A stretch of DNA of 51,206 bases, taken from a virus. Lineage: Duplodnaviria; Caudoviricetes. Shown in pieces: positions 1 through 51,206 of the stretch. The translations under genes were made by a program, and so were the position numbers. A model generated the notes under the pieces. That model was given only the letters and a program-made list of their open reading frames with translations, did not search any database and was not told the origin of the DNA. The stretch covers positions 1-51,206 of IMG/VR virus record IMGVR_UViG_3300020045_005791; one strand, written 5' to 3'. Each line of letters opens with the position of its first letter. The stretch's first letter is position 1.

Positions 1-2566
1 CAGCAAAAGCACCATTTACAGAAATCTCCATCCAGTAGACGCCATTGTATAGTCTGTAACGGTTTTCGTCAAATAAATATACTTTTTCGTCTTTTATTTC
101 ATACTGCAAATCCTGTAATCTGGTTTCATTATTAATTAAAATATAATCAAATTCAGTTGAAATAGTCATTGATGACGGTTCGAATTTTTCCTCTGCTTTT
201 ATAATTAATTTCTTTTCAAGTAGCGAATATTCAATATCAACAGGATAAATTTTTATAACTTTTTCGTTATTATCAATCGTTCTAATAAATCCACGCTCTG
301 AACGTATCGCATTTTGTAAAGTAATAAAATCCTCAAACTCTACATTTGCAAAAATAATGTCATTGTAAAGCGTTGGAGATAATATTGGATTTATTGGTAT
401 TATATCGGCTTTCTCGGTTAATTTAACACCGTTATATTTAGCCGTGTAATCTCCATTATTTTTATACCAAGTGTTTTTTAATGGTTTATTTTTCCAATAT
501 AAATTACAACTTGCAATATATGACTGCCAATAATTATAAATATTTCTTTTAATCGAATAGCGTCTATTACTATAACTTTCCGATGCGTTTAAATTTTCAG
601 TTTCGCTAAATCCTTGATTCGTATAATTAGTAAAAGGCACAAATGATTGCGATAAAGTATATTTATATTTTGTTAAACGCGTTCCATTTCCAGCTGTTGA
701 CGTAATTCCTAATATTCTATTTAATTCTAAAACATTTTGACTAACTGAAAATACAGAATAAGTGCCGGCATTTAAATCAGGTGTTTGAATATAAAAATAA
801 CTCCCAGCCTGTATTCCTAATGAATTAAAATTTATCGAACCGTCATTTGTTAATGTAAGCAAAAATGTAGAATTATTATAAGCGTGTTGCATTTCTGTAA
901 CCTCTATAAATTCATTGTCAAAAGTCGTGTTAATTGAATCTATGCAAAATATAGTATCGTCGTCCTGACTAGCTGTATTTTCTTTTATTTCAATTGCTTT
1001 TTTTCTCGTTGCTTCAATTAAAAACGCATCGCGTGTCCAATCTACCTCAACCTCTTTTTTATTCTCAACTGATTTATTAAAAAATACAAATTTACTTTCT
1101 CCGTGGATAGTATCCGCGCTATTTATTTCCTCATTTTCTTTTTGTGATTGATAATTTGAATATTTAAAACCAAATTCATTAATCATAAATCTAGGATTAA
1201 AAGTCTTATTCATTTCTGAAAATTGGGTGTTATTAAAAAAACCGCTTTCAGTATTTGTGTAAAAGTCAGATTCAATCCCAAAGAAAACTTTTCCATCTGA
1301 TCCGATTTCATAATCTCCGTTCATTTCAGTTATTGACTTTTCAATATCTTCTAAACTAACGTAAAAAGGCTTATTTATAATCCCTCTTAATAAGTTCCCA
1401 TTTACCAATCTATTGTCGTAAAATTGACCTAAGCTTTTAAAATGTGGTGCATTAATTGATAATCCAGAATTTGATTTAATTATTTGTTTCATTACATCAA
1501 CTAAACGTAATGATTTTGAAACTGAATTATAAGCAGTGCTTTCTGCTGTTATTTGAATATTCATCCCTGATATATTTGTAAAACACTCAAATCTTTGAAT
1601 TAAATTACCTATAACGTTTGTATGAGATTGTCTAACCTTTAAATCAAATTGAATCCAAATAGAATCGCCTCTATTTAGCGAAGCAATGTTATAGAAAAAA
1701 TCTCCTGAAAAATCATAGGTTTGATGTTCGGTTTTATACGTGTTCAATAAGGTGTGTTTTACAGCAGTAGCAAAACTAGAGCCGTAATAAATATTAAAAT
1801 TAAAATCAACATATCCCTCGCCTCCATTGTCTACATCGGTTTCAAGATGGATTAATGCGTCTTTGATATTTATATTTATATCTTTTAATGCATTTTTAGC
1901 CGTTAATAATGTAAAATTAGAAGTTGTAAATGGATTTACTTGTTGTGTTTCTTTGGACTGAAAAAAACTTAAAGTATCTTCAATTCCACTTTTAATTATA
2001 TTTTGGCATGGATTTACTTGCGCATAAACTGTTATTGGTTGCGCATTAGCTGCTGCAATATTTTCACTGAATAATTCAGTTTGAGTCCATTCACTTGTTT
2101 GTATGACTGGCTTTGCTAATAAAAGCATATTTTCAGGGACTAAGCCGCCAATATAATTACCATCTAAATCAACATCGCTTAAAACGTCAACTTTTACGGA
2201 CGTTCTTCTTTTTATAATTTGCAAACTTCCGTTTTGAATACCTTTACATTTAAATTTAGTCAAATCATCAGTTTCAGCCGTTGCAAAATCTAAATCACAA
2301 TTGTATTTATTATTTTCGTCAACTTCAATAGTCAAAACTACAACCGATTCAAAACCAAATTTTCTATGATAATAAAGTAATTGTTTCAATTCGTGATTAC
2401 GCATATTTGTAAATTCGAATTGAATTTCATTACCTGAGAAACTAATATCACGACCCATTTTATTAGGCTTTTGATTTAACGAGAAATTAATATCACTTGT
2501 GCCAAACGGTTCGTCAATGACTTTTAATCCGTAATTATCTGACTTAAAATTTAATGTGAATTTCAT
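1..2566 (-). CDS. Large tail (hub/Tal-like) protein, copy A; C-terminus runs off the window
   Basis: Not in the ORF track because it is truncated. ATG at 2566 reads MKFTLNFKSDNYGLKVIDEPFGTSDINFSLNQKPNKMGRDISFSGNEIQFEF, collinear with 38498..41089. Follows the tape measure gene. Confidence 0.8.
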   Translation of the reverse strand, partial: MKFTLNFKSDNYGLKVIDEPFGTSDINFSLNQKPNKMGRDISFSGNEIQFEFTNMRNHELKQLLYYHRKFGFESVVVLTIEVDENNKYNCDLDFATAETDDLTKFKCKGIQNGSLQIIKRRTSVKVDVLSDVDLDGNYIGGLVPENMLLLAKPVIQTSEWTQTELFSENIAAANAQPITVYAQVNPCQNIIKSGIEDTLSFFQSKETQQVNPFTTSNFTLLTAKNALKDININIKDALIHLETDVDNGGEGYVDFNFNIYYGSSFATAVKHTLLNTYKTEHQTYDFSGDFFYNIASLNRGDSIWIQFDLKVRQSHTNVIGNLIQRFECFTNISGMNIQITAESTAYNSVSKSLRLVDVMKQIIKSNSGLSINAPHFKSLGQFYDNRLVNGNLLRGIINKPFYVSLEDIEKSITEMNGDYEIGSDGKVFFGIESDFYTNTESGFFNNTQFSEMNKTFNPRFMINEFGFKYSNYQSQKENEEINSADTIHGESKFVFFNKSVENKKEVEVDWTRDAFLIEATRKKAIEIKENTASQDDDTIFCIDSINTTFDNEFIEVTEMQHAYNNSTFLLTLTNDGSINFNSLGIQAGSYFYIQTPDLNAGTYSVFSVSQNVLELNRILGITSTAGNGTRLTKYKYTLSQSFVPFTNYTNQGFSETENLNASESYSNRRYSIKRNIYNYWQSYIASCNLYWKNKPLKNTWYKNNGDYTAKYNGVKLTEKADIIPINPILSPTLYNDIIFANVEFEDFITLQNAIRSERGFIRTIDNNEKVIKIYPVDIEYSLLEKKLIIKAEEKFEPSSMTISTEFDYILINNETRLQDLQYEIKDEKVYLFDENRYRLYNGVYWMEISVNGAFA

Positions 2567-2569
2567 AAT

Positions 2570-5125
2570 TTATACTTTAAAACCTATTCCAGATACTCTA
2601 TTTGCATTTTGCTTTGTTCTATTTCCATTCTTTTCACTCCAACTTGAAAAACCATTTTTATCAAAAGTAGTGTTATTAGTTTGTATTTTAGCAAAATGTT
2701 TGCCAATAATATAATCCATTTCTGGCGCTGTCATTCCTACTGAACCGTTATTGCGAGGCATCGATATTCCTTTGCTATTTAACATATAATTCAAATCATC
2801 ATTAAACAACATTTGTTTAGTTTCGCTAGCCGTATAAACCTTGTCTCCTTGCTCCATCATTGTTAAACGCGCCCCTTTATTGTCTCCAAAGTCTTTAATA
2901 TTCCCGTGTTTATCAGTATGAAGCTCCGCGCCTCTTTCGTTGGTATAGGCAAATCCTGCGTTTGCGCTGTCAGTTCCTGTCCAGTATTCCGGTATCTTTT
3001 GTGATGCAACCAAAGCAATTTGAGCCGCCCCAAACGCCCCTAATATCAAAGCAGTTGGAAGTCCTGCAAATCCTGTTTTACCAAGTGTTGCCATAATTGC
3101 CTGAGCCGTATCAATAGCAATATTAAATATAGCTTGTCTTTGCTTTGCTTTATTTTCTCGGTTCGCTATTTCTTTACGTTTCTTTTCGTAATCCTCTTCT
3201 ATTTTCGCCTTAGCTTCTGCACTATCTCCGGCAAACTTCAAAGAAATATCTTTTTGGCTTTCCAAACGAGCATATTCATTTTTAAAATTCATTTCGCTAA
3301 AATCTGCTATAATGTCACCGGCTTGTTGTGCGCTTTCTGCAATTTCATTAAAAGTATCTTTCCAGTCGTTTTTGAGTTTTGTCATACTCGCTTTTGGCAC
3401 TTCTGGCGTAATAATATTTGGAATACCTGCGGCAGTTGGAACTGCGTTTAATTGTTTTTTAAGTTCTAATAATAATCGCAATTGTTCATTTATAGCCGGT
3501 AATTCAGCTTCATTTGCTATTATTTTTTCAGTAGTCAAACGGTTTATTTCTGCATTTATTTCCTCTATAATTGTTCCAACTGGCTTAATATAGCTTTCTA
3601 AATGGTCTAAATCTTCGCGTTTTGATTTTTCTTGTTTTGCTTTTTTTACCTTTTCTTTTTTAGTATCGCCAAATAAATTAAAGTCAAAATATTGAGCAAT
3701 CTTCGCAGCGTCTTGTTGAAACTTTTTAGCAATATTTATATTTTGTTGCGCTGCATCAGTATTTATTTTAATTTCTTCATTCTTCTTTTTCTTTTGAGCA
3801 TCAATATCTTTTTTAGCTATCCTAGCCGCTGCTGTTGGATCGAATCCAGGAGCGGTTGAACCAACAGAAACTCCAACATCAGCACTTTGACCAGCAAACT
3901 CTTTCAATGATTTTAAACGGCTTTTTTCCGCCTCTAATGATTGTTTAGCCGCATCCTCTAACGCTAAATTAGCCGCTGCCTTATACAACGTCATTTTTAT
4001 ATAAGCGTCTCCATTGGCCGTTAATTCTTTTTCAGCATCGTCTAAATTTGTAACAAATCCGGTTGTTTTTCCAATAGTGTCATTGTATTGTTTTACAACT
4101 TGATCTTTGTCTAAAAAGCCCTGTTTTGCTAGATCAATATTAATCGCTAATTCCTGTACGTTTTTAACAGCTTCTTTTACTGAACTTTCTTCAAATGATT
4201 TATTTAAAGTGTCCATTCGTAATTTTAAATCAGAAATACCTTCTTTTCCTTTAGAAAGTTCACCAATCCATTTTATAAATTGACCACCATATAACGTTAA
4301 CAATGTAACCCCAACGCTTAAAGCTGTTTGCCAACTAAAAACGGCTCCGGCAATAGATCTCAAAACACTTACTGTCGGTTTCCCTTCTGCAACTAACATT
4401 TTGTTTTTATCACGAATACCATTAATAGCATCAAATAAAGCAGGAAAGTTATTTGATAAAGCCATGAATCCAGTATTCACGCTATTTGCAAATGCCGGTG
4501 CTTCACGTGATAATTGATTTATTGAATTTCCAAGCGCATTGTAACCGCTTGCGTAGTTTCCGACGTTTCTTTGATTTTTACCAATAGTCGCATCGGTCAT
4601 TTTTAAAATACCATTGTATTTTTCAGTAACTCTCCCAAGCGTGCCTAAACGCATTTCTTCGTTTGCAGAAAGATTATTATATCTTTCTTTTCTAATCGCC
4701 AAATCATTATAAACCTTTGTAAGGTTATTTATTTGCGTTTGGGTTTTATTGTATAAATTATTTGTTTTTTCTGCTGTAATTTGCTCTTTACGCGCATTCT
4801 TTTCAAATGAATCAAAAGCTTTTTCGCGTTGTTGTTGCAAGCGAATTTCAGCCAAACGGCTTTGTTCGGCTTTTTTTGCAATATCAGAGTGCAGTTTGGT
4901 AATTATGGCGTTTTGCTTCTCTAATTGAGCATTTAAGGTACTTGTATTGCTAACCGCTTTATCAAGTCCAGAAGGCGTTGAAATTCCTGTAATCCCCTTA
5001 CTCGCAGTCGATGCGCTTTGACTAATTTTAATCAATTCAGCATCCGCTAAACTTAACTTTGAAATTAAGCTTTCAACTTGTTTAATCGCTTCCGCTCCAA
5101 TTACTAAATCTACACTATTTGCCAT
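2570..5125 (-). CDS. Tail tape measure protein, copy A (851 aa)
   Basis: Long Ala/Lys-rich helical protein with RNVGNY motif and hydrophobic segments; sits between tail tube region and large tail gene. Confidence 0.85.
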   Translation of the reverse strand: MANSVDLVIGAEAIKQVESLISKLSLADAELIKISQSASTASKGITGISTPSGLDKAVSNTSTLNAQLEKQNAIITKLHSDIAKKAEQSRLAEIRLQQQREKAFDSFEKNARKEQITAEKTNNLYNKTQTQINNLTKVYNDLAIRKERYNNLSANEEMRLGTLGRVTEKYNGILKMTDATIGKNQRNVGNYASGYNALGNSINQLSREAPAFANSVNTGFMALSNNFPALFDAINGIRDKNKMLVAEGKPTVSVLRSIAGAVFSWQTALSVGVTLLTLYGGQFIKWIGELSKGKEGISDLKLRMDTLNKSFEESSVKEAVKNVQELAINIDLAKQGFLDKDQVVKQYNDTIGKTTGFVTNLDDAEKELTANGDAYIKMTLYKAAANLALEDAAKQSLEAEKSRLKSLKEFAGQSADVGVSVGSTAPGFDPTAAARIAKKDIDAQKKKKNEEIKINTDAAQQNINIAKKFQQDAAKIAQYFDFNLFGDTKKEKVKKAKQEKSKREDLDHLESYIKPVGTIIEEINAEINRLTTEKIIANEAELPAINEQLRLLLELKKQLNAVPTAAGIPNIITPEVPKASMTKLKNDWKDTFNEIAESAQQAGDIIADFSEMNFKNEYARLESQKDISLKFAGDSAEAKAKIEEDYEKKRKEIANRENKAKQRQAIFNIAIDTAQAIMATLGKTGFAGLPTALILGAFGAAQIALVASQKIPEYWTGTDSANAGFAYTNERGAELHTDKHGNIKDFGDNKGARLTMMEQGDKVYTASETKQMLFNDDLNYMLNSKGISMPRNNGSVGMTAPEMDYIIGKHFAKIQTNNTTFDKNGFSSWSEKNGNRTKQNANRVSGIGFKV

Positions 5126-5126
5126 A

Positions 5127-5750
5127 TTAATTCTGTTTAGCTTTTTCTTCTAATAATTTTGATATTTCTATCCACTCCAAAAGTGTTATTTCTTTTGGAT
5201 TTAATCGATATTGATATTGAAGTCCAATAGTCGCAATTTGCAACTGTTTAGCCAAAGAAACACTTTCTATATTTGCATCTTTTTTTAATTCAATTTCAAT
5301 TAACGATATGCGTGTTTTAATACCTTCGCAACCTGTATTTAATCGCTGTAATTCAACTGCATCGCCATCAACTGTGTTTATTTCTGACATTTTAAAACCG
5401 TGCCTTGCTAATTCTCTAACGAATATTAAACGAGTTTCCATTTCTTTATCCCCAAAACCTAACCACATTCTATTGATCAATGACTTTACAACGTGGTATT
5501 TAAGCTTTAAAGTTTCAATTTCGCACCATTTTTGCAATCTATTTGTAAATGAACGGTCATCAATTGCCTTGAAATATTCATCTAAAATAATTTTCTCGAT
5601 TGGTTGCAAAGCTTCTGCGCTTTCTTTTTTCTGCCTACCGTCATAATCTTGACGAAACCAATTCAAGTCCGTTGTGGTTCTGTATTTATCGAAATTGTAT
5701 AGTGGTAATGTTTCGATTGTGTTGTAGTATTTTGTTTTAGTCAGTTTCAT
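5127..5750 (-). CDS. Putative tail assembly chaperone, copy A
   Basis: Immediately upstream of the tape measure gene; helical, C-terminal ITLLEW motif. Confidence 0.55.
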   Translation of the reverse strand: MKLTKTKYYNTIETLPLYNFDKYRTTTDLNWFRQDYDGRQKKESAEALQPIEKIILDEYFKAIDDRSFTNRLQKWCEIETLKLKYHVVKSLINRMWLGFGDKEMETRLIFVRELARHGFKMSEINTVDGDAVELQRLNTGCEGIKTRISLIEIELKKDANIESVSLAKQLQIATIGLQYQYRLNPKEITLLEWIEISKLLEEKAKQN

Positions 5751-6211
5751 AAATACTTTTTTATAAATTTCATTAATTCCGGGTAAATAATATTATAATT
5801 AACAATATCACTGTTATTTTTATTTAGTCCAAATAAGTTATTATATCCACTAAAAAACAATGCTTTCTCTCCGCTTCCAGTTCCTGTGCTAAATATGTCA
5901 AACTTTGTTAAATTAGGCTGTAAATCAATTTGCATATTTGATAAAAAAGCACCTGTATCAAGAAATGTATAAGGCGTTCCCGCTACTTTTTTTGGGTTTA
6001 ATAATTGAGTTGCCAGCGTATATGTTCCTTTAAATACTTTTTCGTTACTATGTTTTAATATATTCCCATCGTTACCCATACTATCTTGAAAAGCATCTAC
6101 ATTTAACGATATAATACGATTTTCATTAGCCAAAACAATTCGCTCCTGTTCGTTAAGCATTTCACTTGCCACGAATTTAGCTTTTTTGATATAATCGTTT
6201 ATTGTTGTCAT
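5747..6211 (-). CDS. Tail completion/virion morphogenesis-like protein, copy A (start MTTINDY)
   Basis: LDTGAF and FGL motifs resemble phage virion morphogenesis proteins; start moved to 6211, downstream of terminator and promoter. Confidence 0.5.
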   Translation of the reverse strand: MTTINDYIKKAKFVASEMLNEQERIVLANENRIISLNVDAFQDSMGNDGNILKHSNEKVFKGTYTLATQLLNPKKVAGTPYTFLDTGAFLSNMQIDLQPNLTKFDIFSTGTGSGEKALFFSGYNNLFGLNKNNSDIVNYNIIYPELMKFIKKYL

Positions 6212-6217
6212 TTCACA

Positions 6218-6225
6218 CAAATATA
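6218..6225 (-). promoter_or_regulatory. Bacteroidota -7 promoter box TATATTTG
   Basis: Matches TAnnTTTG, 6 nt upstream of ATG 6211. Confidence 0.6.
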
Positions 6226-6226
6226 C

Positions 6227-6256
6227 AAAAAAAGCGACACATTTCTGCATCGCTTT
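6227..6256 (-). terminator. Intrinsic terminator after major tail gene
   Basis: AAAGCGATGCA-GAAA-TGTGTCGCTTT hairpin followed by T-tract. Confidence 0.8.
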
Positions 6257-6281
6257 AATTTTCTCATTTCTTTTAAATTAA

Positions 6282-7190
6282 TTAAGCAGTAACTACAACT
6301 GTTTGAACAGCGCTTTTGTATAAAACATCGGCTAAAGTTAAAACAATATCATTCAAATCTACTGTTACAATATCAGCAGTTGTATTAGCCGTTACTGTTA
6401 ACGTATATTTTTTAGTCGTTGCATTGTAAGACAATAAACTAGGAACAATTGCAACCCCGTTACGAGTTACCGTAAAGTCACCTACCAACAACCCCTCAAC
6501 TGGATGTATTTTATCCAATAAATACGCACTTACAACAATTGAAGTCGAAGCGGTTATAATTGGATCAACTGTCAATAAAACTTCATTAACTCCGGTCAAC
6601 TCCCCATAAGAGAAATCTAACAAGTTATTTTCAATCCAAGACATACGTTCATCGATTTCTGCTCTTTCAGTCAATTGCAAAACAACTGTTTGAGAACTTG
6701 CATCTGTTCCGTTCGCTCCCATGTATTTACCGTTTTCAAACATTCCAAGCGTAAAGCCTTTTGCATCGCCTGATTTTGTAACTGTAAAAAACATGGAATT
6801 ATCAACATCGAATAAAACCAAATCATAAGCATTGAAACCGCTTAACGATGTTAAAGCTTTATGAAAATTAATTCCGTTGTCGAAAGTAATTGTATGCTCG
6901 TACGGATTCTTTCCGGCAACAACTTTTATTCCAGATCCTGCACGCGTAATAATATTGTCATCTGCTGTATTGTCTTCAAACGAAACAACGCCCTGCAACA
7001 TAATCAAAACGCCTGATTCCTGCAAAGTTCTTAAATATGCTTTTGTGATTTCAGCATTGAACTTATATCCTTTTTGAACTAATCCTAACGCTGTAACGCG
7101 CTTTCTATCAATTCGGCACCCAGCTAAACCAGTGCCTAATACACCTGATTGAGAACAATCAATAGTGTTAATTTGTGTTTCTAAACTCAT
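6282..7190 (-). CDS. Major tail (tube) protein, copy A
   Basis: 302 aa beta-rich, C-terminal Ig-like extension, followed by terminator; gene order. Confidence 0.75.
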   Translation of the reverse strand: MSLETQINTIDCSQSGVLGTGLAGCRIDRKRVTALGLVQKGYKFNAEITKAYLRTLQESGVLIMLQGVVSFEDNTADDNIITRAGSGIKVVAGKNPYEHTITFDNGINFHKALTSLSGFNAYDLVLFDVDNSMFFTVTKSGDAKGFTLGMFENGKYMGANGTDASSQTVVLQLTERAEIDERMSWIENNLLDFSYGELTGVNEVLLTVDPIITASTSIVVSAYLLDKIHPVEGLLVGDFTVTRNGVAIVPSLLSYNATTKKYTLTVTANTTADIVTVDLNDIVLTLADVLYKSAVQTVVVTA

Positions 7191-7339
7191 TTTATAAATT
7201 TGTTTAAGATTAATTTATCAATTGTTTTTTTGTCGTTTATTGTGCAAAGCGGAATCATAGACCCAACTTTATACAATCTATCTCGTGTAAATTCTTTTTT
7301 TACCGTAAATAGTTTTAAATTTATTCTTTTTTCAGCCAT
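7187..7339 (-). CDS. Small hypothetical virion-module protein (50 aa, MAEKRINLKLFTVKK)
   Basis: Own translation; ATGA overlap with tail gene; homologue at 46382..46525. Confidence 0.65.
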   Translation of the reverse strand: MAEKRINLKLFTVKKEFTRDRLYKVGSMIPLCTINDKKTIDKLILNKFIK

Positions 7340-7343
7340 AGCT

Positions 7344-7838
7344 TTAAAATTTAATATTTTCTATTATACACCCATTTGTCAACTCAACTTCAATATCTAA
7401 AACTAAAGCATTCCAGATAGTAACTAATCCTTTACCGTTATCGTTTACGCTGTAATTTGGCTTTAATTCTTTATCAATAGTGCTTCCAACTATCTTAGAA
7501 ATTCCGCTACTATTTAGAACGGTTATAAAGTCATTGTAAACAGGTATCAGGATTTCTTTGTAATCCGTTTGGTATTGCTTAGCGTTGAATGAATCGACAT
7601 CATTTGACCTTGTAGCGATAACAAATCTTGCCTGTCTTGTAACTCGATTTCGCAATAAGTCGTCAGTATCTTTTGAAGTCACTAACCAAATAAGCGGATA
7701 TTTTGATTTGCTTTCTTTTAGAACTAAGAATTTATTTAATACGTCAATTGTGCCCCAATCATAACGAACGTCATGCGTTCCGTTCCATTTTGGCATTAAT
7801 GCGACTAATTCCCTTAATTTCTCTTCAAAAACTATCAT
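7344..7838 (-). CDS. Putative tail terminator/neck protein, copy A
   Basis: YPLIWL motif, 164 aa, upstream of tail tube gene. Confidence 0.55.
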   Translation of the reverse strand: MIVFEEKLRELVALMPKWNGTHDVRYDWGTIDVLNKFLVLKESKSKYPLIWLVTSKDTDDLLRNRVTRQARFVIATRSNDVDSFNAKQYQTDYKEILIPVYNDFITVLNSSGISKIVGSTIDKELKPNYSVNDNGKGLVTIWNALVLDIEVELTNGCIIENIKF

Positions 7839-8449
7839 ATACCAAAGCTGTTTTTAGTTTCGTAAATTCTAAAGTATTCCGGCTTCCAGTTTGTAAAATC
7901 GGCTTGTTTGTCCATCAAATAACCATAAAGACTTTTTTCAATTCCATTACACCCATACCAATCAATGAAATTATCAGTTACAATAGGCTCTATTAAATAC
8001 TCGCCTTGATATTGTTTGATAAAATTTTGATGCGCTCCGGCAATTAAGTATTTTGGCGTTTGAGCGGTTGCATTTTCTGGATTTACTTTTTTTGCTCCAG
8101 TTGCAGAAAGTCTAATATCTGTTTGAGTAACGAACTCTTGATAAATAAAGTTAGCAATCAATGAATCATCATTGTCTAATCCTAACCATATTTTACCATC
8201 GTATTCGTCTCCTTCAATTAGTTTTTTAAACTTTTCATTTTCTGGCAGCTCAATTGTAACGTCAGTCAATGCTTTAATTCCATTGTAAAGAGATAAACCC
8301 AATGCATTTAGTAATATTTTACGTTCCAACTTTTCGCAAAGATAGTCTAATTCAGTAGCATTGTTTGGAGTACTTGACGGGTCAACAACCGCTAAAGGAA
8401 TATGAATATAATTTTGATTATTGAAAAATGTACTATTTACTATTTGCAT
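7835..8449 (-). CDS. Putative head-tail adaptor, copy A
   Basis: Position after capsid gene; conserved in copy B. Confidence 0.5.
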   Translation of the reverse strand: MQIVNSTFFNNQNYIHIPLAVVDPSSTPNNATELDYLCEKLERKILLNALGLSLYNGIKALTDVTIELPENEKFKKLIEGDEYDGKIWLGLDNDDSLIANFIYQEFVTQTDIRLSATGAKKVNPENATAQTPKYLIAGAHQNFIKQYQGEYLIEPIVTDNFIDWYGCNGIEKSLYGYLMDKQADFTNWKPEYFRIYETKNSFGI

Positions 8450-8466
8450 TAGGTTTAATTTTTAAA

Positions 8467-8637
8467 TTACTTTGACTTTTTCTTACTTAGAACTGTTGCC
8501 GCTACTGCTTCGGTTTGAACCGGATCTAAAATAGCGACTCCTTCAGCTATTAGCTGTGAGGCTAGTTGTCCATCAACAACTATTCTGTCATCAACTACCT
8601 TGTTGGCAAAATCCTCAATAAACTTAATGCCTATCAT
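8467..8637 (-). CDS. Small capsid-associated hypothetical protein (56 aa, MIGIKFIEDF)
   Basis: Own translation; near-identical protein at 47643..47813. Confidence 0.7.
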   Translation of the reverse strand: MIGIKFIEDFANKVVDDRIVVDGQLASQLIAEGVAILDPVQTEAVAATVLSKKKSK

Positions 8638-8639
8638 AA

Positions 8640-9842
8640 TTAAGCCGTTGCTAAAGTTACCAATGCAGCAGAAATAGAAGTAACTTTTCTAAATCCTGTT
8701 TTGTCCGCTTCACGAATCAAAAGGTTTAGACGTTTTCTTGCTTTCAATGTTTGCATATCTTCAACAAAATCAGCTCCATTATATCCTTTAGACACAACAA
8801 CTCCACTCATTTCGTAGATACGTGCATATCTTGAATCTCCCAAATACAAAGTATTTGCAACTACATTGTTATCTTCAATGATATTCAAAGTATCAATTCT
8901 TGGATCATTGAAATTAAACACGTAGTTATTTGTAGTGTCTTTTTTCAATTTCAATTTATTAATATCTGCAATATTCATTGCTACAAAATCAGGGCTGTAT
9001 TTTGCTCCGCCTACTGATGTAATGCTTTCACTTACTTTTGCTACCAAGTCGTAAATGTTTGCGTCTGTTATTCCAGAAGCTACTGGCGTATATGCAGGCG
9101 CGCTAGAAACCAATCCTTTTAAATTCGTTCCTGTATTGTCTCCAATTACTAATTGAGAATCTACTTTGTCTTCAACATTTGTAGCTAAAAACATATCCAA
9201 CTCAGAAGCAGCCATTACGTCATCTTCAAAAAACTCTTCTGAAACAGGCAAAGTATCTCCAATTTTTTGCAATGTCAAAGAATACCCTTTGAATTTAGCA
9301 GTTGATTCAGCGAACGCAACGCCTTCGGCAACACTTGCAGCAGCTTTAACGGTTGTAGCTTCGTCCCAGTCAATATAGCGAATAATTCCACTATGATTTC
9401 CTTTTCCTACTGTAATTTTAGGAAAGAAATTATAAAGGCTTCTTTTAACTCTTTGAAGTTGTCCAATTCCACCGATAAATAAACCGCTTGGATCTGTAGC
9501 AATTGAAGCTCTCAATGTGTCGGCCTTCATTACGATTTCTGCATTTCCGCCTTTCGCAATAGCTTTCAATGCATCTTTATTCTCTTTTATTTCATCAACA
9601 AAAGTTTTAACAACTGATTTTACCCCTTTAGTTTCCAATTCGGTAACTTTTAAAGCTAATTCAGTGTTATCATCTTTTACTTTTTTCAATTCAACATCAA
9701 AAGCGTCTTTCGCTCCTTTTACCGCTAAATCAATAGCTTTTGTTTGCAAATCGGCTTCGTGTGCTCTTTTTGCAATTGCGTAATCGTTTGCTTCTTGTTC
9801 GGTCATTGCCTGAACTTCCGCATCTGTTTTGTACTTAAACAT
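8640..9842 (-). CDS. Major capsid protein (HK97 fold), copy A
   Basis: N-terminal coiled-coil delta domain; VAEG..F.ES, VSEE, GDNTGTNLKGL motifs. Confidence 0.9.
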   Translation of the reverse strand: MFKYKTDAEVQAMTEQEANDYAIAKRAHEADLQTKAIDLAVKGAKDAFDVELKKVKDDNTELALKVTELETKGVKSVVKTFVDEIKENKDALKAIAKGGNAEIVMKADTLRASIATDPSGLFIGGIGQLQRVKRSLYNFFPKITVGKGNHSGIIRYIDWDEATTVKAAASVAEGVAFAESTAKFKGYSLTLQKIGDTLPVSEEFFEDDVMAASELDMFLATNVEDKVDSQLVIGDNTGTNLKGLVSSAPAYTPVASGITDANIYDLVAKVSESITSVGGAKYSPDFVAMNIADINKLKLKKDTTNNYVFNFNDPRIDTLNIIEDNNVVANTLYLGDSRYARIYEMSGVVVSKGYNGADFVEDMQTLKARKRLNLLIREADKTGFRKVTSISAALVTLATA

Positions 9843-9853
9843 AGTTTTTTGTT

Positions 9854-10696
9854 TTAGATTAAAATTCTTCTTCTTTTGTTCGTTGTATGCGTTTGAGTGT
9901 CGATTGACGGCTCTTCTTTAATTTCGGTAGTGTCTTCGACGGCTTCCGTTTTATTGTTTGTAATTTGTCCAGTTGTAGAGTTGCTTCCAAATACTACTAA
10001 ACTAGATTCCCTTACGTTTTTAGCTTCTTTAATCGCAAAGAAATAAGATATATATTCAAAGTCTTCTTTATTTGCAATCATAGGATAATATAAGTCATAA
10101 TTTGCTTTATAAGTTTCATCTTCTGGGTCGTTGCTATCCATACATAAAACAAATGTAACATATTGCATCCTAACACTTCCTTCGATATCGTCTCCACTTT
10201 CTAACCATTCCTTAACGGCTTGATGTTTTACTTGTGATTTAGGTACTTTATATATTAAAGCTTGTGTTTCACCTTCGTATGATTTGCCAAGTAATGAAAA
10301 TGGCACTTTAGCAACAAACATTTCAATGTGTTCTTTTCTTACTACAACTTTATCAACTTCTAACTCGTGATCAATAACAAGATAGTTTTTACCTTGCTGT
10401 TCTTTAATTGATTTATTCCAAATATTATTTAAATGTAAATCTTCGTGGCTATCTAAAATAAGAGTTGAATTAACTGCAATGTAATAGAAATTATCATCAA
10501 TTTTTATTCCCTTTAATTGGTCTTCAAACTTTAATAGATCCAAAGATTTACAAGTTACTGATAAACCCTTATCACAAGATTTTTGTATTTGTGACTTTTT
10601 AGCATCCGTAATAAAATCAAGATTGGTTTTCAATTCTTTGAAAAGTTCCTCTTTGGTTTCGAATGTTTTATCTGGAAAATAAACTGATTTTATCAT
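9854..10696 (-). CDS. Prohead maturation protease-like protein, copy A
   Basis: DSHED, LVIDH, GSVRM, ESSLVVFGSN motifs; between portal and capsid. Confidence 0.7.
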   Translation of the reverse strand: MIKSVYFPDKTFETKEELFKELKTNLDFITDAKKSQIQKSCDKGLSVTCKSLDLLKFEDQLKGIKIDDNFYYIAVNSTLILDSHEDLHLNNIWNKSIKEQQGKNYLVIDHELEVDKVVVRKEHIEMFVAKVPFSLLGKSYEGETQALIYKVPKSQVKHQAVKEWLESGDDIEGSVRMQYVTFVLCMDSNDPEDETYKANYDLYYPMIANKEDFEYISYFFAIKEAKNVRESSLVVFGSNSTTGQITNNKTEAVEDTTEIKEEPSIDTQTHTTNKRRRILI

Positions 10697-10797
10697 TTCT
10701 TAATTTCTTTATCTTTATTCAATTCTCTTTTTAATGATTCTTTTTTAGCTTTCTCTATTTGCGCCTGAATTAATTCAGGCTTTTTTACTTCTTTCAT
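10693..10797 (-). CDS. Small basic hypothetical protein (34 aa)
   Basis: ATGA-coupled to protease; C-terminus IEKAKKESLKRELNKDKEIKK shared with copy B. Confidence 0.5.
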   Translation of the reverse strand: MKEVKKPELIQAQIEKAKKESLKRELNKDKEIKK

Positions 10798-10939
10798 AAT
10801 TAATAAGAATATCTTTGTTTTACATTTCGCTCTTTTAATTCATAATTAAAATAATGAGATATTGCTTCAGGAATACCAATAATATTTACTCCTATATTAA
10901 AAATGCATATTACAAAACTTTTCTTTATAGTTCTTGTTT

Positions 10940-12118
10940 TCATAATCCAAGTATTAATTTAAAATCATTACTTAATCTTTTTTGCTCTTCCGGTGTTTCA
11001 TAAATCAAAGTATCTTGATATGCTTTTAAAGTATCTATTTTAGTTTTCATTACCAATTGCATAACTGGTAAATGATTGTAAGTAGCTACTAATGATTCGT
11101 TTTTATCAATCAAACCGAATGCACTTGCAAAACTATTCATTGTATTGTTAGCATCTGTTTGGATTGAATTTTGAACGTAATCTAACATTGCTTTTTCTTT
11201 ATTTTCGTAAGTACTTGAGCCGTTAGAAAAATAATTGATAATATCTTTATTCATTTCAAACGCATTTAAACACGTTAAAGCATCACTAGAAAATTGCTCA
11301 TCTAAATACAAGCGTTTCATATCACTAACTAAGTGTTGAGCCTTGATGTTCGCGTTTGTAATCAATAATGATTTTTTAGCAATCTTAGAGAATATATCTT
11401 TACGGTCACCGTCTTGTATTTGTGCTTCATTTCCATCGCCTTGACTTGCCATAAGATATTTTTGGCTCATCTTTAAATTTACGTTTTTAGAAAGTAAATT
11501 CTCTTCGATATTTTCAATTGTTTTTGAAATACCTTTTAAACGCGAAGGCGAACTCATTAAAGAATTTAAAGTCAATCCGTTCGCCAAATCATAAGTCGGT
11601 ACAATATCTTTTAATTTAATTTCAAAAGTTTGACCGTCTAATTTATATATTATTTTCTTGTCTCCATAAGCTTTTAATTCAGCTTGTGTGTACATAAATG
11701 ATTTAACTTTTTCAGTATTATTTAACTCTATTTCAGAAGGAATAAGATTGAATATTGCTTTTGTAGAATTTAAAGCATCAACTTTGTAAGTATAGTTTGT
11801 TCCGGCCGCGCTTAAAAACCACATTTGCTGAAAGAAAAAATCTTCCTGAGATTGGAAGTAATTCGGTTGTTTGAATAATTTAATTATTTCGCTGTTTTCA
11901 ATTGGTTTACCTGAACTATTCAAATGAGTAATTTTCATTTGAGAATAAATCTTTGAGCGCAAAGCAATAATAGCGATTAACACGGGGTTTGTCAAAGATA
12001 ATTCTAAATACTTAGTAGAATTTGTAAAGCCGTCTTGATCTAAAAAAGAATAGGTAAAAGCTCCACTGCGGTCTCTCTCCACGGTGACATTTTTACCCCA
12101 TAATCCAAATAATCCCAT
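10940..12118 (-). CDS. Portal protein, copy A
   Basis: 392 aa; LFKQPNYFQS..FF and STYEN motifs of HK97-like portals; downstream of terminase. Confidence 0.85.
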   Translation of the reverse strand: MGLFGLWGKNVTVERDRSGAFTYSFLDQDGFTNSTKYLELSLTNPVLIAIIALRSKIYSQMKITHLNSSGKPIENSEIIKLFKQPNYFQSQEDFFFQQMWFLSAAGTNYTYKVDALNSTKAIFNLIPSEIELNNTEKVKSFMYTQAELKAYGDKKIIYKLDGQTFEIKLKDIVPTYDLANGLTLNSLMSSPSRLKGISKTIENIEENLLSKNVNLKMSQKYLMASQGDGNEAQIQDGDRKDIFSKIAKKSLLITNANIKAQHLVSDMKRLYLDEQFSSDALTCLNAFEMNKDIINYFSNGSSTYENKEKAMLDYVQNSIQTDANNTMNSFASAFGLIDKNESLVATYNHLPVMQLVMKTKIDTLKAYQDTLIYETPEEQKRLSNDFKLILGL

Positions 12119-12151
12119 ATAATCGATGTTTCACAACATTAATAATTAAAG

Positions 12152-12159
12152 CAAATATA
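12152..12159 (-). promoter_or_regulatory. Promoter box TATATTTG upstream of portal
   Basis: TAnnTTTG consensus, intergenic. Confidence 0.65.
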
Positions 12160-12166
12160 GTAAATA

Positions 12167-12349
12167 TTATTTACTATCGATATAATTTATTAAAGAAAAG
12201 AAAATATACCCAATGCCACACGCAAATAACGTTATAATAGCTAATGAAAAGTATGCTATTGCGTTATTATTTGAAGCATTTAAAACAAATGAAAACATTC
12301 CGTAAGTTAAGAAATACGCTTTTATCCAGTCTGATAATTTATTGTTCAT
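12167..12349 (-). CDS. Small membrane protein
   Basis: 60 aa with two hydrophobic segments. Confidence 0.55.
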   Translation of the reverse strand: MNNKLSDWIKAYFLTYGMFSFVLNASNNNAIAYFSLAIITLFACGIGYIFFSLINYIDSK

Positions 12350-12374
12350 AATCTATATATTTTATATTATTAAT

Positions 12375-13778
12375 CTAAGATAATCTAAAAACTTTAACAA
12401 ACCAAGAAATAACATATTTCTTTGCGTCAAGTATGTGGTCATCTCCATTCTCCTCCGGTACATCCATTTGGATTCCTTGCCATATTTTCCAAGAATATGA
12501 TTCGTATTCAAGTTCAATATTTAAAGATTCCTTAGTGTAATGAATTTTACTTTTTTGCATCGTTTCAATTCCTGCTGCAATAGATCCGCTACCCTTTTTT
12601 GCGCCTATCACATTGTAGCCTGAATTTTTAAGTTTACGTGATTCCTCTTTATTTAGTTCGTTCCCACTATCACAAATTATTTGCTTATGTTTCTCAATTC
12701 CTAAACGTTCGAATTCGTCAGACAAACTTCCTTTAATATCATTTAACGGTTTATATAATCTTTCTTTAAAGAAATAGTTTTCATCACCGTCAAATTTCAT
12801 TTCTACCAAAGCGGTTGGAGCACTTAATCCGAAATCTAATCCGTAATAGCTTTGATACGGCAATTTTTCAAAGTCCGCATTTGATAGCGTTTTCCATCCT
12901 TTAAAAATGCGGTTTGGCTTTTCAGACTTCAAACCACGGCCAAAAACAAGCCAGTGATACAAAGACGCGCTATTTATAGATTCATTGTAAATGCATCGCT
13001 TAATCTCATTTATTTGTTTTTTAGTAAACTGTTTTTCATTTACATCAACATCATAATTTTTGCACTCTAAAGTACTTAAAATATCTTTTAAAACAACATC
13101 GCACTGCTCAACCGGTTGATAGGATTGTATTTGTATTTTCGATTCAATAGGGCAAAATGGATTATCTTCAAATGTAGAAAACAAAGTAATTGTATTTTCT
13201 TTACGCTTTTCCTCATTTACCCAATGTGTTTGTTTTGGATTCCAATCGAATAAAATATATTTTGATGTTCTTTGAGATAATTGTTTATAAACTTCGTGAC
13301 TAAATTTATACGGTTCGTTTATCCAGCATATATCTTGTGTCATCCCCATTGCATCATCTTCATCGTCTAATCCAGTAAATCTAATAAATGAATTATTGTG
13401 TAAAAATGTCCAAGTATGGTTTGTTTTGTTACGCAGAAAATACTTCGTCAAGCTTTCGTTTTTGATAAAAGCATCAAATTCCTGTACATTAATCTCTTTG
13501 TTTTCTAACTGCTTTTTTCTACCCATTGGATCGGATAGCCATTTTACCCAGTCAATCTCTACAATTTCACGGCAAGACTTCTGAGTATCTCTTAGAATAG
13601 TACATGTTGTTAATGGGTTTTCAAATAAATCAAGAAATAAATTTTGGAAGTTTGACCAAGTTTTTGAACTTCTGGAGCTTCCTTCCTCAACGATTAACTT
13701 GTATTTTCCTGATTGTGAAGCCTGCCAAATATCTCGAAATACTTTTGTAGCTAAAAAATCAATTGAATTACTCGTCAT
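12375..13778 (-). CDS. terL: Terminase large subunit (PBSX/SPP1-like)
   Basis: Walker A GSSRSSKT, Walker B ICWINE, DWNP, nuclease motifs YGLDFG and DHILDA. Confidence 0.95.
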   Translation of the reverse strand: MTSNSIDFLATKVFRDIWQASQSGKYKLIVEEGSSRSSKTWSNFQNLFLDLFENPLTTCTILRDTQKSCREIVEIDWVKWLSDPMGRKKQLENKEINVQEFDAFIKNESLTKYFLRNKTNHTWTFLHNNSFIRFTGLDDEDDAMGMTQDICWINEPYKFSHEVYKQLSQRTSKYILFDWNPKQTHWVNEEKRKENTITLFSTFEDNPFCPIESKIQIQSYQPVEQCDVVLKDILSTLECKNYDVDVNEKQFTKKQINEIKRCIYNESINSASLYHWLVFGRGLKSEKPNRIFKGWKTLSNADFEKLPYQSYYGLDFGLSAPTALVEMKFDGDENYFFKERLYKPLNDIKGSLSDEFERLGIEKHKQIICDSGNELNKEESRKLKNSGYNVIGAKKGSGSIAAGIETMQKSKIHYTKESLNIELEYESYSWKIWQGIQMDVPEENGDDHILDAKKYVISWFVKVFRLS

Positions 13779-14181
13779 CGTTATTTTCGATTATTCTGAC
13801 GTTTATTGAAGATGGTGGTGTTTGTAATTTTTCGCCTCCTGAGGTTAAATCAACTTTGTCTCCAAACATTTTAGGATAAAATTTAGAAGCTAACCATTTA
13901 CTTGTTTGTATCAAAACATTAGCTGCTGACGGTTCAATTTCTCCCGACTTTAACATATCACGAACATAGTCAATTTCTTCTAACTCGCTTTCGGACTTAT
14001 CTTGCATAGCCTTTACATACAGGTCAAATAATTCTGTATTTTCACGCTTCCAATTACACCAAGTTTGAAAAGTTGGATAAGCTTCATTTGATTTCAAAAC
14101 AGTCTTAATATTAAAACCATTGGCAACATCGTCACAAATGGTTTTACAAGTTTCTAAATTATATGTTGAAGGTCTGGCCAT
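13768..14181 (-). CDS. terS: Terminase small subunit (Sf6/P22-like)
   Basis: MARPSTY..IC, PTFQTWCNW, KWLASKFYPKMFGDK motifs; overlaps terL. Confidence 0.9.
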   Translation of the reverse strand: MARPSTYNLETCKTICDDVANGFNIKTVLKSNEAYPTFQTWCNWKRENTELFDLYVKAMQDKSESELEEIDYVRDMLKSGEIEPSAANVLIQTSKWLASKFYPKMFGDKVDLTSGGEKLQTPPSSINVRIIENNDDE

Positions 14182-14277
14182 ACTTTTAAATTTAACCCCG
14201 TTTCTATAAAAACAGTCACGGGGATAGAAATTATGAATTGCTAAATTAGTGAATTATTTTTAATAACTCAAACAATA

Positions 14278-14451
14278 TTAATAAATACTATCCATATTTG
14301 GTGTTATGTTGTTTTTTAATATAAAATCACAGCATTTATCTAATTCAATCATTTTCTGCTTTTGTTCTTCCTCTGTCAATTCAGGTTCATTTTCTATCCA
14401 CCAATCTATAAAATCATCGTCCCAATCTATAAAATCATCACTCGCTTTCAT
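14278..14451 (-). CDS. Small acidic protein with DDFIDW repeat (57 aa)
   Basis: Own translation MKASDDFIDWDDDFIDWWIENEPELTEEEQ; overlaps stop of 14448..14957. Confidence 0.55.
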   Translation of the reverse strand: MKASDDFIDWDDDFIDWWIENEPELTEEEQKQKMIELDKCCDFILKNNITPNMDSIY

Positions 14452-14957
14452 ACAATTTCAATATTATATCCTAATTCTTTTTCAATTTCTTTGATTGTCA
14501 TTTGTTTGGTTTTGATTATGGTTGCCCATTTTCCATTAGAAAAAACACACGTACCATTTGAGTATAATTCATTAAGCTCTTCATTATATGAAAAATAACC
14601 ATTGCATATATCTATGAAGTTACTGACGCATGACGTAAATTTTCTGCCTTCTTTAAACCCCTTCTTAACCGCTTCTTTAGTCAATACTTCAAGTACTTCT
14701 TGGTTGGTGGCTTTTCTGAAATCTTTAATGTTTCTTTCATTCAATGCCCAATTACCCCAAATACCTGCATATCCAAATCCATAACCTGAGCCGTTATCAG
14801 TATAACAAATGATACACTTTAAATTCTCTTTTCTTACATACCATCTCCCAACCTCCAACTTCTCATTAAAAGCATCTGGAAACCATTCTTTAACATAAGT
14901 ACATCCATCGGCTTCGATAGTCTGTAATTGTTCTGTTGTAATCTTAAATTTTTTCAT
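14448..14957 (-). CDS. Hypothetical phage protein
   Basis: 169 aa; C-terminal MTIKEIEKELGYNIEIV motif common in phage proteins. Confidence 0.7.
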   Translation of the reverse strand: MKKFKITTEQLQTIEADGCTYVKEWFPDAFNEKLEVGRWYVRKENLKCIICYTDNGSGYGFGYAGIWGNWALNERNIKDFRKATNQEVLEVLTKEAVKKGFKEGRKFTSCVSNFIDICNGYFSYNEELNELYSNGTCVFSNGKWATIIKTKQMTIKEIEKELGYNIEIV

Positions 14958-15160
14958 ATTTTCTCTAATTTTAAATTAATTTTATATCCATCATCTAAAG
15001 CAAACAATTCAAGCGTACAGAATTGAATGTTTCTATAACCTCGCACCCAATTAGATAATTTAACTTCATCTATTCCGTGCTTAGCTGCATATTTGCGTTG
15101 TGAAAGACCTGAAAGTTTAATCAGGTCTTTAAGTGTTTTTTGGTGTTTGGTGTTTGTCAT
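14954..15160 (-). CDS. Cro/XRE-type HTH DNA-binding protein
   Basis: GLSQRKYAAKHGIDEVKLSNWVRGYR helix-turn-helix. Confidence 0.8.
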   Translation of the reverse strand: MTNTKHQKTLKDLIKLSGLSQRKYAAKHGIDEVKLSNWVRGYRNIQFCTLELFALDDGYKINLKLEKI

Positions 15161-15164
15161 AGTT

Positions 15165-15578
15165 TTATTTTTTCTTTATTAATAACTCTAATTTTTTGAT
15201 ATTAATCATTTGTGAAACCACATTACAAATCGCATTTGCTTGATTAATATAAGTTTTGTCTTTTTGTACTTTTTGAATAGTATCTAAAAGAATTACAGAT
15301 AAATCTGTACTCTCATTAGAAACTGTACGTATATTTGGTGTATTTTCCATATTTTTTAATTCATTTTGTCTTTTTTCTAAAACTCCTTCCTTCAATTTTA
15401 CTCTAATTAATTGTAATTCGTTTATAAATTCATCAATTTCGCTTTCGTAAAAATTATAAGTTTGTTTATCTGTATAAATAATAACATTTGTATTTACAAT
15501 ACCCCATCTTTTAATAATTATTAATTTATCTTTATATTTATACTCTTTTCCTATTAATTGATTTAGCTTTTCTTCCAT
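15165..15578 (-). CDS. Hypothetical phage protein
   Basis: 137 aa ORF in a tightly packed operon. Confidence 0.7.
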   Translation of the reverse strand: MEEKLNQLIGKEYKYKDKLIIIKRWGIVNTNVIIYTDKQTYNFYESEIDEFINELQLIRVKLKEGVLEKRQNELKNMENTPNIRTVSNESTDLSVILLDTIQKVQKDKTYINQANAICNVVSQMINIKKLELLIKKK

Positions 15579-15829
15579 TTTTTAAGTTCTTTTTTAAGTT
15601 CTAAATTAGCCTCATAAAGCTTTATAATTTCATTAGACATATCTTTTATTTGTTTTTCTTTATTTTGCTTACCATTTATCATTCGGTTATAATAATGAGT
15701 ACATACAGAAGATGCGCTTCTGTTTATTTTTAAAGAAGCAATAAAAAAAGCATCTCTTAAATGTTCTGGATTTTTTTCAACCTCAATTAAAATCGTTTGC
15801 TCTTGTTCTAAAGTCCATTTTGTTGCCAT
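15563..15829 (-). CDS. Hypothetical protein, possible Myb/GcrA-like helical DNA-binding N-terminus
   Basis: KWTLEQEQ...RSASSVCTHYY pattern. Confidence 0.5.
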   Translation of the reverse strand: MATKWTLEQEQTILIEVEKNPEHLRDAFFIASLKINRSASSVCTHYYNRMINGKQNKEKQIKDMSNEIIKLYEANLELKKELKKWKKS

Positions 15830-15842
15830 ATTTATAAGATTT

Positions 15843-15885
15843 AAAAAAAGCCTTAAAAGCTTGCTATCAGTTCTATTTTAAGGCT
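15843..15885 (-). terminator. Intrinsic terminator
   Basis: AGCCTTAAAA...TTTTAAGGCT stem plus T-tract. Confidence 0.7.
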
Positions 15886-15918
15886 ATAACTACTTCTAGT
15901 TTCAACGTATTGATGTTT

Positions 15919-16170
15919 TTATTTTCTTTTTATTTGTATATCTTTTCCATTTACTTTTAAAGAAGTCATTCCCATAACTCCGTCATCTTTCCAAAGAATA
16001 CTTTCTATTTTTAATTCAGAATATTCTTTTTTAGTTAATTTTTTCTTAAGGCTAATATGAAAACCTATACAATCAAGTAAATCACTTGCTAATCTTTCAA
16101 AATTGTCTTCTGTAACTATTTTACAAATATCCTCAATAGTTTTTAATTCGTGTACTTTTTTCTTTCTCAT
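15919..16170 (-). CDS. Hypothetical protein (start MRKKKVHE)
   Basis: ORF; ATG at 16170 preferred to the TTG start inside the palindrome. Confidence 0.6.
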   Translation of the reverse strand: MRKKKVHELKTIEDICKIVTEDNFERLASDLLDCIGFHISLKKKLTKKEYSELKIESILWKDDGVMGMTSLKVNGKDIQIKRK

Positions 16171-16185
16171 AATATTGTTTAATTT

Positions 16186-16211
16186 TAAAGTGGTCAAATT
16201 TGACCACTTTA
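16186..16211. repeat. Perfect 26-bp palindrome
   Basis: TAAAGTGGTCAAA|TTTGACCACTTTA. Confidence 0.9.
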
Positions 16212-16328
16212 GATTAGTTAAAAAAACCGAACCAAAACGTTAACTTCTAATGTTGAAAATCAATGCTCTTACATCGTTACAATTGGCTTAATTTCTCAAT
16301 CCGTAATATTTCGACGTTTCCTTATTCG

Positions 16329-16574
16329 TCAATAACTCTCTCCGTCAGCTTTAAGTTGCTTCTTACTATGTTCGGTTTTTATTAAGTTTTCAATCAAACA
16401 AACGCTTACTTTGATTATCGGACTGCTTTTTGAGTTAGGACTCAAAAGAACCCATAACTCTTTTGGTCTTTCGATTGTCGCTACATAATTACCAGTAATG
16501 CTTTTAATTGTATAAATATGATCACCTGTATTTTTGTGTTTTACCTTATCGCCTATTTCAAAAGTTAACTCCAT
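16329..16574 (-). CDS. Hypothetical protein (small SH3-like beta fold possible)
   Basis: FEIGDKVKHK N-terminus. Confidence 0.6.
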   Translation of the reverse strand: MELTFEIGDKVKHKNTGDHIYTIKSITGNYVATIERPKELWVLLSPNSKSSPIIKVSVCLIENLIKTEHSKKQLKADGESY

Positions 16575-16729
16575 TACACTAAGTGTTTTGGAGTTAAATC
16601 AGTACCAAACATTTCTTTGTGATTTGCGCAAGCTAAAAGAATTGCATCTTTAAATTTTGAATAACTACCTTTTTTAATTGCTTTTGATTTCAAAGTGTTG
16701 ATTGCTTTTGTAGATTGTAATTGAGTCAT
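16574..16729 (-). CDS. Small hypothetical protein (51 aa, MTQLQSTKAINTL)
   Basis: Own translation; downstream of TATCTTTG box at 16760..16767. Confidence 0.55.
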   Translation of the reverse strand: MTQLQSTKAINTLKSKAIKKGSYSKFKDAILLACANHKEMFGTDLTPKHLV

Positions 16730-16803
16730 AATTCCTATTTTTTAGTGATTTTCAATATTCAAAGATAAATAAAAAAACATTCACTTTAACAAAATGATAT
16801 AAT

Positions 16804-17091
16804 TTAGTTTCGTTCTAAATAACCTTTCTTTATAAATTCCTCCCTACTATACTCTGGAGTAGGTTTATTCATTTTAGAAGGTAATACAATAAATTCAAAT
16901 TCAACCTTACTTATTCTAGTATCTTTTAAATGCTTAAAAAGTAATTCCTGACTATACGTGTCTAAATATTGTTTTCTTTTGCTTAAAATCGTTGTGGGTA
17001 CATTCATTAATCGAATTACCCTATTTAGTTCGTTTTGATTTACACCTGTGATTTTAGTTAGTTGTTTTATTGATATAAGATTCGACAACAT
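16804..17091 (-). CDS. Hypothetical, possible winged-HTH DNA-binding protein
   Basis: ISIKQLTKITGVNQNELNRVI pattern. Confidence 0.5.
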   Translation of the reverse strand: MLSNLISIKQLTKITGVNQNELNRVIRLMNVPTTILSKRKQYLDTYSQELLFKHLKDTRISKVEFEFIVLPSKMNKPTPEYSREEFIKKGYLERN

Positions 17092-17190
17092 AATATCCGT
17101 CTTTAATAGTTACATCTGGCAATGGGTTTTTATCATTAAGATTATCCATCCCTTTATTTTTTAGTTTTTCCGCTTGTTCTTTCGTGTATT

Positions 17191-17640
17191 TCATAATTTT
17201 CCATCAAATATTACAATCATACTATCTTTTGTTCCGCTTTGTGTTTTACCGTTTTTATTTAATGGTAAATAGAAATTTCCGTTTTCGTCTCGTTTTCCAA
17301 ATTTAATTCTTCCTTTTACAAATTCAATTTTGGTTGCATTTGGTTTTATCCATTCGTGAAATAATTTTGTTGATGTCGAAACAGGAATTAGGAAAACACA
17401 AACTTTTCCTTTTTTCATTTCTTCAATACCTTTTATTATAAACGCCTCTTTTAGTTTTTGTGAGTATGGAGGGTTTGCAAAATTTGATTTTCCCCATTCA
17501 ATTTTTAATCCATCGTTTACAATTTCATTTTCATTGTAAGGACACGGGTCAAAATCAAAATTAAATCGTTTATTCAATTCCTCGTAAAATTCTGGAGGAG
17601 TTGCGTAATTGTCGTCGTTGTTAATGTGTATTTTTTTCAT
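17191..17640 (-). CDS. Phage DNA N6-adenine methyltransferase (short phage Dam-like family)
   Basis: ATPPEF..L...FNFDFDPC and catalytic NPPYS; FVKGRIKF. Confidence 0.85.
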   Translation of the reverse strand: MKKIHINNDDNYATPPEFYEELNKRFNFDFDPCPYNENEIVNDGLKIEWGKSNFANPPYSQKLKEAFIIKGIEEMKKGKVCVFLIPVSTSTKLFHEWIKPNATKIEFVKGRIKFGKRDENGNFYLPLNKNGKTQSGTKDSMIVIFDGKL

Positions 17641-17834
17641 AATCCACCATAATTAAATTTAAATAATTGATCTTGTAATTCTTTTCCTTTTTCGTAGTTG
17701 CCCTCTTTAAAAGCATTTTTAATTTCGATTTGTAATTGTTCCGGCTTTCCTGATATTGGTTTATAAGTTTCGCATTCTGTTTTTCCAACTTGTTTACAGG
17801 ATAGTTGGCAATGAATGCAGTTTGTATTTTTCAT
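17637..17834 (-). CDS. Small Cys-rich protein with UVR-like C-terminal helix
   Basis: CIHC..C...C; AFKEGNYEKGKELQDQL. Confidence 0.55.
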   Translation of the reverse strand: MKNTNCIHCQLSCKQVGKTECETYKPISGKPEQLQIEIKNAFKEGNYEKGKELQDQLFKFNYGGL

Positions 17835-17835
17835 A

Positions 17836-18092
17836 ATTGTATAGTAATTGTATAGTGTATAGTAAAGTGTATAGTAAAATTTTCTTTAAAATATTAATTA
17901 TCAACACATTAGTTTAAAAAAGTGTATAATTATACACTTTTAAAAAAACCTCTTTAAATATAGTAATTTTTATATATTTATATATTTATATTAATATAAT
18001 GTATAATATGTATAATATTCAATGTTTATAGTACTTAACACGTGAAAAAGTGTATAATAAGTGTATAATAAGTGTATAGTTACTATACACTT
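17836..18092. repeat. Putative replication origin with TGTATA(A/G)T iterons
   Basis: About a dozen direct and inverted TGTATA units, two palindromes, central A/T-only tract; directly after replication gene. Confidence 0.75.
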
Positions 18093-19375
18093 TTACTCCA
18101 ACTGTATAATGTTGCACGGGTAACGTTTAGCATTTCAGCAACTTTTGTATAATTTATCTTACCTCCTTTTTTAAGCATAATATCAAATATCTCTTTTGGT
18201 GATAATTCTTTATTAATTGACACAATCGATGCAATAGATTTTGTTTCTTTTGCGCTTACTTTTACTTTTTGCGCTTGCTTAATAAAATACTTACTTAATT
18301 CAAACGATTTTAAGATTGTTTCTTTTGAAATTAATACAGGAATAGTGGTTTCTTCAAAACTATTTATTAAATGAATTAATAATGCAAATCTAGGAATGTA
18401 TGATTTTTGTTTAGGTAACATAGATTTCATATACTCATTTTCTTCATCGCTATTTTGCATTATAGAAATTTCGTTATATATTTTTTCCCATTCATATTTT
18501 GCATCTGGGTGCATTTTAAAAACATTAGGTATAATTTCATCATCTTCATTTTTTCGAATATCCATCGAAATATTACGATAAAAAGAACGAACCCAATTAT
18601 CATAATACTCAATAGCCGTATAATCCATTTCGTTAGAATTATACATTTCTATTTTTATTTCAGGACAACAAAGTAAAATTCTATCAAGAAAACCATTACT
18701 TTTATTTTCTTCTGTACTAAAGCTTTCTAAAATTGCAGGTTGAACACCTCCTAAAATCGGAATAAAAGGACGTGGTAAATAAGAATTTCCGCTTTTACGA
18801 TTCATAGAAACTGACTTTCCAGACCACGTAGTTAGCCAAAAAGGTAAATCCGAACCGTTAGAATAACGAGACATATTTTTTACCCATCCATCAAGTTCTT
18901 CTCGAAACATACCCATTGAATTAGGGTTTTTTCCGTGTATATCTACCAATGCCTCAATAGTAATATCATTTACTATAAATTGTTCTGGTTTAGGCTCGTT
19001 TTCTTCGTCTCCGTTAGATTCTTTCCAAATAGCATATTTTCTAGGGTAAGATGAAATTAATTCAGAATTAATCCTTTCAAATGGACGCGTTGCCATCGAA
19101 ATAGATGGAGTTTTTCCAACTCCAGCAGATCCAACACAAGCAATCCAAATATTGCAAAATTCAATCCATCCAGCTTTAACTTCAATACTGCAAGAATTAC
19201 CAACTATTGCACTAACTCCCCAAAGTAAAGAACAACCCATATAATCAATATTACTATCAAGCGTTGAATTTGCATCTAAAATATAAGATTGAATTGGTTT
19301 TGGGAATATTTCAATAGGAAATTCAGATTTTTTTTCCTCGGTAATAAGTGCCGACATTTTATCTTGTAAACTCAT
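18083..19375 (-). CDS. DUF3987-type replication ATPase/helicase-like protein with C-terminal HTH
   Basis: FPIEIFP, Walker A GSAGVGKT, DITIEAL, GGVQP, NGFLDRIL motifs. Confidence 0.8.
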   Translation of the reverse strand: MSLQDKMSALITEEKKSEFPIEIFPKPIQSYILDANSTLDSNIDYMGCSLLWGVSAIVGNSCSIEVKAGWIEFCNIWIACVGSAGVGKTPSISMATRPFERINSELISSYPRKYAIWKESNGDEENEPKPEQFIVNDITIEALVDIHGKNPNSMGMFREELDGWVKNMSRYSNGSDLPFWLTTWSGKSVSMNRKSGNSYLPRPFIPILGGVQPAILESFSTEENKSNGFLDRILLCCPEIKIEMYNSNEMDYTAIEYYDNWVRSFYRNISMDIRKNEDDEIIPNVFKMHPDAKYEWEKIYNEISIMQNSDEENEYMKSMLPKQKSYIPRFALLIHLINSFEETTIPVLISKETILKSFELSKYFIKQAQKVKVSAKETKSIASIVSINKELSPKEIFDIMLKKGGKINYTKVAEMLNVTRATLYSWSKSV

Positions 19376-20214
19376 ATTTTTTCTTTTAAGTATAAATCTG
19401 CAATATCTAATCCATTTTCACAATCAGTAGTTTCAATTAAATCGGAAACTGTAATATTGTAACCAAAATTATTCATTTCTAAAGCCTTATCAAACCATTC
19501 TTTATAACATCCTTTATCAGGAAAAGCAATAATTTTTCTCAACTTTATAGTTGAAATATATTCTATTTTAAAACCGTTTTTTGAACCTGTTGCAAGCCAA
19601 AGAAAATCAGGCACAAACATTGACATTATTACAGCTGTTTTTTCACTTTCAACAATTGCAATAGTTTTTGTTTTATCTTCTTTGGTTAAGTGTAAACCAA
19701 ACAAACATTGCTTTAAATTGTAAGGCTGTTTATGTATCCAATTTATATGTGCTTTTCCATTTTCGTCTTTTACACGCTTTCCTGTTTCTGGATTATATTC
19801 CATAATCTTACCAGAACGAACTCGTTCTAATTGGTCAATTTGCCAAAAAATAGTGTTGTTATTTACGCAGGATAAAAGGTAGTCGAAACGCGCTTTTTTA
19901 ATTTGTTGATTATCAAAAATAGTTTTCAAAAACGTAATTAAATTACAATCATTTTCATTTAAAAAATGCTTTTCTAATATCGACAAATAGATATAATCTG
20001 TTTTTTTTTCTACAACCAATTCTTTAGGAATAAAAATAACATCGTTCGCTTCTGGCTTTTTGTGATAACCGCATTTTTCTTCGCGATCACAACGCATTGC
20101 ACCGCTTACTACATTTCCGCTTTCGGTTTCAATATATTGAACAGCTGTTTTTTTACCGCAACCATCACAAATAATTTTTCCACGTTTAGCGAGTGAATAT
20201 TTGAATTGTTTCAT
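19372..20214 (-). CDS. Primase-like protein (Zn finger plus TOPRIM, DUF6371-like)
   Basis: CDGC..CDREEKCGYH; QCLFGLHL, IVESEKTA, AFPDKG, DIAD. Confidence 0.8.
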   Translation of the reverse strand: MKQFKYSLAKRGKIICDGCGKKTAVQYIETESGNVVSGAMRCDREEKCGYHKKPEANDVIFIPKELVVEKKTDYIYLSILEKHFLNENDCNLITFLKTIFDNQQIKKARFDYLLSCVNNNTIFWQIDQLERVRSGKIMEYNPETGKRVKDENGKAHINWIHKQPYNLKQCLFGLHLTKEDKTKTIAIVESEKTAVIMSMFVPDFLWLATGSKNGFKIEYISTIKLRKIIAFPDKGCYKEWFDKALEMNNFGYNITVSDLIETTDCENGLDIADLYLKEKI

Positions 20215-20372
20215 AATTTTTCAATATGAGTTAGTTCTGAAATTTTCCATTTATGCCATTGCAAACGCGCATCAAGTGTTGGCCTAGATATGCCTAGTTC
20301 TTTAGCGACTTCTTCCTTTGTGGATAATTGAATTCTTTTTTTTACTTTTTGCGTAGCTTCGTATTTTGTCAT
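20211..20372 (-). CDS. Small HTH protein (53 aa)
   Basis: Own translation KEEVAKELGISRPTLDARL; ATGA-coupled to primase. Confidence 0.7.
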   Translation of the reverse strand: MTKYEATQKVKKRIQLSTKEEVAKELGISRPTLDARLQWHKWKISELTHIEKL

Positions 20373-20379
20373 TTTATAG

Positions 20380-20619
20380 TTATTTTGAGTGAAATTTAAT
20401 TTTAAGACGATTTCTTATGCTTATGGTGTATTGCTGTTCTCCATTAGATAAAACTTTATTAAATAGCCTTATTTTAAGTTCTTCATCGTTTATAAACAAA
20501 CTTATCTTATTTGCACTTGAAATTTTCCAATCTTTATCATTCGGCTCTTTAAATTTTACAACAAAGTTTTTATTTATTAAAGCATTAATTGGCTTTTCAG
20601 ATTTCAATCCTTTTTTCAT
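20380..20619 (-). CDS. Hypothetical protein
   Basis: 79 aa ORF within the operon. Confidence 0.6.
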   Translation of the reverse strand: MKKGLKSEKPINALINKNFVVKFKEPNDKDWKISSANKISLFINDEELKIRLFNKVLSNGEQQYTISIRNRLKIKFHSK

Positions 20620-20662
20620 AACGTAAATTTTTTTACAAGTTAATTGCTTAAAAATCCCTCTT

Positions 20663-21052
20663 TCAAGGGATAGTCAAATATACTAAATTTTTTCTTATTT
20701 CTGTTTGGAATTGTTCTAAATTACGAAAAATAAAATATACACCTCCTAACTGCTGCATTCTTTTTTGTATTTCTTTTTGCGCTGGACTTTGCACGCCTGT
20801 TTCTGTTTTACATTCAGCCATTACGCATCGACCATTTACACCGTGAATAATTAAATCAGAAATTCCGTTTACCATTCCCATTTTATGAAGTAAATCTAAA
20901 ACCCGTGATAGTATTTTAGGTGGTAATGGAATTGGCACTCCATTTGGCACGGAATGAATTATTAATCTTAGATTATGATGTTTTAGACAATAAGTGTTAT
21001 TAAACCAAGTATAACATTCTTGTTGAATTTTACTTTCTGGAGTTTCTTTCAT
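20663..21052 (-). CDS. VRR-NUC nuclease (Holliday junction resolvase-like)
   Basis: ESKIQ, VPNG, GISDL, AECKT..G.QSPAQ motifs. Confidence 0.85.
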   Translation of the reverse strand: MKETPESKIQQECYTWFNNTYCLKHHNLRLIIHSVPNGVPIPLPPKILSRVLDLLHKMGMVNGISDLIIHGVNGRCVMAECKTETGVQSPAQKEIQKRMQQLGGVYFIFRNLEQFQTEIRKNLVYLTIP

Positions 21053-22679
21053 AATAATATTTTTCTAATTGTGATTTAATTTTATTTACCAAATATGCTT
21101 TTGTGCGCATTGTTCCTGATTGCAATTCACTGCCTTGGATTATGCTATAAGGACTTTTTATAATATTTCGAATAGACATTTCAAACTTTCCATTATGCAC
21201 AGTATTTATAAAATTTCCTTCGGTTACATTGTGATAGTAGAACAAATCTAATATTTGATTTTGAAGCACAACCCAAGCGAAATTTTTGTCACGTCCTAAT
21301 CGATTACAATATTGAACTATTTTATTTCCATCTGGCAAAGGTACCCTATCAACTAATTTTGCGACTTCTCCAGAAATCAACATTATCTTTTCCTTTTCAA
21401 TAATAGAAAAGCCACATTCAGGACATTCAAGTAAATTCTTTGCGTGTATGTAACCACATTCACCACATTGTTTTACATTTTCTAAAGCTTCTTTTTTTGG
21501 CTTAGGTTTTTGATCTGTTCCGTAAAAAATCGGTTTCCAATCAATTTCATCACTCCATTTTCCGAAAGCTTCAACATTTCCGCCTCCATCTATAAGTGTG
21601 AAATATGGTTTATAAATTAAATCACAAGTACGGCCACCGCGGCCAACCATTTGTAAATATAATGCACGGCTTAGTGTTGCGCGATTCAAAATAACACATT
21701 CAACACTTGGTTCATCAAATCCAGTAGTAAATATTGAAACATTACATAAAATAGCATCGGGTGTATTTTTAAACCATTCTAAAACTTTTTTACGGTTTTC
21801 TGAATCGTTCACACTATCAAAAATTTTCACATTTAGAAACCCTTCACTTTTAAACATTTCATAAACCATTAAATTTATTTTAGCACTCGAATTGAAAATG
21901 ATAGTTTTTTTACCAAATGCAATTTCTTTGTAATTTTTTACAACATCAAATATTCCTTTTTCAATCTGTTCGTCTTGGCTGTCAAAATCACCTGTTTTTG
22001 CATCAATTTTCAAAGAATTTCTATCTAAGTCTCCGGTAGTGTAAACTAATTCCCTAACTAATTTTCCATCGTTTATAAGGTCTGAAATGTCACGACCTAT
22101 AATAATATCTTCGTAAATTTCTGAAAGAGTGTAAGGTCGTGTATATTCGAAAGTTTCAATATTACAGCACGTCTCTATTCTGTCAAAAATATGGCCGCAT
22201 CTTGCACACTTAGTAAAATTTACTTTCTTTAACAAACAAGGCGTTGCGGTAACTCCTAATATTTTGGCTTCTGGATAATATTCGAAAATTTCAGAGTGCA
22301 TCAATAAATGTGCTTCATCGACAATAATCAAACCTACATCTTTACAAAAATTATCATCAACTTTCAAACGCTTTCTTAAAGTTTGAATCATTGCAACATA
22401 AGATTGTGAAAGGTGATTAAGTTTTTTCTTGGAAGCAACAACCGTTTCAACTGTAACTCCAATAGTTCGAAGTGTTGCAGAGGTTTGATTTATAAGTTCT
22501 TCGCGGTGCGCAACTATCAAAACTTTTTTACCTGTTTTTTTTATAAATTGCTTTGACAAAAAAGAAAACACAGCTGTTTTTCCGCCTCCAGTTGCTAAAG
22601 TATAACACACTCGGTTTTGAGTTTCCAAGTGTGTTAATATTTCTTCAATGCTTTTTTCTTGGTGTTGGTATGGTTTCAT
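21030..22679 (-). CDS. SF2 DEAH helicase (RadD/YejH/UvsW-like) with Zn fingers
   Basis: ATGGGKT, DEAH, TAT, TGFD, QMVGRGGR, CGEC..CPEC. Confidence 0.92.
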   Translation of the reverse strand: MKPYQHQEKSIEEILTHLETQNRVCYTLATGGGKTAVFSFLSKQFIKKTGKKVLIVAHREELINQTSATLRTIGVTVETVVASKKKLNHLSQSYVAMIQTLRKRLKVDDNFCKDVGLIIVDEAHLLMHSEIFEYYPEAKILGVTATPCLLKKVNFTKCARCGHIFDRIETCCNIETFEYTRPYTLSEIYEDIIIGRDISDLINDGKLVRELVYTTGDLDRNSLKIDAKTGDFDSQDEQIEKGIFDVVKNYKEIAFGKKTIIFNSSAKINLMVYEMFKSEGFLNVKIFDSVNDSENRKKVLEWFKNTPDAILCNVSIFTTGFDEPSVECVILNRATLSRALYLQMVGRGGRTCDLIYKPYFTLIDGGGNVEAFGKWSDEIDWKPIFYGTDQKPKPKKEALENVKQCGECGYIHAKNLLECPECGFSIIEKEKIMLISGEVAKLVDRVPLPDGNKIVQYCNRLGRDKNFAWVVLQNQILDLFYYHNVTEGNFINTVHNGKFEMSIRNIIKSPYSIIQGSELQSGTMRTKAYLVNKIKSQLEKYYYERNSRK

Positions 22680-22931
22680 TTACTCAATTTTCCAACCTTG
22701 TGCAGAAAGATAGTGTTTGTCTTGCCATTCAGAACCACGCAAATTAATCGATACTTTTACGTCTTGACCAACTGAAAAAGAATCAAGTTTTGAAATATTT
22801 GCATTTACAAATTCAATAGGCAAATCCTGTGGATATTGCTCGCTGGTCGTAACGACAATTTGTTTTTTTGAAAATGTTGCGCTTACTTCCTCAGTAGCTT
22901 TGATGATTTTGATTTTTCCTGAAATTTCCAT
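22680..22931 (-). CDS. DUF3127 OB-fold ssDNA-binding protein
   Basis: MEISGKI, EQYPQ, INLRGSEW, QGWKIE motifs. Confidence 0.85.
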   Translation of the reverse strand: MEISGKIKIIKATEEVSATFSKKQIVVTTSEQYPQDLPIEFVNANISKLDSFSVGQDVKVSINLRGSEWQDKHYLSAQGWKIE

Positions 22932-22932
22932 T

Positions 22933-23778
22933 TTATAATTTTATTTGTGTTAATAATTCTGTTTCAATATATTTTCTACAAGCCAAAACCATTAATTCAG
23001 CCTTTTTTATATAATCTTCATTATATCCAAATTCATAAGCTTTTATACGTAAATTATCTGGTAAATGGTCATAATTAAGTTCTTTTTCTGCCATATCCCA
23101 ATCTTCAATGTCGGGTTCATCTTTATCTAAATCTTTAGCAATTTGCCAAGATAGTTTGTCTATTTGCTCATCACTTCCATTTTCTAAGCAATAACATAAA
23201 CCCCCATTTATTAATCCTGTTAGGCTCATATAACCCTGTAATTGACCATAATAATCCTTATCAGGTTCAGGTTCAAAAAAAGGAAACGTAAAAGCATCAA
23301 ATGGTACTTTGGTATCAATTACTCTTTCAGTATTTTTAGTATCGTAAGTTCCTGTAAAATATTCGTTTTCTAACTCGATTTCATTCTTTGTTAGTTCGCA
23401 ATTATAATATTTAGCAACCCTTTCAATTGCTTTTTCCTCCATTGCTTTTCCGCGTTCGAGGTACTTAGACTTAATATCTTTTTTCTTTCCTGTAAATTCG
23501 GAAATAAGCCACTCTTTACAATAAGATTTTGCGCTTTCGCTTAATATTATTTCATTAATCAAAGGCTTTAATCTTTCAATTTCTTTTTCTATTTCGGGTA
23601 ATTTTTCATTAACGATTTGCAAGGCTGTTTTACATTCTTTATTTTTAAATTCAGATGATCTTACGTTTAAAGATTCTTTTTTCAATAAAACATCTTCGTA
23701 TTGTTCTTTATATGATTTTCCTGAGTGATTAGTCATTAATAAACCAATCTTAGAAGCTCTACATTTAAACTGTTTCAT
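22933..23778 (-). CDS. YqaJ/lambda-exonuclease-like nuclease
   Basis: RASKIG.LM, GKAMEE, TGTYD, DTK, YYGQLQGYM. Confidence 0.75.
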   Translation of the reverse strand: MKQFKCRASKIGLLMTNHSGKSYKEQYEDVLLKKESLNVRSSEFKNKECKTALQIVNEKLPEIEKEIERLKPLINEIILSESAKSYCKEWLISEFTGKKKDIKSKYLERGKAMEEKAIERVAKYYNCELTKNEIELENEYFTGTYDTKNTERVIDTKVPFDAFTFPFFEPEPDKDYYGQLQGYMSLTGLINGGLCYCLENGSDEQIDKLSWQIAKDLDKDEPDIEDWDMAEKELNYDHLPDNLRIKAYEFGYNEDYIKKAELMVLACRKYIETELLTQIKL

Positions 23779-24283
23779 CTTGTAAAGCTTTTAATTGTTC
23801 ATCGGTTAAATCGTATTTTTCTAAGATAGCAATTAACGTTGCTTTTTTATCTTTAATCGCTTTTTTAGCAGCTTCTAAATCTTTAATTTCTACTAAAGGC
23901 AACGCTTCAATAGTCATAGGTGCGCGCTTATTTTTTGCCATAGTAACAAGTACGCGTGTAGATTCTGGAATGTGTGACGCGTGACTAATTCTAATACCTC
24001 CAATTTCAACACCCGCCCATTTTACAGTATCATCACGAAATAATGTAATTCTGCGACCAATGTATTTTAAACCATCAGCGCCCCATAACTGAACTAATAC
24101 CCTTCGCATAGATTTGCAAGGTTTAAACGGCTTGTTATTGTCTCCGTAGAAATAAATTGATACAGGTTGAGCTTCGTCATCGCCTCCTTTAATATCTCTT
24201 ATTTTAATTGTTTTTGTTCCTGAAATCAAATCATCAGCGTTTAATTGATCTGATTTTGGAATGATTGTTTTTGATAAGTCCAT
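23765..24283 (-). CDS. Putative ssDNA annealing/binding recombination protein
   Basis: KSDQLNADDL, PCKSMRRVL, GGIRISH family; paired with exonuclease. Confidence 0.55.
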   Translation of the reverse strand: MDLSKTIIPKSDQLNADDLISGTKTIKIRDIKGGDDEAQPVSIYFYGDNNKPFKPCKSMRRVLVQLWGADGLKYIGRRITLFRDDTVKWAGVEIGGIRISHASHIPESTRVLVTMAKNKRAPMTIEALPLVEIKDLEAAKKAIKDKKATLIAILEKYDLTDEQLKALQDETV

Positions 24284-24305
24284 AATTTCTATATTTTATT
24301 AAATT

Positions 24306-24386
24306 AAAAATTCCCCTCAAGTACCGCCAAGTGACAAGAGAGGAATAGTGTATAACAATCTTGGCGGATTTTGTTTTGTAAAAGTA
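24306..24386 (-). promoter_or_regulatory. Structured attenuator-like leader of recombination/replication operon
   Basis: CCGCCAAG complementary to CTTGGCGG inside a terminator-like hairpin followed by TTTTT. Confidence 0.55.
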
Positions 24387-24399
24387 GTTAATTGTTTGT

Positions 24400-24603
24400 T
24401 TAGAAACAATATAAACTAAGTGCTAATTGTGGATTATTCCATCTTGCATAACCTGTTGATAAATCTATTAAATCGTTAAATACACTATCCGTACACCAGT
24501 GACCGCATTTAAAATAAGCATTTCCATTTTTACCGATGTGATCTAATATAAAAATACGTTTTGATTTTGGTTCTGGATATTTGTATTTTTTAGGTTTCAT
24601 CAC
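24400..24603 (-). CDS. Hypothetical protein
   Basis: 67 aa, FKCGHWC motif. Confidence 0.6.
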   Translation of the reverse strand: MMKPKKYKYPEPKSKRIFILDHIGKNGNAYFKCGHWCTDSVFNDLIDLSTGYARWNNPQLALSLYCF

Positions 24604-24848
24604 ATTTCAGGATTAAATGATTTTCTCATAAGAGTATCTATTTTATTTGTAAGTTCCACAAAATAAGTAGTTTTTTGAATTGTGTAAGTATTAGCACATT
24701 CATTGTTTAGAATTTCGCAAAACTCACTTAGATTGTCTTTTAATAATTTCATTCTCGGAGTTGTCACTTGAAGATCATCTAAATTGTCTTGTAGTAATTG
24801 CATAAGACAATAGAATTTGTGCATATTAATTGATTTTCGTTTACTCAT
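24600..24848 (-). CDS. Hypothetical protein (start MSKRKSIN)
   Basis: ATG just after the methyltransferase stop. Confidence 0.6.
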   Translation of the reverse strand: MSKRKSINMHKFYCLMQLLQDNLDDLQVTTPRMKLLKDNLSEFCEILNNECANTYTIQKTTYFVELTNKIDTLMRKSFNPEM

Positions 24849-24849
24849 A

Positions 24850-25737
24850 TTAAAATAATTTACCATTAATAATATTACCTTTGCCGTTCCAGAAAATAGA
24901 TTCAAATGTTTTCTTTTTATTGTTAGTTGCGCTTAAAGAAGAACGATGTTTAAACATTTCAATCTTTTCAAACGGCACATCGTACTCGCTTAAATAAGCT
25001 GGATACTCTAAATTAGCAAACCACTCATAAAAAGCATCGTGATTAAATCCACCTTCTTTATATTCGCCTGTTCCTTTATATGGAATGTCACAATAAATCA
25101 CAGGATTATTTCCTGTTATCAAAACATTTTCGTAACTTGTATTCGTTGTTTTTAGGTTCTGTAGGTTCTGTAGGCGTGTTAGGTGTTCAATATATCCTAA
25201 GTGTTGTACATTACTTTCTATAAATTTACAAAACGCAATCCTTCTATTTTGAACCCCTACAATATTCACCAATTCAGGAATATCAACTCCTAATTCACGC
25301 ATTGAATCTAAACATCCGTTTACAATAAATTCGTGTGCCAATCGTTTTGAGTTTTCAATATCAGCACCATACATATAACCTTTTTCAGAATTATTCCCAA
25401 AGCTCCAGCAACTCATAACATAACCAGAATACCAATCAGCATCCGTTCTATTGCATTGTTTAAAGAACTCTTCACGTGTTACCCATTCATAAAACTTTGG
25501 CTCTAATTCTTTGTGATTTTTTAAATACTCTACTAAAGAATAAATATGACTATTCAATTCATTGTAGTGAACATTAAATCTATAATCACGAATAGCAGTA
25601 AAACTAATCGAGCCTCCACCGCCAAATAAATCATAAAAATCTGTTACGTTTTTGTGTCTATTTGTAATTTTATGTAATATTTCGGATGCTAATTTTCGCT
25701 TACTTCCCATATAGGGAATTCCTAATTTTTCACTCAT
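24850..25737 (-). CDS. DNA adenine methyltransferase (D12/Dam class)
   Basis: PYMGSKRKLA, DLFGGGGS SAM motif, catalytic CDIPY (DPPY variant). Confidence 0.85.
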   Translation of the reverse strand: MSEKLGIPYMGSKRKLASEILHKITNRHKNVTDFYDLFGGGGSISFTAIRDYRFNVHYNELNSHIYSLVEYLKNHKELEPKFYEWVTREEFFKQCNRTDADWYSGYVMSCWSFGNNSEKGYMYGADIENSKRLAHEFIVNGCLDSMRELGVDIPELVNIVGVQNRRIAFCKFIESNVQHLGYIEHLTRLQNLQNLKTTNTSYENVLITGNNPVIYCDIPYKGTGEYKEGGFNHDAFYEWFANLEYPAYLSEYDVPFEKIEMFKHRSSLSATNNKKKTFESIFWNGKGNIINGKLF

Positions 25738-25900
25738 TATCTTTAATTATTCGATTCCTCAATTCCTCCCTAAGCGATAAATTAGATCGCTTTAAATCTT
25801 GATTTTCTTCGAAAATTTCAAAGAATAGTTGTGAAAATATGTAACAGCCAATTAAGGCTATTACAAGTGCTGCTGTTAGTAAGATGGTTGTTGTTGTCAT
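25730..25900 (-). CDS. Small membrane-anchored coiled-coil protein (56 aa)
   Basis: Own translation MTTTTILLTAALVIALIGCYIF; overlaps both neighbours. Confidence 0.55.
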   Translation of the reverse strand: MTTTTILLTAALVIALIGCYIFSQLFFEIFEENQDLKRSNLSLREELRNRIIKDNE

Positions 25901-26241
25901 AATCCTGTGGTTTTTTTGATTAGTTGTTCGATTTTGTATGATAACATTTCTTCTGCCTTGGCTTTAATGTCACTTTCTAAATAAGAGAATACTTCTTTCA
26001 ACATCTCCAACATCTCATTTCTTTGCTCCAATAATTGACTTGGAAATAAATCGCATTTGTTTATTATGTTGAATGCGTCGGCGATTAGTTGGGTGTTAGA
26101 TTCCTGTTGTTCAATAGTAATGGTTTTAAACATCCCTGAACCTCCACGAAAAGTAGTGGCTATCAAACCAAAATTATCTGTACTTACATCGAAGTTATTT
26201 GTAATACTTGATTTTCCTTTTGTTCCTTTAAAATTACTCAT
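25897..26241 (-). CDS. Hypothetical early phage protein
   Basis: FKGTKG..NTQLIADA..MLEML pattern seen in phage early proteins. Confidence 0.7.
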   Translation of the reverse strand: MSNFKGTKGKSSITNNFDVSTDNFGLIATTFRGGSGMFKTITIEQQESNTQLIADAFNIINKCDLFPSQLLEQRNEMLEMLKEVFSYLESDIKAKAEEMLSYKIEQLIKKTTGL

Positions 26242-26453
26242 AATCCTTTCAGTTTATTAATTACTAATATGTTATTTGATGATTGCTCTAAAATTTCGAT
26301 ACATTCCGAAATTCCTATTTCTAAATCTTGAATTCGCATTCTTAATTTAAAACTTTCCTGTTTTTGCTGTTCGATTTCGGCTAATTCAACTTCGATTTGG
26401 TTGATTGGATTATCCTCGCTAAATGTTCCTTCAATGTAGTCGTCTGGGTTCAT
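26238..26453 (-). CDS. Acidic coiled-coil hypothetical protein
   Basis: 71 aa, ATGA overlaps. Confidence 0.65.
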   Translation of the reverse strand: MNPDDYIEGTFSEDNPINQIEVELAEIEQQKQESFKLRMRIQDLEIGISECIEILEQSSNNILVINKLKGL

Positions 26454-26681
26454 AATTTTGATAAATAAGTTTTTAATAATTCTATTACCTCTTCTAAGTT
26501 TTCAATTGTAGATAATATAGAGTTTCACTCTGTCGCATTGTTCCTGTGATTCCATTACTACGTAAGTGTTGTATATTGTTTTCATAGCGATACATTTAAA
26601 GATTTTCCTCCATAAAGGATTTTCTGAATTAATTTAAATAGTGTTTTCATAGTTTCTAATTTTTTACTGGTTATTGTTTAG

Positions 26682-26784
26682 CAAAGATATAACTTTAATT
26701 TAAGTACGCAAATTAAAATACTAATTTATATTAATTATAAATAACAGAATTAATTTTGTAATTAAATTAAATGTGTTATATTTG
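26682..26784. promoter_or_regulatory. Divergent early promoters
   Basis: TATCTTTG (minus, 26682..26689) and TATATTTG (plus, 26777..26784) at the strand switch. Confidence 0.75.
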
Positions 26785-26813
26785 TACAATAAAAATAACT
26801 TAAAATAAAAATT

Positions 26814-27305
26814 ATGAACATCACAAAAACAATCGCTGCCGAAGTAGCTGAAAAATTATTATCAAAACAAGTTTTAGAATTACAAGGATTAAAAGAAGAT
26901 TTAAAGCAAAAACTTGAAAATATTATTTTAAGCACAATCCCAAAAGAAATTAAGGATTTTTATAAAAAATATCCAAGTTATGTAGAAACAAGACAATCTT
27001 TTCAATTGTCAGGGAATGGATTTGAATATCAATATTTAAATACTAAAAACCATATTCCATCCTTTAAATCATCATTTCAACCAAATGAATCCGATGCGTT
27101 GTTAATTAAGAATTCATTAAACGAAATTAAAGACAAAGAAAAAGAGTATAAAAAACTATTTTCTGAAATTGAAATTGCATTATTTGGATTGAGAACATAT
27201 AAAAGAGTTGAGGAAAACTTTCCAGAAGCGTTTGTATTTTTACCTAATTCAATTTCAAATAAATTAGTTGTGAATATTTCTGATTTACGAAATAAAATAA
27301 AATAA
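26814..27305 (+). CDS. Hypothetical early protein (possibly Nmad5-like)
   Basis: First gene of plus-strand operon; T.KRVEENFPEA C-terminal motif. Confidence 0.6.
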   Translation: MNITKTIAAEVAEKLLSKQVLELQGLKEDLKQKLENIILSTIPKEIKDFYKKYPSYVETRQSFQLSGNGFEYQYLNTKNHIPSFKSSFQPNESDALLIKNSLNEIKDKEKEYKKLFSEIEIALFGLRTYKRVEENFPEAFVFLPNSISNKLVVNISDLRNKIK

Positions 27306-27309
27306 ACCT

Positions 27310-27456
27310 ATGAAAACACACAACGAAAGAGGCGCAGGACGCAAAAAAAAGTATAAGGTAGAAACAAAACTACTTAGAGTACCAATTCCAATTTTAGATA
27401 AAATTAATGAACTTGCAAAACCCTATGAAACAGATCATAAAAACAATCGAGCGTAG
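27310..27456 (+). CDS. Small AT-hook/ribbon-helix-helix-like DNA-binding protein (48 aa)
   Basis: Own translation MKTHNERGAGRKKKYKVETKLLRVPIPILDKI. Confidence 0.65.
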   Translation: MKTHNERGAGRKKKYKVETKLLRVPIPILDKINELAKPYETDHKNNRA

Positions 27457-27549
27457 TATAGAGATTGCAAAAGAGCTCAATGTAAATAAATACACCATTG
27501 TTCGAGATGAGTATAGTGTGAGTGTGAAATTAAATAATAAAAAGTAGTT

Positions 27550-27999
27550 ATGGAAAAGTTAATACCAATACAAGAACATTCGGATTGGTTAGCAAGTCAA
27601 AAAGGACTGTTGTCTCCTAATGCTTGGCATTTACATCGCAAGCGTGTAAATTTTGGAAAACAACCATTAGAAATATGGCAATTTGTGCCTTGTAAATTAC
27701 TTAATGGCATTTGGGTTGTTTTGGAATTTCCAATAAAAGAAAAATATTATGACGAATATCATGAATTTCAAGAGGAACACTATTATTCAGATATTTTGGA
27801 ATACCAACAAGCAAAAGAAAGATGTTTGTTTGAAGGGTTTGAAATTAGAGATAAAGGGAATTTTTATTTTATAGAGCAAGAACATTCTTGTATTTGGTAT
27901 CGAGTATTAAAATATAACACAAAATCCACTATTGAAAATCTATTAATATTCAAAGCGGTAAAACTAACCCCAACAGCACAAAAACAAATAGGAATTTAA
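27550..27999 (+). CDS. Hypothetical phage protein
   Basis: 149 aa; QFVPC and YQQAKERCLFEGF motifs. Confidence 0.7.
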   Translation: MEKLIPIQEHSDWLASQKGLLSPNAWHLHRKRVNFGKQPLEIWQFVPCKLLNGIWVVLEFPIKEKYYDEYHEFQEEHYYSDILEYQQAKERCLFEGFEIRDKGNFYFIEQEHSCIWYRVLKYNTKSTIENLLIFKAVKLTPTAQKQIGI

Positions 28000-28011
28000 A
28001 AAACAGAAATT

Positions 28012-28278
28012 ATGATACAAGTAAAAGATATTGAAACCTTAGATGAATTTCAATTTTTAAAAAAAGGCGATTTAGTCGCAGTTGAATGGAAAAGAAATAT
28101 GTATTTCGGAAACAAACAAAAACGATTTGGAACTTATGAAATTGTAGAAAATAAAGAACGTACAAACGAAATTATTTTACAAGTTAAAAATAATGTTTAT
28201 TTTAATTACAATATGTTTTTAAATCCAGAAATAGGGATAAGTAATTTAAAAAGTATAATTCTTTTACAGTCGATATGA
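28012..28278 (+). CDS. Hypothetical protein
   Basis: 88 aa ORF. Confidence 0.65.
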   Translation: MIQVKDIETLDEFQFLKKGDLVAVEWKRNMYFGNKQKRFGTYEIVENKERTNEIILQVKNNVYFNYNMFLNPEIGISNLKSIILLQSI

Positions 28279-28724
28279 AAAAAATATATTTACTATTGCT
28301 TTTTACAGCAATTTCGAGCGCGCAGGATCGTTATTCAATTCAAATTGTAACTGATAACGTAATCTTCCAAAAACATATATTCTACGGTGGTGTAGAATTT
28401 CAAGCGGAATTTAGCAACCATATTTATATTCGGCCGCAAATTCATTATGCAGCTTTAAAAGATGGTTATTTAGAAACCTCGGCCGGCATAGGTTACAATA
28501 CTTCGTTAAATCGATGGAATTATAAAGGAGGTATTAAATTAGGAGTTATTAATCGAGCTAATACGTATCCAATATTTGGATATGAAGGCGCAATTGAGTA
28601 TCATTTTAGCGATAAGTTTGGTATTGGATTACGTGGTAGTTATGATAAAAGAGGCGATGCTGATTTTTACGATGGGGAGCCTTGGGTTTGGAATAGTCAG
28701 ATTTATTTAAAATTTATACTTTAG
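28275..28724 (+). CDS. Secreted outer-membrane beta-barrel-like protein
   Basis: Signal peptide MKKIYLLLLFTAISSA|Q; alternating amphipathic strands; C-terminal IYLKFIL. Confidence 0.7.
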   Translation: MKKIYLLLLFTAISSAQDRYSIQIVTDNVIFQKHIFYGGVEFQAEFSNHIYIRPQIHYAALKDGYLETSAGIGYNTSLNRWNYKGGIKLGVINRANTYPIFGYEGAIEYHFSDKFGIGLRGSYDKRGDADFYDGEPWVWNSQIYLKFIL

Positions 28725-28729
28725 AAATT

Positions 28730-29122
28730 ATGAAAAATTTAAAATTTGAATATGGATTTGAAAGCGTAAACGGAATAATTAAAAAAGTTTATGCTTTGTC
28801 TGAAATTCCAAACATTAGAGAAAAATGCGATATTTGGAATGTGTTACCGATAAAATATGTTAGACAATTTACGGGACTACAATGTAAAAATCAAAGAGAT
28901 TTATACGAGGGAGACAGATGCAAATATCATCACAATACTAGTAAATGGTTAGTTTCATATACTTTTGAAATTATATTTAAAGATGGTTCTTTTTATGCAT
29001 ATTGGGAAAGAATGATGCGTGGTACTTTGGAAAAGCATTTTGATCTACTTTCAAAAATAGACAGAAGCAAAGTAAAAGTGATTGGTAATATTTACGATAC
29101 AACAATCAAACAAAATAATTAA
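28730..29122 (+). CDS. YopX family protein
   Basis: QFTGL..KN..DLYEGD and VIGNIY motifs. Confidence 0.85.
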   Translation: MKNLKFEYGFESVNGIIKKVYALSEIPNIREKCDIWNVLPIKYVRQFTGLQCKNQRDLYEGDRCKYHHNTSKWLVSYTFEIIFKDGSFYAYWERMMRGTLEKHFDLLSKIDRSKVKVIGNIYDTTIKQNN

Positions 29123-29125
29123 GAT

Positions 29126-29389
29126 ATGAAACTAACATCTAAATGCCTCGATGCTTTTTTAGCACAATTACCAAACGAAATACCGTTTTATGATTTACCA
29201 GAATCCTGCCAAAACGCACTTGTAGTTGATTGGTTTGATTCGGTTGGGATTTATATTTGTCCTGTAAAAGTATGGGGTAAGTGGCGTAATTTTTTCGATG
29301 AAGATACAATTGAATGTAACACACGTCCAGAAGCAATAAACGCAGCAATCGAAAAGGCAAATGATTTGTATAATTCAGAAAATAAATGA
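29126..29389 (+). CDS. Hypothetical phage protein
   Basis: DWFDSVGIYI and AIEKANDLYN pattern. Confidence 0.7.
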   Translation: MKLTSKCLDAFLAQLPNEIPFYDLPESCQNALVVDWFDSVGIYICPVKVWGKWRNFFDEDTIECNTRPEAINAAIEKANDLYNSENK

Positions 29390-29667
29390 TAATGAAAAAA
29401 GTAATTTGGAAAATAGAATTATCTGAACAAGGAATACAAAATATTAGGCTTCCTAAAAATTATCAGATTTTAACATTACAAAAACAAAGAGATATCCCTT
29501 GTATTTGGGTTTTAGTAGATCCTACAGAACCCATAATGGTTGAAAGGTTTGAAATTTACGGAACAGGACACGAAATACACTTCGATACAGGAACAAATAG
29601 AGAATATATAGGAACGTTTCAAGACGGAAGTTTCGTATGGCATTTATTTAAATATACTGATATTTAA
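29386..29667 (+). CDS. Conserved phage hypothetical protein
   Basis: IWK..L, IWVLVD, YGTGH, YIGTFQ..FVWHLF pattern. Confidence 0.75.
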   Translation: MIMKKVIWKIELSEQGIQNIRLPKNYQILTLQKQRDIPCIWVLVDPTEPIMVERFEIYGTGHEIHFDTGTNREYIGTFQDGSFVWHLFKYTDI

Positions 29668-29722
29668 ACTCACAATCTTCAAATAAGCAATAATTACAGA
29701 AACAATTAAAATTAAAAAAATT

Positions 29723-30127
29723 ATGAATGGACAACAAATTGAAAAATTAGTAAAAGAACTTGTTAAAAAAGAAGTTGATTACAGAAGCTATGATGGAAAA
29801 ATGTCTAAAACATCTTTAATCGAAAGAGGTAGTGAAACTATTTTAGAGCAGATTATTAGACAGCACATTCTCGATAACCGAGATGAAAAAATCGGAGCTT
29901 TAGAAGCTAAAGTTTTTGTTTATGAAGAAATGATTAACAAAAGCACATTCGCACCAATGCTAGTTGAAAAAGAAGTTGAAACTGCAAAAGAACCTGAGCC
30001 ATATCAAAGAGAAATGATATTCACACAAAGGCAAGTCGAACATTTACAACACAAAGTTTTTAAAATTACTGGAGAAGGAGAAGTGATGAAATTGTTTAAC
30101 GAATTACTTGGTGTTTCTGCAAGTTAA
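29723..30127 (+). CDS. Hypothetical protein
   Basis: 134 aa; last gene of plus-strand island. Confidence 0.65.
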   Translation: MNGQQIEKLVKELVKKEVDYRSYDGKMSKTSLIERGSETILEQIIRQHILDNRDEKIGALEAKVFVYEEMINKSTFAPMLVEKEVETAKEPEPYQREMIFTQRQVEHLQHKVFKITGEGEVMKLFNELLGVSAS

Positions 30128-30531
30128 ACTTTTAATTTAGGCAAATAAAACCATAAAAACACTAAACATCCAATAATTAAAACAGAACCTAAATACAATA
30201 AAGTATTGTCTTTTCGTTCTGTTTGTTTAGTTTCCTTAACTTCGGTTGTTCCTGTGCTTGTTCCTATGTTTTTTTTATTTAATTCAAAATTTTTTATTTT
30301 TGATTTGTCAAACTTAATTGAAACATTAAAATATTCTTTTCCATCTACAAAGAAAGGTTTTGAATTATCAATAGGATTCAGCTCTCCAATATCATTTAAG
30401 CGAACATTTTGATTTAAAATATATGATTTATCGGTAAAGTCATAATTCGACTTTACTTTAAAGTACTCTGTTGATGATTGGCGAGTTCCTCCGCAGCTAC
30501 ATAACAATAATATGATTAGAATATATTTCAT
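30124..30531 (-). CDS. Putative unimolecular spanin
   Basis: Start MKYILIILLLCSC (lipobox) plus C-terminal TM helix; downstream of endolysin. Confidence 0.7.
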   Translation of the reverse strand: MKYILIILLLCSCGGTRQSSTEYFKVKSNYDFTDKSYILNQNVRLNDIGELNPIDNSKPFFVDGKEYFNVSIKFDKSKIKNFELNKKNIGTSTGTTEVKETKQTERKDNTLLYLGSVLIIGCLVFLWFYLPKLKV

Positions 30532-30552
30532 AATTTTTATTTCAAAGATAAT

Positions 30553-30637
30553 AAAAAACCCGATGCAAAAAGTATCGGGTTTAAGAATTTTGAAAGTCAA
30601 TAGTAATCTAAGTGACTTCTAGTTTATTTGTGTTTGA
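30553..30637 (-). ncRNA. Putative small RNA/leader between endolysin and spanin
   Basis: TATATTTG at 30643..30650, hairpin 30592..30619, terminator AACCCGATAC..GCATCGGGTTTTTT. Confidence 0.45.
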
Positions 30638-30707
30638 GAATTCAAATATACAAATAAAATTAGAATAATCGCTAAAATTATCGAAATTTCTAAGGTGTGT
30701 TTGCGGA

Positions 30708-31175
30708 TCATATCGGTTTAATTTCAAAGTGCATCCAATCATAGTCTTTTTCAACTCCTAAAGATAAAAATCCGTGTTTATAAAAAATATCAATCATCGG
30801 CTTATATTCTGGACGTGCAAATCTTGCCGTTCTTTTAGTTTCGTGCAGTGTATTTCTTTCAGGGTCTAAATCAATAGCGATACCCCAACTATGGCGGCTG
30901 TAATCTGAACCGCCTCGCATAGCACGAAAAGCAAAACAACCTCCAAATAAATCAATTCCAAGTTCTTGAATTTTAGGCAGTCCGTAAACTTGTAGAATTT
31001 CTTTGAAAACTTCAGTAAAATTAGCGGCTACCAATTTATGACAACGCATTGTTTTAACTGTTGTTTTTTTATCCCAAGCCAAACGCATAGGATAAGGTAA
31101 ATTTATAGTTACTAAATAAGTTCCGTTTTCGTTTGGTTTTCCAAAATCATTGATTGCTTGTGCTGTTGTTATCAT
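30708..31175 (-). CDS. Endolysin, M15 family Zn peptidase
   Basis: [12 protein letters not shown] (SxHxxGxAxD) and DWMHFE. Confidence 0.9.
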
Positions 31176-31477
31176 ATCTTACCAAGTAAATAAATTATTA
31201 TTGCAATTACTAAACCGCCCAATCCAGAAGCGAACCATTTTATTAGTCCCATATTGTCTTTTAAAATAGCTATTTCATCTTGATTGCGTTCTACGTCGTT
31301 TTTAACTTTTTGTAACGTGTGAACTATGCCTATACCACCCGTATATTCATTTCCAACCAAAGCATTTGAAATTTTTCTTGATTCATCCCTTGTTTCTTGA
31401 ACAGCATCTTTCATAAGTTTCATATGCTGTTCCATTCGGTCAAGTCTGGCGTTTTCTAATATTTTTTCTTCTTCCAA
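31172..31477 (-). CDS. Coiled-coil protein with C-terminal TM helix (holin/lysis accessory)
   Basis: Upstream of endolysin; [17 protein letters not shown]. Confidence 0.55.
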
Positions 31478-31794
31478 AACGGTAATAATATATGGGTTAT
31501 TATTATAGTGTAATAAATAAAGTAATACACTTTATCTGTAAGGTAAATATACAAAAAACTTAGAATAATTAAATAATAAATACACGCAAGATAAATTTTT
31601 GATATTCGAGTGTATAAAAAATAGAAAAATATAAAATGAAGTCCACAAATACCCACTAAAATAGTATCAACAATATCAATTATCTCAAAGTTTTTTTTCC
31701 AAAAGTCAGTTTTAACTAAAAAAAATACACAAAATAACTCAGTCCAAATAAGAATAATTGGAATTAGAAGCATTATTTTGTGTATCAATCTCAT
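31456..31794 (-). CDS. Multi-pass membrane protein in lysis cassette
   Basis: About four hydrophobic segments. Confidence 0.55.
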   Translation of the reverse strand: MRLIHKIMLLIPIILIWTELFCVFFLVKTDFWKKNFEIIDIVDTILVGICGLHFIFFYFLYTRISKIYLACIYYLIILSFLYIYLTDKVYYFIYYTIIITHILLPFWKKKKY

Positions 31795-32037
31795 TTACGG
31801 TCTTGGTGGTTTTGGCGAAATGATAGCGTCGGCTTCATCGCTTGCAATACCCTGTGGTTTTTGCGCTAAACTTTTACTAAAGGCAGTCCATAAAATACCA
31901 ATTGTCATAATGACTTTAGTAACATTTTCCGGAACTCCGATTTGAGCCAATAACCCTGTGTTTTCTGCTAATAAAGCGTAAACTTGATCTATAACAGTTC
32001 CTACTGTCAAAATCCACGTAATCCATCTTGTTTTCAT
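31795..32037 (-). CDS. Putative holin
   Basis: 80 aa, two hydrophobic segments, lysis cassette position. Confidence 0.55.
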   Translation of the reverse strand: MKTRWITWILTVGTVIDQVYALLAENTGLLAQIGVPENVTKVIMTIGILWTAFSKSLAQKPQGIASDEADAIISPKPPRP

Positions 32038-32076
32038 ATTTATTTATTTAAAGTTATTTATTTATGTAGTGACAAT

Positions 32077-32310
32077 TCATAATCCTAATAATTTTAATAA
32101 TTTTTGCCACCAATTTATTTTTTTCTTTATTATTGGTTTTTCAATAGGTACTTCGAATTTAGGTATCCCCAAAGATATTTCTTTTTCTTTTAAATCCTGT
32201 TGCATAATTGGAAATACTTCGCCTATTGTCTCGGTTTGGTTCCCTGCTGCGATGATTGAGCTTTGACAATATCCAATATTAAACGCTAGAAGTAATATCA
32301 ATAATTTCAT
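32077..32310 (-). CDS. Small exported protein
   Basis: Signal peptide MKLLILLLAFNIGYC|Q; amphipathic C-terminus WWQKLLKLLGL. Confidence 0.6.
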   Translation of the reverse strand: MKLLILLLAFNIGYCQSSIIAAGNQTETIGEVFPIMQQDLKEKEISLGIPKFEVPIEKPIIKKKINWWQKLLKLLGL

Positions 32311-32687
32311 CGAGCCTCAAATTCAACCCCATAAATAGGTGTTTTCTTTAAATCGTCTAACAATACCAATTGAAGCGTGTAATCTTCTAAATCGTCACCT
32401 GTTAACGTTGTTGGGTAAGCTAACAATAAAGCTTTTTTTTGCGCTTTAAATTCCGCAAATGTCTTGGTATATGGCAAAACCTGTTCCGAGCCGTTACGGT
32501 CTTTATGCACTTGGAAACTTTCGTTTTCTGTACCTTTATTCAAAACTAAGTAATCCGTTGTTTTGAATTGAATTGTTTTGTTTTCAGAATCTCTATTAGT
32601 TTGCTGTATTTTGATTTGTACAAATTCCTCTAAAATTCCCTCACGGTCGTGTAAAAGAATTGCTTTTGTTTTTGATATTACTTTCAT
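32307..32687 (-). CDS. Hypothetical protein (possible fibre chaperone)
   Basis: Follows fibre genes; no signal peptide. Confidence 0.55.
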   Translation of the reverse strand: MKVISKTKAILLHDREGILEEFVQIKIQQTNRDSENKTIQFKTTDYLVLNKGTENESFQVHKDRNGSEQVLPYTKTFAEFKAQKKALLLAYPTTLTGDDLEDYTLQLVLLDDLKKTPIYGVEFEAR

Positions 32688-33565
32688 TAGTATATGGTGT
32701 AAAAGGCGTTAATATTGTTTTCAATTCCTGTTTTATCGCTTGTTTTATTAGAGTGATAAGTTATATGTTCTTGAACATAACAAACGTGTCTAAATCCTGT
32801 ATTTTGATATTGCAATCCTCTTCCAAGACTGAGTGAAACGCTTGTGAATTCACTTAGTAAAACGATAGTTCCGGTTCTAAAAGCGGTATACAAAGTGCCT
32901 CTTGTGTTGGTTAAAGCAGAAGATGAGCCATTTTTATAAATCGACGGAGTTCCCCATCCAGCATAACTCGCCGCGCTACTTCCGTTCTCGCAAGACCCGT
33001 AATAATTACCGCCACTTGATAAACCTGCACTTGTAAAAGGAAGCACGTAATTCTCCGACCCACCTGTTATTTCGTTTTGAAAAACAGTAAAAGCAGAGTC
33101 GTATGTTTGTGGTGGGTTGTTATTAACATTTAATTGCGCGGTCATTGGGGAGTAAATAGCTGGTTTTCCTGCTTTTTTAATTACCGCACCTGAAAGAACA
33201 ATTTGTGGTTGAAAACCGTTTGTTGTTTCTATTGCATTATATCCATTGCCACTTTGGTCATACCACGTTTTTACAAATCCATCACCACCACCACCCACAA
33301 AAGATAACAAAGAAACTTCATCTAAAACATTGTTTACAAATCCAATGTTGGAAGTGGAATTGTCTGAACTTCTACGAACTTCGATACAATTTCCTGTATA
33401 TGCACTTCTTAGCTTTCTAAATGAATATGCGTAAATTGCCGTTGGATAGTCATTTAGAATAAAAGAAAACGTGCTTTTCTTAGTTCCAAAATTTTGTCTG
33501 GCTATTAAGCCACTTTGTCCAAAAGTAAAAACACTAAATAATAAAAATAAAATATACTTTTTCAT
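32687..33565 (-). CDS. Receptor-binding/adhesin-like jelly-roll (ArafB/LamG-like) protein with signal peptide
   Basis: AYSFRKLRSAYTG..IEVRRSSDN and GFVKTWYDQSGNG motifs; N-terminus MKKYILFLLFSVFTFG|Q. Confidence 0.7.
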   Translation of the reverse strand: MKKYILFLLFSVFTFGQSGLIARQNFGTKKSTFSFILNDYPTAIYAYSFRKLRSAYTGNCIEVRRSSDNSTSNIGFVNNVLDEVSLLSFVGGGGDGFVKTWYDQSGNGYNAIETTNGFQPQIVLSGAVIKKAGKPAIYSPMTAQLNVNNNPPQTYDSAFTVFQNEITGGSENYVLPFTSAGLSSGGNYYGSCENGSSAASYAGWGTPSIYKNGSSSALTNTRGTLYTAFRTGTIVLLSEFTSVSLSLGRGLQYQNTGFRHVCYVQEHITYHSNKTSDKTGIENNINAFYTIY

Positions 33566-35259
33566 AGATTTCCAACTGTTATATAGTTATTTGTGGCTGT
33601 TCTGTTTTTTAAGGTAAATGACATTTTTTCTGCCATTGTAGTACCTACATTATTAAACAAAACAACTGAGCCGCCTAAAGATAAAGTTTGCGTAACACCT
33701 GCCAACGTCGCAAAGGAGCATTCGAACCCCGCAATCAAACCGTTTGGTATTGTCACGGTGCAACTCGCGGTTAATATTACAACTTTTCCGTTATAGGTGT
33801 TATCCAATGTAAATGAAGTTCCTGTTTCGACAACGGGCAAAATAGATGAGGTGCTTGACGTTGTCGAACCATCGGCCATTAAGAACTCGGTACTTGTGCC
33901 GCCTGATTTTATAAATAAATTAGCGGTTAATGCACCACCACTTGAAAACGTAAACCCTTTATTCCAAACCCCGCTTGCATAATTCCATAAATCCAAACCG
34001 TTTGAGGCATTTAGTTGAAGCATATTACTAACGGTAAATCCTGAATTATAAAAGGCAAACCTCCCACCAGAATTAGCTGTATTCGATCCATTTTTTACAA
34101 CAAAATTACCCTCGTTTGATTGTAAAATACCCCCAGTTTGAATCGATCCCGCTCGGTAAATAGTTGAAGTTTTGTCGTTCCCCGCATCCGTTGTAGTTCC
34201 ACTAAAAACAAAATTTGAAATATCAGGAACAGTCTTAGTTACATAAGTAGAACCGTTGTAAACCCAAGTACTAGCATCTGTGCCTATGTATAGATTAGCC
34301 GTATCTAATTTCAAAGCATTATCATTAGTAACAGGTGGATTATTTAAATCAAATATCGTTGCTGTGTTTGGTGATGTTGCATTCACATAAACTATTTTAG
34401 TGTACGAGGTGGGTAATTTTGAATTTATATAATCGGCTGTATAATATTTTGCACCACTCCCATCTACTGCATAGGCATTGATTTTATTAGTTTTCATTTC
34501 GTACCCTGCATCTACAACTGAAAACGGTACAGGCAACAAAGTACGGACGGGGGTATCTCCTCCAAACTGAAATTGATAAACGGGGTCGGAACCACCTACA
34601 ATTCTATTAGCATAACTTTTAATAACGATCCTATCCGTTGCGGCAAAATCGCCGTCGTCCCAAACTCCCGAGGCTGAAAACTCAGTATATCCGCCGTCTG
34701 TAACAGGGTTAGAAGTGCTCGAGGTACAAATCAAAGTTTCAACGCCTGCGGCGTCTCTGTGGTAAACTCTAAAGAAAAAAGTCGCTGTTCCTGAGCCGCT
34801 TAAATGTCGAATATTTCCAAAAGTAGTGATATTAAAAACTCCTGGCTGTCCTATCAAAACGCCCGCGTCTGAAATTCTTTGTGATACTAATTGTGAAGTT
34901 GTGGTAATTGCGGGAGTGCTTACATCAGCCGCTGTACTGTTATATCTTACGTCGTGAATGTCCGTAACCATTACCACGTAGCCGCTTACGTCGCTTGCCG
35001 TTGTGGTCGGGTATAAGGTTAAGTTAGTTGGTAAATCTGAAATGTTTAGTTTTTTATCTAAACTGTCTTGTACCGCCTGTGTTTTAGCAAACAGTGAAGC
35101 GGGTGTTTTTTTGTGTACATTATCTGTTTGACTTGTAACAATAAAAGTAGGTGCGCTGTCAGAAGTTGCTGCAGCATTCTTAATCCCATAAGGAAAATTA
35201 GTTGGATTCTGAGCCAACACCAAAATAGGTAATAATAAAAATAAAAGTATCTTTTTCAT
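33562..35259 (-). CDS. Tail fibre-like protein with signal peptide
   Basis: Thr/Ser/Gly-rich; FIKSGGTSTEFLMADGS fibre motif; C-terminal adaptor ending ITVGNL; N-terminus MKKILLFLLLPILVLA|Q. Confidence 0.7.
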   Translation of the reverse strand: MKKILLFLLLPILVLAQNPTNFPYGIKNAAATSDSAPTFIVTSQTDNVHKKTPASLFAKTQAVQDSLDKKLNISDLPTNLTLYPTTTASDVSGYVVMVTDIHDVRYNSTAADVSTPAITTTSQLVSQRISDAGVLIGQPGVFNITTFGNIRHLSGSGTATFFFRVYHRDAAGVETLICTSSTSNPVTDGGYTEFSASGVWDDGDFAATDRIVIKSYANRIVGGSDPVYQFQFGGDTPVRTLLPVPFSVVDAGYEMKTNKINAYAVDGSGAKYYTADYINSKLPTSYTKIVYVNATSPNTATIFDLNNPPVTNDNALKLDTANLYIGTDASTWVYNGSTYVTKTVPDISNFVFSGTTTDAGNDKTSTIYRAGSIQTGGILQSNEGNFVVKNGSNTANSGGRFAFYNSGFTVSNMLQLNASNGLDLWNYASGVWNKGFTFSSGGALTANLFIKSGGTSTEFLMADGSTTSSTSSILPVVETGTSFTLDNTYNGKVVILTASCTVTIPNGLIAGFECSFATLAGVTQTLSLGGSVVLFNNVGTTMAEKMSFTLKNRTATNNYITVGNL

Positions 35260-36005
35260 AAGTAGTAAGTAATTAGTATTTGTGGAGTTCCATCGAATGT
35301 AGTCGCAAAAGTAACATCGTTTCCTGATTGCGTGAATGTGTTTAAATCTGCTTCAAAACCTACTTGTTCTTTATATTGAAAATAACCGTCTATGGTTGCG
35401 CTTACCGCTACTGCTCCCTCTGGTAACGTGCAAACTTGACCTACAGGGGTAAAACGAGTTGTAAAAACTCCTATTGAATTTATAGGAGGTTTATTTAATA
35501 TGAAAGCGTCACTTTCAGGATCTTCTTCGTTCCAATCTGACTGTACATTTACTTCTGCATTTGCCTCAATTCCATCTAATTTAGTTTTATCAGCAGCGGA
35601 AAACAAAGAAATTGCAACCGTTTCTATTTTTAATTCGGATTCGTTTACAACCAATACTTGACCATCACGACCTAAATAACTCGAGAAAGTGTCTAATAGT
35701 TCCGTAAATCTATCTACTCCAGTGCCTCCACCGCTTGTACCCAACCAATCGAAAAATCCTGCATCGATTAAAGAAACCCATAAATCATTTATAGATGTTG
35801 GAACGTACGAACTACCTGTGACAATGGTTATTTCTGAATAAAGTATATTTTGTTTTAATATTAAATTTGCGCCATTAGCCGTTTTAAAATTACAAAAGTC
35901 TCCAATAGTAGTAAGTCTATTTTGTTCAGAAACAATAGGCTCTCCACCATCTAAAACTAAAGAGAAAAAATTCCCTGTTTCTTTTGTAATTATTAAATTA
36001 CTCAT
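35256..36005 (-). CDS. Tail fibre proximal/anchor protein
   Basis: DKTKLDGIEANAEVNVQSDWNE..SDAFILNKP fibre motif. Confidence 0.65.
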   Translation of the reverse strand: MSNLIITKETGNFFSLVLDGGEPIVSEQNRLTTIGDFCNFKTANGANLILKQNILYSEITIVTGSSYVPTSINDLWVSLIDAGFFDWLGTSGGGTGVDRFTELLDTFSSYLGRDGQVLVVNESELKIETVAISLFSAADKTKLDGIEANAEVNVQSDWNEEDPESDAFILNKPPINSIGVFTTRFTPVGQVCTLPEGAVAVSATIDGYFQYKEQVGFEADLNTFTQSGNDVTFATTFDGTPQILITYYL

Positions 36006-36517
36006 AATTTCATTATATAAAGTTGTACAATGTATGGTTGCATATTCTTATCTGTTCCATCAACTCCTGTTAATTCTGTTGAAATTCCTGCGCTTGACGC
36101 CGTATTTGATCTATCATAAAATCCATTTATTCCCTGTGTATTATTATAGCTTCTAACCGAATTTACCGTGTGACTATGCGAAACTACTACAGCATCTTTT
36201 GAACCGCCTGTTGCGCCAAAAGTTGAATATCCTAAACCATATCCAACAATAGTTTTACCTGCTATATTTGGAGTTCCATTATTCCCATTACAAACCGCCC
36301 ATCCTGAACGTAGATTTTTACCTAAACCATCAACTTCAAAATTATATGTATAATAAGTCAAATCGCAATTAATCGGTTTTATATCGCCTGATTGTGATAA
36401 ATTAGCTTGAATATAATCAAGTAATGCGTGTTCGACTTCACGATGTTTTAAAGCAGGTATTTTTATTCCGCTTGCAAGATTTTCATCTATTAAATAAAAT
36501 ATTTCTGAATAAGTCAT
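36002..36517 (-). CDS. Tail collar/short fibre (T4 gp10/gp12 C-terminal-like) protein
   Basis: GWAVCNGNNGTPN, GGS..HSH, NMQPY..YIMK. Confidence 0.8.
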   Translation of the reverse strand: MTYSEIFYLIDENLASGIKIPALKHREVEHALLDYIQANLSQSGDIKPINCDLTYYTYNFEVDGLGKNLRSGWAVCNGNNGTPNIAGKTIVGYGLGYSTFGATGGSKDAVVVSHSHTVNSVRSYNNTQGINGFYDRSNTASSAGISTELTGVDGTDKNMQPYIVQLYIMKL

Positions 36518-36522
36518 AATTA

Positions 36523-36960
36523 TTAAAAATAAAATTCAATTTTCAGCCCGCAGTTATTCAAAATATCATCAGAGATAACTCCATTGTCATAGGTTCTAAC
36601 TCTAAACGTATCACCTATTTTTATAATCGTGAAACTATTTAGCGCGAATGCTCCTTCTGAAAGAAATGATATACACATGAACGCATTTAAAGAAGAATTA
36701 CACGTCAATATATATTCTCCTGTAGAGTTTCTTGTCCATACAAATAAAAATCCTGTGTTGTTTTTAGTTGCTGTATTTACAGGCGCGTTTGCTCCTGATT
36801 GACTCAAAGTGGCTGCGTAAATAAAGTATGGAACTTGCTGATCAACATAATCCATCATTAAAACACGGTTTGCACCATCTTCAGTATTTGTAAAACTTCC
36901 TGCTGCTGTCTTACTTGTTATTTTAGTTGAAATGTCGGTATTAACGTCTGCTCTTGTCAT
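36523..36960 (-). CDS. Putative tail structural protein
   Basis: Position; YAATLSQSG..WTRNSTGEY beta-rich pattern. Confidence 0.55.
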   Translation of the reverse strand: MTRADVNTDISTKITSKTAAGSFTNTEDGANRVLMMDYVDQQVPYFIYAATLSQSGANAPVNTATKNNTGFLFVWTRNSTGEYILTCNSSLNAFMCISFLSEGAFALNSFTIIKIGDTFRVRTYDNGVISDDILNNCGLKIEFYF

Positions 36961-36971
36961 ATCTTTTATTT

Positions 36972-37844
36972 TTAATTGTAAACACTACTATAAACATTTG
37001 TATGTATTCTTGTCGGTGTTGGAATTGGTACTTCATCAGTATTGTAATCTGCGCTTCCATAATCAATCCCGTTATAATCAGCTAATCCAAAGAAATTATC
37101 GTTATAATTTGGAGATAAAGAATAAGAAGTTTCGATAAAGTTTTCTTGTGCTGTTTTAGATGGTAAATCAATAGCTTCAAATAATGAACATCGAATATAA
37201 TTCACATACAAAACAGGACTCTCTAATAAATCAGTAAGTAAAATTACAACCGATTTAGGCATTAATTCAGTTCTAAACCTTTCTATTTTACTTGTTTTAA
37301 TGGCTTGTGAAACGGTGTTTTTGGTAGAAACTTCGTAATAAGTTGTAAGTTCTGTTTTTTTATCTTCTTCATCAAACCAAGTTTGAATACCTATACTTTG
37401 GTAAACATCGTCTTTATTGTCTCTGTAATGAAATTGTGTAGTTTTTTCATTCTCAATATTGGTAAGTAAAAACGGTGTAGAATAAAAAGTTTCTCCTACT
37501 AATTGAGTAATTTCAAGATAAACCAATCTATAACCAAAATCAAAAGGCACATTTGTAAGCGACCAATATAATTGAGGCGCACCATCTAAATCATTAGTCA
37601 ATGAATCTACAAAGAAATATGCTGTAAAATCGGTTTTAGTACCTTTGCATAAATCAACTACATTAACCGTCCAATCTTCTAAATCAATCCCGCTTGGAGT
37701 TTCTGTAACTTGAATGTATTTTGAAGCGTTATTAGGTAGCAACTGAACCCCTTTAAATATAAATTGCGTGTTTATTTGGCTGTTCTTAAAGTAGAAAGCT
37801 TCGTCTTTTGTCCGAAATATGTTTATAAAGGGTTTAACTGCCAT
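36972..37844 (-). CDS. Putative tail tip/baseplate protein
   Basis: 290 aa, first gene of fibre operon. Confidence 0.55.
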   Translation of the reverse strand: MAVKPFINIFRTKDEAFYFKNSQINTQFIFKGVQLLPNNASKYIQVTETPSGIDLEDWTVNVVDLCKGTKTDFTAYFFVDSLTNDLDGAPQLYWSLTNVPFDFGYRLVYLEITQLVGETFYSTPFLLTNIENEKTTQFHYRDNKDDVYQSIGIQTWFDEEDKKTELTTYYEVSTKNTVSQAIKTSKIERFRTELMPKSVVILLTDLLESPVLYVNYIRCSLFEAIDLPSKTAQENFIETSYSLSPNYNDNFFGLADYNGIDYGSADYNTDEVPIPTPTRIHTNVYSSVYN

Positions 37845-37874
37845 TTTACTCCTGATTCACATCGTTAGTATTAA

Positions 37875-37968
37875 AATAGTAGCTTGCCTACCAGCATACC
37901 TTCAACCACCGTTGTTGAATATTCCTTATAAATAAGGCTTCGGAATCGAACCGATATTACTACCTATT
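37875..37968 (-). ncRNA. Putative permuted tRNA-like RNA (YrlA/Y-RNA-like topology)
   Basis: Ends pair (AATAGGTAGT/GCTACTATT) around T-arm TCGG-TTCGATT-CCGA, internal hairpins and a D-arm-like GCT-GGTAGGCA-AGC. Confidence 0.4.
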
Positions 37969-37978
37969 GTCTCGGTAA

Positions 37979-38003
37979 ACGAGCAGATTCGAACTGCGCT
38001 CGT
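37979..38003 (-). other. T-loop minihelix directly 3' of tRNA
   Basis: ACGA-GC-GCAG-TTCGAAT-CTGC-TCGT. Confidence 0.5.
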
Positions 38004-38075
38004 GGAATAGAAAGGAATCGAACCTTTGACATTCAGATTTTCAGTCTGACACTCTACCTACTGAGTTACTAATCC
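38003..38075 (-). tRNA. tRNA-Phe(GAA)
   Basis: GGATTAG acceptor (one U-U mismatch), D arm ACTC-AGTAGGTA-GAGT, anticodon arm TCAGA-CTGAAAA-TCTGA, T arm AAAGG-TTCGATT-CCTTT; CCA not encoded. Confidence 0.92.
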
Positions 38076-38154
38076 ATTAAAAAAAGGTATATGTTAATTC
38101 AATTTACCTGCCAACATATATCGGGATGACGGCAGCACCTTTTTTTATTTAGAG

Positions 38155-38196
38155 CAAATATACAAAAAAAACCTATCTAAATAAATAAATAGGTTT
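38155..38196 (-). promoter_or_regulatory. Terminator followed directly by TATATTTG promoter for the tRNA operon
   Basis: AAACCTATTTA..TAGATAGGTTTTTTTT then GTATATTTG. Confidence 0.65.
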
Positions 38197-38234
38197 AATT
38201 TTGAGTTTCAAGTTTCTCACGACTTTACTCTTTT

Positions 38235-38459
38235 CTATTCAGCTTTTTCAAACTTACAAATATACTCTTGACCAGCTTCAAAAAAATCTAAAGCATCAGG
38301 ATTTGTAATGTGAATTTTTACTGAAGCATTAGGGGTATAAATGCTAAAAGTTTTGTTTTCTTCAGAATTATTGATAACTGCTGAAAGATTTGCTTCAACG
38401 TTATTATTTCCGTAATCTGTTACTGAACCAACTTTGAATTTTGCTAATAATGTTTTCAT
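38235..38459 (-). CDS. Conserved phage hypothetical protein
   Basis: AKFKV, EENK.F..YTP, ITNP.A..FF..GQEY pattern. Confidence 0.75.
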   Translation of the reverse strand: MKTLLAKFKVGSVTDYGNNNVEANLSAVINNSEENKTFSIYTPNASVKIHITNPDALDFFEAGQEYICKFEKAE

Positions 38460-38497
38460 TTCTTATTTGTTTAAATTGTTAGCTGTAAATATACTAA

Positions 38498-41089
38498 TTA
38501 TTTCAATAAGTCTAACCAAACTTTCAAAGTTTCTAAATCTGGAGCAATTGCACCGTTAATTGAAATTTCCATCCAATAAATCCCGTTATACAATCGGTAA
38601 CGATTCAAATCGAATAAATAAACTTTTTCGTTTTTAATTTCATAAATAACTTCATCAACTCCTGTTTCGTTATTTATCAAATAATATCCTGTTTTAGTTT
38701 CGATTGTCATTGACGATGGTTCGTATTTTTCTTCGGCCTTGATTGTTAGTTTTTTCTCAAGCAATGAATATTCAATATTGATAGGGTAAACTTTTATAAC
38801 CTGTTCGTTATTATCAATTGTTCTAATATATCCACGCTCCGAACGAATATTGTTTTGCAATGTAATAAAATCCGTAAATTCTACATTAGCGAAAATAATT
38901 TCGTTATATAAATTTGGTGATAATATTGGATTATCTGGCACAATATCCGCTTTCTCGGTTAATTTTACACCGTCATATTTTGCCGTGTAGTCTCCATTAT
39001 TTTTGTACCAAGTGTTTTTTAATGGTTTATTTTTCCAATACAAATTACAAGTCGCAATGTAAGATTGCCAATAATTATAAATATTTCTTTTAATCGAATA
39101 ACGTCTATTACTATAACTATCAGCACTATTTAAATTTTCTGTTTCACTAAATCCTTGATTTGTGTAATTAGTAAATGGAACGAATGACTGTGATAATGTA
39201 TATTTGTAAGTTGTCAGTCTTGTGCCGTCGCCTGTTATAGTTGTGATTCCTAAAACTCGATTTAATTCTAAAGTGTTTTCAGTTACGTTTGTCACTAAAT
39301 AAGTTCCTGCATTTGCATCGATTGGCAAAATATAAAAATAACTGCCTACTTGTATTCCTAAAGAATTGAAATTAATTGAACCGTCATTTCTTAAAGTCAG
39401 TCTAAATGTAGTCGGATTATAATTGTGTTGCAGCTCAGTAACTTCAATAAATTCATTATCGAAAGTCGTGTCAATAGAATCAATACAAAACATAGTATCA
39501 TCGTCTTGGCTTGCTGTATTTTCTTTTATTACTATTGCTTTTCTTCTGGTTGCTTCAATTAAAAATGCGTCACGTGTCCAATCTACTTCAACAGGTTTTT
39601 TATTCTCAACCGCTTTATTATAAAACACAAATTTACTTTCTCCGTGTATAGTATCGGCACTATTTATTTCTTCATTCTCTTTTTGTGATTGATAATTCGA
39701 ATACCTAAATCCAAATTCATTAACCATAAAACGAGGATTGAAAGTTTTGTTCATTTCTGAAAACTGAGTGTTGTTAAAAAAACCGCTTTCAGTATTTGTG
39801 TAAAAATCTTCTTCAATTCCAAAAAACACTTTCCCATCTGATCCAATTTCATAATCGGCATTCATTTCTACAATTGATTTTTCAATATCTTCTAAACTCA
39901 CATAAAATGGCTTATTTATAATCCCTCTTAAAAAGTTTCCGTTTACTAATCGGTTATCATAAAATTGTCCTAACTCTTCAAATCGAGGTGCGTTTATTTG
40001 CAAACCTGACGTTGATTTTATAATTTGCCTTACAACATCTACCAAACGCAAAGATTTTGATACTGAATTATAAGCTATACTTTCCGCACTAATTTTAATT
40101 TCTGAAAGATTAAAAGTAGCTTCCATTTTTATAGCAGGAAAAGGAGGTTCATAAAATTTAGTTTGAAAAATATACATTTTAAAGTATAAATAAATTTCAT
40201 CTCCTCTGTTTAGTTTTTCAATATCCAAATTGTAGTTTGCTAAATTAAAAGTAAATGTTTCAGAAGTAATCAAGTTTGTTAGTTCTTTATACTCAGTATA
40301 AATAATATTTTCAACACCTGCAACCTTTAGAATCAAATCTATTTTTGCATTTCCAACACCTCCGTTGGCGTGCTGAGTAAAAATTCCATTTACCGAAATA
40401 GTTTTAATATTTATTTTTACTTTATTCAAATTATTTACAGCTCTTACAATTAAATAATTGCTTTCACCTCCATTATTTATATTGCTTTCAGGCGAAAAGA
40501 AAGTAAAACTATTTTCTATTTCGCTTTTTATTAGATTTATACACGGATTTATAAATATTTTTGAATTAGTCCCTGTTAGCCAATTATTTGTATATTGTGC
40601 ATCTTGTTTCCATTCACTAGCCTGAATAACAGGCTTAGCCAATAATAGCATATTTTCTGGAATCAAACCACCTATATAATTACCGTCTACATCTACATCG
40701 CTTAAAACGTCTACTTTTACCGCTTTTCTGGCATTTATTATCTGTAATTTAGAATCTTCAATACCTTTACATTTAAAGTATTCCAAATCGTCAGTTTCAG
40801 CAGTCGCAAAATCTAAATCACAATTATATTTATTATTTTCATCAATTTCAATAGTCAAAACTACAACCGATTCAAAACCGAACTTTCTATGATAATAAAG
40901 TAGTTGTTTAAGTTCGTGATTTCTTTTATCTGTAAATTCAAATTGAATTTCATTACCACTGAATGAAATATCACGCCCCATTTTATTAGGCTTTTGGTTT
41001 AATGAAAAATTAATATCTGAAGTCCCGAACGGTTCATCAATTTGTTTCTTTCCGAAATTATCACTTTTGAAGTCTAAAAAAAATCTCAT
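38498..41089 (-). CDS. Large tail (hub/Tal-like) protein, copy B (863 aa)
   Basis: Downstream of tape measure; homologue of 1..2566. Confidence 0.8.
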   Translation of the reverse strand: MRFFLDFKSDNFGKKQIDEPFGTSDINFSLNQKPNKMGRDISFSGNEIQFEFTDKRNHELKQLLYYHRKFGFESVVVLTIEIDENNKYNCDLDFATAETDDLEYFKCKGIEDSKLQIINARKAVKVDVLSDVDVDGNYIGGLIPENMLLLAKPVIQASEWKQDAQYTNNWLTGTNSKIFINPCINLIKSEIENSFTFFSPESNINNGGESNYLIVRAVNNLNKVKINIKTISVNGIFTQHANGGVGNAKIDLILKVAGVENIIYTEYKELTNLITSETFTFNLANYNLDIEKLNRGDEIYLYFKMYIFQTKFYEPPFPAIKMEATFNLSEIKISAESIAYNSVSKSLRLVDVVRQIIKSTSGLQINAPRFEELGQFYDNRLVNGNFLRGIINKPFYVSLEDIEKSIVEMNADYEIGSDGKVFFGIEEDFYTNTESGFFNNTQFSEMNKTFNPRFMVNEFGFRYSNYQSQKENEEINSADTIHGESKFVFYNKAVENKKPVEVDWTRDAFLIEATRRKAIVIKENTASQDDDTMFCIDSIDTTFDNEFIEVTELQHNYNPTTFRLTLRNDGSINFNSLGIQVGSYFYILPIDANAGTYLVTNVTENTLELNRVLGITTITGDGTRLTTYKYTLSQSFVPFTNYTNQGFSETENLNSADSYSNRRYSIKRNIYNYWQSYIATCNLYWKNKPLKNTWYKNNGDYTAKYDGVKLTEKADIVPDNPILSPNLYNEIIFANVEFTDFITLQNNIRSERGYIRTIDNNEQVIKVYPINIEYSLLEKKLTIKAEEKYEPSSMTIETKTGYYLINNETGVDEVIYEIKNEKVYLFDLNRYRLYNGIYWMEISINGAIAPDLETLKVWLDLLK

Positions 41090-41176
41090 ATCCTTTTAAA
41101 TTTTATTCAAATATACAAAATAAATGTTTATATTTGTATTGCAATCGTATGAAGTGATACGAAACATTACAAAACT

Positions 41177-41206
41177 AAAAGACCTCTTTAATCGGAGGTC
41201 TTTTTT
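41177..41206 (+). terminator. Leader terminator in moron
   Basis: AAAAGACCTC-TTTAATCG-GAGGTCTTTTTT. Confidence 0.8.
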
Positions 41207-41220
41207 AATTTATATAAGTT

Positions 41221-41334
41221 ATGAGAGAAATATTTAAAGTTATTAATGATTATCCTTGGACAACTTTTTTATGTTGGTTAATGATAATTACTTGTTTAGC
41301 CGTTTTATCTGAAATAAATAATAAAAAATCATGA
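41221..41334 (+). CDS. 37-aa single-TM peptide
   Basis: MREIFKVINDYPWTTFLCWLMIITCLAVLSEINNKKS; ATGA-coupled to next ORF. Confidence 0.6.
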   Translation: MREIFKVINDYPWTTFLCWLMIITCLAVLSEINNKKS

Positions 41335-41510
41335 AAGAAATAGAATTAAAAAAAGAACAATTAGAGAAAAACATTTCTATTTTAATTATTGAATTTGCAA
41401 AAGAAATAAATAGTAATGATTTAGACGTTGATATTGAAATTTCAAAAGCAAAGCAAGGAACAAGATGTGTAATGACTAATATTAAAGTAAGTGTGTCTAT
41501 TAATGTTTAG
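41331..41510 (+). CDS. 59-aa hypothetical protein
   Basis: MKEIELKKEQLEKNISILIIEFAKE...IKVSVSINV. Confidence 0.6.
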   Translation: MKEIELKKEQLEKNISILIIEFAKEINSNDLDVDIEISKAKQGTRCVMTNIKVSVSINV

Positions 41511-41515
41511 AAATT

Positions 41516-41719
41516 ATGAGAAAAATACCTGATTTAGAAATAAAAGGAAACACAGATGGATTGATTACAAAAATACATTTGTATTTATTAGAACTTAAAG
41601 AAGAAATACACACTCCATATCTTATCGGATATGAAAATGACGATTTTGTAAAAGATGTAACAAGAGTTCGTTTTTACCCTGAAGAAATATTAGAAGAAAA
41701 CAAATTAAAAACCCCTTAA
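41516..41719 (+). CDS. 67-aa hypothetical protein
   Basis: Third ORF in moron. Confidence 0.6.
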   Translation: MRKIPDLEIKGNTDGLITKIHLYLLELKEEIHTPYLIGYENDDFVKDVTRVRFYPEEILEENKLKTP

Positions 41720-41733
41720 TTAAAGGGGTTTAT
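41707..41733. terminator. Probable bidirectional terminator
   Basis: AAAACCCCTT-AATTA-AAGGGGTTT between convergent genes. Confidence 0.7.
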
Positions 41734-41735
41734 TT

Positions 41736-44129
41736 TTATACTTTAAAACCTGTTCTACTAACTCTATTTGCATTTTGTTTTGTTCTGTTGCCATTGCTTT
41801 CTGCCCAACTTGAAAAACCACTACGATCAAAAGTGGTGTTATTCACTTGAATTTTACTAAAATGTTTCGCCATAACGCTATCCATTTCCTGCGCAGTCAT
41901 TCCGCTTGATGCGTAATTGCGTGACATTGAAATTCCTCTTTCGTTCAGCATTTCCCTGATTTGCTGTTCGTGAGTAAGTACCTTTGTTCCGGCCGGTGCG
42001 TTCATCAACACATTTCTACCCTCTGGCATCACTTCTTTGCCATTAGGTAATATTACTTTTTCTTGATAATTAGAGCCGCCTCCATCATTTACAAGCATTA
42101 AACCTCCTATGTGGTTGTCAGTTCCTGCGAAGTATTCAGGTATTTTTTGAGAAGCAACCAATGTGGCTTGAGCTAATCCAAAAGCTCCTAATATCAAAGC
42201 TAATGGCAATCCTGCGAACCCCGTTTTACCAACTGTGGCCATAACGGCCTGTGCAGTATCAATGGCAATATTAAACAGTGCTTGTCTTTGTTTTGCTTTA
42301 TTTTCTCGGTTAGCTATTTCTTTATGTTTCTTTTCGTAATCTGCTTCAATTTTTGCTTTTGCTTCGGCCGAATCTCCTGCAAATTTTAAAGAAATATCTT
42401 TTTGAGCTTCTAAACGCGCATACTCATTTTTAAAATTCATTTCGCTAAATCCTGCGATAATTTCACCTGCTTTTTGTGCGCTATCAGCTATTTCATTGAA
42501 TGTCTCTTTCCAATCTGATTTAAGTTTATCTAATTCTGGCTTAGGATTTGGAACTACAATTGCATTTGGTAGCGCACCGCCTGTTGGAACTTCATTTAAT
42601 TGTTTTTTAAGCTCTAACAACAATCTTAATTGTTCATTTATAGCAGGGAGTTCTTCTTGATTTGCAATTATTTTTTCAGTTGTTAAACGATTAATTTCTT
42701 TATTGATTTCATCTACAATAGTTGAAACAGGTTTAATATAGCTTTCTAAATAGGCTAAATCTTCACGTTTTGCCTTGTCTTGTTTGGTTTTTTTAACAGT
42801 TTCTTTTTTAGTATCTCCAAATAAATTAAAATCAAAATCTTTTGCTATTTTTGCGGCATCTTCTTGAAATTTCTTAGCAATATCTATGCTTTGTTTTGCG
42901 GCATCGGTACTAATTTTTATTTCTTCGGCTTTGTTTTTCTTTTGCGCTTCGATATTTTTCCTAGCAACTCTAGCCGCTGCTGTTGGATCATAACCCGGTG
43001 CGGTACTTCCTACTGAAACGCCTACGTCTGCGCTTTGTTCCGCAAACTCTTTTAATTCTTTTAAACGGCTTTTTTCGGCTGCTAACGATTGTTTTGCAGC
43101 ATCTTCTAAGGCTAAATTTGCGGCCGCTTTATACAAAGTCATTTTTATATAAGCATCCCCATTTTTAGTCAATTCTTTTTCTGCTTCGTCCAAAGAACCT
43201 ACTAATCCTGTTGTTTTTCCAATTGTTTCGTTATATTGGTCAACTACTTTTTGTTTATCTAAAAATCCTGCTTTTGCAAGTCCTATATTAATTGTTAATT
43301 CTTCTACATTTTTAGTTGCGTCTTTTACTGAACTTTCTTCAAACGACTTATTTAAAGTGTCATTTGCTTGTTTTACTTGATTTGCTTTAGATTTAAACAA
43401 ATCCATTTTTTCAACCAATGTAGTAATAGCTTCAATTGCTATGTTAAAAATTCCAGCAATACCTAAGCCTGGTAATATATAAGCCAACTGCCTAACTCCT
43501 GAAAATATACTTTTAAATCCACCAACTACACCACCAGTATAGTTACCGACATTTCTTTGATAATCTCCCACTGATTTATCGGCCGTTTTTATTCTTGTAT
43601 CTAAATCTAAAGCCGCCTTGCTTGCTGTAATAGCTTGTTTACTATTTTCACCATAAGCAATTGCAGCGTCTTTCGCTTGTTTTTTAAGTATTAATAACTG
43701 TGCGCTTGCCCTCGCGTATGCTCCAGCTAGTAAAGTAGTAGCTCTAAAATTTCTATCTGTTTCTGCTCGTGCTATTTGGTTTGCAACTGAGCTTTCACGA
43801 GTAGATTTATTTACTGAATTTATAGAATTTCCTAAACTGTTATATTGAGTAGTTGCTTGTTGTTTAGCAATTGTAAGTTTTTGAATTTGCTGTTGTAATT
43901 GCGAAATAATTGCGTTTTGTTTAGTTAATTCAGAATTTAAAGATGCGGTACTTTGAACTGTTTTATCTAACCCGCTTGGTGTATTTATTGAAGCTAAAGA
44001 TTTAGATAGTCTTAATGAATCGTCAGCTAATCCTAACACTTCTTTTCTAGCAAGTATTAAATCAGAAGTTAATGACTGGACTTGTTTTATTGCTTCTGAA
44101 CCGATTACTAAATTTACACTATTATCCAT
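41736..44129 (-). CDS. Tail tape measure protein, copy B (797 aa)
   Basis: Homologue of 2570..5125. Confidence 0.85.
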   Translation of the reverse strand: MDNSVNLVIGSEAIKQVQSLTSDLILARKEVLGLADDSLRLSKSLASINTPSGLDKTVQSTASLNSELTKQNAIISQLQQQIQKLTIAKQQATTQYNSLGNSINSVNKSTRESSVANQIARAETDRNFRATTLLAGAYARASAQLLILKKQAKDAAIAYGENSKQAITASKAALDLDTRIKTADKSVGDYQRNVGNYTGGVVGGFKSIFSGVRQLAYILPGLGIAGIFNIAIEAITTLVEKMDLFKSKANQVKQANDTLNKSFEESSVKDATKNVEELTINIGLAKAGFLDKQKVVDQYNETIGKTTGLVGSLDEAEKELTKNGDAYIKMTLYKAAANLALEDAAKQSLAAEKSRLKELKEFAEQSADVGVSVGSTAPGYDPTAAARVARKNIEAQKKNKAEEIKISTDAAKQSIDIAKKFQEDAAKIAKDFDFNLFGDTKKETVKKTKQDKAKREDLAYLESYIKPVSTIVDEINKEINRLTTEKIIANQEELPAINEQLRLLLELKKQLNEVPTGGALPNAIVVPNPKPELDKLKSDWKETFNEIADSAQKAGEIIAGFSEMNFKNEYARLEAQKDISLKFAGDSAEAKAKIEADYEKKHKEIANRENKAKQRQALFNIAIDTAQAVMATVGKTGFAGLPLALILGAFGLAQATLVASQKIPEYFAGTDNHIGGLMLVNDGGGSNYQEKVILPNGKEVMPEGRNVLMNAPAGTKVLTHEQQIREMLNERGISMSRNYASSGMTAQEMDSVMAKHFSKIQVNNTTFDRSGFSSWAESNGNRTKQNANRVSRTGFKV

Positions 44130-44130
44130 A

Positions 44131-44760
44131 TTAATTTTGTTTAGATTTTTCTTCTAATAATTTGCACATTTCAATCCATTCTAAAACTGTTATTTCTTTA
44201 GGATTAATTCTATTTATTTGTAAACCAATTTGAGCTATTAATAATTGCTTAGTTAAATTAGTGCTCTCAATTGTTTCATCTTTTTTTAATTCAATTTCAA
44301 TCAATGAAATTCGTGTTTTCAATCCTTCGCACTGAGTATTTAAACGTTGTAATTCAACTGCGTCGCCATCAATTGTATTTATTTCTGACATTTTAAAACC
44401 GTATTCAGCTAATTTTTTAACAAATAATAAGCGAACATCCATTTCATTGTCTCCGAATCCTAACCACATTATTTTTATTAATTCTTTTACAACATTATAT
44501 TTTAGTCTCAATAAGTAAATTTCAGCCATTTTTTGCAATCTATTTGTAAACGAACGATCATCAATTGCCTTGAAATATTCATCAAGAATGATTTTCTCAA
44601 TAGGTTGCAAAGTTTCGATCGGTTGTTTAGTTTGCCTACCATCATACCCAACTATAAACCAATTCATATCCGAGGTAGTTCGATATTTGTCGAAGTTGTA
44701 TAGCGGTAAAATATCGATGCTATCGTAGTATTTTGTTTTAGATGTGTTGAATAGTTTCAT
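44131..44760 (-). CDS. Putative tail assembly chaperone, copy B
   Basis: Homologue of 5127..5750. Confidence 0.55.
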   Translation of the reverse strand: MKLFNTSKTKYYDSIDILPLYNFDKYRTTSDMNWFIVGYDGRQTKQPIETLQPIEKIILDEYFKAIDDRSFTNRLQKMAEIYLLRLKYNVVKELIKIMWLGFGDNEMDVRLLFVKKLAEYGFKMSEINTIDGDAVELQRLNTQCEGLKTRISLIEIELKKDETIESTNLTKQLLIAQIGLQINRINPKEITVLEWIEMCKLLEEKSKQN

Positions 44761-45221
44761 AAATACTTTTTTACAAATTTCATCAGTTCTGGATATATGA
44801 TTGAATAATTCACAATATCGCTGTTATTTTTATTTAAACCAAATAAATTGTTGTAACCCTTAAAAAACAAAGATTTATCTCCGCTTCCTGTTCCTGTGCT
44901 AAAAATATCAAATTTAGTCAAATTAGGCTGTAAATCAATTTGCATATTCGATAAAAAAGCACCTGTTTGAAAGAAATTATAAGGAGTTCCTGCTATTTTT
45001 AACGGGTCTAATAATTGTGTTGATAAAGAATAAACTCCTTTAAAACGGCTATTACTGTTATTTAAAACATTTCCATCGCTTCCAATTCCATCTTGAAAAG
45101 CATCAACATTCAAACTAATTATTTTATCTTCATTAGCAAGCACAATTCTTTCCTGCTCGTTCAGCATTTCACGTGCTACAAGTTCGCATTTTTTGATATA
45201 ATCGTTTATGGTTGTTGGCAT
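44757..45221 (-). CDS. Tail completion/virion morphogenesis-like protein, copy B
   Basis: MPTTINDY, homologue of 5747..6211. Confidence 0.5.
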   Translation of the reverse strand: MPTTINDYIKKCELVAREMLNEQERIVLANEDKIISLNVDAFQDGIGSDGNVLNNSNSRFKGVYSLSTQLLDPLKIAGTPYNFFQTGAFLSNMQIDLQPNLTKFDIFSTGTGSGDKSLFFKGYNNLFGLNKNNSDIVNYSIIYPELMKFVKKYL

Positions 45222-45409
45222 TCTTTCCAATGAGTAATGTTATCAACTTCTTCTCCTATTTCATCTGACCAAAATCCAACGCCTCCGCTTTCAAAATAAT
45301 CGCCTTCAAACCACTCTAAAACTCTTTCGTGTCCTTGATCATTTTTTGTTAAGTAATTTTTAACTTCATTTGGAGGCGTTCCAGTATTCCATTCCATAAT
45401 TTCTATCAT
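45206..45409 (-). CDS. DUF551-like small protein, copy B only
   Basis: MEW....PP..YL....ITHW pattern. Confidence 0.6.
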   Translation of the reverse strand: MIEIMEWNTGTPPNEVKNYLTKNDQGHERVLEWFEGDYFESGGVGFWSDEIGEEVDNITHWKECQQP

Positions 45410-45415
45410 TTCAAA

Positions 45416-45455
45416 CAAAGATATAAAAAAAAGCGATACATTACGCATCGCTTTT
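45416..45455 (-). terminator. Terminator followed by TATCTTTG promoter box
   Basis: AAAGCGATGC-GTAAT-GTATCGCTTTTTTTT then ATATCTTTG. Confidence 0.75.
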
Positions 45456-45476
45456 ATTCTCCTTTCTTTTTAATTA

Positions 45477-46385
45477 TTACGCAGTTACAACAACGGTTTT
45501 AACGTCGCTTTTGTATAAAACATCGGCAGCGGTTAAAATAATATCGGCTAAATCTACAGTCACAATATCAGCAGTTGTGTTGGCTGTTACGGTTAATGTA
45601 TATTTTTTAGTTGTTGCATTGTAAGCGATTCCGCTTGGTACAATTGCAACTCCATTACGTGTTACGGAAAAATCAGCAACCAATAAGCCTAAAACAGGAT
45701 GTATTTTATCCAATAAAAACGCACTTACTACAATTGAAGTAGAAGCGGTAACAATCGGATCAACTGTTAAAACAACTTCGTTTACACCTGTTAATTCTCT
45801 TACTGCAAAATCTGTTTGGTCTCCAGTAACAAATGTAATTCTTTTGTCAATCTCGTCACGAACTATTTTTTGAAGTAAAACTGTTTTACTTGACGCATCA
45901 GTGCCATTTGCACCCATATACTTAGTAGGGTTGAAAATACCCATAGTATATCCTTTAGGCTCGTCGTTTTTAGTTCTTGTCATCCAAATATTGTCCTCGA
46001 TATCAAACTCAATCAAATCGTATTGATTGTATCCGCCTAAATACGTCAATGCAGTAGCAAAATTAACTCCATTATCAAAAGTGGCTACTTTTTCATAAGG
46101 ATTTTTTCCAGCCAATACTTTTTCTCCTGATCCGGCTCGTGTAATAATATTGTCATCGGCAGTTGCATCTTCATAAGAAACAACTCCTTGAAGCATTATT
46201 AATTTACCTTCTTGCTGCAATTGTCGCATATATTCTTTGCTAAATTCAGCATTGAATTTATATCCTTTTTCAACAAGCCCTAATGCAGTGACCATTTTTT
46301 GGTCGATTTTACATCCAGCTAAGCCTGTGCCTAATACACCTGATTGAGAACAATCAATAGTGTTAATTTGTGTTTCTAAACTCAT
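45477..46385 (-). CDS. Major tail protein, copy B
   Basis: Homologue of 6282..7190. Confidence 0.75.
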   Translation of the reverse strand: MSLETQINTIDCSQSGVLGTGLAGCKIDQKMVTALGLVEKGYKFNAEFSKEYMRQLQQEGKLIMLQGVVSYEDATADDNIITRAGSGEKVLAGKNPYEKVATFDNGVNFATALTYLGGYNQYDLIEFDIEDNIWMTRTKNDEPKGYTMGIFNPTKYMGANGTDASSKTVLLQKIVRDEIDKRITFVTGDQTDFAVRELTGVNEVVLTVDPIVTASTSIVVSAFLLDKIHPVLGLLVADFSVTRNGVAIVPSGIAYNATTKKYTLTVTANTTADIVTVDLADIILTAADVLYKSDVKTVVVTA

Positions 46386-46525
46386 TTTATAAATTTGTTT
46401 AAGATTAATTTATCAATTGTTTTTTTGTCAGTGAGTTGGATTTTAGAACCAACTTTATACAATTTATCTACCGTAATTTCTTTTTTTACAGTAAATGTTT
46501 GTTTTTTTATTTCTTTTTCAGCCAT
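46382..46525 (-). CDS. Small hypothetical protein (47 aa), copy B
   Basis: Homologue of 7187..7339. Confidence 0.65.
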   Translation of the reverse strand: MAEKEIKKQTFTVKKEITVDKLYKVGSKIQLTDKKTIDKLILNKFIK

Positions 46526-46528
46526 AGC

Positions 46529-47023
46529 TTAAAATTTAATATTTTCTCTTATACACCCATTTGTCAACTCAACTTCAATATCTAAAACTAAAGCATTCCA
46601 GATAGTAACTAATCCTTTTCCGTTATCGTTTACGCTGTAATTCGGTTTTAATTCTTTATCGATAGTGCTTCCAACTATCTTAGAAATACCGCTACTATTT
46701 AGAACGGTTATAAAGTTGTTGTAAACGGGTATTAGGATTTCTTTATAATCTGTTTGATATTGCATAGCGTTAAACGCTTCAACATTGTTTGAACGTGTAG
46801 CGATAACAAATCGCGCACTTCTTGTTACTCGATTTCTTAACAAGTCGTCTGTGTCTTTCGATGTTACCAACCAAATAAGCGGGTATTTTGATATACTTTC
46901 TTTTAGAATAAGGAATTTGTTTAGAACATCTATAGTTCCCCAATCATAACGGATAGGAAATGTATTTTCCCAATTCGGCATAACCGCTACTAATTCCCTG
47001 ATTTTCTCTTCAAAAACTATCAT
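46529..47023 (-). CDS. Putative tail terminator/neck protein, copy B
   Basis: Homologue of 7344..7838. Confidence 0.55.
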   Translation of the reverse strand: MIVFEEKIRELVAVMPNWENTFPIRYDWGTIDVLNKFLILKESISKYPLIWLVTSKDTDDLLRNRVTRSARFVIATRSNNVEAFNAMQYQTDYKEILIPVYNNFITVLNSSGISKIVGSTIDKELKPNYSVNDNGKGLVTIWNALVLDIEVELTNGCIRENIKF

Positions 47024-47625
47024 AATCCGAAGCTATTTTTAGTTTCGTAAACTCTAAAGTATTCAGGTTTCCAATTAATAAAATCAGCTTGTTTATCCAT
47101 CAAATAACCGTAAAGACTCTTTTCTATACCATTGCATCCATACCAATCAGTAAAATCTCCAATTACAATAGGCTCGATTAAATACTCGCCTTGGTACTGT
47201 TTAATGAAATTTTGTGACGCTCCAGCAATTAAGTATTTTGGTGTTTGGGTAGTTGAATTTTCAGGATTAACTTTTTTTGCTCCAGTTGCAGAAAGTCTAA
47301 TATCTGTTTGAGTAACGAACTCTTGAAAAATATAATTAGCAATTAATGAATCGTCGTGATCCAAACCTAACCATATTTTACCGTCATATTCGTCTCCTTG
47401 AATTAGTTTTTTAAACTTTTCATCCGCTGCATTAATATCAGTAATCGCTTTTACCTCATTGTAAAGACTTAAACCCAACGCATTTAGTAATATTTCACGT
47501 TCCAATTTAACACAAAGAAAATCTATTTCCGTTTGATTGTTTGGCGTCCCTGAAGGATCAGCAACCGCTAACGGGATGTGTAGATAATTTTGATTTTGGA
47601 AATATGTGTTATTTACTATTTGCAT
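47020..47625 (-). CDS. Putative head-tail adaptor, copy B
   Basis: Homologue of 7835..8449. Confidence 0.5.
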   Translation of the reverse strand: MQIVNNTYFQNQNYLHIPLAVADPSGTPNNQTEIDFLCVKLEREILLNALGLSLYNEVKAITDINAADEKFKKLIQGDEYDGKIWLGLDHDDSLIANYIFQEFVTQTDIRLSATGAKKVNPENSTTQTPKYLIAGASQNFIKQYQGEYLIEPIVIGDFTDWYGCNGIEKSLYGYLMDKQADFINWKPEYFRVYETKNSFGL

Positions 47626-47642
47626 TGGGATTAATTTTTAAA

Positions 47643-47813
47643 TTACTTTACTTTTTTCTTGCTCAACACTGTAGCTGCTACTGCCTCGGTTTGCACCGGA
47701 TCTAAAATAGCAACTCCTTCGGCTATTAGCTGTGAGGCGAGCTGAGAATCAACAACAATTCTATCGTCAACCACTTTATCAGCAAAATCCTCAATAAACT
47801 TAACGCCAATCAT
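47643..47813 (-). CDS. Small capsid-associated protein (56 aa), copy B
   Basis: Homologue of 8467..8637. Confidence 0.7.
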   Translation of the reverse strand: MIGVKFIEDFADKVVDDRIVVDSQLASQLIAEGVAILDPVQTEAVAATVLSKKKVK

Positions 47814-47815
47814 AA

Positions 47816-49018
47816 CTAAGGAGTTGCCAAAGTTACAAGAGCAGCAGAAATAGAAGTAACTTTTTTGAATCCTGTTTGATCTACTGTACGGATCAAGAAA
47901 GCCATTCTTTTACGAGCTTTCAATGTCAACATATCGCTTGTAAATTGAGAACCAGTATAACCTTCTGATAATACAACACCGCCCATTTCGTAAATTCTTG
48001 CAAAGCGAGAATCCCCTAAATACAAAGTATTTGCTACTACGTGATTGTCTTCGATAATGTTCAAAGAATCAATTCTAGGATCATTGAAATTAAACACATA
48101 GTTGTTTGTAGTGTCTTTTTTTAATTTCAATTTGTTAATGTCGGCAATATTCATTGCAACGAAATCAGGACTGTATTTTGCATTACCAACTGAGGTAATA
48201 GACTCAGAAACTTTAGCAATTAAATCGTAAATATTCGCGTCTGTGATTCCAGAAGCTACAGGAGTGTAAGCAGGAGTGCTAGAAACTAATCCTTTAAGAT
48301 TTGTTCCTGTTCCATCACCTGTGATGATTTGCGTGTCGATAACGTCATTAACGTTAGTTTCTAAGAACATATCAAGTTCAGCAGCTGCAAGCATTTCATC
48401 TTCAAAAAATTCTTCAGATACAGGCAAAGTGTCTCCAATTTTTTGCAATTGCAAAGTGTAGCCTTTGAATTTAGCTTCTGACTCTGGAAACGCAGCACCT
48501 TCAGCAACCATAGCGGCAGCTTTAACCGTTGTTTCGTCCCAATCTACATAAGCAATAGTCCCGTTGTGATTTCCTTTTGAAACAGGAATTTTACGAAAAA
48601 TATCATAAAGACTTCTTTTCTTTCTTTGAAGCTGTCCTATACCGTCAACAAGTAAATTGTGTGGATTAGTAGCGATTGAAGCTCTTAAAGTGTTCGCTTT
48701 AACAGTAACTTCTTCTTTAGCTCCTTTTGCGATACTTCTGATAGATTCTTTTTTCTCTTTCAATTCTTTTGAAAGTTCACTCTCTAAAGACGTGTTTCCT
48801 TTAGATTCGATTGCTTTTATTTGCAAAGCAAGTTCTCCAATATCTTCTTTTGCTTTGTCGATAATAACCTGCATTTCCTCTTTAGTGGTTTTTACAGCTT
48901 TATCAATAGCTTTTTGTTGCAAGTCGGCTTCGTGCGCTCTTTTTGCAATTGCGTAATCGTTTGCTTCTTGTTCGGTCATTGCCTGAACTTCAGCGTCAGT
49001 TTTGTACTTAAATGGCAT
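47816..49018 (-). CDS. Major capsid protein, copy B (start MPFKYKTD)
   Basis: Homologue of 8640..9842; start set by alignment. Confidence 0.9.
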   Translation of the reverse strand: MPFKYKTDAEVQAMTEQEANDYAIAKRAHEADLQQKAIDKAVKTTKEEMQVIIDKAKEDIGELALQIKAIESKGNTSLESELSKELKEKKESIRSIAKGAKEEVTVKANTLRASIATNPHNLLVDGIGQLQRKKRSLYDIFRKIPVSKGNHNGTIAYVDWDETTVKAAAMVAEGAAFPESEAKFKGYTLQLQKIGDTLPVSEEFFEDEMLAAAELDMFLETNVNDVIDTQIITGDGTGTNLKGLVSSTPAYTPVASGITDANIYDLIAKVSESITSVGNAKYSPDFVAMNIADINKLKLKKDTTNNYVFNFNDPRIDSLNIIEDNHVVANTLYLGDSRFARIYEMGGVVLSEGYTGSQFTSDMLTLKARKRMAFLIRTVDQTGFKKVTSISAALVTLATP

Positions 49019-49034
49019 AATTTTTTGTTTTAAA

Positions 49035-49868
49035 TTAAATGTTTCGTCTTCTTTTAATCGTTGTTTGAGTGTCGTTTGACGGCTCTTCTTTAATCTCGGC
49101 AGTGTCTTCGACGGCTTCCGTTTTATTATTGGTAATTTGTCCAGTTGTAGAGTTGCTTCCAAACACTACTAAACTAGATTCTCTTACGTTTTTAGCTTCT
49201 TTTATTGCAAAGAAATAAGATATGTATTCAAAATCCTCTTTATTTGCAATCATTGGGTAATATAAATCGTAATTTGTTTTATACGTTTCGTCTTCTGGAT
49301 CGTTTGAATCTAAACATAAAACAAATGTAACATACTGCATTCTTACGCTTCCTTCGATATCGTCACCGCTTTCTAGCCATTCCTTAACGGCTTGATGTTT
49401 TACTTGTGCTTTAGGTACTTTATAGATTAAGGCTTGTGTTTCGCCTTCGTATGGTTTTCCAAGTAATGAAAAAGGTACTTTAGCAACAAACATTTCAATA
49501 TGTTCTTTTCTAACTACAACCTTATCAACTTCTAATTCGTGATCAATAACAAGATAGTTTTTGCCTTGCTGTTCTTTAATCGATTTATTCCAAAGGTTGT
49601 TAAGATGTAAATCTTCGTGACTATCTAAAATAAGGGTTGAATTAACGGCAATATAATAGAAATTATCATCAATTTTTATTCCCTTTAGTTGGTCCGAAAA
49701 CTTTAATAAATCTAATGATTTACAAGTTACTGACAAACCTTTGTCACAAGATTTTTGTATTTGTGACTTTTTAGCATCCGTAATAAAATCAAGATTATTT
49801 TTCAATTCCTTGAAAAGCTCCTCTTTTGTTTCGAATGTTTTATCTGGAAAATAAATTGATTTTATCAT
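49035..49868 (-). CDS. Prohead protease-like protein, copy B
   Basis: Near-identical to 9854..10696. Confidence 0.7.
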   Translation of the reverse strand: MIKSIYFPDKTFETKEELFKELKNNLDFITDAKKSQIQKSCDKGLSVTCKSLDLLKFSDQLKGIKIDDNFYYIAVNSTLILDSHEDLHLNNLWNKSIKEQQGKNYLVIDHELEVDKVVVRKEHIEMFVAKVPFSLLGKPYEGETQALIYKVPKAQVKHQAVKEWLESGDDIEGSVRMQYVTFVLCLDSNDPEDETYKTNYDLYYPMIANKEDFEYISYFFAIKEAKNVRESSLVVFGSNSTTGQITNNKTEAVEDTAEIKEEPSNDTQTTIKRRRNI

Positions 49869-49995
49869 TTCTTAATTTCTTTATCTTTATTCAATTCTCT
49901 TTTTAATGATTCTTTTTTAGCTTTCTCGATTTCTTCCTTTGTAATTTGTTTTTGCACATCTTTAACAAAGTTGCTTTTATAATTTCCATATTGAC

Positions 49996-51174
49996 TCATA
50001 ATCCAAGTATTAATTTAAAATCATTACTTAATTTCTTTTGTTCCTCGGGTGTTTCATAAATTAAAGTAGCTTGATAAGCTGCCAATGTTTCTATTTTAGT
50101 TTTCATAACCAATTGCATAACTGGTAAATGATTGTAAGTAGCTTGCAAAGATTCCCCTTTATCAATCAATCCAAATGAACTTGAAAAACTATTCATTGTG
50201 TTATTAGCATCTGTTTGGATTGAATTTTGAACGTAATCTAACATCGCTTTTTCTTTATTTTCATAAGTACTTGACCCATTACTGAAATAGTTCAAAACGT
50301 CTTTAGACATATCAAAAGCTAATAAACAGGTTAACGCATCGGCACTAAATTGTTCGTCTAAAAACAACCGTTTCATATCGCTAACTAAGTGTTGTGCTTT
50401 AATGTTTGCATTTGTAATCAATAATGATTTTTGAGCTATCTTTTTGAATATATCTTTACGGTCATCTGGTTGTATTTGCGCCTCATTTCCATCGCCTTGA
50501 CTTGCCATAAGATATTTTTGGCTCATCTTTAAATTTACATTTTTAGATAGTAAATTCTCTTCGATGTTCTCGATAGTTTTAGATATTCCTTTTAAACGTG
50601 AAGGGGAACTCATTAAAGAATTACACGTTAATCCATTAGCGAGGTCATAAGTAGGGATGATATTTTTTAACTGAATATCAAACGTTTGACCGTCTAATTT
50701 ATAAATGATGTGTTTGTCTCCGTACGATTTTAATTCAGCTTTGGTATAGATGAATGATTTTACTTTCTCGGTATTATTTAAATCTATTTCAGAAGGAATA
50801 AGATTAAATATTGCTTTTGTTGATTTTAAAGCATCTACTTTATAAGTAAAATTAGTTCCAGCAGCACTTAAAAACCACATTTGCTGAAAGAAAAAGTCTT
50901 CCTGAGATTGGAAGTAATTAGGTTGTTTGAAAAGTTTAATGATTTCGCTATTCTCGATTGGTTTTCCTGCGCTGTTCAAATGGGTAATTTTCATTTGAGA
51001 ATAGATTTTTGAACGCAACGCAATAATAGCAAGTAAAACAGGATTTGTAAGGGATGATTCTAAATACTTAGTAGAGTTTACAAAACCTGATTGATCTAAA
51101 AAAGAATAGGTAAAAGTGCCATTACGGTCACGTTCAACCGATACACTTTTACCCCATAATCCAAATAATCCCAT
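49996..51174 (-). CDS. Portal protein, copy B
   Basis: Homologue of 10940..12118. Confidence 0.85.
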   Translation of the reverse strand: MGLFGLWGKSVSVERDRNGTFTYSFLDQSGFVNSTKYLESSLTNPVLLAIIALRSKIYSQMKITHLNSAGKPIENSEIIKLFKQPNYFQSQEDFFFQQMWFLSAAGTNFTYKVDALKSTKAIFNLIPSEIDLNNTEKVKSFIYTKAELKSYGDKHIIYKLDGQTFDIQLKNIIPTYDLANGLTCNSLMSSPSRLKGISKTIENIEENLLSKNVNLKMSQKYLMASQGDGNEAQIQPDDRKDIFKKIAQKSLLITNANIKAQHLVSDMKRLFLDEQFSADALTCLLAFDMSKDVLNYFSNGSSTYENKEKAMLDYVQNSIQTDANNTMNSFSSSFGLIDKGESLQATYNHLPVMQLVMKTKIETLAAYQATLIYETPEEQKKLSNDFKLILGL

Positions 51175-51206
51175 ATAATCGATGTTTCACAACATTAATA
51201 ATTAAG

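Follow-up and report, generated by a model that had tools for sequence, protein, structure and literature searches.

In textbook tailed phages, every part of the particle is built in the cytoplasm, where the particles are also assembled. The receptor-binding proteins of G7C, CBA120 and K1-5 dock non-covalently on a small adaptor via a short N-terminal domain, and we know of no signal peptide on these adaptor-tailspike proteins. Phage proteins that do use the Sec machinery include signal-peptide and SAR endolysins, spanins and lipoprotein exclusion factors, such as T5 Llp, a phage-coded, Sec-dependent envelope protein that blocks the receptor. The genes of these proteins are early or late and exploit host Sec, as we propose here for tail fibres, but their products act in the envelope and are not parts of the particle.

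Among SPase I substrates, exposure of Gln at position +1 (the Q-rule) specifically characterises those of Bacteroidetes (PMC5837995, PMC10653852). Known substrates of this kind are proteins of the cell itself, located in the periplasm or outer membrane or secreted, whereas the cargo described below belongs to a virus particle whose other parts are built in the cytoplasm. Leader genes exposing Gln in Porphyromonas gingivalis prophages have been taken as phage use of general secretion (Matrishin et al. 2023, PMC10367356); that report deals with five such genes, of unknown function and read as envelope modifiers, with no link to tail fibres or docking. A cultured phage of a Flavobacteriaceae host, Cellulophaga phage phi18:3 (NC_021794.1), carries three consecutive large proteins just upstream of its lysis genes (gp085, gp086 and gp087), each with a Lys-rich, hydrophobic leader followed by Gln, and its record annotates them as virion/tail proteins 'based on experimental MS/MS proteomics analysis'. 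This arrangement resembles that of the DNA studied here, but the phi18:3 genome is of another type (71 kb, encoding a recombinase and a repressor), and a phage-collection search detected no similarity of the phi18:3 proteins to the fibre body discussed below.

We analysed a stretch of 51,206 nucleotides, hereafter the window, which derives from an uncultured, long-tailed and apparently lytic phage of Flavobacteriia; neither an integrase nor a repressor was seen in it. As in G7C, CBA120 and K1-5, a gene for a small particle-bound adaptor is followed by exchangeable receptor-binding modules (Table 1). The genes of the 565-aa fibre body and the 292-aa tip belong to a tail-fibre operon located between distal tail proteins and lysis genes, and ATGA or TAATG overlaps couple the genes from 36002 to 32077, including the stop of the 171-aa gene with the start of the 249-aa gene. 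Relatives of the 290-aa protein occupy the syntenic position at eleven loci (L012, L016, L018-21, L027, L047, L048, L052 and L053), and it has no match in Pfam or PHROG. The 171-aa protein matches phrog_8469 (7.7e-9) and phrog_1800 (1.3e-5), the C-terminal part of the 145-aa protein also ends some long leader-bearing fibres (P0060, P0075, P0090), and the 126-aa protein has no family match and no relative among the viral loci compared.

Table 1. Features of the fibre operon and lysis region, with positions in the window and residues in the respective proteins
Feature	Position	Strand	Basis or remark
Fibre operon gene 1, 290 aa, no leader	36972..37844	-	Syntenic relatives, 70-87% identity
145-aa fibre-operon protein, no leader	36523..36960	-	
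171-aa tail collar/fibre-like protein, no leader	36002..36517	-	Tail and collar fibre families in PHROG
249-aa fibre stub (adaptor), no leader	35256..36005	-	
C-terminal 'socket' domain of stub, residues 174-249	35259..35486	-	jackhmmer
565-aa fibre body gene, leader-bearing	33562..35259	-	
Signal peptide of 565-aa protein, residues 1-16	35212..35259	-	Predicted cut after Ala16, Gln17 = +1
'Plug' N-module of mature 565-aa protein, residues 17-55	35095..35211	-	FPYGIKN at 22-28
Sugar-binding-type beta-sandwich of 565-aa protein, residues ~80-245	34525..35022	-	AF2, Foldseek
C-terminal module of 565-aa protein, residues 474-565, candidate second socket	33565..33840	-	
292-aa tip protein gene, leader-bearing	32687..33565	-	
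Domains of 292-aa protein: signal peptide 1-16, short ARQNF module, GH54-like beta-sandwich 34-292			
126-aa protein, no leader, translationally coupled	32307..32687	-	
77-aa small protein, hydrophobic N-terminus, between fibres and holin-like genes	32077..32310	-	
Lysis cassette: three small membrane proteins, M15 peptidase endolysin, lipoprotein	30124..32037	-	
M15 peptidase endolysin	30708..31175	-	Peptidase_M15_4 at 6.4e-9 and endolysin PHROGs
Lipoprotein with C-terminal membrane span, lysis cassette	30124..30600	-	Translation

The original prediction had noticed Sec-type N-termini on the 565-, 292- and 77-aa proteins, and we found all three on the minus strand as it had quoted them, each followed by Gln. 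In each, Lys at positions 2-3 is followed by a hydrophobic stretch free of charged residues, and small residues occupy -3 and -1; the residues at the predicted cleavage site are VLA before the Gln in the 565-aa protein and TFG in the 292-aa protein. Our leader screen, a crude scoring of hydropathy, K/R content and position rather than a trained predictor, returned 5 of the 77 non-overlapping ORFs of the window as leader-like, namely these three genes and, from the lysis cassette, the endolysin-adjacent lipoprotein and a membrane protein with several passes. By the same screen, the fibre leaders have the positively charged n-region and the uncharged h-region of about 8-14 residues expected of Q-rule substrates of Sec and SPase I. 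The upstream 290-, 145-, 171- and 249-aa proteins lack such a start in both their translations and the screen, as had been claimed for the collar and anchor proteins. Since the ATGs overlap the preceding stop codons, that of the 565-aa gene lying in the stop of the 249-aa gene, there is no space for another start upstream.

Neither the 565-aa nor the 292-aa leader contains the Cys of a lipobox, and no T9SS C-terminal domain was matched in either protein (Pfam E<=0.1, NCBIfam E<=1) or in the 10 other leader fibres tested. The 77-aa protein does have a Cys before its Gln, but by eye the residues ahead of this Cys do not form a typical lipobox. The endolysin of the window has no leader, and the spanin-like lipoprotein shows a lipobox-type Cys. 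As judged from their translations, the 565-aa and 292-aa leaders lack none of the sequence features that mark Sec/SPase I substrates in Bacteroidota.

Homologues keep the leader. Among the 120 relatives of the 565-aa protein listed, 62 bear one, and all 62 have Gln at +1; n-, h- and c-regions of the kind described for Q-rule substrates (PMC5837995, PMC10653852) are common to the window and these 62 proteins. In the 59 with a normally called start, residue -1 is G (31), A (26) or S (2), and the h-region varies freely. Five leaderless relatives that share the N-module are without the Gln. When the mature N-terminus alone was searched against 1.84 billion representatives, 39 of its 41 matches lay at an N-terminus, preceded by a full leader in 33 cases and by a remnant of one in the other 6. 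Across 49 related viral loci, the 24 leader-like ORFs among 180 plus-strand ORFs of at least 280 aa all lie in the fibre position, although the close loci come from a narrow metagenome set (ids 3300020036-3300020050), so that these counts are not independent samples. The invariant Gln and the 24/24 fibre positions make the leaders more than chance, and the pattern of conserved and free positions is that of selection preserving leader function, not leader sequence.

The leaders extend beyond siphoviruses to loci with quite different structural modules. At L001, within the contig portion analysed, a 997-aa leader-bearing pectate-lyase-type protein is the sole large protein between portal and lysis genes. 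The nearest cultured relatives, taken by the 863-aa tail protein, have fibre proteins without leaders (Olleya phage Harreka_1 and Flavobacterium vB_FspS phages). The O-glycosylation motif of Bacteroidota shows no excess in the 565-aa protein (3 observed vs 3.2 expected) or across fibres with and without leader (observed/expected 0.64 vs 0.52), and cysteine content is no different (0.31 vs 0.35 per 100 aa).

The comparison of relatives also dissects the fibre into modules. Residues 1-173 of the stub are 79-81% identical to the N-termini of fused fibres (P0031, P0034, P0035, P0057 and P0087), and cultured cyanophages have tail fibre proteins that match residues 135-173; by this homology, residues 1-173 are the particle-side part. 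Fibres whose N-terminus is the stub or another type of anchor are 70-80% identical to the core of the 565-aa protein (residues 56-379), and the beta-sandwich of this protein shares 60-80% identity with its counterpart in fibres that begin differently. In the AF2 model, the beta-sandwich has a pLDDT mostly of 85-95 (whole-model mean 68), and its Foldseek matches are CBM22 modules and cyanophage fibre/needle domains (E 9e-6 to 5e-4). The C-terminal module also forms the very end of fibres built on different bodies (P0005, P0073, P0081 and P0082) and is homologous to the C-terminus of the fibre at L034; in both the window and L034 a leader-bearing gene with an ARQNF module follows. The relatives carry variable C-terminal esterase or lyase domains (GDSL esterase, sialate O-acetylesterase, pectate-lyase). 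Because the core is common to fibres anchored covalently on the particle and the folds are of sugar-binding type, the 565-aa and 292-aa proteins are identified as tail-fibre parts.

The tip had been called a jelly-roll adhesin, which fits its model (AF2 pLDDT 87.4) in that this matches the beta-sandwich of GH54 arabinofuranosidase (E 8e-9, TM 0.57). It matches phrog_10356, 'virion structural protein', at 8.2e-16, and its hit to PF09206 is 21 bits, under the cut-off of 25, over residues 47-116 only; we file it as GH54-like by predicted fold and make no enzyme claim. The domain forms the C-terminal part of a protein of at least 400 aa in 57 of 77 viral-locus relatives and, in cultured phages, is embedded in minor tail or virion structural proteins; among the 120 relatives listed, just 9 have a leader. 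The 77-aa protein turned out to be a weak example: its leader-like start is there, but is not kept in its three relatives, whose conserved part begins inside the end that had been presumed mature. These relatives lie directly after leader-bearing fibres (L001, L003 and L017) and lack a typical leader. Its hydrophobic start may be the membrane anchor of a lysis-linked protein.

How the stub and the fibre body are joined is suggested by three states of the syntenic spot. In the fused state (L016 and L027; 5 of the 120 listed proteins), stub residues 1-173 continue into the core, and socket, leader and plug are all missing. The spot is split with a leader in the window and at L012, L018-21 and L048, and split without one at L047 and L052. 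By jackhmmer, the socket ends 20 small proteins or ORFs in the 49 loci, and fused fibres lack it. The socket ORF is followed directly by a leader-bearing ORF in 16 cases and by a leaderless fibre in two; in the other two, the next ORF belongs to an inserted gene block with the leader fibre 2.7 kb on. Conversely, the 17 leader-plus-plug fibres have a socket gene directly upstream (14), 2.7 kb upstream (2) or lie at a locus edge (1), and every plug with an assessable neighbour (14/14) is directly preceded by a gene ending in a socket. Sockets are borne by at least five different N-terminal anchor types, while plug and leader move as one unit ahead of different fibre bodies. Plug and socket thus co-occur in these genomes, and both are lost in fused forms.

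Complex modelling of the 565-aa fibre with the stub, proposed along with the original prediction, scored above controls. With three copies each of stub residues 135-249 and fibre residues 17-100, the median score was 0.65 (runs 0.65, 0.06 and 0.83) and the best of three controls 0.01. Of 80 solved complexes, 58 reach the mark we used, as do 2 of 110 mismatched pairs; this calibration holds only roughly here because of our own alignments and the 3+3 design. At least 2% of contacts are shared between the runs, one of which scored just 0.06, and partner pLDDT is at least 63; the predicted interface places fibre residues 21-30 against stub residues 204-242. The model supports a contact of plug with socket, and the stub and the 565-aa fibre are likely held by a non-covalent plug-and-socket joint, which is new in this analysis.

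We suppose that the outer, sugar-binding fibre parts probably complete their maturation outside the cytoplasm and are added to the virus at a late stage. Late attachment, which the original prediction had suggested, receives indirect backing from the docking pair and from the MS/MS-annotated virion proteins with leaders in phi18:3. In the assembly route that we favour, the tail fibre would be built of separate modules with no covalent bonds between them. The leaderless stub would be made in the cytoplasm and seated on the particle via its N-terminal part, while the 565-aa body and the 292-aa tip would pass through Sec to the periplasm and be cut by SPase I after Ala16 and Gly16, respectively. 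The exposed Gln would be cyclised to pyroglutamate, as is normal in Bacteroidota. The new N-terminus of the body, with FPYGIKN within residues 21-30, would then plug into the C-terminal socket of the stub, and the ARQNF start of the tip would probably plug likewise into the C-terminal module of the body. Since particle and distal fibre would be made on opposite sides of the inner membrane, they could meet only when the holin opens this membrane or the cell lyses; our guess is that docking at lysis must be fast. Export, cleavage, pyroglutamate formation and the time of docking are what we infer from the leaders and the joint, and the whole sequence of export, cleavage and docking after the inner-membrane breach comes, in our estimate, slightly short of an even chance.

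Folding in the periplasm had been suggested, but a need for it is unlikely: the same core, at the identity given above, occurs leaderless and fused, so that export is not required for its folding. This finding also suits a cytoplasmic alternative, in which the hydrophobic start goes unused for export, the fibre docks in the cytoplasm, and the segment is kept, cleaved otherwise or skipped by a later start. Tailed-phage assembly is, after all, cytoplasmic, and the plug begins just 4 residues past the predicted cut. A later start is conceivable for 8 of the 23 distinct leader genes, which have ATG, GTG or TTG in the last five leader codons (the 565-aa gene of the window reads TTG GTG TTG at codons 13-15), and six database entries begin at such a near-cut start. 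However, no alternative start codon lies close to the cut in the other 15 leader genes, and very hydrophobic leaders are normally efficient export signals. A Gln at +1 in 62/62 and a small residue at -1 in 59/59 have no reason to persist unless SPase I cuts, leaderless variants are without that Gln, and the h-region lacks the conservation to be expected of a structural helix. We therefore consider docking in the cytoplasm rather unlikely. A kept N-terminal segment could, for instance, be buried at the joint or tether the fibre to the membrane.

The exported proteins might instead act in the envelope and not on the particle, as fibre-derived decoys or enzymes on the receptor polysaccharide; the purpose of such proteins could be to exclude other phages or to stop progeny adhering to debris. 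The leaders, the sugar-binding folds and the GDSL esterase, sialate O-acetylesterase or pectate-lyase domains of relatives all agree with this role, as does the existence of Sec-dependent receptor blockers of the T5 Llp type among phage-coded proteins. The Q-rule genes of P. gingivalis prophages are also read as envelope modifiers (PMC10367356). Yet the co-occurrence of plug and socket, their joint loss in fused fibres and a complex model above controls all point to the particle, and the genes are translationally coupled within a late structural operon. With no integrase or repressor seen, there would be no lysogen to protect; with neither a T9SS domain nor a lipobox, an outer-membrane route is missing, and PADLOC gave no match. 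Furthermore, the leader protein at L001 is the only large fibre candidate in view there, and the phi18:3 leader proteins are annotated as virion-detected. An envelope role in place of docking thus appears distinctly unlikely.

Both routes at once, with an unexported part building particles in the cytoplasm and an exported part serving the envelope, would reconcile the docking and leader evidence without assembly at lysis and could draw on the near-cut start codons in 8/23 leader genes, but no pool-splitting feature was found in the other 15/23 and strong leaders leave little precursor behind, which makes this combination a distinctly doubtful one.

Returning to docking after the inner-membrane breach, our literature search found no paper on such a pathway, in agreement with the original prediction, which had known of none. 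More tentatively still, we propose that particle completion may take place outside the cytoplasm in many tailed phages of Bacteroidota, with receptor-binding fibre modules that are Sec-exported, cut by SPase I and pyroglutamate-capped snapping onto cytoplasm-built particles through a portable plug-and-socket joint only at the holin breach. The plug-socket pair, a short motif and a 75-residue domain, provides a handle for pull-down, mutation and swaps of receptor-binding modules, and predicts the fibre gene in unannotated Flavobacteriia phages. Cellulophaga phage phi18:3, which is cultured and has existing virion mass-spectrometry data, makes the case directly testable. Secreted fibres could explain odd behaviour of Bacteroidota phage fibre genes on expression or annotation. 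If true, a fibre delivered via host secretion would add an extra compartment to phage assembly and tie infectivity to lysis, giving a two-compartment assembly line in which lysis is the last assembly step.

The N-termini of the 565-, 292- and 77-aa products of the fibre operon agree exactly in sequence with the original prediction of Sec-type leaders, each starting with a Lys-rich stretch followed by an uncharged hydrophobic run, small residues at -3/-1 and Gln. As had also been noted for the upstream collar and anchor proteins, the upstream 290-, 145-, 171- and 249-aa proteins of the operon have no such start. Our leader screen, a crude one of our own and not SignalP, flags 5 of the 77 non-overlapping ORFs in the window: these three genes, a lipoprotein gene adjoining the endolysin gene, and a multi-pass membrane protein. 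Between 36002 and 32077, each gene start overlaps the preceding stop (ATGA or TAATG); therefore, the leader-coding bases lie inside genes, and the six genes are produced jointly as late structural products.

Our sequence analysis also extends the leader to a large family. Among the best 120 of the 260 relatives of the 565-aa protein (E <= 0.001), 62 carry a leader, 59 at the called start and 3 behind an over-long gene call, and Gln is found at +1 in 62/62; the -1 residue of the 59 is G (31), A (26) or S (2). The hydrophobic core varies freely among these relatives, and it is the function of the leader that is kept, not its sequence. Because five relatives (P0022, P0023, P0032, P0053 and P0094) begin directly at the mature N-module, lacking both the leader and its Gln, this residue belongs to the leader and not to the N-module. 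A search with the mature N-terminus (residues 17-70, without the leader) against 1.84 billion cluster representatives yields 41 matches, 39 of them N-terminal: 33 behind a full leader and 6 behind a leader remnant with the small-residue-then-Gln ending. For the 292-aa protein, 9 of the 120 relatives listed have a leader, including the closest ones. According to two reports, Gln exposure by signal peptidase I is a Bacteroidetes trait, and the pyroglutamate so formed stabilises extracytoplasmic proteins (PMC5837995, PMC10653852). As judged from these patterns, the leaders have the look of functional export signals that selection maintains.

It seems unlikely to us that the leader is unused, kept on the protein, or bypassed. 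Bypass would be allowed by alternative start codons, which lie near the cut in 8 of the 23 distinct leader genes, the window included, but the invariant Gln at +1 argues against this whole reading. In the 565-aa gene, codons 13-15 read TTG GTG TTG in a row, immediately ahead of the predicted cut. An ATG stands at -3 in several relatives, and six database entries begin at such a point. There are hints of a leaderless isoform in some phages. An internal-start leaderless isoform was rejected as a general rule, since ATG, GTG or TTG occurs within the last five leader codons in only those 8 genes and the other 15 have no alternative start near the cut.

The 77-aa gene did not hold up as the source of a third exported protein. 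The three relatives found (in loci L001, L003 and L017) lack the Lys residues and most of the hydrophobic run. Since the leader is not kept, and the conserved part begins inside the presumed mature end of the window protein, we treat the product as a small, probably membrane-associated protein bordering the lysis cassette, rather than as a third exported fibre part. Members of this family, hydrophobic at the start and ending in a basic amphipathic stretch, lie between the leader fibre and holin-like genes in four phages; none was seen in two fused-fibre loci, a very small sample. Lipoprotein-type leaders with a conserved Cys-Gly-(Gly)-Thr-Arg start adjoin the endolysin gene in the window and three related loci, and the window lipoprotein has an extra C-terminal membrane span, resembling a one-piece spanin. 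A 149-aa protein, encoded in the plus-strand block between lysis and early genes, has a leader ending in Ser-Ala-Gln and a weak outer-membrane beta-barrel match (TIGR04565, E 0.039); it may be an envelope moron.

Coordinates of features in the window and in related viral loci (L numbers)
Feature	Source	Coordinates	Strand	Remark
Portal, major head protein, tape measure protein	window		-	first block of unit
863-aa distal tail protein	window		-	phrog_15220
73-74-aa conserved protein	window	38235..38459	-	between distal tail gene and fibre genes
73-74-aa conserved protein	L004	9667..9888		immediately upstream of leader fibre
tRNA-Phe (GAA)	window	38002..38075	-	within tail operon, between 863-aa distal tail gene and fibre genes
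Fibre operon	window	36972..37844 down to 32077..32310	-	after tRNA-Phe in unit order
249-aa stub	window	35256..36005	-	
565-aa fibre	window	33562..35259	-	
Codons 13-15 of 565-aa gene	window	35215..35223	-	
292-aa tip protein	window	32687..33565	-	
77-aa gene	window	32077..32310	-	
77-aa family member	L001	11255..11479		
77-aa family member	L003	8045..8251		
77-aa family member	L017	10105..10311		
Lysis cassette with M15 peptidase endolysin	window		-	after fibre operon
Lipoprotein gene	window	30124..30600	-	
Lipoprotein gene	L001	13413..13802		
Lipoprotein gene	L007	15843..16238		
Lipoprotein gene	L053	15147..15593		
149-aa protein	window	28275..28724	+	
Replication genes	window			last block of unit, after lysis cassette
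Direct repeats	window	2..12118 and 38498..51174		
Small unrelated genes, ~2.7 kb	L004	7464..9888		between socket stub and leader fibre
Small unrelated genes, ~2.7 kb	L032	7317..9754		between socket stub and leader fibre
Second pair	L004	13884..14522, 14525..15382		

We compared the syntenic spot downstream of the 290-, 145- and 171-aa genes in the window and 49 non-duplicate related viral loci, where three states are found: fused, split with a leader, and split without a leader. In the fused state (L016 and L027; proteins P0031, P0034, P0035, P0057 and P0087), residues 1-173 of the stub are joined to the fibre core from residue 56 in one protein, without the leader, the N-module or the stub C-terminal domain. 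In the split state with a leader (the window, L012, L018-21 and L048), a stub of ~250 aa ending in a 75-residue C-terminal domain is followed directly by the leader, N-module and core; L047 and L052 are split without a leader. The fused and split states differ by the stub C-terminal domain (socket), the leader and the N-module (plug), and the socket and plug profiles give no match to the fused forms.

According to a jackhmmer profile of the socket, 20 small proteins in the 49 loci end in this domain. Their N-termini fall into at least five kinds, and each kind looks like the attachment end of a fibre. The next ORF, within 150 bases of the socket gene, has a leader in 16 of the 20 cases and is a leaderless fibre in 2, while the remaining 2 socket genes are followed by a 2.7-kb block of small genes and then a leader fibre. 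Conversely, the socket gene is directly upstream of 14 of the 17 fibres with leader and N-module; one of the other three is at a locus edge, and two have a socket gene 2.7 kb upstream. A stub match in the crAss-like phage cr50_1 was set aside, being inside a long tail protein and not a socket-plus-leader pair.

The pairing of the 565-aa N-terminus with the stub passed a multimer check. With the stub tail (135-249) and the mature fibre start (17-100) modelled in three copies each, the median score is 0.65 (runs 0.65, 0.06 and 0.83), against 0.01 for the best of three controls. Of 80 solved complexes, 58 attain the score mark, as do 2 of 110 mismatched pairs, a rough calibration given our own alignments and 3+3 design. 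Contact agreement in the runs is at least 2% and partner pLDDT at least 63. The confident predicted interface lies between fibre residues 21-30 (FPYGIKN, four residues past the predicted cut) and stub residues 204-242, and the model supports binding of the FPYGIKN plug to the stub socket.

Over its final ~75 residues, the 565-aa protein shares homology with the end of the L034 fibre. The gene after this C-terminal module bears, in either locus, a leader with an ARQNF module following the Gln, the product being 292 aa in the window versus 532 aa with a different body in L034. From the sequences of these two direct cases only, a second joint of the same logic, between the 565-aa C-terminal module and the ARQNF start, is likely. 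In L004, a 212-aa protein whose end weakly resembles the socket (E 0.003) comes after a 1293-aa leader fibre and is itself followed by another leader-bearing protein with a different N-module, a sign that such joints may form chains.

The 565-aa protein is a mosaic of leader (1-16), N-module (17-55), a strongly conserved core from ~56, a variable middle, and a C-terminal module (474-565) that recurs at the extreme end of otherwise different fibres. The well-predicted part of its AF2 model (mean pLDDT 68) is a beta-sandwich at residues 80-245, with CBM22 and cyanophage needle and fibre domains as best structural matches (E 9e-6 to 5e-4), and in relatives a GDSL esterase, sialate O-acetylesterase or pectate-lyase domain follows further along. 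Receptor-binding fibres and tailspikes typically have this architecture. The 292-aa model (pLDDT 87.4, pTM 0.84) has the beta-sandwich of the GH54 arabinofuranosidase catalytic domain (E 8e-9, TM 0.57), a likeness by fold only; the Pfam score for the GH54 domain is 21 bits, below the 25-bit cut-off, and a solved-structure search by sequence returned nothing useful. In cultured cyanophage and actinophages, the domain lies within 'virion structural' or 'minor tail' proteins. It forms the C-terminal part of a protein of at least 400 aa in 57 of 77 viral-contig relatives, just one of the 77 having a leader. The 292-aa protein is a fibre-tip domain, made in this phage lineage as a separate leader-bearing protein.

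Across the 49 loci, 24 of the 180 plus-strand ORFs of at least 280 aa are leader-like, all 24 in the fibre position and with at least four N-module types, although locus counts are not independent, the close loci being drawn from a small range of metagenome ids. Protein matches were also drawn from ENA, Logan and NCBI sources. L001 shows a compact order of portal, two small proteins, a 120-aa socket protein, a 997-aa leader-bearing pectate-lyase-type protein and lysis genes, the 997-aa protein being the sole large fibre candidate in the contig part examined. The two nearest cultured relatives have no leaders, and their fibre is one long protein with a stub-type start. In Cellulophaga phage phi18:3, gp085, gp086 and gp087 immediately precede the lysis genes, and all three begin with a leader then Gln; the record annotates them as virion structural/tail 'based on experimental MS/MS proteomics analysis', and they have no detectable sequence similarity to the window fibre. 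Our search of paper texts found no description of leader-bearing tail fibres or receptor-binding proteins; a rumen-phage paper merely counts signal peptides, and a North Sea flavophage paper does not mention them. The nearest precedent is five unknown genes with leaders and Gln at +1 in P. gingivalis prophages, read as envelope modifiers (PMC10367356).

The window is one entire metagenome contig of 51,206 bases, holding ~1.3 copies of a ~39-kb phage unit. Its direct repeats (spacing 38.5-39.2 kb) duplicate the portal-to-distal-tail module at only 65-90% identity, which disfavours a simple terminal repeat and instead suggests either a tandem arrangement of two related phages or a wrap-around assembly that is a chimera of two strains. 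The second copy's fibre operon is beyond the window. No integrase is present among the ten largest early genes of the window, and PADLOC gives no match, leaving defence-system membership unsupported. Because the nearest cultured relatives, as judged by the 863-aa protein, include Olleya phage Harreka_1 (29% identity) together with the Flavobacterium vB_FspS siphoviruses, the host is very probably a member of the Flavobacteriaceae. The fibre-region DNA and the 565-aa protein have no match among cultured phages and their proteins, respectively, and a scan of 185,579 species genomes found no relative.

The evidence on export points two different ways: the leaders seem to be functional export signals, yet the distal proteins look built to dock on the leaderless stub of a cytoplasmic particle. 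We tentatively propose, as a reading that is quite possible though short of probable, that the distal fibre modules would be exported and cut, and would not come into contact with the particle until holin action breaches the inner membrane or lysis occurs; it takes the leader evidence and the docking evidence both at face value. Fibre addition is the last assembly step in well-studied phages, so late docking is physically possible. The original prediction of exported distal parts joining virions late is in part supported by leaders that look under selection and, indirectly, by the docking parts, but a need for periplasmic folding is unlikely, because the same core works in fused and leaderless forms. 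Other purposes of export were rejected. The host's O-glycosylation motif D-S/T-A/I/L/V/M/T is not enriched (3 versus 3.2 expected in the 565-aa protein; observed/expected in relatives 0.64 with and 0.52 without a leader), cysteine content does not differ between leader-bearing and leaderless proteins, which disfavours disulfide formation, and no C-terminal sorting domain of T9SS cargo occurs in the 565-aa protein, the 292-aa protein or 10/10 other leader fibres.

A purely envelope role, as receptor maskers or enzymes, is improbable in view of the plug and socket, the coupling within the late operon, and the fact that no route across the outer membrane was found. We also hold a split pool serving both ends to be rather improbable.

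The window thus presents a modular tail fibre with the host's export signal on its distal modules. What this analysis adds is the predicted plug-and-socket joint, whose three natural states turn the puzzle into simple experiments. A demonstration of two-compartment assembly would establish a new pathway of tailed-phage assembly.
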